Positions 1-64,000 of a DNA stretch of 64,000 bases are shown one piece after another. Location of the stretch: contig JAUXXH010000021.1 of the NCBI GenBank assembly GCA_030684935.1, positions 36,974 to 100,973 of the forward strand, in the 5' to 3' direction. Within the stretch, counting starts at the first letter, position 1, and each line of letters begins with the position of its first letter. Source of the DNA: Pseudolabrys sp. (GTDB taxonomy: Bacteria > Pseudomonadota > Alphaproteobacteria > Rhizobiales > Xanthobacteraceae). Below the pieces are notes generated by a model. It was given only the letters and a program-made list of their open reading frames with translations. It did no database searches and was not told the DNA's origin. Made by a program: the position numbers and the translations under genes.

Positions 1-213
1 GTTGTCGGCGTAGATGAACACCGTGCCAATGCCGACACCCGCGCGCAGCGCAATCTCGCGCGTGGTGGCGTCGTCGAAGCCCTTGGTAACGAACAATTCG
101 CGCGCCGCGATCTTGATCCGATGCAGCTTGTCGATCTTGTTCTTCTCACGAAGCCCCAGCGACGCATCGTCTGTAGGACGGAGGCTTGATCTCTTGGTGG
201 TCAAGGCTGGCAT
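1..213 (-). CDS. TetR family regulator (N-terminal part; runs off window start)
   Basis: Manual translation from ATG 213: MPALTTK...LREKNKIDKLHRIKIAARELFVTKGFDDATTREIALRAGVGIGTVFIYADN, a TetR HTH closely resembling the TetR at 30943. Confidence 0.9.
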   Translation of the reverse strand, partial: MPALTTKRSSLRPTDDASLGLREKNKIDKLHRIKIAARELFVTKGFDDATTREIALRAGVGIGTVFIYADN

Positions 214-336
214 TGGATTCTCACGAACTTTCTGACCGGAAATGGTGATGGCTCATCTAGCCGTTCGAGCACAAGGCGACGCAAGCGGTTGTCCCCACCA
301 CGGCCCGGCTCCCACCGTAGCCCAGGACGAGCGCAC

Positions 337-376
337 TTGACATCGAAATGAACGTGCTCAATTATGACTGTACTCA
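337..376 (+). promoter_or_regulatory. sigma70-type promoter overlapped by tandem TGA-N6-TCA operator
   Basis: TTGACA at 337-342, then TGAACGTGCTCA-ATTA-TGACTGTACTCA (349-376); same layout at 30721-30748. Confidence 0.65.
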
Positions 377-481
377 GTATTGGGAGGAACGCCCGCAACG
401 ATCACAACAAGCGGGCGCCAGATCAGCCAACCGGGGCCGCGAGGCATCCGGTCGCCAAGAAGCATGCAGGGAGAGCTTTCG

Positions 482-1468
482 ATGACCACCGTGGGCCACC
501 GCCGCTACGTTGCCGTGCTGTTGCCGTTCGACAAGGCCTTCAAGGTCGATGAGCAGGCCTTCAGGCGTTATGTCCGTTATTTCGCCGACGACCCGCGCTT
601 CGCGCGCGAAGGCGGCCTCTGCATCAATCCGGAAGCCGGCGAGATCTTCTATCTCACGCGCGAGGAAAAGCGGCGCGTGCTCGAGATCGCGATGGAAGAG
701 GCGCACGGCAAGCTGCCGATCATCGCCGGCACCTGGGCGATGACGACCGAGGAAACCGTCGCAACGGCCAAGGACTGCAAGGCGCTCGGCGTCGACGGCA
801 TTTTCGTGACGCCGCCCGGCGGCGCACAGGACGTCACGTCATGCTGGGATGCCGACGGCTATCCGGAAATCTGGCTCGACCAGATCATTGCCCAGGATCG
901 CGCCGTCGATCTGCCGATTATCACCCATCCCGTCGGCGGCGCGAAGCCGCCGTTCCACCCGGGCCTGCCGCTCGCCGCGACACTGCACATCTGCCGCGAG
1001 GTCCAGAACGTGGTCGGATGGAAGATGACCTACATGTATGACGGCTTCCGCATCATCGCCAAGGCGCTGCGCGAACTGGACCGCCCCGTTGCCGTCATGG
1101 GCGCGCTGGCGTCCCGCTTCCATGAATACAAGGCCACGGGAATGTTCGACGGCACGCTGAGCGGCTTCTGGACCTTTGCCAAGGAGCCCATGCTGGATCA
1201 TCTCGACGCATGGGACGCGCGCGACATCGACAAGGCCTGCGCGATCTGGGACGGCGGGCTGTGCGACCTGCATGAGTACATCGCCGACATGGGCCGGCTG
1301 CATATCCGCTACAAGACGGCAACCTGGCTGCGCGGCCTCATTCCGAATCCGTTCATGCGCGCGCCTATGCCGAAGCCGAAGCAGCAGGAGATCGACACGA
1401 TCTATCGCCTGCTCAAGGACCTCAATCTCGATGTGATCGAGTTGAAGGAAACGCGCCTCGCCGCCTGA
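482..1468 (+). CDS. Dihydrodipicolinate synthase/NAL-family aldolase (divergent)
   Basis: AVLLPF...GEIFYLTREEK, Schiff-base Lys in VVGWKMT; RBS GGGAGAG before ATG 482. Confidence 0.8.
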   Translation: MTTVGHRRYVAVLLPFDKAFKVDEQAFRRYVRYFADDPRFAREGGLCINPEAGEIFYLTREEKRRVLEIAMEEAHGKLPIIAGTWAMTTEETVATAKDCKALGVDGIFVTPPGGAQDVTSCWDADGYPEIWLDQIIAQDRAVDLPIITHPVGGAKPPFHPGLPLAATLHICREVQNVVGWKMTYMYDGFRIIAKALRELDRPVAVMGALASRFHEYKATGMFDGTLSGFWTFAKEPMLDHLDAWDARDIDKACAIWDGGLCDLHEYIADMGRLHIRYKTATWLRGLIPNPFMRAPMPKPKQQEIDTIYRLLKDLNLDVIELKETRLAA

Positions 1469-1506
1469 TATCCGCGGCCGTCCGACCTCTCAAGGAAGTG
1501 TCTGAA

Positions 1507-3309
1507 ATGAGCAAGATCGGCACCAGCATGCTGACACTGGGTTCGAGCGAATCGCCGCCGACCGACTACGACCGGCCGCCGACCTTCCACGGCATGATCC
1601 GCGAGACCGACGTCTATGTTCCGATGCGCGATGGCGTCAAGGTCTGCGTCGATATCTACCGGCCGGACACGACGGACAAACTCCCGGTGCTGCTGGCCTT
1701 CGCGATCTACAACAAGGACTTCCAGGGTCCGGACGTCGCCAAGGATCTGCCGCCGCAGCCGGCGTGGACGCCGCTGTGGACCGGCCCGCTCGAGGCCGGC
1801 GACACGCACTTCCTGGTGTCGCGCGGCTACATCCATGTGATCGGATCGCCGCGCGGTGTCGGCAAGTCCGAAGGCGGCGGATCGCGGCAATGGGACAGCT
1901 ACGATCTCATCGAGTGGATCGCCGCGCAGCCGTGGTGTGACGGCAATGTGGGAATGGTCGGCATTTCCGGCTTCGGCGCCGAGCAATTCCACGTCGCCAA
2001 GCAGCAGCCGCCGCATCTCAAGGCGATATTCCCGTTCGACCCGCGCGGCGCCTATGGCGTGCTCGGCAGCTTCCGTGAGGAATATCCCGGCGGCGTGCTG
2101 CACCTGTTCCGCTATCTGGTCGGCCACTTCTCGGCCATGCACCAGCACAAGGGATCGCCGGGGCCGCTGCCCGAGCCCAGGGAAACGTACTGGCGCGACG
2201 CGATGGCCAATCCCGATTACCGGATGTACCCGAACATCCTGAACCTGCTCGCGCAGAAGGGGCAGCACATGCCCCCGATCTTCGATCTGTTCATCGATCC
2301 TTACGACAAGCCCGGCGCCACCGAACAGGCCGAGGCCGACCTGTCGAAGATCAAGGTGCCGTTCTACACGGGCTCGGGCTGGTACGGCTATACGTACAAG
2401 ACCCATCTGAACGGCGCGCAGAACTATTTCGCGGCGGTCGATGCGCCCAAGAAGCTGATGCTGACGGGACCCGCTCACGTCGAGCGCCCCTTTCATTCCT
2501 TCCACCGCGAGATGCTCAAGTGGTTCGACCACTGGCTGCGCGGGATCGACACCGACATCATGCGCGAGCCGCCGGTGAAGTACTGGGTGATGGGCGAAAA
2601 CCGCTGGCGCACCGCCGCGAACTGGCCGTTGCCGGAGACGCAATGGACCAAGCTCTATCTCAACAGCTGGGAACGCCTCGGCGCCGAGCCGTTCACGCCT
2701 GCGAGCGTCGACCAGTTCATCCCGCCCGATGCCTTCGTGCAGATGCCGCCGACCCAGACCAAGACGATCCAGAAGCTCCGCTACCTCACCGATCCGCTGC
2801 CGGACGATCTGCTGGTCGCCGGCCCGATCTCGCTGACTTTGTTCGCTTCAATCGACCATGACGACACCAACTGGTTCGCCATCCTCAAGGATGTCGGGCC
2901 GGATGTGTCGGTGATGAGCGTGCGCGAAGGCGAGCGTGAACGGCCCGCCGACCTGCCCGAGCGCGAGGTCACCCGCGGCTGGCTCAAGGCCTCGCTGCGC
3001 GCCACCGACCCGAAGCGGTCGAAGCCGTGGAAGCCCTGGCACCTCCTGACGCGGGACAGCCGCAAGCCGGTCGTGCCCGGCGAGGTCAACGAGTATCAAA
3101 TCGAGATCATGGCGACGGCCAACCTGTTTCGCAAAGGCCACCGCATCTGCCTGGAGATCGCCAGCCTCGACCTGCCGACCGGCGTCGCCGGCGCCACCAA
3201 TGCCGAGTACGTGCCCTATCACATCTGCAGCAGCCGGGCCGTGCTGCACAAGATCTATCACGATGCCGACCGGCCGTCGCACCTGCTGCTGCCGGTCATA
3301 CCGGCCTGA
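1507..3309 (+). CDS. CocE/NonD family serine hydrolase
   Basis: VPMRDGVK..DIYRP, RGVGKSEG, DLIEWIAAQPWCDGNVGMVGISGFG, C-terminal PSHLLLPV; start 1498 or 1507. Confidence 0.88.
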   Translation: MSKIGTSMLTLGSSESPPTDYDRPPTFHGMIRETDVYVPMRDGVKVCVDIYRPDTTDKLPVLLAFAIYNKDFQGPDVAKDLPPQPAWTPLWTGPLEAGDTHFLVSRGYIHVIGSPRGVGKSEGGGSRQWDSYDLIEWIAAQPWCDGNVGMVGISGFGAEQFHVAKQQPPHLKAIFPFDPRGAYGVLGSFREEYPGGVLHLFRYLVGHFSAMHQHKGSPGPLPEPRETYWRDAMANPDYRMYPNILNLLAQKGQHMPPIFDLFIDPYDKPGATEQAEADLSKIKVPFYTGSGWYGYTYKTHLNGAQNYFAAVDAPKKLMLTGPAHVERPFHSFHREMLKWFDHWLRGIDTDIMREPPVKYWVMGENRWRTAANWPLPETQWTKLYLNSWERLGAEPFTPASVDQFIPPDAFVQMPPTQTKTIQKLRYLTDPLPDDLLVAGPISLTLFASIDHDDTNWFAILKDVGPDVSVMSVREGERERPADLPEREVTRGWLKASLRATDPKRSKPWKPWHLLTRDSRKPVVPGEVNEYQIEIMATANLFRKGHRICLEIASLDLPTGVAGATNAEYVPYHICSSRAVLHKIYHDADRPSHLLLPVIPA

Positions 3310-3406
3310 CGCAACCACGCCATCGCATCACGCACCACGCCGCCGCGACGAAGGACTGGAACAACAAACGGCTCGGCAAGAGCCAAACACCACAGGGAGA
3401 AAACAG

Positions 3407-4369
3407 ATGATCACCTTACCGCGTGTCCTATTGCTGCTGGCGGCGCTCGTACCGGCGAGCGCCGTCGCGCAGACGTTTCCAACCCGCCAGGTCACCATCA
3501 TTGCCGCGACCACGCCGGGCTCGCTGCCCGACGTGCTCGCGCGCCGGGTTGCCATCCAGCTGTCGCAGAAGTGGGGCCATCCGGTCGTCATCGAGAACCG
3601 GCCGGGCGGCGCCTATGCCATCGCGGCGACGGCCGTGATCAATGCGCCGGCCGACGGCTACACGCTGCTCGTCAGCGAAGCCGGGCTTTACACGACCCAG
3701 CCGCACCTCGTGAAAAAGCGCAAGGATTATGCCGCAAGCGACCTGACGCCGGTCAGCGGCATGGCGAGAATCCCGCTGGCCTTCGTCGCGCATCCTTCGC
3801 TCGGGGCGAAGACGATCGGCGAGCTGATCGCGCTGGCCAAAGCCAAGCCGGGCGCCATCAACTACGGCACCACGGGCCCCGGCACCGCGCCGCACCTGGG
3901 CGTGCTGCTGCTGGAGAGCATGGCCAAGGTCAAAATGACGGCGGTGCATTACAAAGGCGTGTCGCTGGCCAATAACGATCTCCTGGCCGGACACATCCCG
4001 CTTCTGGCGATCGCCCCGTCGCTGGCCATGCCGGCCTACAAGGCCGGCAAGGTGAACATGCTCGGCATCGCCGGGACGCAGCCGATACCCCAGCTGCCGG
4101 GGGTCGCGACCGTCGCCGAAACCGTTCCCGGTTTCGAGATGAACGTGTCGTTCGCCTTCTTCGCGCGCGCCGGCACGCCCAAGGACGTGATCGCCAAGAT
4201 CAATGCCGACGTGCAGGAGATCGTCAAGTCGCCGGACTACCAGAAATTCCTGGAGCCGCAGGCGCTCCAGCCCATGCTCGGGTCGGCGGACCAGCTGGCG
4301 AAAACAATGGCGGCGGAATCCGACAAGATGGAAAAGCTGATCCAGGAGGTCAATCTCAGCCTCGAGTAA
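3407..4369 (+). CDS. Bug/TctC tripartite tricarboxylate transporter substrate-binding protein
   Basis: Signal peptide, FPTRQV, VVIENRPGG, APADGYTLL; RBS AGGGAG. Confidence 0.9.
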   Translation: MITLPRVLLLLAALVPASAVAQTFPTRQVTIIAATTPGSLPDVLARRVAIQLSQKWGHPVVIENRPGGAYAIAATAVINAPADGYTLLVSEAGLYTTQPHLVKKRKDYAASDLTPVSGMARIPLAFVAHPSLGAKTIGELIALAKAKPGAINYGTTGPGTAPHLGVLLLESMAKVKMTAVHYKGVSLANNDLLAGHIPLLAIAPSLAMPAYKAGKVNMLGIAGTQPIPQLPGVATVAETVPGFEMNVSFAFFARAGTPKDVIAKINADVQEIVKSPDYQKFLEPQALQPMLGSADQLAKTMAAESDKMEKLIQEVNLSLE

Positions 4370-4424
4370 CCGCGCGTCCCTCGGGACGAGGCATTGGCTT
4401 GAGCGGATGCGCGGCGCCCCTGAT

Positions 4425-4449
4425 GCCGAAGCCGGGTCCCGGCTTCGGC
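4425..4449. terminator. Hairpin between convergent Bug and terminase genes
   Basis: 11-bp perfect stem GCCGAAGCCGG/CCGGCTTCGGC; no clear U tract. Confidence 0.45.
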
Positions 4450-4577
4450 TGCCGCGCTTTGGGCGGCCTTTGCCTTTCGTCAGACCCCGCCGCCGGTTGC
4501 CCAGCGGGCCGCCCTCCGCGGCCGGCCGCGACCCGGACCGGCCCGTAGCCCCATCTACGCACCCTCAGCGGCCCCCC

Positions 4578-5960
4578 TTACAAAATCCGGATCCGCGGCT
4601 CGACGCGCGGTTTGATCAGCTCGGTCACCGCCCAGACCAGCGCGTCGAGGCGGTCGGGCGAGCGGCCCGATGACAGGCCGCCGAGGCCGAAGTCGCACAT
4701 CTCGTCTTCCAGCGCGGTGAACGGCCGGCCCACATGCCGCGCCTTGCCCTGCGCATAGAGCGCCGCCACCGGCTCGGCGCGCACATACTTGCCGCGCGTC
4801 GCATGCACGCTGCGCACCGGCACATTGCGGTCGATCTGGCGCAGCACCGCGCTCACCATGTCGCCGCCCATGTTCACTTCCGCGACGATGGCGTCGGCCT
4901 TGAGCCGCTGGTACAGCGCGATGGCGCGCGATGCCCAGCCGTGCGGCGGCAGGCCCGCCGCGCTGGCGTCCTCCAGCACATAGACGATGCCCTCTTCGCT
5001 GATGCCGGCGGCGACAATGCCGCAGGCGTCCGAGCCGGGCTTCGCCGACCCCGGCGGATCGATGCCGACCACGACGCGCATCAGCGGCGGCGCCTCGCCA
5101 ACGCGCAACGCCTCGAGCATGGCGCGCGACCACAGCGCGTCGGCGCGCTCCTCGATGATCTCGCCGTCGATCTCCTGCCGGCCCAGCCGCGTACCGGCAT
5201 AGCGGCCGATCACCGCCTCGATGAAAACCGGCGACAGATGCACGGCATTGGCCTGCGTCGGCGCCCGCGTCACCGCGGTGCGCGGATCGGTGACCAGCCG
5301 CTTGATCAGCGCGATCGGCCGCGGCGTGGTGGTGACGAGCTGGCGCGGCCGCAGGCCGAGACGCAGACCGAACTGCAACATGTCGAAGGTGGCGTCGGGA
5401 TCCTTCCACTTCGCCAGTTCGTCGCACCAGGCGGCGTCGAATTGCGGCCCGCGCAACTGGTGCGGCTCCTCGGCCGAATAGGCATAGCCGATGGCGCCGT
5501 TCGGCCACTCCAGCCGCCGCCGCGTTGCGGTCCACTGCGGCCGCCGCCGCGGATGCGCGGTGCGCAACAGGCCGGACGGCCCCTCGATCATCACCTCGCG
5601 CACGTCATGCGCGGTTTCGCCGATCAGCGCGATCGAGCGCGCCTTCATCTGCGCATAAGGGCCTATGCCTTCGACCACCGCCCGTACCCATTCGGCGCCG
5701 AGGCGCGTCTTGCCGGCGCCGCGGCCGCCGAGCATCAGCCAGGTGGTCCAGTCGCCGCCATTGTGCGCCTGCGCGCGCGGCAACTGGTGCCGAAGCGCCG
5801 TGATGATGAAGTCGCGGTCAACCGCCCACGTCAGGCGCTGGTCCGTCTCCACGATCTTCCGCACGAGATTCGGATTCGACAAAAGCTTCAATGCGCCGCG
5901 CAATCTCATCACGGAAGGCATCGATATTGGCGTAGCGGTCGTCTTCGTCGAACGGGACAT
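4578..5960 (-). CDS. Terminase large subunit, gene transfer agent type
   Basis: Walker A GGRGAGKTR, LRGPQFDAAWCDE, LQFGLRLG, nuclease VGIDPP, SPDRLDALVWA; start uncertain (5960/5921/5909). Confidence 0.9.
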   Translation of the reverse strand: MSRSTKTTATPISMPSVMRLRGALKLLSNPNLVRKIVETDQRLTWAVDRDFIITALRHQLPRAQAHNGGDWTTWLMLGGRGAGKTRLGAEWVRAVVEGIGPYAQMKARSIALIGETAHDVREVMIEGPSGLLRTAHPRRRPQWTATRRRLEWPNGAIGYAYSAEEPHQLRGPQFDAAWCDELAKWKDPDATFDMLQFGLRLGLRPRQLVTTTPRPIALIKRLVTDPRTAVTRAPTQANAVHLSPVFIEAVIGRYAGTRLGRQEIDGEIIEERADALWSRAMLEALRVGEAPPLMRVVVGIDPPGSAKPGSDACGIVAAGISEEGIVYVLEDASAAGLPPHGWASRAIALYQRLKADAIVAEVNMGGDMVSAVLRQIDRNVPVRSVHATRGKYVRAEPVAALYAQGKARHVGRPFTALEDEMCDFGLGGLSSGRSPDRLDALVWAVTELIKPRVEPRIRIL

Positions 5961-6480
5961 CGGCGGTGGTCCTGACGGGGCCGGAGGGCACGCCTCGCCT
6001 GCGGCGGATTTGCGCGAAGGTGCGGGTGAGATCGTCGATCGTGCGGGCGCTCGCCTCGCCTTCCCCGGAAAGCCCGGCGGGTGTCGCCGGCAACCGTCTC
6101 TGCCACGCCGTCAGGGCGGCGAGCATCGCGCCGGCCGCGACCACCAGGTTGTCGAATATGTCGGGGTCCGCGGACGACGGCCCGGGCGTGAGGCGCTGCT
6201 GGTCCAGCGCTTCAGCGACGCTCTGCAAGGACGCCGCCTTCGGCAATTCGCGCGGCACCGGTTGACGGCGGGCCCAGCGATGCTCCCGCACCAGGCGGCG
6301 CAGTGTCGTGTCGCTCATCCTGTAGTCGGCGGCGATGGCGACCATGGTGTCGTCGGTCTCCTCGTAGCGCCGGCGGATGTCTTCGAGCAGCGCGGGCGTT
6401 AAATGGATGCGCCGGCGCGAGGCCGGCTTCGGCGTGACGGGCGCTGGCGCGAGCGCATCCGGGCGTGGCGGTGCCGCCAT
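5818..6480 (-). CDS. Putative small terminase-like protein with N-terminal HTH
   Basis: Directly upstream of and overlapping the large terminase; HTH-like IAADYRMSDTTLRRLV; C-terminal DAFRDEIARRIEAF resembles the GTA small terminase tail. Confidence 0.55.
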   Translation of the reverse strand: MAAPPRPDALAPAPVTPKPASRRRIHLTPALLEDIRRRYEETDDTMVAIAADYRMSDTTLRRLVREHRWARRQPVPRELPKAASLQSVAEALDQQRLTPGPSSADPDIFDNLVVAAGAMLAALTAWQRRLPATPAGLSGEGEASARTIDDLTRTFAQIRRRRGVPSGPVRTTADVPFDEDDRYANIDAFRDEIARRIEAFVESESRAEDRGDGPAPDVGG

Positions 6481-6644
6481 CGGCGAACTCCGGAAAAATT
6501 GTGAACGACAGGATGTGAGTGGCAGCGCCGGGGCGGGCCATGACAGACGCAAAGCAGCCAACGCTGCCGCAACCCTAACGGGGCAGCGTCACGCTGTCAA
6601 GGATTATAGTCCGCACATCCATCAGGGGACGCGACCCCGACCCC

Positions 6645-7535
6645 TCAGGCGAGCCCCCGCGTCGTGTCGTCGAACAGATCATCGACGCTGTAGCGCGTCG
6701 GGATCAGCTTCTGCTGTACGGCGATGTCGATGATCGCCTCCAGCGACGGCCGGTTGGCCTCGACGCCGAATGTCAACTGCGCGGCGTTCTTGTTGCCGGC
6801 GGCGACCGCGATATCCCGGGCTTCCTTGAACAGGCGAAACACCTCGCGCACCACATCCGGCCGCGTCGCCGACAATTCGCTGCGGATCGCCAGCATGTGG
6901 TTGATCGGATTACCGTGCTTGGCCGCCCAGGCGGCGGCCGCCGCTTCGCTGTCCGGAATGAGAACCTTCAGCCGCGGGTCGGGCAGCTTGTCGCCCAGCA
7001 CGGCGGCATCCAGTTCACCGTCGAGCAGCATCTGGGCCATGTCCTTGCCGGCGGCGGCGCGCTCCATGCCGGGCGGATCGGTGTATTCGGCGACATGCGG
7101 ATCCTCGAACGTGACCCAGTGCACCTTGTCGAGGTCGAGCCCATACTGCTCGCGCAGGATGCCGCGCACCCAGACGCCGGTGGTCACGCTGTAGGCGCGA
7201 ATGCCGACGCGCTTGCCGGCGAGGCCCTGCGGCGTCAGTTCGCCGCGCTCCGGATTATAGGCCAGCGTATGATGCTGGCTGCGCGCCACCACCAGCGCCG
7301 GCAGCAGCACATACGGCTTGTTGAACGCCTTGGCCTGCAGGAAGGTGACGATCGCCAGTTCGCCGAGGTCGAACTTGTGTTCGCGCACCAGCGGCTTGAA
7401 GCCCTTGTTCGCCACCTGGATGTCGGCGAATTCGAAGTCGACGAGCTCGGATTTGACGTCGCCCTGCTTGATCGGCAGCGTGTTCGGATAATTGCCGAGC
7501 AGCGTGAAGAGTTTGACCTTGCCGGACGTCGCCAT
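6645..7535 (-). CDS. 4,5-dihydroxyphthalate decarboxylase-like protein (PBP type 2 fold)
   Basis: FDLGELAIVTFL, GKRVGIRAYSVTTGVWVRGIL, PINH, FGVEANRPSL; no signal peptide. Confidence 0.7.
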   Translation of the reverse strand: MATSGKVKLFTLLGNYPNTLPIKQGDVKSELVDFEFADIQVANKGFKPLVREHKFDLGELAIVTFLQAKAFNKPYVLLPALVVARSQHHTLAYNPERGELTPQGLAGKRVGIRAYSVTTGVWVRGILREQYGLDLDKVHWVTFEDPHVAEYTDPPGMERAAAGKDMAQMLLDGELDAAVLGDKLPDPRLKVLIPDSEAAAAAWAAKHGNPINHMLAIRSELSATRPDVVREVFRLFKEARDIAVAAGNKNAAQLTFGVEANRPSLEAIIDIAVQQKLIPTRYSVDDLFDDTTRGLA

Positions 7536-7579
7536 CGATGGATCCTTGCTGATTTCGTGTCGCAGGTATGGGCGGCCGC

Positions 7580-8611
7580 TTACGCCGACAGCCCGACCGC
7601 CGCCAGACGCGCCTTCAGGCGCGGATAGACGCGCAGCGCATTGCCGGCGTAGATTTTCGACTTGTCGGCCTCGGAGAGCCAGGAAACGTTCTCGACGTAT
7701 TTCCGGGTGTCGTCGAATTCATGCCCCGTGGCCGGGTCGATGCCGCGCACCGCGCCGACCATTTCCGATGCGAACAGGATGTTCTCGATCGGCACCACCT
7801 TGGTCAGCAGCTCGATGCCGGGCGTATGATAGACGCAGGTATCGAAGAACACGTTCTTCATCAGGTGTTCGGTCAGCTCCGGCTTGCCGTTGTTGAGCGC
7901 CAGGCCGCGGTAGCGGCCCCAGTGATAGGGCACCGCGCCGCCGCCGTGCGGAATGATGAATTTCAGCGTCGGGAAATCCTTGAACAGGTCCGACAGGATC
8001 AACTGCATGAAGGCGGTGGTGTCGCCGTTGATGTAATGCGCGCCGGTGGTGTGGACGCAGGCATTGCACGACGCGCTGACGTGGATCATGGCCGGCACGT
8101 CCAGCTCGACCATCTTCTCGTAGACCGGATACCACCAGCGGTCGGCGAGCGACTTTGTTTGCCAGAAGCCGCCCGACGGATCGGGGTTCAGGTTGCAGCC
8201 GACGAAACCGTATTGCGTGACGCAGCGCTCCAGCTCCTCGATGCAGTTCTCCGGTGCGACGCCGGGCGACTGCGGCAACTGGCAGACGCCGATGAAATTG
8301 CGCGGATAGAGCGTGCAGACGCGGTGGATCAAGTCGTTGCAGAGGCGCGTCCATTCGACGCTGGTGCGGGCGTCGCCGATGTGATGGCCCATGCCGGCCG
8401 CGCGCGGCGAGAAGATCGTCAGATCGGTGCCGCGCTCGCGCTGAAACTTGAGCTGCGCGCCCTCAAGGCTTTCGCGGATCTCGTCGTCGGTGATCTTGAG
8501 GTCCCAGGGCGCCAGATGCTCGTGCCGGCCGGCCGCCTCGGTCTGCTTCTTGCGGAAGTCGTGCAGCTGCGCCGGTTCGGTGGTGTAATGGCCGTGGCAA
8601 TCGATGATCAT
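7580..8611 (-). CDS. ligJ: 4-oxalomesaconate hydratase (amidohydrolase superfamily)
   Basis: MIIDCHGHYTT, FSPRAAGMGHHIG, NLNPDPSGG, PHGGGAVPYHWGRYRG, FASEMVGAVRGIDP. Confidence 0.85.
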   Translation of the reverse strand: MIIDCHGHYTTEPAQLHDFRKKQTEAAGRHEHLAPWDLKITDDEIRESLEGAQLKFQRERGTDLTIFSPRAAGMGHHIGDARTSVEWTRLCNDLIHRVCTLYPRNFIGVCQLPQSPGVAPENCIEELERCVTQYGFVGCNLNPDPSGGFWQTKSLADRWWYPVYEKMVELDVPAMIHVSASCNACVHTTGAHYINGDTTAFMQLILSDLFKDFPTLKFIIPHGGGAVPYHWGRYRGLALNNGKPELTEHLMKNVFFDTCVYHTPGIELLTKVVPIENILFASEMVGAVRGIDPATGHEFDDTRKYVENVSWLSEADKSKIYAGNALRVYPRLKARLAAVGLSA

Positions 8612-8654
8612 GGCGTCGGTCCCGGTCAGGCGTTTCAGGGTCAATCGTAAAGCG

Positions 8655-9530
8655 TTATTGGCCGAAAATGTCACGGGTTTCCGCGAACATGTCGTCGACC
8701 GATATCCGTTTCGGAATGAGCTTCTGCTGGTAGGCATATTCGGCGATCAGCGCCAGGCTCGGCCGGTTGGCCTCGATGCCGAACGGGATCGGGTCCGGGC
8801 TGGCCGGCGTCCCCGCCAGCCGCTTGCCTTCCAGCAACAGCCGGTACACTTCGCGCGCCGTGTCGGGATCGGCGGCCACGTCCTGGGGCCGCATCACCAC
8901 CAGATGATTGATCGGCACCGCCTTCTGCTTGGCGTACCAGGCCGCCGCCTCGGCCTGCGGGTCGCCAAACAGCGACCGGGCGCGCGGATCGTTCGACGAT
9001 TCGCCGAGCACGGCGTCGAGTTCGCCGTCGAGCAGCATCGGCACGATTTTCCGCCCTTCGGGCGCGCGTTTGGTCGTGTCCTTGTACTCGGCCACATGCG
9101 GGTCCTCGAACGTGACCCATTCGATGCTGTCGAGATCGACGCCGTAGTCGTTGGCGAGAATGCCGCGAATCCACGCGCCCGTCGTGGTGGTGAAGGAGCG
9201 GATGCCGACACGCTTGCCGTTGAGGTCGGACGGCCGCATCGGGCCCTTGTCGGCGTTATAGATCGCGAACGGATGCTGGAACCGCCCGATCATCGCCGCC
9301 GGCAGCAGCGCCAGCGGTTTGCCATGCGCCTTGGCGATCAGATAGGTCACCACCGCCATTTCGGAGACGTCATAGCGGTCTTCACGGATCATGCCCTTGA
9401 AGCCATCCCAGACCGGAACGATCTCGGTGAAGGCGAAGCTGACGCGGTCCGACTTCACCGCGCCGGTTTTCAGCGGCGCGGTGTGCGGATAGTCCCCGAT
9501 CAACGTCTTCAGCGTCTTGGCATCGGGCAT
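8655..9530 (-). CDS. 4,5-dihydroxyphthalate decarboxylase-like protein
   Basis: YDVSEMAVVTYL, GKRVGIRSFTTTTGAWIRGIL, FGIEANRPSL; paralog of 6645-7535. Confidence 0.7.
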   Translation of the reverse strand: MPDAKTLKTLIGDYPHTAPLKTGAVKSDRVSFAFTEIVPVWDGFKGMIREDRYDVSEMAVVTYLIAKAHGKPLALLPAAMIGRFQHPFAIYNADKGPMRPSDLNGKRVGIRSFTTTTGAWIRGILANDYGVDLDSIEWVTFEDPHVAEYKDTTKRAPEGRKIVPMLLDGELDAVLGESSNDPRARSLFGDPQAEAAAWYAKQKAVPINHLVVMRPQDVAADPDTAREVYRLLLEGKRLAGTPASPDPIPFGIEANRPSLALIAEYAYQQKLIPKRISVDDMFAETRDIFGQ

Positions 9531-9539
9531 CGGTCGCCA

Positions 9540-10391
9540 TCAATCCTTCAGGCTCGGATAAAGCACCTGCGCGGTCTTGCCGAAGATCCAGTCCTGGTCG
9601 CTGGACTTGGCAAACGAGAACGCCTTCTGCGCGGCGCCGAGGATTTCCTTCAGCGTGCCGACCGAGTTGGGGAAATTGGAGCCCCAGCCGATGCGGTCGG
9701 CGCCGAAGGTATCCACCATCTTGCCGAAGAACGTGTCGGCGGCGCCCTTGCCCCAGCTCTTCGGGGTGACATTGAGCGGCGTGATCTTGAGGTAGACCTG
9801 CTTGTACTTGGCCAGCGCCAGGAAGTCGGCGGCGCCGGCATACGGCGGTCCGTCTTCATGCGGCGTCCGCGACAGGTGATCGAGAATGATGGTGACCTTC
9901 GGAAACTTGTCCATGATCCCGCGCAGCAGCGGGATGCCTTCCTGCTTCATCTGCACGCACACGGGAATGTTCTTGGCCGCCGCGTGCTCCCAGAACGGAT
10001 AGGTCTTCGGGTCGGCGAACCAGGTGGCCTGCCCCGGCAGCGTGCTGCCGGTGGTGAAAAGCCGCATCCCGGTGCAGCCGCGGCCCAGCCAGTAGTCGAA
10101 GGTCTTCACGGCGTCGGGCGCGAGCGTATCGATCGAGTAGACGCCGGTGAAGCGCGACGGCACCGCCGCCACCGCATCGGCGACGTAGCTGTTGTCGTAG
10201 CCATAGGCGGTCGACGAATGAACGATCGCCGCCTTGGCGACACCGGCGTCGTCCATGGCCTGCAGCAGGTCGTCATAGGTGGTCGGCCGTTCGCTCGACC
10301 AGGTCGACTGCGTGCCGCCCAGCGGGTCCAGCGGATAGGCCTTGGTATCGGGCGAGACGATATGCGGATGGATATCGATGATGGATGACAT
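9540..10391 (-). CDS. Amidohydrolase_2 family lactonase (LigI/COG3618-like)
   Basis: IIDIHPH, YGYDNSY, ILDHL, WGSNFP. Confidence 0.75.
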   Translation of the reverse strand: MSSIIDIHPHIVSPDTKAYPLDPLGGTQSTWSSERPTTYDDLLQAMDDAGVAKAAIVHSSTAYGYDNSYVADAVAAVPSRFTGVYSIDTLAPDAVKTFDYWLGRGCTGMRLFTTGSTLPGQATWFADPKTYPFWEHAAAKNIPVCVQMKQEGIPLLRGIMDKFPKVTIILDHLSRTPHEDGPPYAGAADFLALAKYKQVYLKITPLNVTPKSWGKGAADTFFGKMVDTFGADRIGWGSNFPNSVGTLKEILGAAQKAFSFAKSSDQDWIFGKTAQVLYPSLKD

Positions 10392-10421
10392 AAGGGGACT
10401 CTTCTTGCGGTCGGAAGGAAT

Positions 10422-11444
10422 CTACGGATCGATATCGACGAAGACCTGGTCGAGCTGCGGCCGCGCCGGGATCAGCTTCTGCTGCAGCGCATAGGTGACC
10501 AGCGCGTCGATGCTCGGACGGTTGGCGGCCATGCCGTACGGCAGCGGGTCGTTCATCAGCGAGAAGAAGCTGCGATAGCGGAGGTCTTCCGGGCTGTCGC
10601 CGCTGTCGAGCTTGAGGCTTTCCAGATAGGGCCGCTTGGCCGTGGTGAAGGCGTTCATCAAGGAGCGGGCCAGCCACGGGTGGCGATTGATATGCTCGTC
10701 CTTGACGACGATGAGCCCGTGGATCGGGTAGATGCCGGTGCGGCGGAACCAGTCGGCCTCGACCTGCTCGACGTCGGCGATCAGTTCCGGATAGGTGCCG
10801 GCGGCCACGCCGGTCGGCGCATTCATGTCCCAGTTGCCGATCGGCGGGCCGGCGCGCCCGACCCCGGCCGGACCGGTGAACCCGGCCTGGATTTCGCCGG
10901 ACGCCATCATGCTTTGCAGCGACTTGCCCTCCGGGGCATGGACGACATTCGGCGGCAGCTTCAACGAGGTGACGTGCTCCTCGTCGTCGACGACCCAGGT
11001 CACCTTCGACGAATCGAGGCCGTATTCGTTGACGAAAATGCCGCGCGTCCAGACGCCGGTCGTGACCGAGTAGGCGCGCACGCCGACTTTCTTGCCTTCG
11101 AGGTCCTTCGGCTGCCTGATATTGGCGTCGGGCCGCACGATGAATCCGCCGTGGTGGAAGCGGCGCATGATGAAGATCGGCAGGGCGATATAGGGCGCAC
11201 CGAGGGCGCGTGCGATCATGTAGGTGGTCGGCGCCATTTCGCAGATGTCGAACTCGACGTCGCGCACCATCCGCCGGAAAGCCTGGATGATCGGCTTGAC
11301 CTCGATCATGTCGGCATCGACGCCTTCAATCGGCACGCTGCCATCCTTGATGGCCGCGGTATGGCCGTAAGTGCCGATTGCGATCTTCAGCCGCGGGCGA
11401 TCGGACCCCTGCGGCACCTTTGTCGTCATTCCCTGCACGTTCAC
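10422..11444 (-). CDS. 4,5-dihydroxyphthalate decarboxylase-like protein
   Basis: FRRMVRDVEFDICEMAPTTY, RFHHG, GKKVGVRAYSVTTGVW, RTGIYPIHG, DPLPYGMAANR. Confidence 0.75.
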   Translation of the reverse strand: MNVQGMTTKVPQGSDRPRLKIAIGTYGHTAAIKDGSVPIEGVDADMIEVKPIIQAFRRMVRDVEFDICEMAPTTYMIARALGAPYIALPIFIMRRFHHGGFIVRPDANIRQPKDLEGKKVGVRAYSVTTGVWTRGIFVNEYGLDSSKVTWVVDDEEHVTSLKLPPNVVHAPEGKSLQSMMASGEIQAGFTGPAGVGRAGPPIGNWDMNAPTGVAAGTYPELIADVEQVEADWFRRTGIYPIHGLIVVKDEHINRHPWLARSLMNAFTTAKRPYLESLKLDSGDSPEDLRYRSFFSLMNDPLPYGMAANRPSIDALVTYALQQKLIPARPQLDQVFVDIDP

Positions 11445-11469
11445 GACAGGACCTTTCTCTCTTTACGGG

Positions 11470-12462
11470 CTACTTCGTCGGAATGCCGGCCTTTTCGATA
11501 ACCACGGCCCACTTTTTTATCTCGTTCGCCATGCGTGCGCCCATCTGTTCGGACGTGCCGATCAAGGGCTCCATGCCGAGGTCGGCCATGCGCGTCTTGA
11601 TTTCCGGCAGCGCCAGCACGGCGTTGACCTCCTCATTCATCTTTTTGATGATCGCGGGCGGCGTGCCGGCGCGGGCCTGCAACGCATTCCAGCTCGTCAC
11701 CAGATAGTCCGGATAGCCGCTGTCCTTCACGGTCGGGACGCCGGGCAATTCCGCGTTGGGCTTCTCACCGCCGGTCGCGATGATCTTGATCTGTTTGCTG
11801 GCGATGCTGGGGCGGAATGCCGCCAGGAAATCGAAGCCGACATCGATATCGCCGCGGATGATCGCCGTGACCATATCCGGCGTGGTCTTGAACATGATCA
11901 TGGTGGCATCGACGCCGGTGAGCATCTTGAACAGTTCGGCCGACAGATGCTGGGTACTGCCCGCCGCCACCGTGCCGAAATTCAGCTTGCCGGGATTGGC
12001 CTTGCCATAGGCTACGAGTTTCTGCACCGAGTCATGCTTCGAATCCGCCTTGGTCGCCAGCAACATGTCGAATTGCGCCAGGAAGGTCACCGGAACGAAG
12101 TCTGTCAGGATGTTGTACGGCAGGTCCTTGAACAGCGTCTGGCTGATCGCGGTGCCGTTGCCGGCGAGATAGAACGTGTAGCCATCGGCGGGGTATGACA
12201 AAGCGCCCTTGGCGCCTGCGATGCCGCCGGCGCCGGGCCGGTTTTCAATATAGAAGTTCTGGCCCAGCCGTTCGGTGAGCTTTTGCGCCACCAGGCGCAT
12301 GGTGACGTCGGCGACGCCGCCGGGCCCGAACGGCAGGATGACGCGGACCGGCCGGTCCGGATAGGTTGACTGTGCGACAGAGAATGTCGAGCCGGCGACC
12401 ACCGCGACGACAGTGACGGCAACCGACAGCACTGCACGCACACGTGCGCTGAAAGTCCTCAT
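11470..12462 (-). CDS. Bug/TctC substrate-binding protein
   Basis: Signal peptide, YPDRPVRVILPFGPGGVAD, ENRPGAGG; RBS GGAGGA. Confidence 0.9.
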   Translation of the reverse strand: MRTFSARVRAVLSVAVTVVAVVAGSTFSVAQSTYPDRPVRVILPFGPGGVADVTMRLVAQKLTERLGQNFYIENRPGAGGIAGAKGALSYPADGYTFYLAGNGTAISQTLFKDLPYNILTDFVPVTFLAQFDMLLATKADSKHDSVQKLVAYGKANPGKLNFGTVAAGSTQHLSAELFKMLTGVDATMIMFKTTPDMVTAIIRGDIDVGFDFLAAFRPSIASKQIKIIATGGEKPNAELPGVPTVKDSGYPDYLVTSWNALQARAGTPPAIIKKMNEEVNAVLALPEIKTRMADLGMEPLIGTSEQMGARMANEIKKWAVVIEKAGIPTK

Positions 12463-12678
12463 CTGTTTCCTCCTGCGGCTTTTGCTTCCGGGGGGTACCG
12501 GTGGCCTTGACGACCGTGATGCCGCTGTCGCCCATGGGAGCGGAAAAGGGACCCACAAGTCCATTCCGAATAGCCTCACGTTTTGATATGCAAAACGTCA
12601 TGACCTGCGCGGATTTCGCTGCAGTGCATCATTTTGGCTGAATTTGTTGGTCGAAATACCATATCTGGGGCGTATCCA

Positions 12679-13629
12679 ATGATCGATTTTCGGCTGCTCC
12701 GGCATTTCTGGTACTTCCTCGCGGTGGCCGAGGAGCGGCATTTCGGCAAGGCCGCCAAGCGGCTGGGCATGTCGCAGCCGCCGCTCAGCCAGCAGATTCA
12801 GGTGCTGGAAAAATCCCTGGGCGTGAAACTGTTCGAACGCTCGCGCCAGGGCGTGCGGCTGACCAAGGAAGGCGCCGAGATCATGGGGCCGGTGCAGCGC
12901 TTCATGGAACATGCGCAACGCCTGCAACTGGAAGTGCTGGATGCGCGTCAGGGCCGCGACACCAAGGTGACCATCGGCGCGGTCAACGCGGCGCTGTTTG
13001 ACATCATGCCGCGGCTGACGCGGCTCGCGAAGCAGCGCTATCCGTATTTGTCGCTGTCGCTGACCGAGATGGACAGCGCCACAGCGCTTTCCGCAGTGCA
13101 AAATGGCGAAGTCGATATCGCTTTCGCGCGGTTCGACCAGCCGGTCAGCGCGCTCGAAATCCGGCCGATCGTCAAAGATCAACTGGTTGTGGTGCTGCCC
13201 ATCGACCATCCTCTCACCCGGCGCGACCGCATCGCGCTGAGCGAGCTCGCCGATGAGAACCTGGTGTTGTCGCCGCGACGCATCAGCCCCAGCTTTTTCG
13301 ACCAGATCGTCAGCGCCTGCCACCACGTCGGCTTTTCGCCCCGCATTGTCCATGAGGTGCGGACCGTGGTGTCGCAGATCGCGTTCGTCGGGTGCGGTTC
13401 GGCCATCGGCATGGTGCCGAGCCGTTCGATGCGGTTCGGCGGCGGAGATGTCGTGTTCCGGCCGCTGGTGGAGACGCTCGAAGTGGTCACGATTGCGGCC
13501 GCATGGGACCCGGCGCGCCGCAAGGATGTCGTGCCCGCGATTGTCGACATCGCCAGCAGCCTCGGCACCGAGATGGCGAAAGCCACGGTGCTGCGCCGGA
13601 CCGGGCGGCGGCCGCAGCCCGCCGTCTGA
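12679..13629 (+). CDS. LysR family regulator
   Basis: FLAVAEERHFGKAAKRLGMSQPPLSQQI; divergent from the Bug-led operon. Confidence 0.92.
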   Translation: MIDFRLLRHFWYFLAVAEERHFGKAAKRLGMSQPPLSQQIQVLEKSLGVKLFERSRQGVRLTKEGAEIMGPVQRFMEHAQRLQLEVLDARQGRDTKVTIGAVNAALFDIMPRLTRLAKQRYPYLSLSLTEMDSATALSAVQNGEVDIAFARFDQPVSALEIRPIVKDQLVVVLPIDHPLTRRDRIALSELADENLVLSPRRISPSFFDQIVSACHHVGFSPRIVHEVRTVVSQIAFVGCGSAIGMVPSRSMRFGGGDVVFRPLVETLEVVTIAAAWDPARRKDVVPAIVDIASSLGTEMAKATVLRRTGRRPQPAV

Positions 13630-13737
13630 TCATATGTTTGCCGTATCGGCGTGGCGCATAAAAAGTCCTGGACATCCCTTCGGCGGTGACTGCGTAATCG
13701 CCGAAGTCAAAACGCGCACGCCCATGGGATTGGTCCG

Positions 13738-14370
13738 ATGACACCGTATAGCGACATCGCCGACGAACTGCTTCGCCACGGCACATCGACCTTGTGCGAG
13801 GCCTCGCGCCTGCCCTGCGCGCTCGACTATGCGATCCGGCCGGTGTGGCCCGGCGCGGCGGTCGCAGGCCCCGCCTATCCGCTGCGCTGCGCGCCCGGCG
13901 ACAATCTCGCCATCCATATTGCCGTCGATGCGGTGCCGCCGGGCCATGTCCTGGTGGTCGATGCATCCGGCTACGTCGCCGGCTACTGGGGCGAAGTGCT
14001 CACGGTCGCGGCCGAAGCGCGCCACATCAAGGGCATCATCATCGACGGCGGCCTGCGCGATATCGATGCGCTGGAGCGCCGCAAGTTTCCCGCCTTCGCC
14101 CGCGGCATCGGCATGCGCGGCACGGTGAAATTCCATGCGCCGTCGGTCGGCGAGCCGATCGTCATGTCCGGCGTCGCCATCGCCCCGGGCGATCTTGTCG
14201 TCGGCGATACCGATGGCGTGCTCGCCATTCCGCAGGCTGCGGTGGCCCGCACACTGGAAGCGGCCCGTCTGCGCACCGACAAGGAAGCGGTCACGATGAA
14301 GCGGCTGCTGGCCGGCGAAACGACCCTGGACCTGCTGGGCCTCACGGCCCATCGGCTGCCGAAGCGCTAG
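13738..14370 (+). CDS. RraA/HMG-CHA aldolase family protein (LigK-like)
   Basis: PGDNLAIH, YWGEVL, IDGGLRD, PGDLVVGDTDG. Confidence 0.85.
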   Translation: MTPYSDIADELLRHGTSTLCEASRLPCALDYAIRPVWPGAAVAGPAYPLRCAPGDNLAIHIAVDAVPPGHVLVVDASGYVAGYWGEVLTVAAEARHIKGIIIDGGLRDIDALERRKFPAFARGIGMRGTVKFHAPSVGEPIVMSGVAIAPGDLVVGDTDGVLAIPQAAVARTLEAARLRTDKEAVTMKRLLAGETTLDLLGLTAHRLPKR

Positions 14371-14510
14371 GCGCGGTCAGGCACGGTCGACCCAACGGTG
14401 CAAATGGGCTGGGGCGCAGGCCACACCATAAGAAATGGCTATAGCTATGGTAATGCCTCTTGAACCGTGTCAGCTTTTCCGCAGCATAGGCACAACGGAA
14501 AGGCGCACCG

Positions 14511-15815
14511 ATGCTATTTGCCATGGGGGCCAACAAACCACAGACCACGGCCGTCGCAAGCTGCGCCGCAATATCGCGTAACCTGCGGCATTTCAGGGTT
14601 TTTCTGGCCGTCGCCGAACTGCGCTCGCCCACGCTTGCGGCAGAGCGCTGCCGGGTGTCGCAACCAGCCGTGACACAATCGCTGGGCAAGCTGGAGCGTG
14701 AAGCCGGCGGCGACCTGTTCGAGCGGACCCGGCAGGGCTTCTATTTGACTGAACGCGGCCGGATTTTCGAGGCGCGCCTGCGCCGCGCCATGCGCCGGCT
14801 GGATGCGGCTCTCGGTGAGATCACGCCCCAGCTTCGGGTCACGGCCACGACGGCCCAACTTCAGGCGCTGATCGCGATGAACGAGGCGCAGAACATCTCG
14901 CTGGCCTCGCGCAACCTCGGACTGGCCCAGCCGACGGTGCAACGGGCCATTACCAAGTTCGAACGCGTGGCCGCACGCCCGTTGTTTGAGCGGACTTCGT
15001 TCGGAATGGTGGCAACGCGGGCCTGCCGCAAACTCGCGCAGGCCGCGGGGCTTGCCTTTGCCGAAATCGATCAAGCCGAAGCCGAACTGGCCGAGTTGAA
15101 CGGGCATGAGACGGGCCGCGTCGTCGTCGGATCGCTGCCTCTTTCTCGCTCCGTCGTCCTGCCCGAGGCCCTCATCCGGTTCCGCGCGGCGCGTCCGACG
15201 CAGCAGGTGACGGTCATCGACGGACCCTATGGCGAGATGCTGGGAAGCCTCCGACGCGGCAGTATCGACTTCATACTCGGCGCGCTACGCGGTCCGCTAC
15301 CGATCTGTGACGTGATCCAAGAACCGCTGTTCGACGATCATCTCACCATCGTCGCCCGGCCTGGCCATCCGCTGGACGGCCGGCGCGGAATCACTTTCGA
15401 CCAGCTTGTTCGCCATGCATGGGCGGTGCCGCGCCCCGGCACACCGTCGCGTGACCAGTTCGACAGCCTGTTCCGCGACCGCGGCCTGCCCCAACCGCAT
15501 AGTATCCTCGAGGTTGGCTCGATCTTGCTGATGCGCGAATTGTTGTCCCGAAGCGATATGCTGGGTTGCATTTCTGGCCACCAAGCGGAAGCGGAAATAA
15601 GCAAAGGGCTGCTGGTCACCCTGCACACCAAAATCGACTGGCCGGCCCGCGCCATCGGGCTGACCTATCGCTCCGGCTGGGTTCCGACCCGGGCGCAGGG
15701 CGATCTGCTGGATTATGTGCGCGACGTTTCGCGCCAGGCTGCCCCGTCACGTCTGCTGCGGCAAATCGCGCGGCCAACACCAAGAATCTATACGCCGGAC
15801 GAAAATCTTATGTGA
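14511..15815 (+). CDS. LysR regulator with two HTH domains (GalR-like)
   Basis: HTH1 NLRHFRVF..SQPAVTQ and HTH2 QLQAL..AQPTVQRAI before the substrate-binding domain; start uncertain. Confidence 0.85.
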   Translation: MLFAMGANKPQTTAVASCAAISRNLRHFRVFLAVAELRSPTLAAERCRVSQPAVTQSLGKLEREAGGDLFERTRQGFYLTERGRIFEARLRRAMRRLDAALGEITPQLRVTATTAQLQALIAMNEAQNISLASRNLGLAQPTVQRAITKFERVAARPLFERTSFGMVATRACRKLAQAAGLAFAEIDQAEAELAELNGHETGRVVVGSLPLSRSVVLPEALIRFRAARPTQQVTVIDGPYGEMLGSLRRGSIDFILGALRGPLPICDVIQEPLFDDHLTIVARPGHPLDGRRGITFDQLVRHAWAVPRPGTPSRDQFDSLFRDRGLPQPHSILEVGSILLMRELLSRSDMLGCISGHQAEAEISKGLLVTLHTKIDWPARAIGLTYRSGWVPTRAQGDLLDYVRDVSRQAAPSRLLRQIARPTPRIYTPDENLM

Positions 15816-15923
15816 CCGATCGGCAATGGCGCAACTAACACTGTGAGAAAGGCGGCTGGAAAAGCCGTTTCTGCGTTCCACGGCACTTCGTGGCGATGGA
15901 TCGCACCACAGGGAGGATTAGAT

Positions 15924-16907
15924 TTGACCAAATTCAATGCAAAATGCGCCGTGATGGCCATGGCTGCGCTCGCGTTCGCCGCGACGCAGGGTACGGACCC
16001 AGCCTCCGCACAGAACTATCCAAACAAGCCGATACAATTCGTCGTCGGCTTCGCGCCTGGTGGCTTTGCCGACGTGTCCTCGCGCATCGTTGCGAAACAC
16101 GTTGCGAGCGTGCTGGGCCAGTCCGTGACCGTCATGAACCGCGGCGGTGCTGGGTCGAACCTCGCGGCTTCCTTCGTGAAGACGTCGCCGGCTGACGGTT
16201 ACACTGTTCTCGCAACCACGACCGCGATCGCGGTGAATGCCACGCTTTACAAAAGTCTCGATTACGCCCTGTTCAAAGATCTGTTGCCGGTCGCAGTCGC
16301 CGTGGAGGCGCCAGAGCTCTTTGCCGTTCACCCATCGCAGCCGCGCAACCTGGCCGACTTTCTCAAAGCTGCGCATGCCGCGGGCGGAAAAACCTTCGGC
16401 ACCGCTGGCGCCGGCACCGGCTCGCACCTGACCTTTGCCTCCTTTTTTGACAAAGTGGCCAAGGCACCGGTCACCCACGTTCCCTTCCAAGGCGCAGGCC
16501 CGGCAAACCAGGCGGTGATGGGCGGCCATACCGACGGGTTCGCTGGCTCAGCCTCAGGGCCGGTCGTGGAGTTGGTCAGGAACGGCAGCATCGTCTGCCT
16601 GGGTTTCGCCGCGGCCGAGCGTTACCCGGAATTGCCCGATTGCCCGACACTTGGTGAACTGGGGTATCCGAACCACTTCGGCGCCTCTTGGCTCAGCTTC
16701 TGGGTGCCCGCCGGTACACCTGAGCCGGCGCGCAAGGCGCTGAACGAAGCGATACGCTCGATCAACAAAGACCCGGCCATGGCCAAGGCGCTGAGTGCCA
16801 ATGGCGTGCTCAAGAGCATGGATTTGCAGGAGACCGAGACGTTCCTACGTGGCCAGATCAAAATTTGGGGCGAGCGCGTCACGGCATCCGGCCTTAGCAT
16901 CAACTGA
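15924..16907 (+). CDS. Bug/TctC substrate-binding protein
   Basis: YPNKPIQFVVGFAPGGFAD, PADGYTVL; TTG start after GGGAGG. Confidence 0.88.
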   Translation: MTKFNAKCAVMAMAALAFAATQGTDPASAQNYPNKPIQFVVGFAPGGFADVSSRIVAKHVASVLGQSVTVMNRGGAGSNLAASFVKTSPADGYTVLATTTAIAVNATLYKSLDYALFKDLLPVAVAVEAPELFAVHPSQPRNLADFLKAAHAAGGKTFGTAGAGTGSHLTFASFFDKVAKAPVTHVPFQGAGPANQAVMGGHTDGFAGSASGPVVELVRNGSIVCLGFAAAERYPELPDCPTLGELGYPNHFGASWLSFWVPAGTPEPARKALNEAIRSINKDPAMAKALSANGVLKSMDLQETETFLRGQIKIWGERVTASGLSIN

Positions 16908-16961
16908 CCGCCGTGCCGCCCCTCCAAGAGGCGGCTTCGCCGGCGGACGGATCAAGACAAG

Positions 16962-16991
16962 GAGGAGCGCCGGAACACAACGGCGCTCCTC
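16962..16991. terminator. Hairpin between convergent genes
   Basis: GAGGAGCGCCG-N8-CGGCGCTCCTC. Confidence 0.55.
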
Positions 16992-17005
16992 ACGCGTTTC
17001 AGGGC

Positions 17006-17626
17006 TCACGCTATCTGGCAGACTTCGTCAAAGGCGAAGCGAAAGGCCCGCGGCCGCACGCTCTGCTCCAGCCCATAGCCGATGTTCATCAGAAAGTTGG
17101 ATTTTACCGCCGTGCCTGCGAAGAATATCTCGTCAACGATGTCGTGGTGGAAACCCGACATCGGCCCGCAATGCAGGCCCATCGCTCTGGCGCCGATCAT
17201 GAAATAGGCTGCCTGAAGCGTGGCGTTGCGGAAGGAGGCACGGTAGTTCAACGCCTCATCTGCCTGATAGGTGGCGATTTTCTCGGTGGCATCATGCGGC
17301 GAAAGTCTGTCGAAATGGCGGGCGAAATCCAGATCGAGTCCGAAAATGGCAACGACTGGGGCGCTTTCAACTTTGGGAACGTTGCCAGCCTTGATACCGG
17401 GCATAAGCCTCGCCTTCGCTTCGGGCGACTTCACGAAGACCACGCGCATCGGGCTCCCGTTGCCGCTGGTGGGGCCGAATTTCGTGGCTTCATAGATGTC
17501 TCGCAGAAGCGCGTCGGGCACCTCTCGGTTCGAGAACCGGTAGTACGTGTGCGCATTTCGAAAGACGAGGTCGAGCAATTCTTCGTTTTGATCAGACGGG
17601 ATTGCGATCGGCCTGGGGTCGGGCAT
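17006..17626 (-). CDS. Nitroreductase family, RutE/malonic semialdehyde reductase-like
   Basis: GPTSGNGSPMRVVFV, RNATLQAAYF, GLHCGPMSGF, NIGYG; the usual ART motif reads AHT. Confidence 0.82.
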   Translation of the reverse strand: MPDPRPIAIPSDQNEELLDLVFRNAHTYYRFSNREVPDALLRDIYEATKFGPTSGNGSPMRVVFVKSPEAKARLMPGIKAGNVPKVESAPVVAIFGLDLDFARHFDRLSPHDATEKIATYQADEALNYRASFRNATLQAAYFMIGARAMGLHCGPMSGFHHDIVDEIFFAGTAVKSNFLMNIGYGLEQSVRPRAFRFAFDEVCQIA

Positions 17627-17892
17627 GGTGTGTCCTTGGTCGAGGTGACTGATGAGATTACGCTGAATGCAAGGCGAAGGCACGCGTACCTTCCACCCAA
17701 TGTGTTTTCTGTGGCCAATCCTGACCGAAACCGCGCGCGATCCGACCGGCAAGCCGGAGCACACGCATGCCCCCCACCATTCAAAGACTGCTGGCGGAAG
17801 CCAATCACATTTCTGTCCAGAGCATAAATTTTGCGACGACGATCTCGCCTACGCCTGCCTTTGCTAACAACGATACTGTGGCACGGCGCCCG

Positions 17893-19074
17893 CTACAGCT
17901 TCGACTGGATGGCGCGCAGCAGCTGGAAACGCATCGCGCCGTCGTTGCTCCTGAGCGCGATGACGAAGCGCACCCGCCCGTGCTTCGCGGTGTCGGCATA
18001 GCCGGCCAGCGTGCGAATGCCGTCGAGGGTGCCGGTCTTGTACAGCGAGCCGCCTTTGCCGCGCACCAGCAGATCGGCGTGCGGCGCGAACAAATGCAGC
18101 AGCCGGGCAAGGCCGCGCGCCGTGAAGCGGTTGCCGCGGCTGAGGCCGGAGCCTTCCTCGAGCTGGATGGCGCCGGCGAGGTTGTGCTGGCCGAGCATCT
18201 CGTTGGCGACCGAAAGCGACTTCGCCAGACTGACCGGACCGCCCTGGCGGTGTCCGCCGGTCTCCAGGAAGATCTGGTTGGCGATGTAGTTGTTCGAGCC
18301 GACGAGCACCCCGCGCAAGATCTCCGACAGCGAGCGCGACTGGCGATGCACGTAGACCGGGGCGAGCCCTTCCGGCACGGATCCGGTCGCGATCTTGCCC
18401 GTCACGCTGCCGCCGGCCCGCTGGATGAACGCGGCGAGCAGTTCGCCGCTGTATCGCAGGCTGACGACGGGGTCCTGCGCGAGACTGATGCGGCCGCGGC
18501 CGTTCGGCCCGCGCGCCCGGAACTGGCTGATCGCCAGCGGCGTGATCGGTGTCTGCGCTTCGGCGGAGCTGACTTTGCTGCCGTTGCGCACGGCGTGGAT
18601 GGTGTTGAAGTTCACCGCCAGAGCGGAGTTCAGCGCGTCGTAGGCCTCGGCGGTGTCCTCGATGCCCGGGATGCGCAGGTCGGACGGGTAGTAGCTGGCG
18701 TCCAGCACGATCCCGGTGAGCGGGGCTTTGCCGGCCGCAGTGACCAATGCCGGCGCGAGCAGCGCCAGCTCTTCGGAAATCAGGAACGGATCGCCGCCGC
18801 CCCTCACATAGAGCACCCGGTTATTGTCCAGATAGAAGCGGGTCTGGAAGCGGTAGTCGGCGCCCAGCACCTCGAGCGCCAGCCAGGCCGTCACGATCTT
18901 GGTGACGGAGGCCGGGACGAAAGGCGCGTCGGCATTCTGGGCGACCAGCTCGTTGCCGTCGGCGTCCATCACCAGAACCAGCGCCGATGGCGCCAGCGCC
19001 GCGATCTGCGCTTTGGCCCCGGCCAGCGCCGGAGCGGGCATCAGGAGCAAGACGAGGAGGAGCAGACGGGACAT
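17893..19074 (-). CDS. D-Ala-D-Ala carboxypeptidase/endopeptidase (peptidase S13, DacB-like)
   Basis: Signal peptide, PASVTK (SxxK), GGGDP, SNN, EGSGLSR, KTGTL. Confidence 0.88.
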   Translation of the reverse strand: MSRLLLLVLLLMPAPALAGAKAQIAALAPSALVLVMDADGNELVAQNADAPFVPASVTKIVTAWLALEVLGADYRFQTRFYLDNNRVLYVRGGGDPFLISEELALLAPALVTAAGKAPLTGIVLDASYYPSDLRIPGIEDTAEAYDALNSALAVNFNTIHAVRNGSKVSSAEAQTPITPLAISQFRARGPNGRGRISLAQDPVVSLRYSGELLAAFIQRAGGSVTGKIATGSVPEGLAPVYVHRQSRSLSEILRGVLVGSNNYIANQIFLETGGHRQGGPVSLAKSLSVANEMLGQHNLAGAIQLEEGSGLSRGNRFTARGLARLLHLFAPHADLLVRGKGGSLYKTGTLDGIRTLAGYADTAKHGRVRFVIALRSNDGAMRFQLLRAIQSKL

Positions 19075-19262
19075 GCGCACCGCACCGAATTGGCTCACCG
19101 CCCGTCTGGACGGCGCGCCCTGGGACCGTCGTGCATCAGCCTGCGCGCTTGGGACGCCCATGTTTCTGGCACCCATGTTGAGACCATGACCGGACGGTAA
19201 GGAGTATTCCAAATCCACGATCGAGACACCCCCAATGGTTCCATTAAAGCGGCTGGCGCGGT

Positions 19263-21575
19263 CTAGCGACCCTTCGCGGCTGCGATCGCAGACCAAATCC
19301 GTGCCGGGGTCGCAGGCATGTCGAAGTGCGTGACGCCGGCCATGCGCAGGGCATTCATTACCGCGTTCATGCAGGCCGGCAGGCTTCCGGTGGACCCGGC
19401 TTCGCCGACACCCTTGGCGCCCAGCGGGTTGTTCGGGCTTGGCACGACGTGATTGGACAGGGACAGGTGCGGGATCAGATGCGCGCGCGGCATGCAGTAG
19501 TCCATGAAGCTGCCGGTCAGCAGCTGCCCGTCGGTGGTGTCGTACTGGCAGTATTCGCCGAACACCTGTCCGGCGCCTTGGACGATGCCGCCGACGACCT
19601 GGCCATCCGCCAGCACCGGATTGATGATATTGCCGATGTCGTCGACCGCGACATAACTCACCACCGCAACTGTGCCCGTATCGGGGTCGATTTCGACCTC
19701 GACCACATGGGCTCCGCTCGGGAAGGCCTGTGAGATCGCGCGCTCGGCAATGGTGTCGAGGGGATTCGGTAACAAAGTGCAGCTCTTTTCGATGACCGCG
19801 GTCATGCTCATGGTCCGGTCGGTGCCGGCGATCGTAAACACACCGTCTGCGAACTCGATGTCGTCCGGATTGGCTTCCAGCTCGTCCGCCGCGATCTTCC
19901 TGGCCTTGTCGATGATCATATCGGAGGCGATCTTGTAGGCGCTGCCCTGCAACATCGCCGAGCGCGAACCGATCGACGGGTGGCCGATCAAATGTGGTCC
20001 GTCCGGATCGCCGGATTTCAAGGTCACCTTTTCCGCATCGATGCCAAGCCAGCGCGCCACCATCTCCGGAAAGACGGTTTCGTGGCCCTGCCCGCTCGGT
20101 CCCGCAACGTTGTGAATGATGATGGAGCCGTCCTTTTCGAACAACACGGCGACTTCATCCTTCTTCATGCCGCCGCCGCCCGACGGTTCGATGAAGACCG
20201 CACAGCCGATGCCGCGCAATTTGCCGTTCTTGCGCGACTGGCGTTGACGCCGGCCGAACCCCTTCCAGTCGGACGCCTCTTTCGCCCTGGCGATCAGGCC
20301 GGGAAAATCGGCGCTGTCGAAGCGGGCGCCGGTCAGCGTCAGATAGGGAAACTGCGCCTTCTTCAGCACGTTGCGGCGGCGCAGTTCGAATGGATCGATG
20401 CCGAGCTGGACCGCGGCCTCATCGACCAGCCGCTCGACGATATAGTTCGCCTCCGGGCGGCCGGCGCCGCGATAGGCATTGGTCGGCGCAGTGTTGGTGA
20501 TGACCTGAAGGTGACGGCCGTACATTGCCTCGACCCGATAGGCGCCGGCGCCGATTGCCTTGCCGTTAATCGAATTGGTGAGGCAGCCGGCCTGGGCCAG
20601 ATAGGCTCCTGAATCGCACAGCCATTCGGTGCGGATCGCCAGAATCTTTCCGTTCGCGTCATAGGCCAGTTCGCCCTTGAGCGAGACTGCACGGCCGTGA
20701 TTGTCGGTCAGGAAGTCTTCCGAGCGCGTCGACAGCCATTTCACCGGACGCCGCAGCTTTTTTGCCAGCAGCATCAGCGGCGGATATTCCGGGAACGGCG
20801 CGGTGCGCGCACCGAAGGCGCCACCGACATCGAGCATGCGGATGCGGATTTTCTCCTGCGGTATGCCGGACATGACGGCCAGCTCATGCCCGAAGGCCGG
20901 ACCGCCCTGATTGGGACTGTAGAAATTGTAGACGTCGGCTGCCGCGTCGTATTCGACGAGCGCGCCGCGCACCTCCATCGGCGTCGGTGCGACGCGCGGG
21001 CTTTCCGCCGTCAGCGACACGATGCCCGCGGCGCGCGCGAAGGCCTCGGCGGCCTGCTGTTCGTCGCCGTATTCGAAATCGAAACAGACATTGCCGGGAA
21101 TATTGTCGTGGATGGCGAAGGCGCCGGCGGCCATGGCCCGTTCCGGTCCGATCAGGACCGGCAGGTCTTCGTAGTCGATGTCGATCAGTTCGGCGGCATC
21201 GCGGGCCTGCGCGGCGGTTTCCGCGACGACGACCGCGACTTCTTCGCCGGCGAAACGGACGCGATCATGCGCCAGGACCGGACGCTGCGGCGCCAGAACG
21301 CCCTGCCCGCCGCGGCCGGGCGGCGGCGGAATCGGCGGGAGGGTGGCGAAGCCGGCATCGGCGACGTCTCGCCCGGTCAGAACCGCGAGGACGCCGGGGC
21401 TGCTTGCAGCCGCCGTGGTGTCGATCGACTTGATAATGGCGTGCGCCCGGTCGGACCGGCGGAAACTGGCGTGGACCTGGCCCGGCAGATTCCAGTCATT
21501 GGTATAACGGCCCTCGCCGGTGATGAAGCGGCGGTCCTCGCGGCGTCCGGAAAACTTGAAATATGTATCTGACAT
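19263..21575 (-). CDS. Xanthine dehydrogenase family molybdopterin-binding subunit (form II CoxL-like)
   Basis: RREDRRFITGEGRY, VGGAFG, AYRGAGRPEA, GQGHET, NPLGAKGVGE. Confidence 0.9.
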   Translation of the reverse strand: MSDTYFKFSGRREDRRFITGEGRYTNDWNLPGQVHASFRRSDRAHAIIKSIDTTAAASSPGVLAVLTGRDVADAGFATLPPIPPPPGRGGQGVLAPQRPVLAHDRVRFAGEEVAVVVAETAAQARDAAELIDIDYEDLPVLIGPERAMAAGAFAIHDNIPGNVCFDFEYGDEQQAAEAFARAAGIVSLTAESPRVAPTPMEVRGALVEYDAAADVYNFYSPNQGGPAFGHELAVMSGIPQEKIRIRMLDVGGAFGARTAPFPEYPPLMLLAKKLRRPVKWLSTRSEDFLTDNHGRAVSLKGELAYDANGKILAIRTEWLCDSGAYLAQAGCLTNSINGKAIGAGAYRVEAMYGRHLQVITNTAPTNAYRGAGRPEANYIVERLVDEAAVQLGIDPFELRRRNVLKKAQFPYLTLTGARFDSADFPGLIARAKEASDWKGFGRRQRQSRKNGKLRGIGCAVFIEPSGGGGMKKDEVAVLFEKDGSIIIHNVAGPSGQGHETVFPEMVARWLGIDAEKVTLKSGDPDGPHLIGHPSIGSRSAMLQGSAYKIASDMIIDKARKIAADELEANPDDIEFADGVFTIAGTDRTMSMTAVIEKSCTLLPNPLDTIAERAISQAFPSGAHVVEVEIDPDTGTVAVVSYVAVDDIGNIINPVLADGQVVGGIVQGAGQVFGEYCQYDTTDGQLLTGSFMDYCMPRAHLIPHLSLSNHVVPSPNNPLGAKGVGEAGSTGSLPACMNAVMNALRMAGVTHFDMPATPARIWSAIAAAKGR

Positions 21576-21656
21576 TTTTTCTCGTGATCTGGGATCGGCA
21601 CGGCGCATCGTCTGAACGCGTCCGCAGGGAAGGCCTCGGCGCTGGGGAGGATGCCG

Positions 21657-22415
21657 CTAACGCAGTTCGATCTCCATCGAGATCGAGTCGCCCCGGTAAA
21701 CGCCGTGGCCGGCATAGAGGACGACGCCGTTCTTGTCGATTGCAATGCGGTCGACCTTGGCCACCGGTGCATTCAACGGGATCTTCAGCAACGCGGCGAT
21801 ATCGACATCGGCAGTGCCGATGGTCAATGTCTGCCATGCCTTGGCAATACTGGCGCCGGCTATTTTGTGCAGAATCGGCAGGGTCGGCAAACGGCGAAAC
21901 TGGAGCGGCGGACCCTTCTTGAACAATTCGTAATCGAGATAAAACCGGCCGACGAGATAAGGCTGGCCCTGCCGCAAATGCAACCGCCGCATCATCTGGT
22001 ATTTGGCCGCAGGCTTGCCTTTGTCGCGATCGACGTGCGGCAGGTCGGTGACGACGCGTTGTTCGAGAACTTCGATGGTGGCGCCTTCGTGCGCCGAGAT
22101 CAAAGACTTCCAGTCGATCGCCAGCTTGTGCGCATGCTCGCTGGTGGGCGACTTGCGGATGAAGGTGCCCTTGGCGCGCAGCCGCTCCAGCAGCCCCTCG
22201 TCCTCGAGCAGTCCGAGCGCCTCGCGCATCGTCCCGCGCGCCACGGAAAATTCGGCGGCAAGTTCATCCACGTTGGGGATGCGGCTGCCGACCGGCCACT
22301 CCCCCGTGGCAATTCGGGTCCGGAACAGCGTCGCCAGCTGGATGTACCGGGAGACCGGGCTGCGATCGAAGCCCGAGGCCGAAATCACCCGCAGCGCGCT
22401 TTTGTTGGTTTTCAT
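21657..22415 (-). CDS. GntR family regulator (HutC/UTRA subfamily)
   Basis: LAAEFSVARGTMREAL..LERLRAKGTF plus UTRA-like C-terminus. Confidence 0.88.
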   Translation of the reverse strand: MKTNKSALRVISASGFDRSPVSRYIQLATLFRTRIATGEWPVGSRIPNVDELAAEFSVARGTMREALGLLEDEGLLERLRAKGTFIRKSPTSEHAHKLAIDWKSLISAHEGATIEVLEQRVVTDLPHVDRDKGKPAAKYQMMRRLHLRQGQPYLVGRFYLDYELFKKGPPLQFRRLPTLPILHKIAGASIAKAWQTLTIGTADVDIAALLKIPLNAPVAKVDRIAIDKNGVVLYAGHGVYRGDSISMEIELR

Positions 22416-22551
22416 CGAGAATTGCCGTTCATTTCGAGGCAGCGAAGGTCCCGCCGTTGGCGCATTATGCACCAATCCGGCGAATAGCAAGCAAGCGTGA
22501 GACACAGGGTCGCGTGAGCCCATTGTAGGACGCCCGCCCCTTTCAATCAAT

Positions 22552-22565
22552 AGTATGGACTTTTG
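22552..22565 (+). promoter_or_regulatory. Candidate GntR operator AGTATGGACTTTTG
   Basis: Exact 14-bp copy on the minus strand at 26513-26526; both copies lie upstream of module genes. Confidence 0.6.
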
Positions 22566-22603
22566 TCGGCCGGACCTTTACGGGTATGGCCGACGGAGAA
22601 TTC

Positions 22604-23593
22604 ATGAGCCTTTTGCCGATCACCATTGCGACCTGGGATTACGACCGGGTCCGCCCGCTTATCGATGGCCGCGTCCGGGTCGAGGGCTGCGACGTCAATT
22701 ACATCACCATGCCGGTCGAGGAATGCTTCGAGCGCGCCTATTTTCACGGTGAATTCGAGGTCGCCGAGATCGGCTTCAGTCCGTTCCTGATCGCGCTGTC
22801 ACGCGGTCCGACGCCGTATCTCGCGGTGCCGGCGTTCCTGTCGCGGATGTTCCGCCATTCCGCGGTCTATATCCGCACCGACCGCGGCATCGAGGGGCCG
22901 GCCGATCTCCGTGGTAAGCGCATCGGCGTGCCCGAATATCAGATGTCGGCGGTGATGTGGTTTCGCGGCTATCTGCAGGACGAGTTCGGCATCGCCGCCA
23001 GGGACATCAACTGGGTCCAGGCCGGGCTGGAAAATCCCGGGCGGCGTGACAAGTTCCCGCTGAACCTGCCCGACGGCTTTCCCCTGACCTCGATGAACGA
23101 TGCTTCGCTGTCGGCCATGCTGGCCGAAGGCAAGCTCGATGGCGTCATCTCGGCGCGGCGGCCATCGTGCTTCGTCAACAAGCATCCGCAGGTCCAACGA
23201 CTGTTCCCGGACTATCGCGCCACCGAACGCGACTACTTCCAGCGCACCGGCATTTTCCCCATCATGCATGCGCTCGGCATCCGGCGCGACATCTATGAGA
23301 AAAACCGCTGGCTAGCAGCCAGCCTCTACAAGGCATTCCTCCAGGCCAAGCGCATCGCCGACGCCGATCTGGCGGAGACGACGGCGCTGAAGGTCGGCCT
23401 GCCCTGGGTCACCGCCGAATATGAGGCGACCACCGCTCTGATGGGCGAGGATTTCTGGTCCTACGGCGTGGACGCCAACCGCAGAACGCTCGCCACCATG
23501 GCGCGCTATTCCTATGAGCAAGGCCTCTCCGTCCGGCTGCTGAGCGTCGAGGAAATGTTCGCCGACGGAAACTTGAGCGAAACAAGAGTCTAG
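22604..23593 (+). CDS. 4,5-dihydroxyphthalate decarboxylase family protein (Pht5/OphC-like)
   Basis: DYDRVRPLIDGRV, FLSRMFRHSAVYI, GVPEYQMSA, TGIFPIMH, MGEDFWSYG; RBS GGAG. Confidence 0.8.
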   Translation: MSLLPITIATWDYDRVRPLIDGRVRVEGCDVNYITMPVEECFERAYFHGEFEVAEIGFSPFLIALSRGPTPYLAVPAFLSRMFRHSAVYIRTDRGIEGPADLRGKRIGVPEYQMSAVMWFRGYLQDEFGIAARDINWVQAGLENPGRRDKFPLNLPDGFPLTSMNDASLSAMLAEGKLDGVISARRPSCFVNKHPQVQRLFPDYRATERDYFQRTGIFPIMHALGIRRDIYEKNRWLAASLYKAFLQAKRIADADLAETTALKVGLPWVTAEYEATTALMGEDFWSYGVDANRRTLATMARYSYEQGLSVRLLSVEEMFADGNLSETRV

Positions 23594-23616
23594 AGCCACC
23601 GCTGAGGGAGAACACC

Positions 23617-24558
23617 ATGGCCGTTCAACTGATTTGCTGCTCGCACAGTCCGCTGATGCTGGCCGACGTCGAGGAGAGCGAGACCGGTGTGCACGCGCAG
23701 TTCTTTCGCGAACTCGATCAGTGCGCCACGGCGCTCCACAAGTTCAATCCCGATCTGGTCGTCGTTTTCGCCCCTGACCACTTCAACGGCTTCTTCTACG
23801 AGATGATGCCGATGTTCTGCATCGGCACGGCCGCCCAGGGCACCAAGGACTGGCATCTCGAAGCGGGCCCGTTGCGCGTGCCGCGCCAGACCGCGATCGA
23901 TTGCGTCCGTCACCTTCATTCACGCGACATCGACGTCGCGCTGTCGCATGAGATGAAGGTCGATCACGGCACGACGATCCCGCTGTACAAGCTGACCGGC
24001 GCGCTGGCGCGCTACAACGTGCTGCCGATCTTCATCAACTGCGCCGCCGATCCGCGGCCCTCGTTCAAGCGCGTGCGTACCTTCGGCGCCGCGGTCGGCG
24101 AGTTCCTGGCGAAGAAAGACATGCGCATCACCATCATCGGCTCCGGCGGCCTGTCGCACGATCCGCCGACGCCGCGCCTCGAAATGAGCCCGCCCGACGT
24201 CGCCAAGCGCCTGATCCAAAGCGCCGTCCCGACGCAGGCCGAACTCGACGCCCGCGAGGCCCGCGTCATCCGGGCCGCGCGCGACCTCGTCGTCGGCAAG
24301 GGTCCGTGCCTGCCGCCGGACCAGCAGTGGGATCACGATTTCCTGAACACCTTCGTCGCCGGCCGGTTCGAGGAGTTCGACACCATGACCGACGCCGAGA
24401 TCGACCGCGTGGCCGGCTTCGGCGCCCACGAGGTCCGCACATGGGTTGCCGCCGCCGAGGCGGCCAAGGCCATCGGCACGCTGCAGACCGAGCTGCGCTA
24501 CTACCATCTGGTGCCGGAATGGATCACCGGCATGGGCATCGTGACGGGCCAGGCCTGA
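23617..24558 (+). CDS. mhpB: Class III extradiol dioxygenase, MhpB-like
   Basis: SHSPL, FAPDHFNGFFY, VDHG, GSGGLSHDPPTP, HEVRTWVAA. Confidence 0.8.
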   Translation: MAVQLICCSHSPLMLADVEESETGVHAQFFRELDQCATALHKFNPDLVVVFAPDHFNGFFYEMMPMFCIGTAAQGTKDWHLEAGPLRVPRQTAIDCVRHLHSRDIDVALSHEMKVDHGTTIPLYKLTGALARYNVLPIFINCAADPRPSFKRVRTFGAAVGEFLAKKDMRITIIGSGGLSHDPPTPRLEMSPPDVAKRLIQSAVPTQAELDAREARVIRAARDLVVGKGPCLPPDQQWDHDFLNTFVAGRFEEFDTMTDAEIDRVAGFGAHEVRTWVAAAEAAKAIGTLQTELRYYHLVPEWITGMGIVTGQA

Positions 24559-24583
24559 GGCAGTTTTCAAAAGTCGGATCGAT

Positions 24584-25435
24584 ATGATGGCAGACACGCA
24601 AGCGGTGACCGGGCGCGTCGTGTCCGGCGACGTCGACATCTTTTACCGGAAATTCGGCAAGCCCGGCCGCACGCCGGTGCTGATCGTGCACGGCCTGTCG
24701 TTTTTTTCCTATGACTGGATCGGCGTGGCGGCCCGCCTGGCGGCCGATCGCGAGGTCGCCGCCATCGACATGCGCGGCTTCGGCCAGTCGGGCTGGAGCC
24801 CGGGACGCGACTACAAGCTGGAAACCCTGAGCAAGGACGTCATCGCCGTTCTCGACGCCCTCGGCTGGGACAAGGCCGTGCTCATGGGGCATTCGTTCGG
24901 CGGCCGGGTGTGCCTGGCGACCGCCGGCTGGAACAGAGAGCGCGCCAGCGCCCTCGTCTGCGTCGACTTCGCGCCCGATCTGGCGCCGCAGGGCCGGCGC
25001 CATGTCGCCGAACGGATCGGCCGCCAGCCCGATGTCTTCGCATCGGTCGACGACGCGATGGCCTATCACGGCGAAACCGCTGGCGACGCGCCGCGCCGGC
25101 AGCGCTGGCAGGAGTTTCTCAGGAAGGAGAATCGCGGCTTCGTGCTGCGCCGCGACCTGCATTACCGCGACAATTTCAAACGCGCGCTGGAGGCCGGACA
25201 GTCGGCGCCGGTACCGGCCTTCCTGTGGCCGATGCTGGCGGACATGACAATTCCGGCGCTGCTCATTCGCGCGACGGAATCGGACATGTTCGACGCGGCG
25301 ACGCTGCAAAAGGCGCTGGCGCTGAACCCGCGGCTGAAAGGTATCGAATTGCCCGGCAGCCACGACCTGGCCGGCGACAATCCCGAAGGACTGGCCGACG
25401 CGGTCACGCGCTTCCTCGCCACGGTGAAACTCTAG
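24584..25435 (+). CDS. Alpha/beta hydrolase
   Basis: VHG, DMRGFGQS, GHSFGG, C-terminal His (GSHDL). Confidence 0.85.
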   Translation: MMADTQAVTGRVVSGDVDIFYRKFGKPGRTPVLIVHGLSFFSYDWIGVAARLAADREVAAIDMRGFGQSGWSPGRDYKLETLSKDVIAVLDALGWDKAVLMGHSFGGRVCLATAGWNRERASALVCVDFAPDLAPQGRRHVAERIGRQPDVFASVDDAMAYHGETAGDAPRRQRWQEFLRKENRGFVLRRDLHYRDNFKRALEAGQSAPVPAFLWPMLADMTIPALLIRATESDMFDAATLQKALALNPRLKGIELPGSHDLAGDNPEGLADAVTRFLATVKL

Positions 25436-25498
25436 CCCACGACCGGCTGCCGCGTCCGGCGACGCCGAAGCGCCGTCGAACGCGGTGTTTTCCCGCGG

Positions 25499-26458
25499 CT
25501 ATTGCTCGATCTTGACGCCGACCTTCTTGATCAGCGCTTCCATCCGGCTCGATTCCGAATCGATGAGGGTCTTGAACTCGGCGATGGTCTTGTCTTGCGG
25601 CTCGACGAAGAGCTTCTGCATCTTCTCGCGGTACTCCGGCAGCTGCGAGATCGCCTTGGCCTCGGCGTTGAGCTTGTCGACGATGGCCTGCGGCGTGCCG
25701 GCCGGCGCCAGCAGCCCGAACCAGCCGACGAAGGTCAGATCGTCGTAACCCAGCTCCCGCATGGTCGGCACGTCCGGCAACGCCGCCACGCGCTTGGGAC
25801 CCGTGACCACCAGCGCCTTCAGCTTCTTGGACGCGAGCAGCCCGACAACCGGCGGCACGCCGCACACGACGATGTCGACGCGGCCACCCATCACGTCCTG
25901 GAAGGCGGTCGGGAAGGCGCGGTACGGCACATGCGTGAAGTTGAGGTTTTCGCGATCGCGCACCAGTTCGCCCAGCAGGTGCAGATTGGTGCCGACGCCG
26001 GGGGACGCGAAGGTGAATGTCCGGCCTTTCCTGGACGCGTCGACCAGTTCCTTCAGCGAATTGATGCCAAGCTCCGGACTGACGACAAGCGCATTGTCGA
26101 TGGTGCCGAGCAGCGCAACCGGCGTCAGCGCCTTGTTGGGATCGAAATTGCGCTTGGTATAGAGATGGCCCAGGACGGCGTTGGTGTCCTTGGAACCGAG
26201 CAGCAGCGTATAGCCGTCCGGCTTCTGCGCGGCGGCGTATTCCGTGCCGAGCAGACCGCCCGCCCCCAGCTTGTTTTCGATCACCACCGGCTGCTTGACG
26301 CGCTGCGTCAGTGCATCGGCAAACTGCCGGGCGATGAAGTCCGGCGCCGTGCCCGCGGCGTAAGGGACGACAAGTGTTATCGTTCGCGACGGATAGGATT
26401 CCTGGGCGTTCGCAACGGCAACGAACCCGAGCAGAGCGACGAGAATAATCCGGATCAA
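25499..26458 (-). CDS. Bug/TctC substrate-binding protein
   Basis: YPSRTITLVVPYAAG, ENKLGAGG, PDGYTLL; TTG start after AGGGAGG. Confidence 0.9.
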   Translation of the reverse strand: MIRIILVALLGFVAVANAQESYPSRTITLVVPYAAGTAPDFIARQFADALTQRVKQPVVIENKLGAGGLLGTEYAAAQKPDGYTLLLGSKDTNAVLGHLYTKRNFDPNKALTPVALLGTIDNALVVSPELGINSLKELVDASRKGRTFTFASPGVGTNLHLLGELVRDRENLNFTHVPYRAFPTAFQDVMGGRVDIVVCGVPPVVGLLASKKLKALVVTGPKRVAALPDVPTMRELGYDDLTFVGWFGLLAPAGTPQAIVDKLNAEAKAISQLPEYREKMQKLFVEPQDKTIAEFKTLIDSESSRMEALIKKVGVKIEQ

Positions 26459-26512
26459 GGCGACCTCCCTAATTTTTTCACCAGCTTTGGCGCAATTCTT
26501 CACAAGCAGAGC

Positions 26513-26612
26513 CAAAAGTCCATACTTATATCTTTTGATGGCGTCATACCCGTTGTGCCCGCGCCGGTTTTCCGTGTCCGGCGGCTTCCCAAATATCACC
26601 TATAAGTATAGA
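26513..26612. promoter_or_regulatory. Divergent Bug/YeiH promoter region with two related operator-like sites
   Basis: Minus-strand TATAAGTATGGACTTTTG (26513-26530) and plus-strand TATAAGTATAGA (26601-26612). Confidence 0.55.
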
Positions 26613-26729
26613 TGATTAGATGTTCGCAGGGACATTGCCGGCCCGCGGCGCGTGCGTGCCGACCCGATACGGTTTAATAGACGCCCTTCCCCAGGCCCGG
26701 CCCCGCGCCCCGGCAATCAGGACATTCGC

Positions 26730-27773
26730 GTGACCGCCGATTCAAAAATGCCACCGTCTTCCGCGGCGGCCTATGTTCCGGGCCTTGCTCTGTCGGCCCT
26801 TGTGGCCGGCATCGGCTACCTCACCGCCCCTCTTATGGCGCCCGTGCTGCCGCTGCCCAGCATGGTCATCGCGCTCATCGTCGGCATGGCGCTCAATCCG
26901 CTGGCCTCCCGCCCCGCCGTGCAGCCGGGCATGGCCTTCTGCGTTCGCACGGTGTTGCGCTGGGCCGTCGCGTTGTTGGGCCTGCGCATCGCCCTCGCCG
27001 ACATCGCCGCGCTGGGGCCGGAAATTGCGGCGCTGCTGGTGATCGCCATGGCGGTGACCTTGTGGTCGGGATTCGCATTCGCGCGCTGGAGCGGCCAGAA
27101 CGCCGGCTTCGGCGCCCTGGTCGGCGCCGGAACGGCGGTCTGCGGCGCATCGGCGACGCTGGCGGTGTCCACCGTGGTGCCGAATTATCCCGGCAAACAG
27201 GCTGACATTGCCTTTGTCGTGGTCTCGGTCAACGCGCTCGCCACCCTGGCGATGCTGTCCTACCCGCCGCTGTGCTTTCTGCTGGGCTTCGATCCGCAAA
27301 CGACCGGCGCCATGCTGGGCGGCACCATTCATGACGTGGCACAGGTCGTCGGCGCCGGTTACGCCGTGTCGGAGGACACCGGCAATGCCGCGGTGATCGT
27401 CAAATTGTTCCGGGTGTTCCTGTTGCTGCCGGTGGTGCTGAGCGTCGGATGGTATTTCACCCGAATCGGCGAACCGACAGGGTCCGCACGGGTGCCGGTG
27501 CCGGTATTCGCGATCGTTTTTCTGCTGCTGTGTGTCCTGAACAGCATCATGCCCTGGATGCCGGCATTGATGCCGGTTTATGCCCCCGTCAAAAGCGTTC
27601 TGGTCGAAGCATCGACCTGGGGTCTCCTGCTGGCGATCGGCGCGCTCGGTCTCGGCACTTCACTCAGGACCATCATCAACCTCGGCTGGCGGCATGTCTC
27701 GACCGTGTTCGCATCGACCGTTGTCATCTTTGTGATCGTCACGGGCGGGCTGTACGTGTTGCAGCCGTTGTGA
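26730..27773 (+). CDS. YeiH/UPF0324 putative sulfate exporter
   Basis: Polytopic membrane protein with GTAVCGASA, GGTIHDVAQVV, VKLFRV. Confidence 0.88.
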   Translation: MTADSKMPPSSAAAYVPGLALSALVAGIGYLTAPLMAPVLPLPSMVIALIVGMALNPLASRPAVQPGMAFCVRTVLRWAVALLGLRIALADIAALGPEIAALLVIAMAVTLWSGFAFARWSGQNAGFGALVGAGTAVCGASATLAVSTVVPNYPGKQADIAFVVVSVNALATLAMLSYPPLCFLLGFDPQTTGAMLGGTIHDVAQVVGAGYAVSEDTGNAAVIVKLFRVFLLLPVVLSVGWYFTRIGEPTGSARVPVPVFAIVFLLLCVLNSIMPWMPALMPVYAPVKSVLVEASTWGLLLAIGALGLGTSLRTIINLGWRHVSTVFASTVVIFVIVTGGLYVLQPL

Positions 27774-27787
27774 ACGCGAGATGCCGG

Positions 27788-27937
27788 TCAGCCGGCACTC
27801 ATCGCCACGATTCTTTCACGCGCCTGCTCCATGAAAGCCTCCGCGGCAAGCGGCAGACGCCGCCCCTTGCGCTGGCAAAGCGCCAGATCGGCGCGCAGTG
27901 CCGGATCGTCGAGTTCATCCACTTGAATCAGAAGTAA
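27788..27937 (-). pseudogene. C-terminal remnant of a LysR regulator
   Basis: LALCQRKGRRLPLAAEAFMEQAR resembles a LysR C-terminus; no HTH upstream and no room for a full gene. Confidence 0.55.
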
Positions 27938-28054
27938 GGAAGCGTCGGAATAGCTTTCCAGCCACATGCGGCGCGGCCGCATATGGCTGGATGGGAAAAC
28001 GTGGCGTTTCCACGCCGGCGCAGTTAATAGAAATACGGCGCCGGCCAACGAGGC

Positions 28055-29065
28055 TTAATTGATTTCGATTTTTGCCCTGGATACGATTTTCGCACTGTCT
28101 TCCACATCCTTGCGGAAGTACTCGGCAAACTGTTCCAGCGTCATCGGCGTCGACGTCAGGCTGAGTGTCGCCAAACGTTGTTTGACCGTTTCATCCTGCA
28201 TCGCTTTTTGTGCCGCGGCATGGAGCCTTCCGACAATGTCCGCCGGCGTATTGGCAGGCGCGAAGAACCCGAGCCAGAGCTCAAAGCCATCTTCCTTCAG
28301 GCCCGCCTCCTTAAGCGTCGGAACGTCCGGCAACTCTTTTGCGCGCGCTGTTGTACTCACGGCCAGCGCGGTGAGCTTGCCTTCTTTGATCAAAGCCAGG
28401 GCACTGCCGAGGGCCGTGAAATAGAAATCCAGACGGCCCGTCATGGTCTCCGTCAGAGCATCGGGCGGGCCCCGGAAGGCAATATTCTGCGCCTCAATGC
28501 CCGCGGCCAGACGGAAGCGCTCGGCGGCAATGTGTGGCGCGCTTCCCACGCCAAGCGAGGCGTAGTTCATCTTCCCCGAACTTGTCTTCGCCGCTGCAAT
28601 CAGATCGCCCAGCGTCCGGTATCCCTTAGACGGCGCCGTCACGAGGACATAGGGCTGCGCGCCGAACGAAGCGATTGGCGTGAAGTCCTTGAGCGTGTCG
28701 TAGGTCCGGTTCTTCGATACGGAATGCACGATGGAAAACGTCGAAGACTGCAGGAGCAGCGTGTAGCCATCCGGCGCTGCCCGCGCTGCCGCCGCGGAAC
28801 CCGTGGCGCTACCCGCCCCGGCCCGGTGCTCGATGACGATCGCCTGTCCCAGATCCTGCGACATTTTCTCGAACACCGGCCGCGCCGCCGCTTCGAGCGA
28901 CGTCCCGGGACCGAACGGAGATATCGCCGTGATCGGCTTGGTGGGCCATTGTTGCGCCAGCGCAGAGCTGCCGGCGGCCACGACAAACATCGTTGATACA
29001 CAGGCCACGACATTCCAGCCGCGGCGTGCTCTCCTGCTGACCGCTAAATTTCTTCCTTCAAGCAT
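28055..29065 (-). CDS. Bug/TctC substrate-binding protein
   Basis: WPTKPITAISPFGPG, AAPDGYTLL; RBS GGAGGA. Confidence 0.9.
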   Translation of the reverse strand: MLEGRNLAVSRRARRGWNVVACVSTMFVVAAGSSALAQQWPTKPITAISPFGPGTSLEAAARPVFEKMSQDLGQAIVIEHRAGAGSATGSAAAARAAPDGYTLLLQSSTFSIVHSVSKNRTYDTLKDFTPIASFGAQPYVLVTAPSKGYRTLGDLIAAAKTSSGKMNYASLGVGSAPHIAAERFRLAAGIEAQNIAFRGPPDALTETMTGRLDFYFTALGSALALIKEGKLTALAVSTTARAKELPDVPTLKEAGLKEDGFELWLGFFAPANTPADIVGRLHAAAQKAMQDETVKQRLATLSLTSTPMTLEQFAEYFRKDVEDSAKIVSRAKIEIN

Positions 29066-29143
29066 TTCATCCTCCCGGTTTCATTTTTTTAGTCTGAAAC
29101 GAAGCGCAGCCTGAAACTGAACGGCCTTTCCGGCGCGACCGCC

Positions 29144-30052
29144 CTAGTCGACAAGCGGCGCGGTGCTGAAGCTCAACATGTCTTGAATCCGCTTCCACCG
29201 TTGCGAATGCGGCGGCGTGATTCCCCACTGGTCCATTCGTCCCGCGGGCCACTTCCAGTACTCGGGACCATGCGGCACATACGAGTCATCGACCTGCATT
29301 ACGTCCGACGTGTATTCGAGCGGTATCTCTTCCGGCCCGGCAAAGTATGCGAAAACGTTGTCGCCGGCGACGTGCCGCCCTGGACCCCATTCGATCGGAT
29401 AGCCCGCATCACGCATTCTTCCTGCGCCGCGCATGACCGCATGCAGATCGGGCAGCTCGAACGCGATGTGATTGATCGTCGGCTTGGCGGCGCCACAGAC
29501 AACGACGGAATTGTGGTCTGTGTTCGCGCAATGGAGAAACGAAAGCGGCCCGGATTGATCGATCAAACTGAATCCGAGATTGTCGATGAGAAACGCATTC
29601 GTGCCGTTCACGTCAACCGCGTTCAGGTTCACATGAGCGATCTTGCGCGGACGATCTGCCACGTCAGCGTCGTCTGCGTGATCGGCGACCTCGCAGACGA
29701 TGCCGAAGCGGCGCCCTTCCTGATCCACAAAGTCGAAGCCGTAGCCGCCGCCGGGACCCTTCGATTCGGCTAGCCGTGTGCACTGATGACCGCGCCCGGC
29801 AATCGCACTGTGAAACGCACGGACGGAATCCCGGTCGCTTGCGTCAAAAACAACGCGCCGCACCGCGGCACCCCCGCTGGCGGCGTGGAGCGCGAGGATA
29901 TGGTGGTATCGTCCCGTACCGCGAAAATACGCAGCGCTGCTGCCGGCTTCGACTTCGGAGAGGCGCCAAACCTCGGTGAAGAATTTTCTGGCCGCGCCCA
30001 GATTGGGCACTTCCAGTTCAATGCTGCGTAAGCCTCTGACACGATTGCTCAT
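29144..30052 (-). CDS. VOC family extradiol dioxygenase-like protein
   Basis: Two VOC domains; IAHVNL, INHIAF, WGPGRH..DNVFAYF..LEY (His/His/Glu metal triad). Confidence 0.82.
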   Translation of the reverse strand: MSNRVRGLRSIELEVPNLGAARKFFTEVWRLSEVEAGSSAAYFRGTGRYHHILALHAASGGAAVRRVVFDASDRDSVRAFHSAIAGRGHQCTRLAESKGPGGGYGFDFVDQEGRRFGIVCEVADHADDADVADRPRKIAHVNLNAVDVNGTNAFLIDNLGFSLIDQSGPLSFLHCANTDHNSVVVCGAAKPTINHIAFELPDLHAVMRGAGRMRDAGYPIEWGPGRHVAGDNVFAYFAGPEEIPLEYTSDVMQVDDSYVPHGPEYWKWPAGRMDQWGITPPHSQRWKRIQDMLSFSTAPLVD

Positions 30053-30109
30053 CGATCACCGCCTGAAAAAGCCGAGAGGTCTATCGCCGAGTTTCATTGC
30101 CGAACCGCA

Positions 30110-30664
30110 CTAAGGGGTCCAGCCCTGCCCCCAGGCGTCCGGCGCCGCTGCATCGATGAGGATGAAAGCCACGCGGCAGACCTTGTCGCCGTTATTGACC
30201 CAGGCATGGTTGGTTCCCTGCTGAACCAGGGTGTCGCCGGCTTTCATGCGGATTTCGGTATCGTCCAGAAGCATGTCGATCTCGCCCTCGAGAACGATGG
30301 CGTAATCGATGCTCTTGGTTCGATGCGTGTTGGTGTGACGCATGTATCCCTGCGTCGCGGGGTCAATACCCATGGCCTTCAGAATCTTGTCGTGGTCGAC
30401 ATGACCTTCGGCAGGCTTTGCGGGCGGGAAATCGACGATCCGGAAGATGGTCCCGTTGGCTGGCGGAGGAACCCCGATGGCCCGGTCGCCGCGGTCCGTC
30501 GCAGCGTTCATGTCGATCGGCTGCTCGTCGGTGACCCACAGCATGGAGACCGCGTTGCCGCCCGGGCTCCGTTGCTTCGGTTGCGCCGCGCCGTCAAAAA
30601 GAACGACCGCCTTGCCCTGCGGGTCGTGCCCGGTCACGACGCGCCGTGTCTGCTTGAATTCCAT
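30110..30664 (-). CDS. Cupin domain protein
   Basis: RRVVTGHD, HRTKSIDYAIVLEGEI, VQQGTNHAWVN. Confidence 0.85.
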   Translation of the reverse strand: MEFKQTRRVVTGHDPQGKAVVLFDGAAQPKQRSPGGNAVSMLWVTDEQPIDMNAATDRGDRAIGVPPPANGTIFRIVDFPPAKPAEGHVDHDKILKAMGIDPATQGYMRHTNTHRTKSIDYAIVLEGEIDMLLDDTEIRMKAGDTLVQQGTNHAWVNNGDKVCRVAFILIDAAAPDAWGQGWTP

Positions 30665-30720
30665 TTTTCGCTCTCCCCTCGCGGCATCCGACGCTTGCGT
30701 ACCGCTGCGTCGATTATTAT

Positions 30721-30776
30721 TGAGCAAAGTCATTTTTGACTATACTCATTTATTATGAATGCGCTTGGGTTGTCAA
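30721..30776 (-). promoter_or_regulatory. Tandem TGA-N6-TCA operator and -35 hexamer for the cupin operon
   Basis: TGAGCAAAGTCA-TTTT-TGACTATACTCA (30721-30748); minus-strand TTGACA at 30771-30776. Confidence 0.65.
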
Positions 30777-30942
30777 GAATGCCAGGTCACCCGGCCGCCG
30801 TATCGGGTGGCGCCATTGACCGCAGGCTTGCTCTCGTTGCAAAAGCCATATGTTAAGCAGCAGCGATACCGCCGCGAAGCAAGATGCCCGCACTCTGGCT
30901 CCTCCGACCGCACCCAAACCCGCGTCACGGCACAGAACCACC

Positions 30943-31593
30943 ATGAATATCCGAGTTGGCGAACTTTCCGGGCAGCGGGAGAAGAACAAGCTGGAGAAGC
31001 TTCAGCGTATCCGCGAAGCAACACGCGAATTGTTCATCGGCAAAGGATATGACGAGACGACGACGCGGGAAATCGCGATCAGGGCCGGCGTCGGAATCGG
31101 AACGGTATTCACCTATGCGGAAAACAAGCGCGATCTGTTGTTCCTGGTTGCCAATGACGAGTTGGATGAAGTTACCCGCAAATGCGAAGCGGGTGTTTCG
31201 GACGAGGCCTCCTGCCTGGAGAATCTGTTGGCCATCTTTCGTCAGCACTACCGCTACTATGCCAGGCAGCCCGCGCTTTCGCGTCTCCTGCTCCGCGAGA
31301 TGACATTTTACGACTCTGGAAGCCAGGCCAAGCTGTTTCAGCGGACACGCGAGCGCAACATCGATCTTGTTAGCGCCGCTGTGAGAAGAGCTCAGGAATC
31401 GAAGGAAATTGCCCTCGATAGTGACCCGGAATTTGCCGGCTGGATCGCCTTTTGTATTTTCCAGGTGGAGCTTCGGAGATGGCTCATGACCAAGGAACCG
31501 AATTTGAGTGCCGGCATGAAGCGTCTTGAGAGGGCCCTCGTTCTTTGCATGAGTGGGTGGGGCGCCAGGCCGGCGGCGTTCGAAAGAAAGTAG
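30943..31593 (+). CDS. TetR family regulator
   Basis: REKNKLEKLQRIREATRELF..GYDETTTREIAIRAGVGIGTVFTYAENKRDLL; alternative start 30850. Confidence 0.9.
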   Translation: MNIRVGELSGQREKNKLEKLQRIREATRELFIGKGYDETTTREIAIRAGVGIGTVFTYAENKRDLLFLVANDELDEVTRKCEAGVSDEASCLENLLAIFRQHYRYYARQPALSRLLLREMTFYDSGSQAKLFQRTRERNIDLVSAAVRRAQESKEIALDSDPEFAGWIAFCIFQVELRRWLMTKEPNLSAGMKRLERALVLCMSGWGARPAAFERK

Positions 31594-32138
31594 CCGCAGA
31601 GGATTGGTCGGAAGTCCGCGCGGCAGCGCGGACTCCGGCGCCGGCTGGGGCTGTCCAGCCTGTGGCGGGCCTTTCTGCTCAAAGCAGGAGTTTTCTCAAT
31701 CTCGACTGCATCGCTGGGGCGGCGGTGGAGATCGCGCCAAGCTCCGCCCATTTTCCCTGCTAACAGGGAATTCGGTAAAATTCCGGGCATCTGCCGCACC
31801 GGAGACTGAAACAGCTGGCCGGCCGCGTCTCGGTCGACGGATCGTTCTGGGCCGCGACTATTCATTCCCGCCGGCGGACCTCGATCCGGTCTCGACGGGG
31901 AAAGACGCTGGCTTTTCTACGGCAGAGCAACTCGTATCCTCGAAGACAATCCCCGCGTCCTGTTCCCGCAGTAGTCGTAGGCGCCTCACTGTCAGAGCTA
32001 CAACCAGAATGACATGATCACGACAGGCACCCGGATTTTCCCGTTTTTATGATCGCATTGGCGGTGTTATCAATGATTCAGAAATCGGCGACGAAACCGC
32101 CCAAATGAAGTCCGCGCACAGAATAGGGAAGAGATCGG

Positions 32139-32942
32139 ATGAGGCGTGTTAATTCTGGCGGAGTCGAAATCGTCTACGACGTCATGAACGCCAGCGGGCC
32201 AGGGGTGCCGCTCTTTCTCCTCGCCGGGCTCAATGGCATGCGCCAGGCCTGCATGAGCCAGGCCATTCCGTTCTCGCGCGAGCGCCCTGTTATCGTCCAG
32301 GACCAGAGAGGAACCGGCGAAAGCGACAAGCCGCTGGGCGTCTACAGCGTCCAGAACATGGCCAAAGACGTGATCGCCATCATGGACGACGCCGGGATCA
32401 AGACGGCTCACATGGTAGGCACCTCGACCGGCGGCGCGATTGCCCAGGTCTTGTGCCTGGACTACCCCGATCGCGTGCAGACCGCCGCCGTGTGTTGCTC
32501 CTGGATGAAGGCGGACCACTTCTTTCGCCGCCAGTTCGAGATGCGCAAGCGCATACTTCTGGCCATGGGTACAGAGACTCTCATGCTTTTGACTTCAACA
32601 ACACTCAACGATCCAAAGTGGTTCACTGAAAACTACGACGAATTGCTGAAGCGCGAGAAAGGCCTGCTGGAAAGAGCCGGCCCCGTACAGGTGGACGCCG
32701 AACGTGTCGACGCCATCCTGGCGTTCGACGAGAGCAAGCGCCTCAGCCAGATCAAAACACCGGTGAAGGTGATCGCCGCAAAGAACGACGCAGTTTGCCC
32801 TCTCTATTATTCGGAACAATTGGCAAGGGAAATCCCGGGCGCAACGCTGAGCCTCTATGAGGACGGCGGACATTTTTTCTATGTCGTCCACGCCGACCGC
32901 TTCAATGCGGAAATTCGGGATTTCATGCTTCAGAACGAATAG
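32139..32942 (+). CDS. Alpha/beta hydrolase (RutD/enol-lactonase-like)
   Basis: DQRGTGES, GTSTGG, KND, GGH. Confidence 0.82.
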   Translation: MRRVNSGGVEIVYDVMNASGPGVPLFLLAGLNGMRQACMSQAIPFSRERPVIVQDQRGTGESDKPLGVYSVQNMAKDVIAIMDDAGIKTAHMVGTSTGGAIAQVLCLDYPDRVQTAAVCCSWMKADHFFRRQFEMRKRILLAMGTETLMLLTSTTLNDPKWFTENYDELLKREKGLLERAGPVQVDAERVDAILAFDESKRLSQIKTPVKVIAAKNDAVCPLYYSEQLAREIPGATLSLYEDGGHFFYVVHADRFNAEIRDFMLQNE

Positions 32943-33193
32943 CGCTGAATCGATTTCGCAAGCGCTGGATTTCCGCAGAATGCGCGCCACCTCCCCCGGT
33001 AGCAGAGATCAAAAGATTGATATCGAAGCGCGAGATTAATCTCGTTCGATCTCGCTTGCCCAGCCGCATCAAATCCGCAAACATGCGCCTCAACTTGGGA
33101 TCGATGTTTGTGAATCCCGAGAAGAATAATTCAAGCCGATCAGACGGTGACATCGCCGGGCTTGGCAACGGGTGGAATTGAGGAGGGAGTCTG

Positions 33194-34066
33194 GTGGACG
33201 ATGTCGTGGCCCAAGGGGCAAAGGGGCGCCGGCTTGCGCGCGAATTTCGCTGGCCCGGAGACCGCCATGTTGCGGTCGTGCTCAATATCGCATTCGAAGG
33301 CTGGTCGGACGGCAAAGCCCCAGGGATTGGCCCGATGGGCAATCCCCTGCCCAACGGCATTTTCGACACCAACGCCCTGCTTTGGGGGCACTACGGCGCA
33401 GTGCGTGGCATTGACCGGTTGATGCGGGTATTTGAGCGGAACAAGATCCGCGGCAGCGTGATGGTCAGCGGTGTCTTTGCCGAACGTATTCCAAAGACCG
33501 TTAAATCGATTGCAGATGCCGGGCACGAGATCGTCGCCCATGCATATGCTCAGGAAATCATCCCGGCAAAGTTTTCCGAAGAGGAGGACCGCGCCCATAT
33601 CGCCAAAACGACAGCGGCGCTGGAGTCCGCGATCGGACGCAAGCCTCAGGGCTGGATCAGCCCGCGCGGCACACCAGGTGCGCACACAGCCCGTGTGCTT
33701 TCGGAAGCCGGCTATATATGGCAGGGCGACGTCTTCGACGACGACCGGCCGTATATTCAGGAATTTGGCAGCAAAAAAATCGTGGCCATCCCGCTTGCCA
33801 TGGAAATCAACGATCTTCCTCATGCCATGAGGTTCGGAAGATCACCGCGGCAATTTATCGAATTGTTCGACGACAATCTCGCCGCTGCGTTATCCGACCA
33901 AGAGGGCGCCATTATTCTAGATGTCACGGCACACTGTCATTGCTATGGGCGCCCTGCCGGCGCTTGGGCGATTGAAGCGATTGCCAAAAGCGTGCGCAAC
34001 CGGGACGATGTCTGGCTGACCACACGCGATGAGATCACAGCACACGTCCTCAAAGGCTCTTTCTGA
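33194..34066 (+). CDS. Polysaccharide deacetylase family protein (PuuE-like)
   Basis: YGAVRGIDRL, GHEIVAHAY, PQGWISP, DDDRPY, EINDL; GTG start after GAGGGAG. Confidence 0.82.
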   Translation: MDDVVAQGAKGRRLAREFRWPGDRHVAVVLNIAFEGWSDGKAPGIGPMGNPLPNGIFDTNALLWGHYGAVRGIDRLMRVFERNKIRGSVMVSGVFAERIPKTVKSIADAGHEIVAHAYAQEIIPAKFSEEEDRAHIAKTTAALESAIGRKPQGWISPRGTPGAHTARVLSEAGYIWQGDVFDDDRPYIQEFGSKKIVAIPLAMEINDLPHAMRFGRSPRQFIELFDDNLAAALSDQEGAIILDVTAHCHCYGRPAGAWAIEAIAKSVRNRDDVWLTTRDEITAHVLKGSF

Positions 34067-34097
34067 ATCCGAAAATCAAATAAGGAAAGGGAATGCC

Positions 34098-35075
34098 ATG
34101 TGGAAATTATCTGGCATCGTAGCGATCGTGGTTGCGCTCTTCATTCCCGGCGGGCCGGCTGCGGCCCAAACCTACCCCTCGAAGCCAGTTACAATCGTGG
34201 TGCCATTTCCTCCCGGCGGCCCCGTCGATACGATTGCGCGCATCATGGGCGATCGCATGCGAACGTTTCTTGGCCAGCCCATCGTGGTCGAGAACGTTGG
34301 CGGCGCCGCGGGCAGCATCGGCGTTGGCCGTGCGGCGCGGGCTGCGCCCGACGGCTATACGCTCAGCCTGGGAAATTGGGCGACCCACGTTGTCAATGGC
34401 GCGATCTATTCATTGAACTACGACGTGCTCAATGATTTCGATCCGGTATCTCTCATCCTCACCCAGCCTGAGATCGTCGTCGCAAAGAAGGACATGCCCG
34501 CAGACGACCTCAAGGGACTTATCGCGTGGTTGAAAGCCAATCCCAACAAGGCAGTGCAAGGCACCTCGGGGGTCGGCAGCGCGGGGCACATTGCAGGCGT
34601 GTTTTTCCAGCAGATGACAGGCGTGCAGTATCAATTCATTCCCTATCGCGGCCTCGCTCCCGCGATGCAAGCGTTGCTGGGCGGGCAAGTCGATATGCTC
34701 ATCGACGTTCCGGCAAGTTCGGTACCACAGGTTCAGGCCGGCACGATCAAGGCCTACGCCGTCACAGCTAAATCCCGCCTTGCGGCATTGCCCGACATTC
34801 CCACCGTCGATGAGGCAGGTCTGCCGGGGTTCTATGCCTCTGTGTGGTATGCGTTGTGGGTACCGAAGGGCACCCCGAAAGATATCGTCACAAAGCTGAA
34901 CGAGGCGGTTGTGGACGCGCTCGCCGACGACACAGTGCGCAAGCGCCTTACAGGCCTTGGGATGGAGATATTTCCTCGTGACCAGCAGAATAGCGCTGCA
35001 CTGAGCGCGCTCCACAAGTCCGAGATCGACCGCTGGTGGCCGATTATCAAGGCCGCGAATATCAAGGGTCAATGA
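34098..35075 (+). CDS. Bug/TctC substrate-binding protein
   Basis: YPSKPVTIVVPFPPGGPVD, ENVGGAAG, AAPDGYTL. Confidence 0.92.
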   Translation: MWKLSGIVAIVVALFIPGGPAAAQTYPSKPVTIVVPFPPGGPVDTIARIMGDRMRTFLGQPIVVENVGGAAGSIGVGRAARAAPDGYTLSLGNWATHVVNGAIYSLNYDVLNDFDPVSLILTQPEIVVAKKDMPADDLKGLIAWLKANPNKAVQGTSGVGSAGHIAGVFFQQMTGVQYQFIPYRGLAPAMQALLGGQVDMLIDVPASSVPQVQAGTIKAYAVTAKSRLAALPDIPTVDEAGLPGFYASVWYALWVPKGTPKDIVTKLNEAVVDALADDTVRKRLTGLGMEIFPRDQQNSAALSALHKSEIDRWWPIIKAANIKGQ

Positions 35076-35183
35076 ACTCAGAGTTTCTTATGACTTATCC
35101 CCCTTGGCGACGCTCCTCTCCGCAGGCTTCTTCCACTTCTGCGGAATAGACGTGTCTTACGAGCCGACGGAGGCCGCCAGTCA

Positions 35184-35945
35184 TCACCAGGCGGACCAGC
35201 CGGCATCGACCGCGATGGTGACGCCGTGCACCGCGTCGGAGTCGTCGCTGGCGAGATAGACGGCCGTGCCGGTCAGTTCTTCGGGCTGAAGGAAATCGCG
35301 GCCGGTCGGCGTCATGTTGGCCATTTGCTGAATGTAGTCCGCCATGTCGGGCCCGCGCAGATGGGCGTTCAGCGGCGTGGCGATATTGCCTGGCGCGATC
35401 GAGTTGACGTTGATGTTGTGACGGCCGATCTCCACCGCCAGCGCACGGGTCAGATTGACCATCCCGCCCTTCGCCGCGCAATAGGCCGGACAATTCGGCC
35501 CGGCGCCGATGCCCCAGATCGACGAGATGTTGATGACCTTGCCTTTGCCCTTGCGTCTGAATTCAGGGTACGCAGATTTCACCAGAAAGAATGCGCCTTT
35601 GAGATTGAGATCGAGCTGCTCATCCCACATCGCTTCGGTGGTATCCTCGACCGAAGCGGTGTGCATGATGCCCGCGTTGTTGACGACGATATCGACGGTG
35701 CCGAATTTCTTGATGACGTCGGCGACCAGGCGCTCGATGTCCGCCACCTTCGAACAATCGGCGACAAAGGCTTCGGCCACGCCCCCTTCGCCACGGATCG
35801 CCTTAACCACCGTGTTCGCCTTGTCCATGCTGCGCGACGCAACGACGGCCACGCGCGCGCCCTCGCGTCCGTAGCGGCGGGCGATGGCCTCGCCGATGCC
35901 TTGGGAAGAACCCGTCACAATCGCAACTTTGTCCTGAAGCCTCAT
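35184..35945 (-). CDS. SDR family oxidoreductase
   Basis: TGSSQGIG, VNNAG, YCAAK; RBS GGAGG. Confidence 0.9.
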   Translation of the reverse strand: MRLQDKVAIVTGSSQGIGEAIARRYGREGARVAVVASRSMDKANTVVKAIRGEGGVAEAFVADCSKVADIERLVADVIKKFGTVDIVVNNAGIMHTASVEDTTEAMWDEQLDLNLKGAFFLVKSAYPEFRRKGKGKVINISSIWGIGAGPNCPAYCAAKGGMVNLTRALAVEIGRHNINVNSIAPGNIATPLNAHLRGPDMADYIQQMANMTPTGRDFLQPEELTGTAVYLASDDSDAVHGVTIAVDAGWSAW

Positions 35946-36155
35946 ATCGCCTCCCACTCCGTCGATTAATTCTGACATGCCGAAAATAGATACCGGTGCG
36001 ACAACAACTTCGGCCGTACCGCCAAGTTTGAGGTTTTTTGCCTTTGGTTTCAATGATTAAACTGTTGAAATCAGGAAACAGAACGCCCCTCATAGTTTTG
36101 CTGAACCGTTCGCCCCGCCCCGTCTCCGTTTCCGTCCCGTCAACTTGGTGATTGT

Positions 36156-38219
36156 ATGAGAATTGCTTGCGACACAGGCGGGACATTCACCGACCTGATC
36201 GTCGAATCCGACGACGGTCAGATCAAGATGTACAAGGCGGCGACCGTTCCGCAGGATCCCGTGCAGGGCATGCTCGACGCCGCCACGGTGGCCGCCGGCG
36301 ACTGGAAGCTGTCACTTCCGGATTTTCTCGGACGCTGCGACCTCCTCATCCATGGCACGACCCATGCGATCAACGCCATCATCACCGGACGGACCGCCAG
36401 GACGGCCTTCCTGACGACGGCGGGGCACCCCGACATTCTCGTGCTGCGGGAAGGCGGCCGTGCCGAGCCGTTCAACTTCCACGTTCCCTATCCATCACCC
36501 TATATTCCCCGCGCTCTCACTTTCGAAATCCCCGAACGCATCAATGCCGCCGGCGCCATCGTCACGGCGCTGGACGAGGAGGCCACTGGCCGCATCCTTG
36601 ACGACGTCGCCGCATCGGGCGTCGAGGCCATCGCCGTGTGCCTTCTCTGGGCGATCGCCAATCCGGTGCATGAACTGCGCATCGGCGACATGATCCGCCA
36701 GCGTCTCCCGGACGTGCCCTTTACCCTCGCCCATCAGCTCAACCCGACTCTGCGCGAATACCGCCGCGCCTCCGCGGCGGCCATCGATTCATCCTTGAAG
36801 CCATTGATGGGCCGGTATCTCAGCGAACTGACATCCCGTCTCGCGTCGTCGGGGTTCAAGGGCCGCACCCTCGTCCTGACCTCGCAAGGCGGCATGATGG
36901 ATGCCGCCGAACTCGCCAAACAGCCCATTCACGCCATCAATTCAGGACCCTCGATGGCGCCGATCGCCGGCCGCTATTACGGCGCGGTCGACAGCAAATT
37001 GCCGCTCGCCATCGTCGCGGATACCGGCGGCACCACCTATGACGTCAGCCTGGTACGGCGCGGCCGCATCCCGAAGACGCGCGAAACATGGATCGGCAAG
37101 CCGTATCGGGGCCACATGACCGGTCTGCCGTCCATCGACATCAAGAGCGTCGGTGCCGGCGGCGGCTCCATTGCCCGTGTCGACAAAGGCGGCCTGCTTC
37201 ATGTCGGCCCGCAGAGCGCCGGGTCTGTGCCGGGCCCCGTCTGTTATGCGGCCGGCGGGACCCAACCGACGCTGACGGATGCGTGCCTCGTGCTGGGCTA
37301 CCTCGACCCCACTTTCTTTCTCGGCGGACGGATGAAGCTCGATCCGGACGCGGCCCGGCAGGCCATCGAGAGTACGATTGCGGCCCCCCTCAAGCTTGAC
37401 CTTTACGCGGCAGCAGCCGCGATCGTGGAAGTCGCGACGGAGAACATGGTTCAGGCGATCGAGGAAATCACCATCAACCAGGGCATCGACCCCAGCGAGG
37501 CCGCCCTGATCGGCGGCGGCGGCGCGGCGGGTTTCAACTCGGTCTGGATCGCGCGCCGTTTGAACTGCCCGCTGCTGATCATGCCCGAGACCGGCGCCGC
37601 GCTGAGTGCTGCCGGCGCCCTGATGTCCGAATTGCGTGACGAGTACCGCGAGATGTTTCTGGTCACGTCGGATGCCTGGAACGAGCCGGCGGTCAACAGC
37701 CTGCTCGCCAAGCTGCGCGAACGATGCGTGGCATTTGTCGACCGTGCCGGCGCCAGTCTTCAGCAGGCGCGGATCGAGTTTGCCGTCGAGGCGCGTTACG
37801 CCGGACAGGTCTGGGAGATCGAGCTTCCGCTGAAGCATGACCACTATGCGGGAGAGGCCGACCTGGCGGGCCTCCTGGAGGATTTTCACGCGCATCATGA
37901 AGACGTGTTCGCGGTGCGCGACCCGTCCTCCGTTGTCGAATTCGTCTGCTGGACCGCCGCGGTCTCCTGTCCGCTGGGACGCAACGACCTCGGACGCATG
38001 CCCGCCGATCCGGCCGCATCCCGGCGCAGCGCAAGCCGCCAGGCATTCTTCGCCGGCTCCGGCATCGTCGAAACGCCGGTCTTTGCCCTCGCCTCGTTGC
38101 CGGAAGGCGACGTCATGCGCGGCCCTGCGATCGTCGAGACGCCCTTCACGACAATCGTGATCGACCCGCGCGCATCGTTCTGGCACGGCCCGTCGGGCAG
38201 CCTGCTCATCAAGCCTTGA
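36156..38219 (+). CDS. Hydantoinase A/5-oxoprolinase family, ATP-binding subunit
   Basis: DTGGTFTD, HGTT, SGP, DTGGTTYD, GAGGGSIA, VGPQSAGSVPGP. Confidence 0.92.
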   Translation: MRIACDTGGTFTDLIVESDDGQIKMYKAATVPQDPVQGMLDAATVAAGDWKLSLPDFLGRCDLLIHGTTHAINAIITGRTARTAFLTTAGHPDILVLREGGRAEPFNFHVPYPSPYIPRALTFEIPERINAAGAIVTALDEEATGRILDDVAASGVEAIAVCLLWAIANPVHELRIGDMIRQRLPDVPFTLAHQLNPTLREYRRASAAAIDSSLKPLMGRYLSELTSRLASSGFKGRTLVLTSQGGMMDAAELAKQPIHAINSGPSMAPIAGRYYGAVDSKLPLAIVADTGGTTYDVSLVRRGRIPKTRETWIGKPYRGHMTGLPSIDIKSVGAGGGSIARVDKGGLLHVGPQSAGSVPGPVCYAAGGTQPTLTDACLVLGYLDPTFFLGGRMKLDPDAARQAIESTIAAPLKLDLYAAAAAIVEVATENMVQAIEEITINQGIDPSEAALIGGGGAAGFNSVWIARRLNCPLLIMPETGAALSAAGALMSELRDEYREMFLVTSDAWNEPAVNSLLAKLRERCVAFVDRAGASLQQARIEFAVEARYAGQVWEIELPLKHDHYAGEADLAGLLEDFHAHHEDVFAVRDPSSVVEFVCWTAAVSCPLGRNDLGRMPADPAASRRSASRQAFFAGSGIVETPVFALASLPEGDVMRGPAIVETPFTTIVIDPRASFWHGPSGSLLIKP

Positions 38220-38229
38220 GGACAAGACC

Positions 38230-40023
38230 ATGGACCGTGCCACCGCCCCCCTGCTCGACGGCGCCCGGCTCTCGATCATCGCCAATCGGTTCGGCGGTGT
38301 TTGCCGCAAGATGGGCAACACCCTGCTGCGGACCGGCCGCTCCGGCGTGCTGAACCGGGCCAAGGACTTTTCGTGCTGCATCGTCACCGCCGACTGCGAA
38401 CTCCTGACCGCTGAGGAAAGCCTGCCGATCCATGTGCTGTCCGGTCCCGACCTGATGGTGCGGTGGCTGAACAGCGTGCATCCCAACGTCAAGCGTGGCG
38501 ACGTTTTCCTGCACAACTCGCCCTATCACGGCAATTCGCATCCCGCCGACCACACGCTGCTCATGCCCGTGGTCGATGACGACGGCGTCCACCGCTTCAC
38601 GGTGCTGGCGAAGGCGCATCAGGCCGACATCGGCAATTCGATCCCGACGACCTATCACGGCACCGCGCGCGACGTGTACGAAGAGGGAGCGCTGCTGTTT
38701 CCAGCCGTCAAGGTCGTCGAGAACTACAAGGTCAACGAGGACTTTGTCCGCATGTGCCGGCTTCGCATCCGCGTGCCGGACCAGTGGCATGGCGACTTTC
38801 TGGCCATGCTGGGCGCAGCCTATATCGGCGAGCGGGAAATCCTCGCCATGGGTCAGGAACTGGGCTGGGACAAGCTGTCGGCATTCTGCCGGCAGTGGCT
38901 GGATTATTCGGAAAGCCGGATGATCGAGGCAATCCGCGCGATGCGCGGCGGTTCGGCCAGCGCCACCTCGACCCACGACGCGATCCCGGGGACACCCAAG
39001 GATGGCATCACCGTCACGTCGTCCGTCACCATCGATCCCGACCGCGCGATGATCGATGTCGATCTGACCGACAACCCCGATCAACTGGCCTGCGGGCTCA
39101 ATGTGTCGGAGGCCTGCACGCGGACCTCGGCGATGATCGGGGTCTTCAACTCGGTCGATCCGTCGGTGCCGAAAAATGCCGGCGCGTTCCGCCGCATCGC
39201 CGTCCACCTCAAGGAAGGTGGCGTCGTCGGCATTCCGCAGCATCCGATCAGCTGCTCCGCATCGACCACCAATCTGGCCGACCGGGTCCAGAACGCCACG
39301 CAACTGGCGCTTGCCGCCATTTCGGAACATCTGGGCATGGGGGAGATCGGCTGCTTCTGCCCGCCGTCCACCTCCGTCGTGTCGGGTATCGATCCACGCA
39401 GCGGCAAAGCTTACGTCAACCAGCTTTTTCTGGGACACACCGCGGGCGCGGGCTATGCGAGCGAGGATGCCTGGCTGACCATGCTGCACGCCGGCAATGG
39501 CGGCATGTGCTTCATGGACAGCATCGAACTCGACGAAGTCTATACGCCGATCCTTGTGAAGACGCGGCGTTTGATAGCGGACAGCGAAGGCGCCGGGCAA
39601 TATCGCGGTGCGCCTGGCATCCTGGTGGAGTTCGGCCCCGTCGGCGCCGCCATGCAGGCGGTGTTTGTCGCCGATGGCAACATCAACAATCCGAAAGGCG
39701 CGCGCGGCGGCAGCGCGGCCGCGCCGTCCGCCCAGTTCATCCGTCAGCGCGATGGAACGCTGCGCCCTCTTCCGCAATATTGCGACACATGGATCGGCGA
39801 CGGCGAGACGCTGGTGTCGGTCGCCTGCGGCGGCGGCGGCTACGGCTCGGCGGCGAACCGGGATCCGGAACGGGTTTGCAAAGACGTTCAGGAAGGACTC
39901 GTGACACGCCAGCGCGCGGAGAGCGTCTACGGCACGGTGCTGACGCCGGATTTGCAGGTCGATATCGAGGCCACTGAAAGGCTTCGGGCAGCAAACGAGG
40001 GGCGCGCAACAGTACCCCGCTAA
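38230..40023 (+). CDS. Hydantoinase B/5-oxoprolinase family subunit
   Basis: DFSC, HNSPYHGNSHPAD, AHQADIG, DSEGAGQYRG, GGGGYG. Confidence 0.92.
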   Translation: MDRATAPLLDGARLSIIANRFGGVCRKMGNTLLRTGRSGVLNRAKDFSCCIVTADCELLTAEESLPIHVLSGPDLMVRWLNSVHPNVKRGDVFLHNSPYHGNSHPADHTLLMPVVDDDGVHRFTVLAKAHQADIGNSIPTTYHGTARDVYEEGALLFPAVKVVENYKVNEDFVRMCRLRIRVPDQWHGDFLAMLGAAYIGEREILAMGQELGWDKLSAFCRQWLDYSESRMIEAIRAMRGGSASATSTHDAIPGTPKDGITVTSSVTIDPDRAMIDVDLTDNPDQLACGLNVSEACTRTSAMIGVFNSVDPSVPKNAGAFRRIAVHLKEGGVVGIPQHPISCSASTTNLADRVQNATQLALAAISEHLGMGEIGCFCPPSTSVVSGIDPRSGKAYVNQLFLGHTAGAGYASEDAWLTMLHAGNGGMCFMDSIELDEVYTPILVKTRRLIADSEGAGQYRGAPGILVEFGPVGAAMQAVFVADGNINNPKGARGGSAAAPSAQFIRQRDGTLRPLPQYCDTWIGDGETLVSVACGGGGYGSAANRDPERVCKDVQEGLVTRQRAESVYGTVLTPDLQVDIEATERLRAANEGRATVPR

Positions 40024-40074
40024 CGACGGCCTTTCCGGCGGCTGTCTGGTAAAGCCTCCAAATCCCGGAATGAG

Positions 40075-40149
40075 TGGCTGGGGCGCCAGGATTCGAACCT
40101 GGGGATGGCGGAATCAAAATCCACTGCCTTACCACTTGGCTACGCCCCA
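40075..40149 (-). tRNA. tRNA-Gln (anticodon TTG)
   Basis: TGGGGCGTAGCCAAGTGGTAAGGCAGTGGATTTTGATTCCGCCATCCCCAGGTTCGAATCCTGGCGCCCCAGCCA folds as a cloverleaf with encoded CCA. Confidence 0.97.
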
Positions 40150-40269
40150 ACGCGGCGGACCATAGCGATGCCGCCCGGTCCGATCAACGCCCGGCGGCCC
40201 TAATAAGGCGCTGATTTCCGGCCCCGCCGCCGCGCTTTGACGCCCCCCAAGCCCCGGCTAGGATGCGCC

Positions 40270-42012
40270 ATGACCTATCGCGCGCCGGTTGCCGACATCG
40301 CCTTTGCCCTGAAACACGCCGCCGGGCTGAAAGCGGCGCTGGCCGAGGGGCTTTATGGCGATCTCGACGAGGCAACGGTCGATTCCGTGCTCGAGGAAGC
40401 GGGCCGTTTCGCCACCGAGGTGATCGCCCCCCTCAACCGCATTGGCGACACCTTTGGAACTCCGTTCAAGGACGGCGAAGTCACCACGCCGCCGGGCTGG
40501 AAGGAGGCCTATACCGCCTGGGCCGCCGCCGGCTGGAACGGGCTGGTGGCGCCTGAGGAATGGGGTGGCCAGGATCTGCCGCACGCGGTCAACGCCGCCT
40601 GCATCGAGATGTGGAACGCGGCGTCCATGGCCTTCGGCATCGGCCCGGTGCTGACCATGGCGGCGATCGATGCGCTGGCCGCCTATGGCAGCGACGACCT
40701 CAAACAGGCCTATCTCGGCAAGCTGGTCAGCGGCGAATGGATGGGCACCATGCAGCTCACCGAGCCGCAGGCCGGGTCCGATGTCGGCGCCTTGCGCGCC
40801 AAGGCCGAGCGCGCGGACGACGGCAGCTATCGCCTCACCGGCTCGAAGATCTTCATCACCTATGGCGAGCACGACCTCACCGGCAACATCATTCACTTTG
40901 TTCTTGCCCGCCTGCCCGATGCGCCGGCCGGCACCAAGGGCATCTCGCTGTTTCTTGTGCCGAAGTTTCTGCTGAAGGCGGACGGCGCGCCGGGCGCGCG
41001 CAACGACGTCCGCGCGCATTCGGTCGAGCACAAGATGGGCATCCACGCCTCGCCGACATGCACCATGGTCTATGGCGACAATGGCGGCGCCACCGGTTTC
41101 CTCATCGGCGAGGAACACAAGGGCATGGCGGCGATGTTCACGATGATGAATCGCGCCCGCCTCGCCGTCGGCCTGCAGGGCGTGGCGATTGCCGATCGCG
41201 CCACGCAGCAGGCGATGGGCTATGCCCGCGACCGCAAGCAGAGCGGCCACGCCATCATCGATTACCCCGACGTCAAGCGCATGTTGCTGACCATGCGGGC
41301 GCTCACCGGCGCGGCGCGCGCCATCTGCTACTCGACCGGCGTCGCCATCGACCGCGCCCACCGCGACAAAAGCGATGCCGCGCGCAAGGCGGCGTTCGAG
41401 CGCGCTTCGCTGCTCACGCCCGTGGCCAAGGCCTTCGCCACCGACATCGGCATTGAGGTCGCCTCGCTCGGCGTGCAGGTGCATGGCGGCATGGGCTTCA
41501 TCGAGGAGACCGGCGCCGCGCAGCATTATCGCGACGCGCGCATCGCCGCGATCTATGAAGGCACCAACGGCATCCAGGCGCTCGATCTGGTGGCGCGCAA
41601 GCTGCCGCTCGATGGCGGCCGCACCGTTGCCGTCTATCTCGATGAGTTGCGTCAGACGGTGGCGCAGGTGAAGGCCAGCAATGCGCCGGCCTTCGGCGCG
41701 ACGGCGGAGACACTGGGCGAGGCCGTCGAGAGCCTCGCGCGCGCCACGCAATGGCTGCTGGCGCAGAAGGCGTCGCCGTCGGCCTTGGCCGGCGCGACAC
41801 CTTATCTGCGGCTGTTCGGCAATGCCGCCGGCGGCTGCATGTTGGCGGATCAGGCTTTGGCGGCGCTGCGCGACAGCGGCGATGGGGCGGCGCGCATTGG
41901 GTTGGCGCGATTCTTTGCCGAGAACATCGCGGTGCAGGCATCGGGTCTGGAGCGCAGCGTCACCGAAGGCGCCGACAGCATCACGGATGCCGAAGCGGCT
42001 TTGGCGGACTAG
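40270..42012 (+). CDS. Acyl-CoA dehydrogenase
   Basis: GTMQLTEPQAGSD, GSKIFIT, EHKMGIHASPT, QVHGGMGF, IYEGTNGIQ. Confidence 0.93.
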   Translation: MTYRAPVADIAFALKHAAGLKAALAEGLYGDLDEATVDSVLEEAGRFATEVIAPLNRIGDTFGTPFKDGEVTTPPGWKEAYTAWAAAGWNGLVAPEEWGGQDLPHAVNAACIEMWNAASMAFGIGPVLTMAAIDALAAYGSDDLKQAYLGKLVSGEWMGTMQLTEPQAGSDVGALRAKAERADDGSYRLTGSKIFITYGEHDLTGNIIHFVLARLPDAPAGTKGISLFLVPKFLLKADGAPGARNDVRAHSVEHKMGIHASPTCTMVYGDNGGATGFLIGEEHKGMAAMFTMMNRARLAVGLQGVAIADRATQQAMGYARDRKQSGHAIIDYPDVKRMLLTMRALTGAARAICYSTGVAIDRAHRDKSDAARKAAFERASLLTPVAKAFATDIGIEVASLGVQVHGGMGFIEETGAAQHYRDARIAAIYEGTNGIQALDLVARKLPLDGGRTVAVYLDELRQTVAQVKASNAPAFGATAETLGEAVESLARATQWLLAQKASPSALAGATPYLRLFGNAAGGCMLADQALAALRDSGDGAARIGLARFFAENIAVQASGLERSVTEGADSITDAEAALAD

Positions 42013-42014
42013 CC

Positions 42015-42764
42015 ATGACTGATCTCGTTCTTGTCAGCGACGACGGCCCGGTCCGTACCATCCGGATGAACCGGCCGGACAAGAAGAACGCCCTGACACT
42101 GCCGATGTATGACGCCATGGCCGACGCCATCGCCAGCACGCATCAGGACCCGAACCTGCGCTGTCTGCTGATCGCCGGCGCGCCTACCGTGTTCTGCGCC
42201 GGGAATGACATCGGCGATTTTCTGATGATGGCCGATGGTGGCGCGCTCGGCGCGCCGATCGTGCGTTTTCTGCATACGCTGGCGCGCTGCGACACGCCTT
42301 TGGTCGCCGCGGTGCAGGGCAACGCGGTCGGCGTCGGCACCACGATGCTGATGCATTGCGATCACGTGGTGGCGAGCACCACGGCGCGCTTCGCCACGCC
42401 CTTCGTCGGCCTCGGCCTGGTGCCGGAAGCCGCGTCGAGCCTGATCGCGCCGCGGCTGATGGGTCACGCGCGGGCATTTTCTTTGTTGGTGATGGGCCGG
42501 CCGCTCAACGCCGACGAGGCCAAGTCCGCCGGGCTGGTCAACAGCGTGGTGGCGCCCGAGGCCGTCGAGGAAGAAGCCATGAAGGCGGCGCGCGACATCG
42601 CCGCCCTGCCGCCGGAGGCGGTGCTGGCGTCGCGGCGGCTGATGCGCGGTGCGCCGGACGAGATCGTGGCGCGGATCGATGAAGAAGCCGAGGCGTTCAA
42701 GGCGCGGCTGAAGTCAACGGAGGCCCGCGCCGCCTTCGAGGCGTTCATGGGCAGGAAGAAGTAA
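42015..42764 (+). CDS. Enoyl-CoA hydratase/isomerase family protein
   Basis: NRPDKKNAL, FCAGND, AVGVG, GLVPEAASS. Confidence 0.92.
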   Translation: MTDLVLVSDDGPVRTIRMNRPDKKNALTLPMYDAMADAIASTHQDPNLRCLLIAGAPTVFCAGNDIGDFLMMADGGALGAPIVRFLHTLARCDTPLVAAVQGNAVGVGTTMLMHCDHVVASTTARFATPFVGLGLVPEAASSLIAPRLMGHARAFSLLVMGRPLNADEAKSAGLVNSVVAPEAVEEEAMKAARDIAALPPEAVLASRRLMRGAPDEIVARIDEEAEAFKARLKSTEARAAFEAFMGRKK

Positions 42765-42774
42765 GGCTTGCTTC

Positions 42775-42910
42775 ACCCTCCCCTGGAGGGGGAGGGTCGC
42801 GAGCTCTTGCGAGCGGGGTGGGGTGAACTTGCGTTCGTCAGTGAAGCTCACCCCACCCCGACTGCTTTCGTTTCACTCAAGCAGTCGACCCTCCCCCTCC
42901 AGGGGAGGGT
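42775..42910. repeat. Long REP-like palindromic element
   Basis: Perfect 25-bp terminal inverted repeats ACCCTCCCCTGGAGGGGGAGGGTCG with inner GGGGTGGGGTGA/TCACCCCACCCC arms, between convergent genes. Confidence 0.85.
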
Positions 42911-42924
42911 AAGAAAGCGGAACC

Positions 42925-43869
42925 TCACAACGGCGTCAGGCCCGCCTCGATCTCCTTGCGGCGATCTTCCAGGAACGGCGGCAGCACCAGCGTCTCGCCG
43001 AGTCTGTCGAGCGGCTCGTCGACCGCAAAGCCCGGCCCGTCGGTGGCGATCTCGAACAGGATGCCGTTCGGCTCGCGGAAATACAGCGAGCGAAACCAGA
43101 ATCGGTCGACCTTGCCGCTGTTCGGAATGCGTAACTCGCGCAGCCGCGCCGCCCAAGCGTCGTAGTCGGCGTCGGGAATGCGGAACGCGACATGGTGCAC
43201 ACCGCCGGCGCCGGGATGCGCCGGCGCCAGATTGGGCCGCACCGCGACGTGCAGTTCTGCGGCCGGGCCGCCCTCGCCCATCTCGTAGACGTGAACGCCG
43301 TCGCCCTTGGACTCGGGGTGCGGATAGTCCCGCACGGGCCGGGCGTTCATGACATTGGTCAGCACCAGGTCGGTCGGCCGCAGCTCCGGCACCGTCATGG
43401 TGATCGGGCCCAGGCCGCGGATCTGGTGCGCAACCGGCACCGGGCTCTTGTCCCACGGGTGGGAGGTGCCCTTGCCGCCGTCGTCGACCAGCGCCAGCCG
43501 CTGCCCCTCCGGATCCTCGAAATAAAGCGTGGCCCGCCCGTCGATCTCGGCGATATCGCCCACTTTTACCGCCGCCTTGGTCAGGCGGTCGCGCCAGTAG
43601 TCCAGCGCCGCCGCGCCATTCACGCGCAGGCCGGTCCGGGTAATGGTATTATTGCCGCGCTTTTCCGGCAGAGTCGGAAAGTCGAAGAACGTTATGTCGC
43701 TGCCGGGCGACGCCACGCCATCGGCATAGAACAAGTGATAGGCGGAGACGTCGTCCTGGTTCACGGTCTTCTTGACCAGACGCAGGCCGAGGAGCTTGCT
43801 GTAGAAACGCACATTTCCCGGCGCGTCGGCCGACACGGCGGTGAGATGGTGGATGCCGGAAAGCTGCAT
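42925..43869 (-). CDS. Ring-cleaving dioxygenase, glyoxalase family (MhqA/PcpA-like)
   Basis: [45 protein letters not shown]. Confidence 0.9.
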
Positions 43870-43939
43870 GGGCCTGGCCTCGTTGATGAATTTGTCGGGC
43901 TCATTTAGGCACCCGGGACAAAATTGCGAGGGCTGAGCC

Positions 43940-44803
43940 ATGTCGCTGAAGGGCAAGACCCTGTTCATCACCGGCGGATCGCGCGGCATCGGGCTGGCGA
44001 TCGCGCTGAAAGCCGCCGCCGACGGCGCCAATATCGCCATCGCCGCCAAGACGGTCACCGCGCATCCCAAGCTCGAGGGCACCATCCACACCGCGGCGGC
44101 GGACATCGCCAAGGCCGGCGGCCAGGCGCTGCCGATCGCCTGCGACATTCGCGACGAGGAGGCGGTCAAGGCGGCCATCGAACAGACCGTGAAAGCCTTC
44201 GGCGGCCTCGACATCGTCGTCAACAATGCCAGCGCCATCCAGCTCACGCCGGTGGAATCGACCGACATGCGCCGCTACGACCTGATGATGGGGGTCAACG
44301 CGCGCGGCAGCTTCATGGTGTCGAAACACGCGCTACCCTATCTGAACAAGGCCGCCAACCCGCATATCCTGATGCTGTCGCCGCCGCTCGACATGCAGGA
44401 GAAATGGTTCGCCCCGGCCACCGCCTATGCCATGGCCAAGTTCGGCATGAGCCTCGTTGTACTGGGGCTGGCCGGCGAGCAGCGCGGCAAGATTGCCGTC
44501 AATGCGCTGTGGCCGCGCACCACCATCGCCACGGCGGCGATCAAGAACCTGCTCGGCGGTGACGCCATCATGCGGATGTCGCGCAAGCCCGACATCCTGG
44601 CGGACGCGGCCTGCCGCATTTTCAAGAAACCGCGCGACTTCACCGGCCATTTCCTGATCGACGACACGTTCCTCGCCACGGAAGGCGTCACCGACTTCGA
44701 TCGCTACCGCGTCGACCCGAGCCAGCCGCTGCAGGTCGATTTCTTCGTGCCAGACGAAATCTCGGCGCCGCGCGGCGTGAGTTTGCTGGCCAAAAGCGGC
44801 TGA
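43940..44803 (+). CDS. SDR oxidoreductase (HSDL2-like)
   Basis: [43 protein letters not shown]. Confidence 0.9.
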
Positions 44804-44805
44804 CC

Positions 44806-45507
44806 TCAGATGTCGCGCATGTCCCGCGCGGTGGTGCCGGTGCTGGTATTGTAGGCATATTTGGACCAGTTGCGGATCAATGTTTCGTCCGACGGCTTGG
44901 TGGCCTTCACTTCCGGCAATTCATTCATGACGCCGATCCAGGCGCGCAGCCGCTCGCATTCCTCCGGCAGAGCGAAATTCCGGTAGTGCTTCAGCACGAC
45001 AAAGCGCTGCACATGCGGGAAGAAGGTGAAGTCGACGAGATTGGGCTTGTCGCCGAACCAGAACGGGCCGTCCGACAGTTTCCGCAGGCCGTCATGCTCC
45101 ATCAACAGCACAGCCTCGGTCAGCCGCTCGCGATGCGCCTCCTGCCCTTCTTTGTCCTGGCGCAGCATCATCTTGTAAACGTGCGGCACCATCCGGTCGT
45201 TGGCGAAGGCGATCCAGATCCGCGCCAGCGCCCGCCGGACCGGATCCTTCGGCAGCAGCGGCGGGTCCGGCAGCACATCGTCGAGATACTCGTTGATGAC
45301 GGCCGATTCATACAGCACGCTGTCGCGGTGACGGAGCACGGGCACTTTGGCGTAGGGTGAAATCTGCAGGAACCAGTCCGGCTTGGCGTCGAGACTGATT
45401 TCGGTGAACTTGAAATCGACGCCCTTGGTCATCAGCACCATGCGGCTGCGCTGCGCGAAGGGGCAGGTCGTCGAACTGATGAGTTCGATCGTATCGGTGC
45501 TGAGCAT
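44806..45507 (-). CDS. Glutathione S-transferase (Cys-type, omega-like)
   Basis: CPFAQR, KVPVL, ESAVINEYLD. Confidence 0.9.
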   Translation of the reverse strand: MLSTDTIELISSTTCPFAQRSRMVLMTKGVDFKFTEISLDAKPDWFLQISPYAKVPVLRHRDSVLYESAVINEYLDDVLPDPPLLPKDPVRRALARIWIAFANDRMVPHVYKMMLRQDKEGQEAHRERLTEAVLLMEHDGLRKLSDGPFWFGDKPNLVDFTFFPHVQRFVVLKHYRNFALPEECERLRAWIGVMNELPEVKATKPSDETLIRNWSKYAYNTSTGTTARDMRDI

Positions 45508-45650
45508 GGCGGCGCGTCCGTTCGTTTTTGGCCTCAAGGCGACCATACGACACTAGCAAGCCGGCGCATCCCCACAATGGCGTGATTATCGGCCGGAAAC
45601 AGCGCCCGGAAGGGTTTGCGCTCGACAACCGCGGCGCGCTAGAAAGTCAT

Positions 45651-46580
45651 ATGTCGACCCTCCTGATTTCCCATTCCGCCTGCCTCGATCACCTGACGCC
45701 GCCGGGCCACCCGGAGCGGCCGGACCGGCTGCGCGCAGTCGAGGAGGCTTTCGCCGACGAAAGGTTTCAGACGCTGGCGCGCGAGCAGGCGCCGATGGCG
45801 CCGCAGGAGATCATCGCGCTGGCCCACCCGATGGATTACATCGAGTCGATCCGCAACGCTTCCCCGTCCGAAGGCATGGTGCGGCTCGACGGCGACACCT
45901 CGATGTCGCCCGGCAGCTTCGAGGCGGCGCTGCGCGCGGTCGGCGGCGGCGTGCTGGCGGTCGACGAGGTCATGAACCAGAGGGCGGCCAATGCCTTCGT
46001 CGCCACGCGCCCGCCCGGCCATCACGCCGAGACGGCGCGGCCGATGGGCTTCTGCCTGTTCAACAGCGCCGCCATCGCCGCGCGCTATGCGCAGGACCGC
46101 TACGGCGTCGAGCGCGCCGCGATCGTCGACTTCGACGTGCATCACGGCAACGGTTCGCAGGACATCTTCTGGGCCGACAAGAGCGTGATGTATTGCTCGA
46201 CCCACGAGATGCCGCTGTATCCCGGATCGGGCGCGTCAGGCGAACGCGGCGAGCACGACACCATCGTCAATGCGCCGCTGCGCGCCGGCGATGGCGGCGA
46301 CAAATTTCGCGACGCCTTCATGACCGTGATCCTGCCGCGGCTGCGCGACTTCCGTCCCGACATTCTGATCATCTCGGCCGGCTTTGACGCCCATACCCGC
46401 GATCCGCTCGCCAATCTCAATCTGGTGGAAGCCGACTTCACCTGGGTCACCCAGCGGCTGATGCAGATCGCCGACGAAAGCGCGCAAGGCCGCATCGTCT
46501 CGCTGCTGGAAGGCGGCTACGACCTGCAGGGCCTGGCGCGCTCGGCCGCGGCCCATGTCACCGCGCTGATGCGGGGTTGA
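45651..46580 (+). CDS. Histone deacetylase family protein
   Basis: HPERPDRL, RPPGHHA, GFCLFN, DFDVHHGNG, SAGFDAH, LEGGY. Confidence 0.93.
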   Translation: MSTLLISHSACLDHLTPPGHPERPDRLRAVEEAFADERFQTLAREQAPMAPQEIIALAHPMDYIESIRNASPSEGMVRLDGDTSMSPGSFEAALRAVGGGVLAVDEVMNQRAANAFVATRPPGHHAETARPMGFCLFNSAAIAARYAQDRYGVERAAIVDFDVHHGNGSQDIFWADKSVMYCSTHEMPLYPGSGASGERGEHDTIVNAPLRAGDGGDKFRDAFMTVILPRLRDFRPDILIISAGFDAHTRDPLANLNLVEADFTWVTQRLMQIADESAQGRIVSLLEGGYDLQGLARSAAAHVTALMRG

Positions 46581-46582
46581 GT

Positions 46583-47365
46583 ATGCAACCGGTCTGCCTC
46601 ATCACCGGCGCCTCGGCCGGCATCGGCGCGGCGCTCGCCCGCGTCTTTGCCCAGAACGGCCACACGCTGGTGCTGACCGCACGGCGCGCGGCGCAGCTCA
46701 ATGCGCTCGCCGACGACATCGCCAAGGCCGGCCACCCGCGCCCGCATGTCATCGCCGCCGATCTCGGCGCGGCGGATGGCATCGAGGCACTGGCGGAGGC
46801 CATGCGCGCCCTTGATCTTGAGCCGGCGTTTGTCGTCAACAATGCCGGCTTCGGCCTGCTCGGCGACGCGGCGACCAGCGACCGGGCCGACACGCTCGCC
46901 ATGATCGATCTCAACACCCGCGCGCTGACCGACCTGTCGCTGCGCTTTCTTGACAGCGTCAAGCGGTACCGCGGCGGCCTTCTCAATGTCGCGTCGGTGG
47001 CCGCGTTCCAGCCCGGCCCCGGCATGGCCGTCTATCACGCCACCAAGGCCTATGTGCTGTCGCTGTCGGAAAGCCTGCACCAGGAGCTCAAGGACGACGG
47101 CGTGCGCGTCTGCACTTTATGTCCCGGCCCGGTCGACACCGAGTTCAACCGCCGCGCCGGCATACCGGGGCGTTATTTCCCGGCCTTTCTCCGCTGCCCC
47201 GCCGGGCAAGTGGCGCAACAGGGCTACGACGGCTTCATGGGCGGTCACCGCGTCGTGGTGCCGGGCAAACTCAACCGCATCGCCACCTTACTGCCGCGGC
47301 TTCTGCCGCGCGGCCTGATCCTCGCCGCCATGGGATTTCGCTGGCAGCAGGCACGATCCCGCTAA
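46583..47365 (+). CDS. SDR family oxidoreductase
   Basis: TGASAGIG, VNNAGFG, YHATKA. Confidence 0.9.
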   Translation: MQPVCLITGASAGIGAALARVFAQNGHTLVLTARRAAQLNALADDIAKAGHPRPHVIAADLGAADGIEALAEAMRALDLEPAFVVNNAGFGLLGDAATSDRADTLAMIDLNTRALTDLSLRFLDSVKRYRGGLLNVASVAAFQPGPGMAVYHATKAYVLSLSESLHQELKDDGVRVCTLCPGPVDTEFNRRAGIPGRYFPAFLRCPAGQVAQQGYDGFMGGHRVVVPGKLNRIATLLPRLLPRGLILAAMGFRWQQARSR

Positions 47366-47422
47366 TGCTTTGCCGGCCGTCCTCGCCTAGGATGGCCGCC
47401 ACGAATCGAGCCGGAAAGCACC

Positions 47423-47674
47423 ATGGTTGAAAAGAACAACACCGACGTCACCAAGATGCCCTTCGAGCGCGCGATCGAGGAACTTGAATCGATCGTCAAG
47501 CGGCTGGAAGAAGGCAAGGTGCCGCTCGAGGAGTCGGTGGCGATCTACGAGCGCGGCGAGGTGCTGAAGAAGCGCTGCGAGGAACTGCTGCGCCAGGCCG
47601 AAGCGCGCGTCGAGAAGATCACGCTCGATGCCTCCGGCCGCCCGACCGGCAGCGAACCGCTCGACGTCGACTGA
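47423..47674 (+). CDS. xseB: Exodeoxyribonuclease VII small subunit
   Basis: [27 protein letters not shown]. Confidence 0.93.
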
Positions 47675-47683
47675 CGGCGCCGG

Positions 47684-48895
47684 GTGCAGATCCGCCGCCG
47701 CACCATCTTCTACGTTCAGGGCTACGATCCGCGCGGCATCGCCGAATATTACCGGATGTTCCGGCGCGAATTCCGCTGCACCTGCGAGCTGTACGGCCTG
47801 ACCGGCAAAATCAGCGGCGCGCAGCACGACCCCAAACGTTTCATCACGTCATGGGACGTGAGCACCCACGGCGACGGCTGGCAGGTCGAGACCCGCTATC
47901 AATTCCTGCGCTGGGAAGACATCATCCGCCAGGACTTCGCGCGTCCGGCGTGGTGGAAGATCGCGCATATGTATGCCGCGACCGTGCGGGCCTTGCTGAA
48001 CGGCGTCATCGTCCGCATGCTGAGGGCACACTGGCGCTTCGGCCTTTTCACGCTCTACACACCGCTGCTGATGACGCTGTGGCTGGCGCTCGGCGTCGCC
48101 ATCGGCATCCTGGCGTCGAAGCTTGTGGCCGCCCTCGGCGCGCCCCTGCCGGTCCCCACCATGGTCGGCCTTGTCGCCGCCATCGGCTCGTTCGGCTCTT
48201 TGTTATGGCTGACCGAGTCGCGGACCTATCTGCTCTATCTCTGCGACGACGTGGTGGCGACCGACCGCTTCGCTCATTGCAAGCGGCCGGACTGGGACGA
48301 GCGCCTGGAAACCTTCGCCGGCTACGTGGCCGATGCGATGGCGCGCAGCGACGCCGACGAGATCATCGTGATCGGCCACAGCTCGGGCTCGTTTCTCGCC
48401 GTCGATGTGCTCGACCGGGCGCTGGCGCGCGACCCGGCCCTCGGCCGGCACGGGCCGCGCGTGCGCCTGCTGACGCTGGGCGCCAATCTGCCGATCGTCG
48501 GCTTCCACCCGGCGGCGCAGTGGTTCCGCGACCGCATGCGGCGGCTGGCGCACGCCCCCGACATCGACTGGGTCGATTACCAGTCGCGCCATGACGTCAT
48601 GAATTTCTGGCCGTTCGACCCCATCACCGGGCACGGCATCGAACCGGCCCCGGGCCGCACCAATCCGACCGTGGTCGCCATCAGCTTCCGCGACCTGTGG
48701 AAAGGCGGCCATTTCGGCCGCCGCCGCTGGCGCTTCTTTTCGGCCCATTTCCAGTTCCTGCTGGCCAATGAGCGGCTGGGATCTGCCTACGACTACTACC
48801 TGATCTGCTGCGGGCCGTTCGACCTGATGACCCGGGCGACCGCGCCGGACAGGGTCACGGCCGCCGCCCCCGAGGCGGGAACCTCCAATAAGTAG
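47684..48895 (+). CDS. Hypothetical membrane-anchored protein with lipase-like motif
   Basis: Two hydrophobic segments and VIGHSSG; fills the gap between xseB and dxs with normal codon usage. Confidence 0.7.
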   Translation: MQIRRRTIFYVQGYDPRGIAEYYRMFRREFRCTCELYGLTGKISGAQHDPKRFITSWDVSTHGDGWQVETRYQFLRWEDIIRQDFARPAWWKIAHMYAATVRALLNGVIVRMLRAHWRFGLFTLYTPLLMTLWLALGVAIGILASKLVAALGAPLPVPTMVGLVAAIGSFGSLLWLTESRTYLLYLCDDVVATDRFAHCKRPDWDERLETFAGYVADAMARSDADEIIVIGHSSGSFLAVDVLDRALARDPALGRHGPRVRLLTLGANLPIVGFHPAAQWFRDRMRRLAHAPDIDWVDYQSRHDVMNFWPFDPITGHGIEPAPGRTNPTVVAISFRDLWKGGHFGRRRWRFFSAHFQFLLANERLGSAYDYYLICCGPFDLMTRATAPDRVTAAAPEAGTSNK

Positions 48896-49000
48896 TGGCG
48901 AATTGCCCGCCCCGGCCTATCTGGTGTAAGCCACGGTGGCCCGGTCGGATACGGCTGGCGCGGCCCGCACCCGGGCCTAAAGACCCTTTCGGAGTACGTT

Positions 49001-50923
49001 TTGACCGAGGCTTCCAGGACGCCGCTGCTCGACCGCGTGCACGTGCCGCACGACATGAAGAACCTGTCGGCGGAACAGCTACGCGCGCTGGCCGACGAAT
49101 TGCGGCACGAGACCATCGACGCGGTCGCCAAGACCGGCGGCCACCTCGGCGCCGGGCTCGGCGTGGTCGAACTGACGGTGGCGCTGCACGCCGTGTTCGA
49201 CACCCCGGCCGACCGGCTGATCTGGGACGTCGGCCACCAGAGCTATCCGCACAAGATCCTGACCGGGCGGCGCGACCGCATCCGCACGCTGCGCCAGGGC
49301 GGCGGCCTGTCCGGCTTCACCAAACGCGCCGAGAGCGAATACGACCCGTTCGGCGCCGCCCACTCCTCGACCTCGATTTCCGCCGGCCTCGGCATGGCGG
49401 TGGCGCGCGACCTCAAGGGCGACAAGAACAATGTCATCGCCGTGATCGGCGACGGCGCCATGTCGGCCGGCATGGCCTATGAGGCGATGAACAATGCCGG
49501 CGCGCGCAACGAGCGCCTGATCGTCATTCTCAACGACAACGACATGTCGATCGCGCCGCCTGTCGGCGCCATGTCGGCCTATCTGGCGCGGCTCGGCTCC
49601 GGCCGCACCTATCTCAAGCTGCGCGACGTCGGCAAGCAGCTCACCCGGCATCTGCCCAAGAGCTGGGACCGCGCCATCACCCGCGCGGTCGAGCACGCGC
49701 GCGGTTACGTCACCGGCGGCACGCTGTTCGAGGAACTCGGCTTCTATTATGTCGGCCCGATCGACGGCCACAATCTCGACCACCTGTTGCCGGTGCTGCG
49801 CAACGTGCGCGATGCCGAGATCGGGCCGATCCTGCTGCATGTCGTCACCCAGAAGGGCAAAGGCTATGCGCCGGCGGAAACCTCCGCCGACAAATATCAC
49901 GGCGTGGTCAAGTTCGACGTCGCCACCGGCACGCAGGCCAAGTCCAAAGGCGGCGCGCCGCAATACACCAAGGTGTTCGCCGATAGCCTGCTCAACGAGG
50001 CGCGCAAGGACGACAAGATCGTCGCCATCACCGCGGCAATGCCTTCCGGCACGGGGCTCGATCTGTTTCAGACCGAATTCCCCGCCCGCTGCTTCGATGT
50101 CGGCATCGCCGAACAGCATGCGGTGACGTTCGCCGGCGGCCTGGCGACCGAGGGCTACAAGCCGTTCGTCGCGATCTATTCGACCTTTTTGCAGCGCGCC
50201 TATGACCAGGTGGTGCACGACATCGCCATCCAAAGTCTGCCGGTGCGTTTCGCCATCGACCGCGCCGGTCTGGTCGGCGCCGACGGCCCGACCCATGCCG
50301 GCGCCTTCGACGTCGCCTATCTCGGCTGCCTGCCCTCTTTCGTGCTGATGGCGGCGGCCGACGAGGCCGAACTGATGCACATGGTGGCGACCCAGGTCGC
50401 CATCGACGACCGGCCGTCGGCGCTGCGCTATCCGCGCGGCGAAGGCCTCGGCGTCGCCATGCCGGCCGAAGGCGTCCCGCTCGAAATAGGCAAGGGCCGC
50501 ATCGTGCAGCAAGGCCACAAGGTGGCGCTGCTGTCTTACGGCGGCCGGCTCGGCGAATGCCTGAAGGCGGCCAGGGAACTGGGCGCGCTCGGCCTGTCGA
50601 CCACGGTGGCGGACGCACGCTTCGCCAAGCCGCTGGACGTCGACTTGCTGCTGCGGCTCGCCGCCGGGCATGAGGTGCTGGTGACCATCGAGGAAGGCAC
50701 GGTCGGCGGCTTCGGCTCCTACGTGATGCAAGCGCTGGCCGACAACGGCGTGTTCGACCGCGGCCTGAAGATACGGTCGATGGTGCTGCCCGACGCCTTC
50801 ATCGACCAGGACTCGCCGGCCGCGATGTATGCCACCGCCGGCCTCGACGCCCGCGCCATCGTCGCCAAGGTGTTCGAGGCGCTCGGCAAGGACGCCGCCG
50901 CCGAGACGGTGAAGCTGGCGTAG
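49001..50923 (+). CDS. dxs: 1-deoxy-D-xylulose-5-phosphate synthase
   Basis: [50 protein letters not shown]. Confidence 0.97.
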
Positions 50924-50930
50924 GTTTGTT

Positions 50931-51084
50931 CTTGTCCCGGACAAGCCGCGTCGCGAAACGAGGCGGCTGGAACGATCCCGGTTCTGCGGCGCAGCGCTGC
51001 GCGCTGTACCCGCCCGGGAAAAGCCGTGACCTTGTCCCGGGCGCGGTGCATCACGAAGTGATGCGCCGCAGAACCGGGACCGTT
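50931..51084. repeat. Cluster of ~52-bp REP-like palindromes upstream of the GIY-YIG gene
   Basis: Unit 50971-51022 (AACGATCCCGGTTCTGCGGCGCA...CCCGGGAAAA), inverted copy 51032-51084, degenerate partial copy 50931-50968. Confidence 0.8.
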
Positions 51085-51118
51085 ACGGAACGGACCTAAG
51101 CCAACACGGCCTTGCGCC

Positions 51119-51414
51119 ATGCCGGACCGCTTTTACATCTATATCCTGGCGAACCGCCCCAAAGGCGTCCTCTACGTGGGCGCGTCACCAATGACCTTGT
51201 CCGCCGTACCGGCGAGCACAAGGCAAAAGCCGTTGCCGGTTTCACCGCGAACTATGGCGTCAGCCGATTGGTTTATTTTGAGGAGTACGCCTCTGTCCTG
51301 GACGCGCGGGCCAGAGAGCGCTCGCTGAAGCGCTGGCATCGCGCATGGAAGATCGACCTCATCGAAACGATGAATCGCGAATGGGTCGATTTGTCAGAGC
51401 AACTGGCTTTGTAG
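51119..51414 (+). pseudogene. GIY-YIG nuclease family protein, frameshifted
   Basis: FYIYILANRPKGVLYVG in one frame continues as VTNDLVRR..EHK..RLVYFE..RE..LKRWHRAWK in another; extra GC at 51182-51183. Confidence 0.85.
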
Positions 51415-51457
51415 CAAATTGCCGTATCGGCTCCGATGTGGTTGAGGATAATGCTGC

Positions 51458-51510
51458 AACGATCCCGGGTCTGCGCCGCGTCGCTTCGCGACACGGCGCG
51501 CCCGGGAAAA
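51458..51510. repeat. REP-like palindrome downstream of the GIY-YIG gene
   Basis: AACGATCCCGGGTCTGCG...CGCGCCCGGGAAAA, same family as 50971-51022. Confidence 0.8.
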
Positions 51511-51526
51511 GTACAGGAACAATGCC

Positions 51527-52270
51527 TTGCCCCCTCCCCGCGTCCGCATCGACCGCCTGCTCGTCGAACGCGGCCTGTTCGACAGCCGCGCGCGGGCGCA
51601 GGCCGCCATCGAAGCGGGCCTCGTCAGCGCCGACGGCAAGACCGTCGGCAAGGCGTCGGAGACCGTTCTCGCCAATGCCGCGATCGTGGCCAGCCCCGCG
51701 CACCCTTATGTCTCGCGCGGCGGGCTGAAGCTTGCCGCCGCGCTCGATCATTTCGCGTTTGATCCCTTGGGCCGTGTCTGCCTCGACGTCGGCGCCTCGA
51801 CCGGCGGCTTCGCGCAGGTGCTGCTCGATCGCGGCGCCAAACGGGTGACGGCGGTCGATGTCGGCCACGGGCAACTGCATCCGTCGCTGCACGGACGGCC
51901 CGGGCTGGTGTCCCTGGAGCGCACCGACATCCGCACCCTCACGCCGGCACAACTCGGCGAACCGCCGGATCTGGTCGTCATCGATGTCAGCTTCATCTCG
52001 CTGAAGCTGGTGCTGCCGGCGACGCTCGCATTGGCGAAGGCCGGCGCGCTGCTGGTGGCGCTGATCAAGCCGCAGTTCGAGGCCGGCCGCCAGGCCGTCA
52101 AGAAAGGCGTGGTGCGCGACGCCGCCGTTCACGCCGCGGTCTGCGACGACATCTCCACGTTTGCGACGTCACTCGGCTGGCGCGTCCGCCGCGTCATCCC
52201 CTCGCCGATCGAAGGCGGCGATGGCAATGTCGAGTTTCTGCTGGGGGCGGAGCGCCCTGACGCTCGCTAG
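51527..52270 (+). CDS. tlyA: TlyA family rRNA 2'-O-methyltransferase
   Basis: S4 domain, YVSRGGLKL, LDVGASTGGF, DVSFISL, LIKPQFE. Confidence 0.95.
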   Translation: MPPPRVRIDRLLVERGLFDSRARAQAAIEAGLVSADGKTVGKASETVLANAAIVASPAHPYVSRGGLKLAAALDHFAFDPLGRVCLDVGASTGGFAQVLLDRGAKRVTAVDVGHGQLHPSLHGRPGLVSLERTDIRTLTPAQLGEPPDLVVIDVSFISLKLVLPATLALAKAGALLVALIKPQFEAGRQAVKKGVVRDAAVHAAVCDDISTFATSLGWRVRRVIPSPIEGGDGNVEFLLGAERPDAR

Positions 52271-52401
52271 CCATCAATCCCCCCGATCCGTTTGATAAAC
52301 CGCCCTGATACGTGTGCCCGCAACGCCACGCGGGCCATCTAAAATCGTCCATCACGCATTGAGCCTTGGTCCGGCCACACCACCGTCTAAGGTGCCGGCC
52401 C

Positions 52402-53832
52402 ATGACCCTTCAGGATTCCCCTCTTGCCCCCGGCGTCGCCGCGCCGGTGGCCCCGCGCGTCTGGCGTGCCGAGACCATCGGCACGATCAGGCTCGCGTTG
52501 CCGATGGCGCTGACGCAGCTCGGTCAGATCGCAATGATGACCATCGACCTCATTCTGATCGGTCATCTCGGCGAGAACGCACTGGCAGGCTCGGCGCTGG
52601 CGCATACGCTGCTGTTCGCCGCCTTCGTGTTCGGCATGGGCGTCGTGTCGGCGGTGGCGCCGCTGGCGGCGCAGGCGTTCGGCGCGCGCGAGCCGCGTAT
52701 GGTGCGCCGCGCGCTGCGCGTCGGCCTGTGGGTATCGGTGATGCTCGCGGTGCCCTTGATGGCGATGCAGTTGCACGGCGAGGCGCTGCTGCTCGCGCTC
52801 GGCCAGCAGCCGGAGACGGCCTACCTCGCCGGCCAGTATCTGCTGGGCCTGAGCTGGTGTCTCATCCCGGGCTGGTGGTTCATCGCGCTGCGCGGCTTCA
52901 TGGGCGCGGTGAACCGGCCCGAACCGGCGCTGTGGATCACCATCGCCGCGATCCCGATCAACGGGCTGCTCGCCTACGCGCTGATCTATGGCGCCTTCGG
53001 CCTGCCGCGGCTGGAAATGCTCGGCGCCGGCGTGGCGACGACGCTGGTTTACATCGGCATGTGCGTGGCCGGCTTCTGGGTCGCCTATACGCAGCGGCCG
53101 TTCAAGAAATTTCGTGTGCTGAACCGGTTCTGGCGCGCCGACTGGCCGCTGCTGGGACGGCTGATCGTGGTCGGCCTGCCGATCGCCGGCTCGTTCCTGC
53201 TGGAGTTCAGCCTGTTCGCCGCCGCCGCGATCCTGATGGGCTGGATCAGCACCACGGCGCTGGCGGCGCACCAGATCGCGCTGCAGGTCGCGGCCGTGCT
53301 GTTCATGGTGCCGATGGGCATTTCGATGGCGGCGACGGTGCGCGTCGGCCATGCCGTCGGCCGCAACGATGCGCCCGGCACCCGGCGCGCCGGCTTTGCC
53401 GCCATCGGCCTCGGCGCCTTGTTCATGGCGATCATGGTGGTGGTGGTCGTCAGCTTCCGGCACATCATCCCGCTGCTGTTCCTCGGCGCTGACGCCGCCA
53501 CGGCAAGCGAAACGGTGGCGCTGGCGGCGGCGCTGCTCCTGGTCGGCGCCACTTTCTTTGTCGCCGACGGCGTGCAGTCGATTGCCGCCGGCGCCCTGCG
53601 CGGCCTCAACGATACGCGGATTCCGATGATCTTCGCCGCCTTCAGTTTCTGGCTGGTCGGCTTCACGGCGTCCTATGTGCTGGCGTTCCCGGCCGGCCTC
53701 GGCGCGGAAGGTATCTGGATCGGCTTTACCATCGGGCTCGTGCTCTACGCCACCCTGCTGGTGTGGCGCTTCAACCTGCTGACGCGGCGCGGCTACATGC
53801 CGGCGGTGCCCGGCCATATCGAGCCGCGATGA
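52402..53832 (+). CDS. MATE family efflux transporter (NorM-like)
   Basis: About 12 TM segments, [27 protein letters not shown]. Confidence 0.92.
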
Positions 53833-53872
53833 GGCGTTGGCGCCGGTGGCGGATGTAAGCTACAGGCGGGGC

Positions 53873-55114
53873 ATGACCGAACAACTCACCATCCAGCGCC
53901 TCGGCCACCGCGGCGACGGCATCGCCGATACGCCAGTGGGCCCTGCTTACGTGCCCTACGCATTGCCCGGCGAAACGGTCACGGTCGAAACCGTTCCCGG
54001 TCATCCCGACCGGCGGCATTTGCTGCGCGTCGAACAGCCGGTCCGCGAGCGCGTGGTGCCGGTCTGCAAGCACTTCACGTTTTGCGGCGGCTGCGCCCTG
54101 CAGCACTGGTCGCTGGCCGAATACCTGCCGTGGAAACGCTCGCTGGTGGTGGAAGCGCTGGCCGCGGCCAATCTGATCGCCCCGGTCGACGAGGCCATCA
54201 TCGACGCGCACGGCCAGGGCCGCCGCCGCGCCACGCTGCACGCCCGGCGCGGCCAACGCGACATCCTGGAGGTCGGCTTCACCGCGCCGCGGGCGCATCA
54301 GATCGTCGCTATCGACCAGTGCCCGATTTTATCACCCGGCCTGGCTGGCGCGATCCCGGCCGCCTGGGCCATCGCCGAGATCCTGAAACCGGTGGCCAAG
54401 CCGCTGGACATCCAGTTCACCGAAACCGACTCCGGCATGGACGTCGACGTGCGCGGCTCCGGCGCGCTGAACGCGAGCCGCACCACGCTGCTCGCCAATT
54501 TGACCGCGCAGCACCGGCTCGCCCGCCTCACCCGCCATGGCGAACTGGTGGCGCAAGGGTCGCAGCCGGTGCTGAAGGTCGGCCGCGCCATGGTGCCGCT
54601 GCCGCCGGGCGCCTTCTTGCAGGCGACCGCGGCCGGCGAGGACGCGCTGGCGCGTCTGGTCGTCGATCATGTCGGCAAGGCCAGGCGCGTCGCGGATTTG
54701 TTCTCCGGCATCGGCACCTTCGCGCTGCGGCTGGCCGAGACAGCGCGCGTCACCGCCGCCGACAGCGAAGGCGCCGCCATCAAGGCGCTGGAACGCGCCG
54801 CCTCGAGCACGCCCGGTCTGAAGCCGGTGGAAGCGCAGGCGCGCGACCTGTTTCGCCGCCCCCTGATGGCCAGCGAACTGAAGGTCTTCGACGCCGTCGT
54901 GTTCGATCCGCCGCGCCAAGGCGCCGAGGCGCAGGCGCGCGAACTGGCCTTGAGCAAAGTGCCGGTGGTGGTGGCGGTGTCGTGCGACGCGGCAACCTTC
55001 GCGCGCGATGCCCGCATCCTGGTCGAAGGCGGCTACAGGCTGACGCGCGTCACCGTCGTTGACCAGTTCCGCTATTCGTTTCACGTCGAGATGGTGGCGA
55101 AGTTCGAGCGCTAG
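53873..55114 (+). CDS. TrmA/RlmD family RNA (uracil-5)-methyltransferase
   Basis: [36 protein letters not shown]. Confidence 0.9.
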
Positions 55115-55117
55115 GCA

Positions 55118-55981
55118 CTACCGGAATTCGCTGCCGCCGCCCCAGCGATCCTGCCAGAGCCGCTCGCCGATGGTGCAGGAAACCCGCGGCTTGTCGGCGC
55201 TGGCGGGAATGACGCGCGCTTCCGGCTGACGCCCGGCGATCTCCAGCACCAGCTTGGTGCGGGTCGCCTCGACGAACTTCGACTTGTCGCGAATGGGGAT
55301 CACAAAGGCCCCGGCGCCGCCGATCACGCAGTCCTCGTAATAGATGTCGAGCTGGTCGATATCCATCATGCCGGTGTTGGTGCGCTTGTACATGATCGGC
55401 AGGCCGTTGATGGTGATGCCGGCGGCGATCACGTCGTCGCGCACGATCGTCACCAGGGGCCCGGAATTATTGACTCCGTCGCCCGATACGTCGATCACCC
55501 GGCGCAGCCCGCGATAGCCGCTGGTCTCGAACAGCGGCTTGGAAAACTGCAGCACGCCCGAGATCGACGTGCGCGAGGCCCTGCGGTATGGCGCCCGGGC
55601 GATTTCAGCGGCCACGGCGTCGGCCGCTTCCGGGCCGTCGATCACCCGCCACGGCACGACGATGGCCTGGTTGGTAGCGCCGGCCCATTCGACATAGGTG
55701 ATGGCGATTTTGCCGTGAGCGCCCTCGCGCACCGCGGTCAGGAACTCACGCGAGGTCAGCGCCTGGATATAGCCGTCGCGCTGCAGAACCTGTTCGTCGG
55801 TGTCCATCGAATAGGAGATGTCGACGGCCAGCACCAATTCGACATCGACCGGGATGGCGCCGGAACTTCGATCGGCAAGACGGGGAAAGCTCGGCGCGGC
55901 GATGGCGGTCATGAGCGCCGCGGCCGCCAACGTCGCGGTAACCGCACCAGCGATGGCTATGAAAAGACCACGTCGCCGCAT
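55118..55981 (-). CDS. DUF1194 family secreted vWA-like protein
   Basis: Signal-like N-terminus, LVLAVDISYSM, RVIDVSGDG.NN, TINGLPI. Confidence 0.82.
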   Translation of the reverse strand: MRRRGLFIAIAGAVTATLAAAALMTAIAAPSFPRLADRSSGAIPVDVELVLAVDISYSMDTDEQVLQRDGYIQALTSREFLTAVREGAHGKIAITYVEWAGATNQAIVVPWRVIDGPEAADAVAAEIARAPYRRASRTSISGVLQFSKPLFETSGYRGLRRVIDVSGDGVNNSGPLVTIVRDDVIAAGITINGLPIMYKRTNTGMMDIDQLDIYYEDCVIGGAGAFVIPIRDKSKFVEATRTKLVLEIAGRQPEARVIPASADKPRVSCTIGERLWQDRWGGGSEFR

Positions 55982-56037
55982 CCACAGATCGTGGCACGGG
56001 AATCAGCCTTTGTCACCACCGGGCTTGTCCGGCTGGG

Positions 56038-57129
56038 TCAGCTATCCAACATTTCCGTATCGACGATCTCGATGCCGAAACCGCCCAGACCCACATAGGT
56101 CCGCTTGCTGGACGACAGCAGCCTGATCGAGGAAATGCCGAGATCGCGCAAAATCTGCGCGCCCAGGCCGACTTCGCGCCACTGCTGCGACCGGGCGGCA
56201 TCGGTGCCGGTATCTCCGTCCTGCGGAATCTGCGCCACCGGCACGCCGGCGGTTCCATCGCGCAGATAGACGATGACGCCACGGCCAGCCGCCTTGAACC
56301 GCGCCAGCGACGCGCGAATCGATTTGGCGCCGCCGAACACGTCGCCGATCACATCGGCGCGGTGCAGCCGCGCCGGCACGTCCTTGCCGTCGCCGATATC
56401 GCCGTAGACGAAGGCCATGTGATGCACGCGGTCGAACGGGGTGACATACGCATAGCCGTTGAGCGTGCCGATGTCGGACGCCAACTGGAACTCGGCCACG
56501 CGCTCGACCAGCTTGTCGCGGTTCTGCCGGTACTCGATCAGATCGGCGATCGAAACCTGCGCCAGGCCGTGCTTCTCGGCGAAGGCCGCGACTTCCGGTC
56601 CGCGCATGACCGTGCCGTCATCCTTCATCAGTTCGGACAGCACGCCGACCGGCGGCAGATTGGCCAGCCGGCAGAGATCGACGCAGGCTTCGGTATGACC
56701 GGAGCGCATCAGCACGCCGCCCTCGCGCGCCACCAGCGGAAACACGTGGCCGGGGCGGACGAAGTCGGAGGCGCCGCTATTGTCGTTGGCGAGCGCGCGC
56801 ACGGTGTTGGTGCGCTCCTCGGCCGAAATGCCGGTGGACAGGCCGTGCTTCACGTCGACCGTCACGGTGAAGGCGGTGCCGAGCGGCGCGTCGTTTTCCG
56901 CCACCATCGGATCAAGATGCAGGCGGCGCGCATGCTCGATGCCAAGCGGCGCGCAGACGATGCCCGATGTATTGCGGATGATGAATGCCATCTTCTCCGG
57001 CGTGCACAGCGAGGCGGCGACGAACAGATCGCCCTCGTTCTCGCGGTCGTCGTCGTCCATGACGACCACGATCTCGCCTTTGGCGAAGGCCTTGATCGCC
57101 GCTTCGACTTTACTGTGGGTGCTGGACAC
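56038..57129 (-). CDS. ribB: 3,4-dihydroxy-2-butanone 4-phosphate synthase with degenerate GTP cyclohydrolase II domain
   Basis: DDDDRENEGD, RPGHVFPL, RSGHTEA; C-terminal domain lacks the Zn-binding Cys residues. Confidence 0.93.
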   Translation of the reverse strand: MSSTHSKVEAAIKAFAKGEIVVVMDDDDRENEGDLFVAASLCTPEKMAFIIRNTSGIVCAPLGIEHARRLHLDPMVAENDAPLGTAFTVTVDVKHGLSTGISAEERTNTVRALANDNSGASDFVRPGHVFPLVAREGGVLMRSGHTEACVDLCRLANLPPVGVLSELMKDDGTVMRGPEVAAFAEKHGLAQVSIADLIEYRQNRDKLVERVAEFQLASDIGTLNGYAYVTPFDRVHHMAFVYGDIGDGKDVPARLHRADVIGDVFGGAKSIRASLARFKAAGRGVIVYLRDGTAGVPVAQIPQDGDTGTDAARSQQWREVGLGAQILRDLGISSIRLLSSSKRTYVGLGGFGIEIVDTEMLDS

Positions 57130-57145
57130 GACAATCTCCACTGAT

Positions 57146-57254
57146 CCTCATCCTTCGAGACGCCCGCCTGCGGCGGGCTCCTCAGGATGAGGGCATTGCC
57201 TCAATCCGCCTCATGGTGAGGAGCGCCGCGACAGCGGCGCGTCTCGAACCATGG
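57146..57254. repeat. Pair of inverted REP-like palindromes
   Basis: CATCCTTCGAGACG..CTCCTCAGGATGAGG and CCTCATGGTGAGGAG..CGTCTCGAACCATG are related and oppositely oriented. Confidence 0.8.
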
Positions 57255-57263
57255 GCGGCCACA

Positions 57264-58385
57264 TTAGCTGCCCGGCGCGAACGGCCATGCCGTCCCCTCA
57301 CCCATCTGGGCCCGGTGCATCAGATAGTGATCGGCCAGCACGCAGGCCACCATCGCCTCGCCGATCGGCACCGCGCGGATGCCGACGCAGGGGTCGTGAC
57401 GGCCCTTGGTGACGACCTCGGTGTCGTTGCCGTAGCGGTCGACGGTCTTGCGCGGATTGAGAATTGACGAGGTCGGCTTGACCGCGAAGCGCGCGACGAT
57501 CGCCTGCCCAGTCGAGATGCCGCCGAGAATGCCGCCGGCGTGGTTGGAGAGAAACACCGGTTTGTTGTCGTTGCCGATCCGCATCTCATCGGCATTGTCT
57601 TCGCCGGCCATGATCGCGGTGTCGAAGCCGTCGCCGATTTCGACGCCCTTCACAGCGTTGATGCCCATCAGCGCGCCGGCCAGATCGCCGTCGAGCTTGG
57701 CATAGACCGGCGCGCCGAGACCGGCCGGCACGCCTTCGGCCACCACCTCGATCACGGCGCCGACCGACGAGCCGGACTTGCGCACGCCATCGAGATAGCT
57801 TTCGAAGAATTTCGCCTGCACCGGGTCCGGGCAGAAGAACGGGTTGTTGTCGACCTCGTTCCAGTCCCAGCGCGAACGGTCGATCCTGTGCGGCCCCATC
57901 TGCACCAGCGCACCGCGCACGGACAGGCCGGGCACGATCTTGCGGGCGATGGCGCCGGCGGCGACCCGCGCCGCGGTCTCGCGCGCCGAGGCGCGCCCGC
58001 CGCCGCGATAATCCTGCACGCCGTATTTGACGTCATAGGTATAGCCGGCGTGGCCCGGCCGGTATTTGTCGCGAATGTCGGAATAGTCCTTGGAACGCTG
58101 ATCGACATTCTCGATCAGCAGCATGATCGGCGTGCCGGTGGTGACCTGGCCGCCGGTGCGGTCGTCCGCGAACACCCCGGACATGATCTTCACCGCGTCC
58201 GGCTCCTGGCGCTGGGTGGTGAAGCGCGACTGGCCGGGCCGGCGCTTGTCGAGGTGGACCTGGATGTCGGCCTCGGTCAGCGGGATCCGCGGCGGGCAGC
58301 CGTCGACCACGCAGCCGATCGCCGCCCCGTGGCTTTCGCCGAAGCTGGTGAACCGGAAAAGATGGCCGAAGGTATTGAACGACAT
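57264..58385 (-). CDS. aroC: Chorismate synthase
   Basis: [37 protein letters not shown]. Confidence 0.97.
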
Positions 58386-58528
58386 AACGATCTGCGGGCT
58401 TTCGGGTGCGCGTGGTTAGGTACCCCGCGCGTTCCCGGCGGTCAAATAACGCCGGGCTGGCGCAATGGGCGCCTGCCGGCAGCGTTGGCCGCCTGCCGGA
58501 CCCGCCCTCGGGTCACGCAGCAAACCTG

Positions 58529-58554
58529 AACGAATATTCAGATGAATATCCGTT
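58529..58554. promoter_or_regulatory. AT-rich inverted repeat, candidate operator
   Basis: AACGAATATTCA-GA-TGAATATCCGTT (12-bp arms, 1 mismatch) in the divergent aroC / small-protein intergenic region. Confidence 0.5.
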
Positions 58555-58714
58555 AAGCTACGGAAATATATACGTTTTTTTTGATTTTGCGATTGCCGGA
58601 TGGTTGACTCTTGGGCTATGAAATAGGTCTTGGTCAGAGGGCACTTCAACTTCATCAGACGGACAAACCGGTCGTCGCCTCAAGACCGAAAATCAAACCC
58701 AACGGGGAATATCC

Positions 58715-59008
58715 ATGCTCAAGATTACTGCAATCGCCGTCGCTCTCGGCTTTCTCGCGACCTCGTCGCTGCCCGCGCTCACCGCGCCGGTCTCCAACGA
58801 CACCCTGAACAGCTACGAGCTGTCGGCTGCCAAGAAGAAGGCTCCGAAGAAGGCCAAGAAGAAGAAGGCCGCTCCGAAGAAGAAGACCTCGGAAGTCGCC
58901 GCCGTCGATATGTCGGCCGCCAAGAAGAAAGCTCCGAAGAAGGCCAAGAAGAAGGCTGCTCCGAAGAAGAAGAAGACCTCGGAAATCCTCTATCGCATCG
59001 CCGCCTAA
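58715..59008 (+). CDS. Small secreted Lys/Ala-rich repeat protein
   Basis: Signal peptide, two SAAKKKAPKKAKKK..APKKK..TSE repeats, RBS GGGGA, strong AAG codon bias, own terminator. Confidence 0.8.
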   Translation: MLKITAIAVALGFLATSSLPALTAPVSNDTLNSYELSAAKKKAPKKAKKKKAAPKKKTSEVAAVDMSAAKKKAPKKAKKKAAPKKKKTSEILYRIAA

Positions 59009-59048
59009 GCCTCGATCCGATTTCGGGCGCGGTCAGCCGCGCTCAGAC

Positions 59049-59083
59049 AAACGGCCGGACAGATTGTCCGGCCGTTTTGTTTT
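59049..59083 (+). terminator. Intrinsic terminator (probably bidirectional)
   Basis: AAACGGCCGGACA..TGTCCGGCCGTTT followed by a T-rich tract. Confidence 0.8.
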
Positions 59084-59103
59084 GCGGGTGCAGTCAGAAC
59101 AAT

Positions 59104-59715
59104 TCAGGCGTAACGCGTCAGTCTCTCGCCGCCTTCGAACACGTAGAGAACCCCTTGCGTGATATCGATCAGAGGCGCCGCCGCGGGCCTGGCGATGCCG
59201 AGCGTGGCCATCAGACCGCGCGCGGTGCCGCCATGGGCGACCGCCACGGTGTCGCCGGTCAGCGACTCATACCAGTCGCGCATGCGGGCTCCGACCATCT
59301 TGTAGCTCTCGCCGCCCGGCGGCTGGAAATGCCATTTGTCATGCTCGCGCTGCGAAATCCGCGCCGGGTCCCGCTCGTGCAGCTGGGCGATGGTGAAGCC
59401 TTCCCAGTCGCCGAACGACAGTTCGGCAAGCTGCTCCGTGACCGCGTAGTCGTCCGCCGGCAGGCCGAGCGCGGTGCGCGCCAACGCCATGGTTTCCCTC
59501 GCACGGCCGAGCGGGCTCGAGACGTAATCGAGGCTGGCCGGGTCGCGGCCCTGTTTGGTGAACAGGTCGCGCAGCAGTTGGCCGCAATGCGACGCCTGCG
59601 CGCGGCCGCGCGCGTTCAACGGAATATCGCGGCGGCCCTGCAGGCGGCCAGCGACATTCCAGTCGGTCTCGCCGTGACGAAGATAGAAGACAGTCGGCCG
59701 CGCTGCCGGGGCCAT
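59104..59715 (-). CDS. Histidine phosphatase family protein
   Basis: RHGETDWN, SSPLGRA, GGES, VAHGG. Confidence 0.92.
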   Translation of the reverse strand: MAPAARPTVFYLRHGETDWNVAGRLQGRRDIPLNARGRAQASHCGQLLRDLFTKQGRDPASLDYVSSPLGRARETMALARTALGLPADDYAVTEQLAELSFGDWEGFTIAQLHERDPARISQREHDKWHFQPPGGESYKMVGARMRDWYESLTGDTVAVAHGGTARGLMATLGIARPAAAPLIDITQGVLYVFEGGERLTRYA

Positions 59716-60536
59716 TACTCGAGCTTGCCGACGGCGAAATCAGGCGCGTCGGGATGCTTGATGCCGACGACGTGGTAGCCGGCATCGACGTGCATGATCT
59801 CGCCGGTCACGCCGCTCGACAGGTCGGACAGGAAGAACACGCCGGCCTTGCCGACATCGTCGAGGCTGACGTTCCGCCGCAACGGCGTATTATATTCGTT
59901 CCATTTCAGGATATAGCGGAAGTCGCCGATGCCGGACGCCGCCAAAGTCTTGATCGGTCCGGCCGAGATTGCGTTGACGCGGATGTTCTTGACGCCGAGA
60001 TCGGCCGCCATATAGCGCACCGAGGATTCCAGCGCGGCCTTGGCCAGACCCATCACGTTGTAATGCGGCATCCACTTTTCGGCGCCGTAATAGGTCAGCG
60101 TCAGCAGCGAACCGCCACTGGTCATCAGCTTCTCGGCGCGCTGCGCGATCGCGGTGAACGAATAGCAGCTGATCATCATCGTCTTGGTGAAATTGTCTTC
60201 GGTGGTGTCGACGTAGCGGCCGTCAAGCTGGTCTTTGTCGGAGAAGGCGATGGCATGCACCAGAAAATCGAGCGAGCCCCAGGCCGACTGCACCGCGGCG
60301 AACACCGCGTCGAGCGAGGCCGGGTCGGTGACGTCGCAATGGCCGACCACCAGGCCGTCCACCTCTTCGGCCAGCGGCTCGACGCGCTTCTTCAGCGCCT
60401 CGCCCTGGTAGGTGAAAGCGAGATCGGCGCCGTGATCGCGGCAGGCGCGCGCAATGCCCCAGGCGATCGAGCGGTTGTTCGCCACGCCCATGATCAGCCC
60501 GCGTTTGCCGCGCATTATCCCTGAGATTTCAGCCAT
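59715..60536 (-). CDS. fabI: Enoyl-ACP reductase
   Basis: GVANNRSIAWGIA, YNVMGLAKAALE, ISAGPIKTLA. Confidence 0.95.
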   Translation of the reverse strand: MAEISGIMRGKRGLIMGVANNRSIAWGIARACRDHGADLAFTYQGEALKKRVEPLAEEVDGLVVGHCDVTDPASLDAVFAAVQSAWGSLDFLVHAIAFSDKDQLDGRYVDTTEDNFTKTMMISCYSFTAIAQRAEKLMTSGGSLLTLTYYGAEKWMPHYNVMGLAKAALESSVRYMAADLGVKNIRVNAISAGPIKTLAASGIGDFRYILKWNEYNTPLRRNVSLDDVGKAGVFFLSDLSSGVTGEIMHVDAGYHVVGIKHPDAPDFAVGKLE

Positions 60537-60653
60537 CAAACCGTCCCCGCCGTGGCCGGCGACCGCCGGCCGCTTCGTATGGCATAGGGTCCAAAGGCCA
60601 GCAAGCAAGTGCAGCGGCCGGGCCGCACGGCGCTGTTAATTCAGTAATTTCCC

Positions 60654-60678
60654 GGAATATCGGGTCGCTAAAGGGGTT
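60654..60678 (+). promoter_or_regulatory. Candidate ECF-sigma autoregulatory promoter
   Basis: GGAAT-N17-GTT about 100 bp upstream of the ECF sigma gene. Confidence 0.4.
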
Positions 60679-60776
60679 ATTCTGGGTGATCGCGGCTCCG
60701 CCGGCCGCGACCGCATGGTTCCCGATCGCGTCCGGCCGGGAGCCAAAGCGCACGGACAAAAAACAAGGGTACCAAC

Positions 60777-61268
60777 GTGGCCACGTTTCAGCAGGACGTT
60801 GAGGCGACGATCCCCGCTTTGCGCCGCTACGCGCGGGCCCTGACCCGGGACGCCGACATCGCCGACGATCTGGTGCAGGACACTTTGGTGCGGGCGCTGC
60901 GTTCGGAGCATCTGTTTCACGGCGGCGAGTTGCGGAGCTGGATGTACACCATCCTGACCAACCTCAACCGCAACCGGCTGCGGTCACTGGCGCGGCGGCC
61001 GGCGATGTCGTCGATCGACGACAACGACGCGCCGGATCTGGCCGGTCCGGAAGCCGGCGGCCGCGACATCGAGCGCGCGCTCGCCACGCTGGTGGAGGAC
61101 CAGCGCAACGCGTTGCTGCTGGTGGTGCTGGAAGGCCTCAGTTACCGCGAGGTCGCCACGGTGCAGGGCGTGCCGATCGGCACCGTGATGTCGCGGCTGG
61201 CGCGGGCGCGCGCGCAGATCAAGAATTATCTCGAGGGCGGGCGTCCGACGCTGCGCCGCGTGAAATGA
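60777..61268 (+). CDS. ECF RNA polymerase sigma factor
   Basis: ADDLVQDT, SWMYTI, GLSYREVA..VPIGTVMSRLARAR. Confidence 0.93.
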   Translation: MATFQQDVEATIPALRRYARALTRDADIADDLVQDTLVRALRSEHLFHGGELRSWMYTILTNLNRNRLRSLARRPAMSSIDDNDAPDLAGPEAGGRDIERALATLVEDQRNALLLVVLEGLSYREVATVQGVPIGTVMSRLARARAQIKNYLEGGRPTLRRVK

Positions 61269-61284
61269 CGGAGAAGGCAGAACC

Positions 61285-62088
61285 ATGATCGATCGTGAAT
61301 TGCCTGTGACCGAGGACGACTTGCACGCCTATGTCGACGGCGAATTGCCGGCCGGCCGCAAGGAGGCCGTCACCGCCTGGCTGGCCGCTCATCCCGAACA
61401 GGCCGCCTTGGTCGCCGCCTGGCAGGCACAGGGCGACGCCATCCGGACGCGCTACGGTGCGGTCGTCAACGAGACGCTGCCGATACGGCTCAAACTCGAC
61501 CAGGTGCTGCGAAACAGCCGCGCCGGCGGCCGGCCGTGGAAGGCGATGGCCGCAGCCGCCGCAGCCGCGATCTTCATGATCGGCGGCGCCACCGGCTGGA
61601 TGGCGCGTGGCGCGTCGGCGTCCGCGCCGGCCCCGGCGCCCAGTGTGTTCGAACGTTTCACCGCCGAGGCGCTGGAGGCTTACCGGCTCTACGTGGTCGA
61701 GGTGCGCCATCCGGTCGAGGTGCCGGGCAGCGAGCGCAAACACATGACGCAATGGCTGTCGAAACGGCTCGGCTACGAGCAGCGCATTCCCGATCTGCAA
61801 TCGATCGGGTTGCGACTGGTCGGCGGCCGGCTGTTGCCGGGGCCGACGGGCGCTGCGGCTTTCTATATGTATGAGGGGCCGAGCGGCGAGCGCTTCACCA
61901 TCTACTGCGCCCGGGTGGAAGCACCGGAAACGGCGCTGCGTTTCAAGGACGGCGAACGCGCCGCGGCATTCTACTGGGCCGATGACAACGCCGCTTATGT
62001 GGTCACCGGCCCGGCCAACCGCGAGCGGCTGGAGACGGTCACCAAGGCGATCTATGAACAGATGGAAGCCGGCACGAAAAAGTCGTGA
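61285..62088 (+). CDS. Transmembrane anti-sigma factor
   Basis: LHAYVDGEL, one TM helix, WLSKRLG, LVGGRLLP; directly downstream of the ECF sigma. Confidence 0.88.
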   Translation: MIDRELPVTEDDLHAYVDGELPAGRKEAVTAWLAAHPEQAALVAAWQAQGDAIRTRYGAVVNETLPIRLKLDQVLRNSRAGGRPWKAMAAAAAAAIFMIGGATGWMARGASASAPAPAPSVFERFTAEALEAYRLYVVEVRHPVEVPGSERKHMTQWLSKRLGYEQRIPDLQSIGLRLVGGRLLPGPTGAAAFYMYEGPSGERFTIYCARVEAPETALRFKDGERAAAFYWADDNAAYVVTGPANRERLETVTKAIYEQMEAGTKKS

Positions 62089-62107
62089 GCGCGCCTCACT
62101 GAGAGGA

Positions 62108-63088
62108 TCAAGATAAATCCTTGCGCGGATCGTAGGGACTGTCGGCGCGCCACTTTTCCATCAACTGCTTGAATTCGTCATCGACCCGGTCCGGCAGCAC
62201 CACACGCACCGTGGCCAGCAGATCGCCTTTGGCGCTCTTGGTCGCGAGGCCCTTGCCCTTGAGGCGGAAGGTCCGCCCGGAATTGGTGCCGGCCGGAATC
62301 GCCAGGTCGACCGCGCCGTCGAGCGTCGGCACGCGAACTTTGCCGCCGAGCACCGCCTCATAGAGCGTCACCGGCAAATCGAGCCGCAGGTCGGCGCCAT
62401 CCGGCGTGAACAGCGGATGCGCCCCGACGGTCACGGTGATGATGGCGTCGCCGGCGCGGCCCGACGGCCCCGCCCAGCCCTGGCCCTTCAGCCGGATTTG
62501 CTGGCCGCTGGTCAGCCCGGCCGGAATCTTGACCTCGACCTCCTTGCCGGTCGGCAATTGCAGCCGGGTTTTCAAGCCCTTTGCCGCTTCCGGCAAGGAA
62601 ATGGTCAGCGTCGCCTGCAGATCCTGTCCGGCGCCGCCGCCACCCGGTGCGCCGAAATCCTGCGGTTCGAACCCACCGGCAGGACCGGCCCGGCCACCGA
62701 ACATGCCGCGCAGCAGGTCTTCGAAGCCGCCCCCGGCGCCACTGCCGGCGCGGCGCTGGAAGCCGTCCTGGCCGAACGAGAAGGTCTCGAACTGGCTGGC
62801 GTTCGGGCCGTAGCTTTGGCCGCGGCCCGGCTGCGCCCCGAAGCCTTCGAAGCCCTGGAACCGCGGCTTGCCCTCGGCGTCGATTTCGCCGTTGTCGAAC
62901 GCCTTGCGCTTCTTGTCGTCGCCGACGATTTCATAGGCCGCGTTCAGCTCGGCAAAGCGCGAGGCGGCCTTGGGGTCCGACTTGTTGGCGTCGGGGTGAT
63001 GCTTCTTGGCAAGCTTGCGGTAGGCGGCCTTGATTTCCGCCTCGTTCGCACCCTTGGAAACCCCCAATATGGTGTAGGGGTCGCGCAT
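62108..63088 (-). CDS. DnaJ-class co-chaperone lacking zinc finger (CbpA-like)
   Basis: DPYTILGV, HPD motif, G/F-rich region, C-terminal domain. Confidence 0.92.
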   Translation of the reverse strand: MRDPYTILGVSKGANEAEIKAAYRKLAKKHHPDANKSDPKAASRFAELNAAYEIVGDDKKRKAFDNGEIDAEGKPRFQGFEGFGAQPGRGQSYGPNASQFETFSFGQDGFQRRAGSGAGGGFEDLLRGMFGGRAGPAGGFEPQDFGAPGGGGAGQDLQATLTISLPEAAKGLKTRLQLPTGKEVEVKIPAGLTSGQQIRLKGQGWAGPSGRAGDAIITVTVGAHPLFTPDGADLRLDLPVTLYEAVLGGKVRVPTLDGAVDLAIPAGTNSGRTFRLKGKGLATKSAKGDLLATVRVVLPDRVDDEFKQLMEKWRADSPYDPRKDLS

Positions 63089-63202
63089 CCTGGCCAACTC
63101 CGTGAAAAATGCCCCTGTTCGCCGGCGGAACCGGCGACTCGCGAGCTTAATGTGGGGTTCCGGGGGTCCGGATGCAACGCAGGCCGCGCAACTTGGCCGT
63201 CG

Positions 63203-63700
63203 TCAGGAATTCTTCCAGGGCTTGAGCGCGCGCACTTCCCAGCCGCCCTTCTTCTCCCGGCAGGCTTCGCCCTGCATCCAGGATTGCGAGGTGCCGCTGA
63301 CATAGCTCGCCAGGAAATCCCGGCAGGTGCGGCCCTCAACCGTATAGGCGGAGGCAATCGGGGTGACGGTACCGCGCGCGCCGCTGGCCGGGTTTTCCCA
63401 GGGCATGCTGGCGTCCTTGCCGCCGCGCCGGAGCACCTCGCTCGCCGCCGCCCGCGTATAGGCCAGATCGGCGTCCGACGGCTGTACGCCGGTCTCCTTC
63501 GGCAGCGGCGCCGGAGCGATCGAGCCGGTATGGTCGTTTTTGTCGCCGTTGAACATCGAATCGAGCTGGAGCGACAGGCTGCAGCCGCCGCTGAAGCCGG
63601 CCGCCACAAGCACGGCCGCCAGCGTCGACGCACGCCATGGCCGCGGGCGCGCAGTTCCCCTATATACGACCCGACAGAAACTGGTCTCGCGACCGCTCAC
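63203..63700 (-). CDS. RT0821/Lpp0805 family surface lipoprotein (17 kDa antigen-like)
   Basis: Lipobox-like [24 protein letters not shown]; start uncertain. Confidence 0.75.
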
Positions 63701-63716
63701 CCGAACGCTCCCAACA

Positions 63717-64000
63717 ATGTCCGATACAACTCCGATTGAACACCCGACCTGGTTAACGAGTGGTGATTTCACCGCAGCGGACGAGCCTTTTCGTCTGTTT
63801 GCGGCGTGGCTTGAGGACGCGACCGCATCGGAACCGCGGGACCCGACCGCCATGACGATCGCCACCGTCGACAGCGACGGCATGCCGAACGCCCGCATGG
63901 TGCTGCTGAAGGGCGTCGATGATCGGGGATTCGTTTTCTACACCAACAAAGGCAGCCAAAAGGGGCAGGAGTTGGACGCCAACCCCAAGGCCGCGCTGGT
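63717..64000 (+). CDS. pdxH: Pyridoxamine 5'-phosphate oxidase (runs off window end)
   Basis: Manual translation: [43 protein letters not shown]. Confidence 0.93.

Follow-up and report, generated by a model that had tools for sequence, protein, structure and literature searches.

The question raised by this locus is which aromatic compound it degrades and whether that compound carries sulfur. An earlier note on the same DNA, a stretch of 64,000 nucleotides from Pseudolabrys sp. (that whole stretch is here called the window), read it as one regulon joining uptake and ring cleavage to sulfur oxyanion export, with a sulfonated aromatic as candidate substrate. The gene identities given there were borne out by family, domain and structure-database matches. 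We give a probability of about one half to another reading, in which a conserved module linked to a GntR operator serves to degrade sulfur-free phenolic aldehydes and acids of plant origin. The module, which occurs in many related bacteria, would unite decarboxylase, ring-opening dioxygenase, hydrolase and uptake protein under one regulator site. Two surveys were used: 70 loci surrounding close MhpB relatives (kin among them do not count as independent, and two pairs come from the same genome), and 150 genomes of the genus, 18 with the cluster and 132 without.

The GntR regulator and its predicted operator sites

The regulator (21657..22415, minus strand, 252 aa, start codon set from relatives) combines PF00392 with a UTRA domain (PF07702) in a HutC-type architecture. 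It is divergent from the operon and has an orthologue in 29 of the 70 related loci. The earlier note had reported an exact 14-mer upstream of both the decarboxylase operon and the Bug gene, and this was confirmed: AGTATGGACTTTTG is present at 22552-22565 (+) and 26513-26526 (-), the only two copies in the 3.67 Mb genome, which has no one-mismatch copy either. The motif has the core AAGT/TAGT-ATGG-ACTT, and with a matrix built from 19 distinct sites of relatives (lowest training score 24.2 bits) the two sites ranked first and second in the genome, at 34.1 and 32.9 bits. The first lies 39 nt 5' of the decarboxylase ATG (22604), inside the divergent gntR spacer, and the second 55 nt 5' of the likely Bug start. 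Base-shuffling the two spacers 5000 times gave a common word of at least 14 letters 5 times; the exact repeat is by itself not decisive, because 1 of 253 real spacer pairs in the window shares a 15-mer. Decisive is the conservation across loci, with an intergenic match in 30/30 loci that have this GntR vs 6/41 that do not. This supports one GntR regulon comprising Bug and the three-gene operon of decarboxylase, MhpB and hydrolase, with binding predicted from the sequence.

The site reported before yeiH, TATAAGTATAGA at 26601..26612 (+), has the letters described but is a half-match without the right half (ACTTT). It scored 11.4 bits, below all 19 training sites, and in the genome, where 28 sites exceed 9 bits, it ranks 13th; no motif was found upstream of the close yeiH orthologues listed. 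It is probably not a site of this GntR.

The Bug/TctC solute receptor (PF03401; 25499..26458, minus strand) is convergent with the operon and has 319 aa when counted from TTG 26458, a likely start chosen by reading the sequence and by the length of the orthologue in locus L018. Its orthologue occurs in 14/70 related loci, with the motif upstream in at least 9 of these.

Decarboxylase, dioxygenase and hydrolase

The first gene of the operon (22604..23593, plus strand, 329 aa) encodes a protein of the 4,5-dihydroxyphthalate decarboxylase (PhtC) family. Its match to PhtC/OphC of C. testosteroni KF-1 (9jp7) has a phmmer E of 5e-88, and the predicted model (pLDDT 96) resembles that structure with TM 0.97, Z 45.5, rmsd 1.3 over 327 and 42% structural identity. 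E55, R81, R84, H85, P219 and H222 are retained as in PhtC, and all family-invariant residues are common to the two. The earlier suggestion that this 'decarboxylase' might instead remove the sulfur group from a sulfinated or sulfonated ring, as a desulfinase like DszB or as a hydrolytic desulfonase, has in its favour the common periplasmic-binding-protein fold (2de2; Z 12.5, rmsd 5.0 over 268) and the clade-specific C29 and C189, invariant in 25 aligned clade members. However, DszB is 45th among the 50 structural matches listed, behind SsuA, MqnA/MqnD-type and Thi5 entries, and both the Z scores and the retained family-invariant residues rule against this role, which we consider extremely improbable.

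The MhpB-type (LigB family) extradiol dioxygenase follows at 23617..24558 (plus strand, 313 aa; NF009910 337 bits, cut-off 291), and this pair of genes is kept in 67 of the 70 related loci. The dioxygenase is 40% identical to E. coli MhpB with metal ligands and catalytic histidines aligned, such that H10, H55, H117, H181, E272 and R213 correspond to H10, H53, H115, H179, E271 and R212. The third gene (24584..25435, plus strand, 283 aa, Pfam Abhydrolase) encodes an esterase/amidase-like alpha/beta hydrolase with 3bwx, 3kxp and YbfF as best PDB matches. With 24% identity to E. coli MhpC it was rejected as an MhpC orthologue.

Like the E. coli mhp system, the operon has an MhpB-type dioxygenase and then an alpha/beta hydrolase, and MhpD/E/F-like genes occur in L051 and MhpD in L259. 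Unlike mhp it has no MhpA hydroxylase, the decarboxylase stands ahead of the dioxygenase, the hydrolase is distant from MhpC and dispensable, control is by GntR rather than IclR, and a DmpH-like gene is present in betaproteobacterial loci.

The likeness to PhtC also raises a rather unlikely alternative: a dihydroxy aromatic dicarboxylate, e.g. 4,5-dihydroxyisophthalate from 5-carboxy lignin units, or dihydroxyphthalate. PhtC-like decarboxylation would then give a catechol with a carboxylate or acidic side chain, cleaved by the MhpB-type enzyme as for 2,3-dihydroxyphenylpropionate. The dioxygenase retains R213 and scores above the cut-off for 3-carboxyethylcatechol dioxygenases; carboxylates are the usual ligands of Bug receptors, and a link to Ech is compatible with 5-carboxy-hydroxycinnamates. 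Further, the nearest solved relative, PhtC, has dicarboxylate substrates. Against a dicarboxylate, the hydrolase is not MhpC, and the decarboxylase belongs to its own clade (support 100), separate from two phthalate-locus enzymes and distinguished by W11, G57, P60 and S115. The recurrent neighbours, unlike those of the phthalate loci examined, include no phthalate dioxygenase or dihydrodiol dehydrogenase; here the MhpB-type dioxygenase and aldehyde-forming genes adjoin.

Genes accompanying the cluster in related loci

The most complete cluster, L259 (G647), is a co-oriented run which includes decarboxylase (70%), MhpB (61%), hydrolase (55%) and GntR (58%) along with an aldehyde dehydrogenase, a CoA-transferase III, a tannase/feruloyl esterase (PF07519 396 bits), a hydroxycinnamoyl-CoA hydratase/lyase (Ech; NF006588 373 bits vs cut-off 276), MhpD (passing NF008461) and a DmpH-like gene. 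The Ech type of L259 adjoins the cluster in 4/70 loci, three of which also have the CoA-transferase, and the cluster is present in 3 of the 4 Ech-bearing genus genomes. The Ech proteins of L259, L018, L042, L044 and L058 all pass NF006588 and have HCHL structures as best matches; four of these five loci carry CoA-transferase III. In this they resemble the known hydroxycinnamate funnels (feruloyl esterase, CoA activation, Ech/HCHL, vanillin dehydrogenase). In the known funnels the last enzyme is a dioxygenase for protocatechuate or gallate, whereas here decarboxylation of the acid seems to precede ring cleavage. In the window genome (89.6% complete) the best matches to Ech, CoA-transferase, tannase, MhpD and DmpH reach 29-35%, none of them close, so the upstream link rests on five loci elsewhere. 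Judging from gene content, the compounds suggested by the accompanying genes are plant hydroxycinnamates and aryl aldehydes.

At the left end of the region lies a gene that the earlier note did not mention (19263..21575, minus strand, 770 aa; Pfam MoCoBD_1/2), encoding a large subunit of the CoxL/xanthine dehydrogenase family of molybdenum hydroxylases. Its best NCBIfam matches are under cut-off, its best PDB matches are CoxL and QorL, and no medium or small subunit genes adjoin it. An orthologue occurs in 17/70 related loci, and in L042 and L044 it comes after those for Ech and CoA-transferase, all on the same strand; we suggest a putative aryl-aldehyde oxidase. An orthologue of the L259 aldehyde dehydrogenase (73%) lies between Bug and decarboxylase in L037. 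A benzoylformate-decarboxylase-like ThDP enzyme, found in 16/70 loci, is a possible alternative source of aldehyde.

In the phenolic scheme that we prefer, Bug would bind the aromatic for import, and oxidation of the aldehyde by the CoxL-like protein would give an acid of the 4-hydroxybenzoate type. From this acid the PhtC-family enzyme would take off the carboxyl para to the hydroxyl, giving a 3-substituted catechol that the MhpB-type enzyme would cleave adjacent to the substituent, and the hydrolase would convert an ester product to 2-hydroxymuconate or an upstream ester to the free acid. Every reaction here, and the substrate, we infer from the observed genes, motif, conservation and fold. 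In favour of the scheme are the PhtC fold and retained residues of the decarboxylase, and the fact that PhtC acts on 4-hydroxyphthalate too (PMC13040137), which we read as decarboxylation para to the hydroxyl. In L051, MhpB and hydrolase are joined to a Rieske oxygenase, MhpD, DmpH-like, MhpF and MhpE, and since that run has no semialdehyde or dihydrodiol dehydrogenase, 2-hydroxymuconate fits as product. Our guess for the substrate is gallate or 3-O-methylgallate, which would give pyrogallol or 3-methoxycatechol; plain protocatechuate fits too.

Several observations count against this scheme. Both known PhtC substrates bear a second, ortho carboxyl that gallate does not have, the retained R213 may suit an anionic substituent better than methoxy, and the recurrent neighbours include no O-demethylase. 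The aldehyde dehydrogenase stays below every family cut-off and resembles semialdehyde dehydrogenases too. The hydrolase is present in 44/70 loci and missing from 26/70, a close copy being found elsewhere in 1 of the 25 genomes searched that have a hydrolase-less locus.

QorL among the top matches of the CoxL-like protein, and the resemblance of the hydrolase to the vitamin B6 pathway amidohydrolase 3kxp, could also suggest an N-heterocyclic or aminophenolic acid (quinoline carboxylate, kynurenate or xanthurenate type). Ring hydroxylation would then fall to the CoxL-like protein and the opening of an amide or lactam to the hydrolase, before the carbocycle is finished by decarboxylase and MhpB. 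The 8-hydroxycoumarin route of quinoline ends in 2,3-dihydroxyphenylpropionate, and the flavoprotein-ferredoxin pair described below is next to a 3-hydroxyanthranilate 3,4-dioxygenase in 11/80 metagenome loci. We find such a substrate quite improbable, as the Ech, tannase and aldehyde dehydrogenase genes seen in L259 and in four further loci indicate N-free phenylpropanoids, an NAD-linked aldehyde dehydrogenase occupies a place similar to the CoxL-like gene, and the alphaproteobacterial core has no Rieske oxygenase.

The flavoprotein-ferredoxin pair and YeiH

An AprAB-like pair, an SdhA-superfamily flavoprotein with a 2x[4Fe-4S]-type ferredoxin, occurs in 28/70 loci and in 11/18 cluster genomes vs 2/132 other genus genomes. 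It has no place in the phenolic scheme and counts against it. In composition it is like AprAB and like AsfAB of arylsulfonate desulfonation, described as a reductase/ferredoxin pair (PMC4267179, PMC2864759). The flavoprotein lacks the SdhA dicarboxylate motifs, its AprA and PAPS reductase scores equal that for SdhA, and it converges on a sauS operon in 4/80 metagenome loci. Yet its identity to the Asf and Apr proteins is 24-27% (24-26% to a C. metallidurans CH34 protein that we take to be AsfA), and it was not found in the window genome, nor in the closed genome G135 or in G125.

This pair and YeiH are among the grounds for a ring-sulfonated phenolic as substrate, which we hold to be unlikely. 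The PhtC-family enzyme would still act as a decarboxylase and yield 3-sulfocatechol, the MhpB-type enzyme would turn this into 2-hydroxymuconate and sulfite, and YeiH, recruited to a place beside the cluster, would export the sulfite; the sulfur group may, in other lineages, be a target of the flavoprotein-ferredoxin pair. Conversion of 3-sulfocatechol to 2-hydroxymuconate and sulfite is known from the meta pathway (abs/scm) of Alcaligenes sp. O-1 (PMC5977463); we compare the two by reaction, and the window differs in having a decarboxylase and no Rieske oxygenase. The hydrolase would be dispensable, which matches its observed absences. The Rieske and oxalocrotonate-branch layout of L051 we take to be similar to scm, and a YeiE-like regulator and a SoeABC-like operon (Soe label from the domain set) lie about 4-5 kb from the L051 operon. 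SsuA-family ABC genes are common near related loci, but SsuA-type binding proteins also take non-sulfur ligands. Sulfite-handling genes were counted in 5/70 loci vs about 1.8 expected from the window genome, a count whose queries came from the same loci and which pools three unrelated gene types against one background genome. L259 has its phenylpropanoid genes with neither YeiH nor the flavoprotein in the 30 kb examined.

YeiH itself (26730..27773, plus strand) is a PF03601 membrane protein (203 bits; TIGR00698 109 bits, under the cut-off of 233) whose gene is head to head with that of Bug. That it is a sulfur-oxyanion gene, as earlier proposed, agrees with its family and usual context: the subfamily is usually the last gene of an xsc-sauS-SucCD-like sulfoacetate operon, and orthologues end an xsc operon in 13/19 cases. 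It agrees also with the sulfite resistance that YeiH gives Salmonella (PMC12880088). YeiH adjoins the cluster in two layouts, that of the window and that of L026, in which Bug and an SsuA-like protein precede it in the same orientation. A quick tree does not place the two copies as sisters, and xsc was seen in neither genome. Against its membership in the module, YeiH stands beside the cluster in 1/70 related loci and the site before it is weak. The co-occurrence expected from the earlier note did not appear among the genus genomes, as YeiH is found in 5/18 cluster genomes vs 53/132 others (odds ratio 0.57, p 0.44). Hence the proposed single regulon is supported for the operon and Bug but not for YeiH, which in the same 150 genomes tracks xsc instead (odds ratio 3.4, p 0.0006). 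We therefore regard it as a neighbour outside the core; its presence is probably incidental rather than indicative of a sulfonated substrate. Neither xsc nor the sauS-linked SucCD-like pair was found in the window genome (89.6% complete). The window YeiH is sister to the clade of xsc-linked proteins (support 99, quick tree) and shares 79% identity with the L143 copy, which is linked to xsc; its gene has likely been moved from, or left behind by, a sulfoacetate operon.

The gene cluster and its distribution

The cluster is real and conserved and makes up a predicted GntR regulon for aromatic catabolism, in which the decarboxylase, of the PhtC family, is newly paired with a dioxygenase of MhpB type. 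Searches of the open literature, a scope outside which most subscription journals fall, returned no account of the cluster, of the active site of the 9jp7 structure (see below) or of a PhtC-family gallate decarboxylase. The operon (22604-25435, plus strand) encodes the PhtC-like protein (22604-23593), the MhpB-type dioxygenase and an alpha/beta hydrolase. On the minus strand lie the divergent regulator gene (21657-22415), whose product has a GntR HTH and a UTRA domain, a gene for a CoxL-like molybdenum hydroxylase large subunit (19263-21575) and a Bug gene convergent with the operon (25499-26458), while yeiH is found at 26730-27773 on the plus strand.

Used as query against the genome collection, the dioxygenase gave 270 relatives, and the best 80 of the 270 loci were taken. 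The ten distant loci (38-42%) were excluded from the locus counts, leaving 70 loci of the close clade, nearly all Alphaproteobacteria or Xanthobacteraceae by title and with two pairs sharing one genome each. Genes were called in these loci with a codon-scored gene caller. The decarboxylase was present in 67 of the 70 loci, the hydrolase in 44, an orthologue of the GntR regulator in 29, a ferredoxin in 29, a flavoprotein in 28, the CoxL-like subunit in 17, a ThDP enzyme in 16, a Bug orthologue in 14 and YeiH in one. Within the genus, 18 of 150 other genomes carry the cluster. Family-wide searches around one further genome (G217) detected the hydrolase in 3 of 301 genomes, and for the dioxygenase 2 of 401 genomes were positive; two of the hydrolase matches (L253 and L254) stood in unrelated surroundings, together with a gene labelled by eye as maleylacetate-reductase-like. 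The plasmids searched held no close relative, the best matches being 49% for the decarboxylase, 46% for the dioxygenase, 34% for the hydrolase and 28% for the flavoprotein.

A conserved candidate operator and the predicted regulon

The earlier note proposed a single GntR regulon covering the operon, Bug and yeiH, based on two exact 14-mers and a related site before yeiH. We confirmed the 14-mer AGTATGGACTTTTG at 22552-22565 (+) and 26513-26526 (-), and the 3.67 Mb assembly contains it nowhere else, even when one mismatch is allowed. When the two spacers were shuffled 5000 times, 5 shuffles gave a common word of this length. Since one pair among 253 drawn from the window's real spacers has a 15-mer in common, we tested the conservation of the operator. 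With one mismatch allowed, intergenic matches to AGTAT[AG]GACT were detected in all 30 loci with the GntR orthologue (the window counted), against 6 of 41 without it. In the relatives the operator sits before the decarboxylase or the dioxygenase, and also before Bug in at least 9 of the 14 loci with a Bug orthologue. A matrix made from 19 distinct sites of the relatives ranked the window sites before the operon and before Bug first and second genome-wide, at 34.1 and 32.9 bits, with the next-best site at 19.9 bits. Because the operator is conserved along with GntR and the two sites hold the top matrix ranks, there is good support for the predicted regulon made up of the operon and Bug, and to this extent the proposal stands.

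The window operator GTATGGAC is one mismatch away from the HutC-type consensus, which we take to be GTnTAnAC-like, and a variant, GTATAGAC, occurs in locus L042. Judged from its sequence, the regulator is of HutC-subfamily architecture with a HutC-like operator tied to it. In relatives a further partial word, TGTGAA or TATGGAA, is found repeatedly some 21 bases downstream from the operator on the Bug side, and may be a second half-site.

The site before yeiH (26601-26612) scored 11.4 bits, ranked 13 in the genome and lacks the right half; on its matrix score it is probably not an operator. The stretch (26601-26620) runs on as AGATGATTAG, and the identical ten letters follow a full operator in locus L020 (near 6088); the site may be what is left of such a promoter, or the match may be chance.

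The decarboxylase, dioxygenase and hydrolase

An AlphaFold model of the decarboxylase, built on 134 sequences (pLDDT 96), matched 9jp7 (4,5-dihydroxyphthalate decarboxylase from C. testosteroni KF-1) with a TM score of 0.97, a Z of 45.5 and an rmsd of 1.3 across 327 residues (42% identity). Besides this fold the protein shares the conserved cleft residues of the PhtC/OphC family: E55, R81, R84, H85, P219 and H222 are nearly invariant in the family and common to the decarboxylase and 9jp7, whereas W11, G57, P60 and S115 are specific to the decarboxylase clade. In the tree this clade is well supported and separate from two phthalate-locus enzymes; a paralogue of the present genome, on contig C10, was placed in the "pht" group for display and is not shown to be a phthalate gene. 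The two phthalate loci read carry phthalate 4,5-dioxygenase genes, but no genes of that cluster were found among the recurrent neighbours of the 70 loci.

The catalytic cysteine of DszB is Cys27. The earlier note suggested that the "decarboxylase" might be a DszB-like desulfinase, a role that the model comparison disfavours: DszB (2de2) is a remote match (Z 12.5, rmsd 5.0, 14%), below entries of SsuA, MqnA/MqnD-type and Thi5. The first-strand motif ATWDYDR has no Cys; C29 and C189 are conserved in the sequence comparison. We regard a DszB-like role as by far the least probable reading considered here.

PhtC converts 4,5-dihydroxyphthalate to protocatechuate and also takes 4-hydroxyphthalate (PMC13040137), and we infer that the carboxyl lost is the one para to a hydroxyl. 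Outside phthalate degraders the family counts members in the thousands, with one known reaction; at E up to 1e-10 it comprises 3742 clusters at 50% identity. The present genome has at least six members. Three more paralogues (24-29% to the decarboxylase) lie at 6645-11429 (-) of the window, interleaved with two amidohydrolase-like genes (labelled by eye). On contig C10 (100745-109829), directly behind soxY, soxZ, cytochrome c and flavoprotein-like genes (the sox labels being given by eye), stand genes for a further PhtC paralogue (47%), for a ThDP enzyme that is 51% to its counterpart linked to the cluster, and for an ABC transporter whose binding protein is SsuA-like.

The dioxygenase scored 337.4 bits against the curated MhpB model NF009910 (cut-off 291) and fell below the cut-offs of three sister models. 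Its H10, H55, E272, H117 and H181 match the aligned MhpB metal and catalytic residues, all kept, presumably as His-His-Glu iron ligands and two catalytic histidines. Unlike in E. coli mhp, the mhpA-mhpC context is absent. The hydrolase differs from the meta-cleavage hydrolases MhpC and BphD in both family model and motifs: its identity to MhpC is 24%, HGLSFF and GHSFGG stand in place of HGSGPG and GNSMGG, and the score against the HsaD model is 30.6 bits (cut-off 400).

Substrate clues from related loci

In genome G647, of the same family as G217, one co-oriented run holds the decarboxylase, dioxygenase and hydrolase together with genes for an aldehyde dehydrogenase, hydroxycinnamoyl-CoA hydratase/lyase (Ech), CoA-transferase III, tannase/feruloyl esterase, GntR, MhpD and a DmpH-like protein. 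Ech of this type adjoins the cluster in L018, L042, L044 and L058, running into CoA-transferase and CoxL-like genes in L042 and L044, and in L037 an aldehyde dehydrogenase orthologue lies between Bug and the decarboxylase. In L051 the dioxygenase and hydrolase are joined to a Rieske oxygenase and an oxalocrotonate branch in a run without a dehydrogenase, and the decarboxylase was not found in that genome.

Catechol dioxygenases open pyrogallol to 2-hydroxymuconate. We suggest a route in which hydroxycinnamate would pass through aryl aldehyde and acid to a 3-substituted catechol and on to 2-hydroxymuconate, the substituent being a heteroatom; a hydroxyl or methoxyl, as in gallate or 3-O-methylgallate, would fit the plant context. 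Plant phenolic aldehydes and acids are thus the most likely substrate class, to which we assign a probability of about 0.5. The window's genome would carry the lower part of the pathway only, since searching it for close relatives of Ech, CoA-transferase, tannase, MhpD and DmpH gave none.

Several observations count against phenolic substrates. The upstream, phenylpropanoid link amounts to five loci, known PhtC substrates carry an ortho carboxyl, and the aldehyde dehydrogenase may instead act on semialdehydes. Further, the hydrolase is missing from 26 of the 70 loci, with a copy elsewhere in 1 of the 25 such genomes searched. Hydroxylated dicarboxylates come second in likelihood, as a rather improbable alternative, and N-heterocycles have a slimmer chance.

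Because its partner dioxygenase and its operator are conserved and the neighbouring genes are informative, a few purified enzymes would suffice to test the substrate of this clade directly. If gallate or 3-O-methylgallate is decarboxylated, tannin and syringyl-lignin units would have a new route of breakdown in soil bacteria of a widespread group (18/150 genus genomes), possibly with a cofactor-independent decarboxylase for lignin valorisation.

YeiH and the sulfonated alternative

YeiH scored 202.7 bits against PF03601 (cut-off 24.5) and below the cut-off of TIGR00698. Of 19 contexts sampled for its orthologues, 13 show the gene as the last of an IclR-xsc-sauS-SucCD-like run, with xsc and sauS passing their cut-offs, and YeiH is required for sulfite resistance in Salmonella (PMC12880088). 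Given this context and role, set against its rarity beside the cluster, YeiH is a credible sulfite exporter and not a regular cluster member; its assignment as a sulfur-oxyanion gene is upheld, while its membership of the regulon is not. A close YeiH occurs in 58 of 150 other genus genomes, 5 of 18 with the cluster and 53 of 132 without (odds ratio 0.57, p 0.44), compared with an odds ratio of 3.4 for YeiH and xsc, kin among these genomes not being independent. Among xsc-negative genomes YeiH was found in 2 of 8 with and 22 of 81 without the cluster. Of 68 cluster genomes 50 were searched; 14 have a close YeiH, which adjoins the cluster in one. The co-occurrence of YeiH and operon, which the earlier note proposed as a check, was thus lacking at loci (1/70) as in whole genomes. 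With the weak upstream site, this makes yeiH an unlikely member of the regulon, and most of the sulfur story was not borne out. No xsc was found in the present genome (89.6% complete).

The xsc-sauS operon of the genus (L143:5960-12426, similarly L144-L159) includes two SucCD-like genes for an ADP-forming ligase. They differ from the housekeeping SucCD (42% and 35%) and may encode an aerobic sulfoacetate-CoA ligase.

Sulfonated aromatics rank just behind the dicarboxylates as an unlikely substrate, and keep this standing because cleavage of 3-sulfocatechol gives 2-hydroxymuconate and sulfite (PMC5977463). YeiH adjoins the cluster in two different layouts (the window and L026) with copies that are not sisters in a quick tree, and a YeiE-like regulator and a three-gene molybdopterin oxidoreductase operon lie near the L051 operon (L256:2114-7585). 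Sulfite-handling genes, whose families were checked, occur in 5 of the 70 loci where about 1.8 would be expected, with queries drawn from those same loci and one genome as background; in L044 cysJI-type sulfite reductase genes adjoin the cluster (12379-15882). A Xanthobacteraceae pathway for ring-sulfonated phenolics, with PhtC-family decarboxylation, MhpB-type ring cleavage that expels sulfite, YeiH recruited twice as exporter of this sulfite and a new AprAB-like pair acting on the sulfur group, is improbable, on a par with the N-heterocycles. If true, it would be an undescribed pathway in common soil Xanthobacteraceae, to which most lineages added the flavoprotein-ferredoxin pair.

The flavoprotein-ferredoxin pair of the relatives

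An SdhA-superfamily flavoprotein and a ferredoxin were found in 11 of 18 cluster genomes of the genus against 2 of 132 others, and in a separate search the flavoprotein was present in 31 of 50 cluster genomes. It was not found in the present genome, in the closed genome G135 or in G125. The pair is tied to the cluster and has no role in the phenolic scheme, hence it counts against phenolic substrates. AsfAB is described as a reductase/ferredoxin pair (PMC4267179, PMC2864759), and the possible identity of the flavoprotein as AsfA or AprA was examined by HMMs, profile, fold and Atlas. The flavoprotein is without dicarboxylate-site motifs and equidistant from SdhA, AprA and PAPS reductase; the best model, PRK08275, gave 187 bits (cut-off 587) and the AprA model 131 (cut-off 557), and the nearest structures were tied (model pLDDT 71). 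In 80 metagenome loci centred on the flavoprotein, it adjoins 3-hydroxyanthranilate 3,4-dioxygenase in 11 and a sauS operon in 4, and it is near the MhpB clade in 10 of 37 loci of at least 8 kb. The very conserved pair, with an 82-aa ferredoxin (L036:13346-15319, L161-L240), also stands beside a DHDPS-like gene. This SdhA/AprA-superfamily clade, tightly linked in the relatives, is of interest on its own.

Other genes of the window

At 28055-30664 (-), divergent from a TetR gene, lie a separate Bug, a VOC-family dioxygenase-like gene (99 bits against the HpaD model, below cut-off) and a cupin, which do not occur as a unit in the related loci. The genes at 13738-15815 (+) encode a LigK-like aldolase, at 166 bits against a cut-off of 179, and a LysR protein. 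As two stretches were matched in the 434 aa of the latter, its sequence suggests a doubled DNA-binding domain.

What the first reader, a model, noticed from the sequence alone, without database searches (positions are those of the whole stretch)
50931..51510. GIY-YIG nuclease bracketed by inverted REP-like palindromes: REPtron-like element with a non-RAYT enzyme
Seen: between dxs and tlyA, a ~97-aa stand-alone GIY-YIG gene is flanked by copies of one ~52-bp palindrome family. The nearest copies (51032-51084, 51458-51510) are inverted relative to each other, with extra copies upstream. The units keep their ends while the inner stems vary but remain paired. Established: REP arrays flank RAYT tyrosine transposases in this manner. 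Inference: a parallel system in which a GIY-YIG nuclease mobilises or maintains its cognate repeats. This copy has a 2-bp GC duplication and appears dead.
Basis: partly seen in the sequence, partly recalled or inferred. Interest (0 to 1): 0.7.

Follow-up and report, generated by a model that had tools for sequence, protein, structure and literature searches.

The report
Ssn nuclease subclade with own hairpin
A broken copy of a small nuclease gene of the known Ssn family (whose tested members cut single-stranded DNA beside hairpin repeats) sits between inverted copies of a long hairpin repeat that the published Ssn search motif misses and that brackets one branch of these genes at dozens of genomic sites, so it likely marks a separate enzyme-repeat pair with its own, untested, cutting specificity.

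Summary
A 97-codon GIY-YIG gene (51119-51414, 2-bp GC duplication at 51182-51183) lies between inverted ~54-bp hairpins, with a further degenerate pair upstream. What is not in that paper's text is this variant. The repeat (TGTCCCGG, ~30-nt inner stem-loop, CCGGGACC) fails the published SRM pattern, occurs 53-58 times in this genome, and flanks 118 of 119 genes of one Ssn branch versus 0 of 144 other Ssn genes; SRMs flank 0 of 119 versus 54 of 144. The branch carries Arg where others, including Neisseria SsnA, mostly have Ile, three residues before the catalytic Glu. The cassette occupies about 45 neighbourhoods, is under purifying selection, and dxs-tlyA is filled or cleanly empty in sister genomes. 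Cutting and mobilisation are untested. Verdict: new variant of a known kind, dead here; interest 0.42.

The parts
49001..50923 (+). dxs (1-deoxy-D-xylulose-5-phosphate synthase), left neighbour; not part of the element
50931..50967 (+). partial repeat copy (5' arm and inner stem-loop, no 3' arm); left half of an extra, degenerate inverted pair
   Evidence: (D4, I2); the 100 bp holding this pair are absent in contig X4
50971..51023 (-). degenerate full-length repeat copy; right half of the extra pair
   Evidence: D3, I3; 41.8 bits to a profile built without the window's copies
51031..51084 (+). left long-stem hairpin repeat of the cassette, 5' tag facing outward
   Evidence: 58.5 bits
51119..51414 (+). 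Ssn-family GIY-YIG nuclease gene, 97 codons, frameshifted; Y8, Y19, E66 match SsnA Y6, Y17, E64 in spacing; R63 is the branch marker
51182..51183 (+). 2-bp GC duplication that breaks the frame after codon 21
51458..51511 (-). right long-stem hairpin repeat of the cassette, inverted, 5' tag facing outward
   Evidence: I1; 41.7 bits
51527..52270 (+). tlyA (S4 + FtsJ rRNA methyltransferase), right neighbour; not part of the element

Best explanation
This is a frameshifted member of a Xanthobacteraceae-centred branch of Ssn GIY-YIG nucleases, bracketed by the long hairpin that accompanies that branch, and intact members likely bind this hairpin in single-stranded DNA, cut just 5' of it, and so would help spread and maintain both the cassette and its gene-less inverted pairs. 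Shown here: family membership, the one-to-one link of branch and repeat, outward-facing 5' tags, many sites, patchy occupancy, purifying selection, the break. Taken from PMC11893778: tested Ssn proteins bind a hairpin in ssDNA, need the C after the stem for binding and the three bases before it for cutting, cut a few bases upstream, and tolerate replacing the loop by an extension. Inferred: the repeat derives from a CGTC-type unit by losing a base or two at the tag and gaining a ~30-nt inner stem-loop; the Ile-to-Arg change on the catalytic helix (i, i+3 to the catalytic Glu) helps read the altered foot of the stem; cuts at the two outward tags free the element's ends during replication, and host repair functions complete the move. 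In this genome the repeat family is now orphaned as far as the assembly shows.
For: Family: 117 of 119 branch proteins pass the paper's blastp criterion (E<1e-10, cover >=75%) using an NTS-flanked Neisseria gonorrhoeae homolog as query; Tyr/Tyr/Glu spacing 11 and 47 is the same; predicted GIY-YIG fold, pLDDT 88.9. Pairing: end motif within 250 bp of 118/119 branch genes vs 0/144 others; SRM 0/119 vs 54/144; 188/221 adjacent windows vs 2/150 windows 730-1000 bp away; in 20 genomes that hold both kinds, 0 of 28 other Ssn genes have the motif while 25 have CGTC-type hairpins; in 39 loci fetched after the motif was fixed, 3 of 3 branch genes have it and 0 of 36 others. This genome's intact Ssn has CGTC-type ends and its only Y1 transposase has GTAG-type ends. 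Orientation: outermost unit points inward from its tag in 81/92 upstream and 81/103 downstream cases; all 19 gene-less pairs are +/-, 14 with the same 25-nt spacing. Mobility: about 45 neighbourhood clusters among 92 mappable loci; dxs-tlyA gap <=10 bp in 7 of 19 same-genus loci; filled state needs 7 changes on the host tree, one clade rejected, p-AU 1.8e-7, with filled/empty sister pairs; one site is cassette in relatives and gene-less pair here. Selection: pN 0.11-0.23 vs pS 0.59-0.90 in 20 of 21 pairs. Genomes with an identified branch gene hold a median 40 copies (minimum 5, n=28) vs 2 (n=123).
Against: No cutting, binding or movement was tested. A GIY-YIG nuclease has no known strand-joining chemistry (own knowledge), so transposition needs host functions not identified here. 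Branch support is moderate (SH-aLRT 79 on 263 rows; 92/89 on a 69-row subsample), its boundary was first chosen by fit to the repeat label and the end motif was written after seeing branch flanks. 43 of 123 genomes without an identified branch gene hold 5 or more copies, and 5 of 19 high-copy genomes had no Ssn match better than 1e-10. Saturated pS at dxs-tlyA fits long residence with repeated loss as well as repeated insertion. No target-site duplication or recent identical copies of the cassette were found; none among 34 plasmid hits was over 60% identical.
Confidence: 0.62

Rival explanations
1. Cognate pair, but no longer (or never) a mobiliser: the nuclease is kept by the host as an ssDNA restriction function that trims incoming or recombining DNA at the hairpins, as shown for Neisseria SsnA; the cassette's patchy presence reflects loss by recombination, and the repeats spread by other routes.
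For: The only in-vivo effect shown for the family is lowered transformation (PMC11893778, Results). Purifying selection with saturated synonymous sites at one locus; repeats persist where no Ssn gene was found. Not exclusive with the best explanation.
Against: About 45 different neighbourhoods and clean empty sites in sister genomes with no repeat scar need whole-cassette gains at some time; repeat number tracks presence of the gene (kin not independent).
Confidence: 0.27
2. The hairpins are moved by a different enzyme in trans (an HUH/Y1 transposase of the RAYT or IS200 type) and the Ssn gene rides as cargo inside a pair.
For: RAYTs move REP pairs (PMC3733652 passages; own knowledge); the genome has one Y1_Tnp gene.
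Against: That gene is bracketed by a different, GTAG-type 42-bp inverted repeat and has no long-stem motif in its locus; cargo would not give a one-to-one match between protein branch and repeat type.
Confidence: 0.07
3. Chance: an abundant intergenic repeat, kept as an RNA stem-loop (mRNA stabiliser or terminator), happens to sit beside a small gene.
For: The repeat is abundant (39 sites here; up to 159 copies in the family) and sits just after stop codons; G-T pairs occur in the stem. An RNA role for individual copies is not excluded.
Against: 118/119 vs 0/144 and 0/28 in the same genomes; no Rfam family reaches its gathering score; no terminator-like site in the hairpins.
Confidence: 0.04

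Closest known systems
Ssn / SsnA nucleases with NTS/SRM hairpins (CDD cd10448; Chenal et al. 2025, PMC11893778)
   Same: Single-domain ~95-aa GIY-YIG protein, same catalytic spacing, 47-49% identity to a Neisseria homolog; hairpin-gene-hairpin layout with outward 5' tags; conserved C after the stem; gene-less copies through the genome; homologs with their own repeat variants.
   Different: The repeat fails the SRM search pattern (0/119): tag reads YGTGTCCCGG instead of CGTC-AT-stem, and a bulged ~30-nt inner stem-loop replaces the 4-5-nt loop (54 vs 28 nt). Arg replaces Ile at Glu-3. Confined to one family in the genomes searched. This copy is broken.
CGTC-tagged REPs (Di Nocera et al. 2013, PMC3733652)
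   Same: Hairpin with TGTC/CGTC-like 5' end and CC(A) tail, mostly in inverted pairs, in Alphaproteobacteria; said there to lack a dedicated transposase.
   Different: Those have 8-9-bp stems starting with AT and 4-5-nt loops; this unit lacks the AT and has a long inner stem. Figure 2 consensus sequences could not be seen.
REPtrons: RAYT (HUH/Y1 transposase) with GTAG REPs and REPINs
   Same: Enzyme gene bracketed by its own palindromes; dispersed gene-less inverted pairs with fixed spacing; long vertical residence with losses.
   Different: Enzyme is a hydrolytic GIY-YIG nuclease, not an HUH tyrosine transposase; no GTAG tag; this genome's RAYT has its own repeat.
Br-REP1 and Br-REP2 of Bradyrhizobium (PMC5082802)
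   Same: Intergenic palindromic repeats in the same bacterial family.
   Different: The consensus sequences printed in the text are different sequences; the flanking palindromes in its S17 figure were not seen.

Membership tests
Ssn (cd10448) | single-domain GIY-YIG protein under 150 aa | tested here: met
   97 codons; PF01541 only above cut-off; intact relatives 96-98 aa
Ssn (cd10448) | blastp to Neisseria SsnA at E<1e-10 and >=75% cover | tested here: met
   with an NTS-flanked N. gonorrhoeae homolog (L349) standing in for the N. meningitidis protein: 117/119 branch proteins pass; the window's read-through gives 43%, 79% cover, 1e-21
Ssn (cd10448) | catalytic Y6, Y17, E64 | tested here: met
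   Y8, Y19, E66 in the window, split by the frameshift; same spacing in L349; 97-100% conserved in the branch
Ssn (cd10448) | top CDD hit is cd10448 | not testable with these tools
   no CDD library; NCBIfam has no matching model above cut-off
Ssn (cd10448) | site-specific cutting of ssDNA beside the cognate hairpin | not testable with these tools
   needs purified protein
NTS/SRM repeat | matches HGTCWYN(0-2)YYVSBRHN(0-5)WNVSBRGN(0-2)RNCYNB | tested here: not met
   no match at 50900-51550; 0 of 119 branch loci
NTS/SRM repeat | oriented hairpin flanking the gene in inverted orientation, with C right after the stem | tested here: met
   (C follows the stem in 53 of 54 copies listed among the ten commonest tails)
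CGTC REP families 1-4 | 8-9-bp stem opening with AT, 4-5-nt loop | tested here: not met
   7-bp GTCCCGG foot, ~30-nt inner stem-loop (definition)
REPtron (RAYT) | HUH/Y1 tyrosine transposase | tested here: not met
   GIY-YIG by Pfam and fold; the genome's PF01797 gene lies elsewhere
REPtron (RAYT) | gene-less inverted repeat pairs dispersed in the genome | tested here: met
   19 +/- pairs among 39 sites
REPtron (RAYT) | enzyme-dependent movement of the repeats | not testable with these tools
   only presence/absence evidence

The most novel reading that the evidence does not exclude
This Ssn branch is the engine of a self-spreading hairpin element: it recognises the foot of its own long hairpin through a switched residue on the catalytic helix, cuts at the two outward tags, and moves both the gene cassette and the gene-less pairs. 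That would give an orthogonal ssDNA-cutting specificity whose loop is naturally free for programming, and the cleanest natural system for showing that a GIY-YIG nuclease, not a transposase, spreads REP-type repeats.
Probability: 0.35. Interest if true: 0.72.

Novelty: new variant of a known kind. Interest (0 to 1): 0.42.

Why it matters
Chenal et al. predicted many co-evolving Ssn-hairpin pairs but found SRMs beside only 71% of homologs; this branch explains part of the remainder and is the sharpest enzyme-branch-to-repeat match seen here, with three enzyme-repeat pairs side by side in one genome (RAYT/GTAG, Ssn/CGTC, Ssn/long-stem). It names a candidate specificity residue and supplies intact natural enzymes, a natural long-loop substrate, and filled, pair-only and empty versions of the same sites, which makes two open questions directly testable: how a 97-residue nuclease reads its hairpin, and whether Ssn proteins spread their repeats. 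The copy in this window is itself a pseudogene.

Tried and rejected
Rfam: only generic hairpin matches far below gathering scores. Promoter scan: none; one terminator-like site at chance level, outside the hairpins. NCBIfam: no model above cut-off. PDB by sequence: only UPF0213 proteins 1zg2 and 1ywl, no Ssn structure; by fold: 1zg2, Slx1, UvrC, none at E<=0.001. Sequencing runs: no RNA holder listed, so nothing on expression; all four runs laid were contigs, not raw reads. The first, stem-specific profile missed 15 of 119 branch loci whose hairpin interior differs; inspection led to the end-only motif. My broad 'CGTC-type hairpin' finder is loose (24/119 hits inside the branch) and was used only as a rough label. 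Class-wide search: 1 single match in 250 genomes of other families. Viral contigs: 2 of 18 loci belong to the branch, both with the motif. Plasmids: no branch member among 34 hits. Extended complementarity just outside the tags at dxs-tlyA (L001, L093, window) was seen by eye but not in gene-less pairs and was not pursued. Literature: GIY-YIG with 'repetitive extragenic palindromic' 0 papers; GIY-YIG with REPIN 9 irrelevant; searches gave no description of this repeat or branch; the library lacks most subscription papers and all figures. Earlier scan notes by sequence and by words for this variant: nothing.

Full report
Observation. The 603 bases between dxs (ends 50923) and tlyA (starts 51527) hold four copies of one hairpin family and a small gene. 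The gene runs 51119-51414 in two frames, 21 + 76 codons; the second part is a GIY-YIG domain. Alignment with seven syntenic relatives places two extra bases at 51182-51183. The contig of the probable source run X1 has no difference from the window, and a related strain in another study (X4) lacks those two bases, lacks the 100 bases with the two upstream copies, and has a 1-base gap of its own at 51211 (contigs only, X4 depth 5.7). The nearest copies, 51031-51084 (+) and 51458-51511 (-), are inverted with their 5' ends outward.

The repeat. One pattern finds 53 copies in the genome against 1-5 in three shuffles; a slightly looser one finds 58 copies at 39 sites, of which 19 are gene-less inverted pairs, all in the same +/- orientation as the cassette and 14 with the same 25-nt spacing. 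The unit has a fixed foot (consensus YGTGTCCCGG ... GANCCGGGAYC) and a variable inner stem-loop that stays paired (94.7% of cells, 35 two-sided changes; shuffles at most 87.4% and 20). Eighteen of 22 cores have a CGAAG or CGCAG loop; from memory, C-GNA-G loops are unusually stable in DNA. A strict pattern matches 43 of 101 genomes and 28 of 52 genera of the family, up to 159 copies, and once in 250 genomes of other families of the class. Named relatives are Pseudolabrys, Bradyrhizobium and other Xanthobacteraceae or unclassified Alphaproteobacteria.

What is known. Earlier scan notes (15 findings) pointed to Chenal et al. 2025, PMC11893778. I read its introduction, results, discussion, methods sections 17 and 18, Supplementary Data 5, the file list, four rows of Supplementary Data 4 and passages of the review file; figures were not visible, and Fig. 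2c or the supplementary figures could show long-loop variants. It shows that SsnA binds the NTS hairpin only as ssDNA, cuts a few bases upstream, needs Y6, Y17 and E64, tolerates loop replacement, lowers transformation in N. meningitidis, that homologs have their own repeat variants, and it compares NTS-ssnA-NTS to REP-associated transposases. Di Nocera 2013 (PMC3733652; passages and section 6) defines CGTC REPs and says they lack a dedicated transposase. Br-REP1/2 (PMC5082802; passages) are other sequences.

Membership. An NTS-flanked N. gonorrhoeae homolog (L349; 94 residues with Y6, Y17, I61, E64) finds 117 of 119 branch proteins at the paper's thresholds and the window's read-through at 1e-21. 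The model of L001 has the GIY-YIG fold. The protein is an Ssn. The repeat is not an SRM by the published pattern.

Branch and repeat. I gathered 273 Ssn-type loci from genomes, genus relatives and metagenomes, dropped one 42-residue fragment and nine duplicates, and built trees on 263. All loci with the long-stem profile fall on one side of a branch of 119 rows (SH-aLRT 79; 92/89 on 69 sampled rows). The end motif lies within 250 bp of 118 of 119 and 0 of 144 others; SRMs flank 0 of 119 and 54 of 144; Arg at L001 position 64 is in 99% of the branch and 0% of the rest, where Ile dominates (130 of 144). The branch boundary was first picked by fit to the repeat label, the motif was written after inspecting branch flanks, and the metagenome search used branch-specific peptides, so these counts lean my way. 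Independent checks: the Arg marker uses no repeat information; 188 of 221 adjacent windows versus 2 of 150 distant ones carry the motif, and in 20 genomes holding both kinds 0 of 28 other Ssn genes do; of 47 loci fetched later, 8 repeated earlier ones, and of the 39 new, 3 branch genes (one a fragment) have the motif and 36 others (8 of them distant GIY-YIG genes, several near-identical) do not. In this genome the intact Ssn on C6 has CGTC-type ends (91 matches of that core genome-wide), a remnant on C13 likewise, and the single Y1 transposase has GTAG-type ends. No intact branch gene was found in this 89.6%-complete assembly.

Movement. Of 19 same-genus loci with dxs next to tlyA, 7 have a gap of 10 bp or less, 1 has the cassette, 2 have a gene-less CGTC-type pair and 9 hold other genes. 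With further filled cases added, the 8 filled sites need 7 changes on a dxs+tlyA tree, one clade is rejected (p-AU 1.8e-7) and two filled genomes have cleanly empty sisters; gain versus loss is not resolved. Flanks of 92 of 119 branch loci map to this genome and form about 45 neighbourhood clusters (rough); one orthologous site here holds a gene-less pair, others are empty with 7- and 36-bp gaps. Among seven syntenic genes pN is 0.11-0.23 and pS 0.59-0.90, one near-identical pair aside, so intact copies are old and selected. In the genus, 28 genomes with an identified branch gene have a median of 40 copies, the other 123 a median of 2, and none of the 80 with fewer than 5 copies had one; but 144 lower-scoring matches were not listed, kin are not independent, 43 of the 123 have 5 or more copies, and 5 of 19 high-copy genomes gave no Ssn match better than 1e-10.

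Mechanism. Shown: identity, pairing, orientation, dispersal, selection, the break. Inferred from SsnA: binding to the hairpin foot in ssDNA and cutting just outside each tag. Inferred further: the Arg on the catalytic helix (residues 60-72 in the model) reads the altered foot, and cuts at the outward tags start excision or copying completed by host repair. The main rival is a host-kept ssDNA restriction role without present mobility. A RAYT acting in trans and chance are unlikely.

Verdict. Real, correctly described, and a member of a system published in 2025; the long-stem hairpin and its Arg-marked branch were not found in the searches listed. New variant of a known kind, interest 0.42.

Noticed in passing
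G000 C6:52389-52772: Intact 96-aa Ssn gene bracketed by a perfect inverted pair of CGTC-type hairpins that the published SRM pattern also misses; the core occurs 91 times in the genome. A truncated 5' arm of the long-stem repeat lies about 30 bp further downstream.
   Followed up: partly
G000 C13:58660-58852: Remnant of a third Ssn gene (3' part only, internal stop) fused to a truncated CGTC-type hairpin, with a full one downstream.
   Followed up: partly
L348:1350-1976 (G000 C52): The genome's single Y1/RAYT-type transposase gene lies between perfect 42-bp GTAG-type inverted repeats; that repeat core was found only twice in the genome.
   Followed up: partly
L087 and L089 (dxs-tlyA gap): The same intergenic site holds gene-less CGTC-type inverted pairs in two relatives, suggesting a hotspot for hairpin elements of different families.
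   Followed up: no
L083, L084, L086, L090-L092, L097 (dxs-tlyA gap): One host clade carries a ~300-bp insert with a short, very basic ORF on the opposite strand at this site.
   Followed up: no
L002, L141, L143, L145-L147, L150, L153, L154: A sub-branch of the nucleases has the same hairpin ends but a different interior (GAGCG-rich), a possible finer level of co-variation.
   Followed up: partly
window 51522-51529: An ATG five bases before the in-frame TTG of tlyA is out of frame; contig X4 lacks one base at 51527. The tlyA start may have shifted in this strain.
   Followed up: no
L330, L331: Two IMG/VR viral contigs carry branch genes with the cognate hairpins; may be host DNA beside prophages or a transfer route.
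   Followed up: partly
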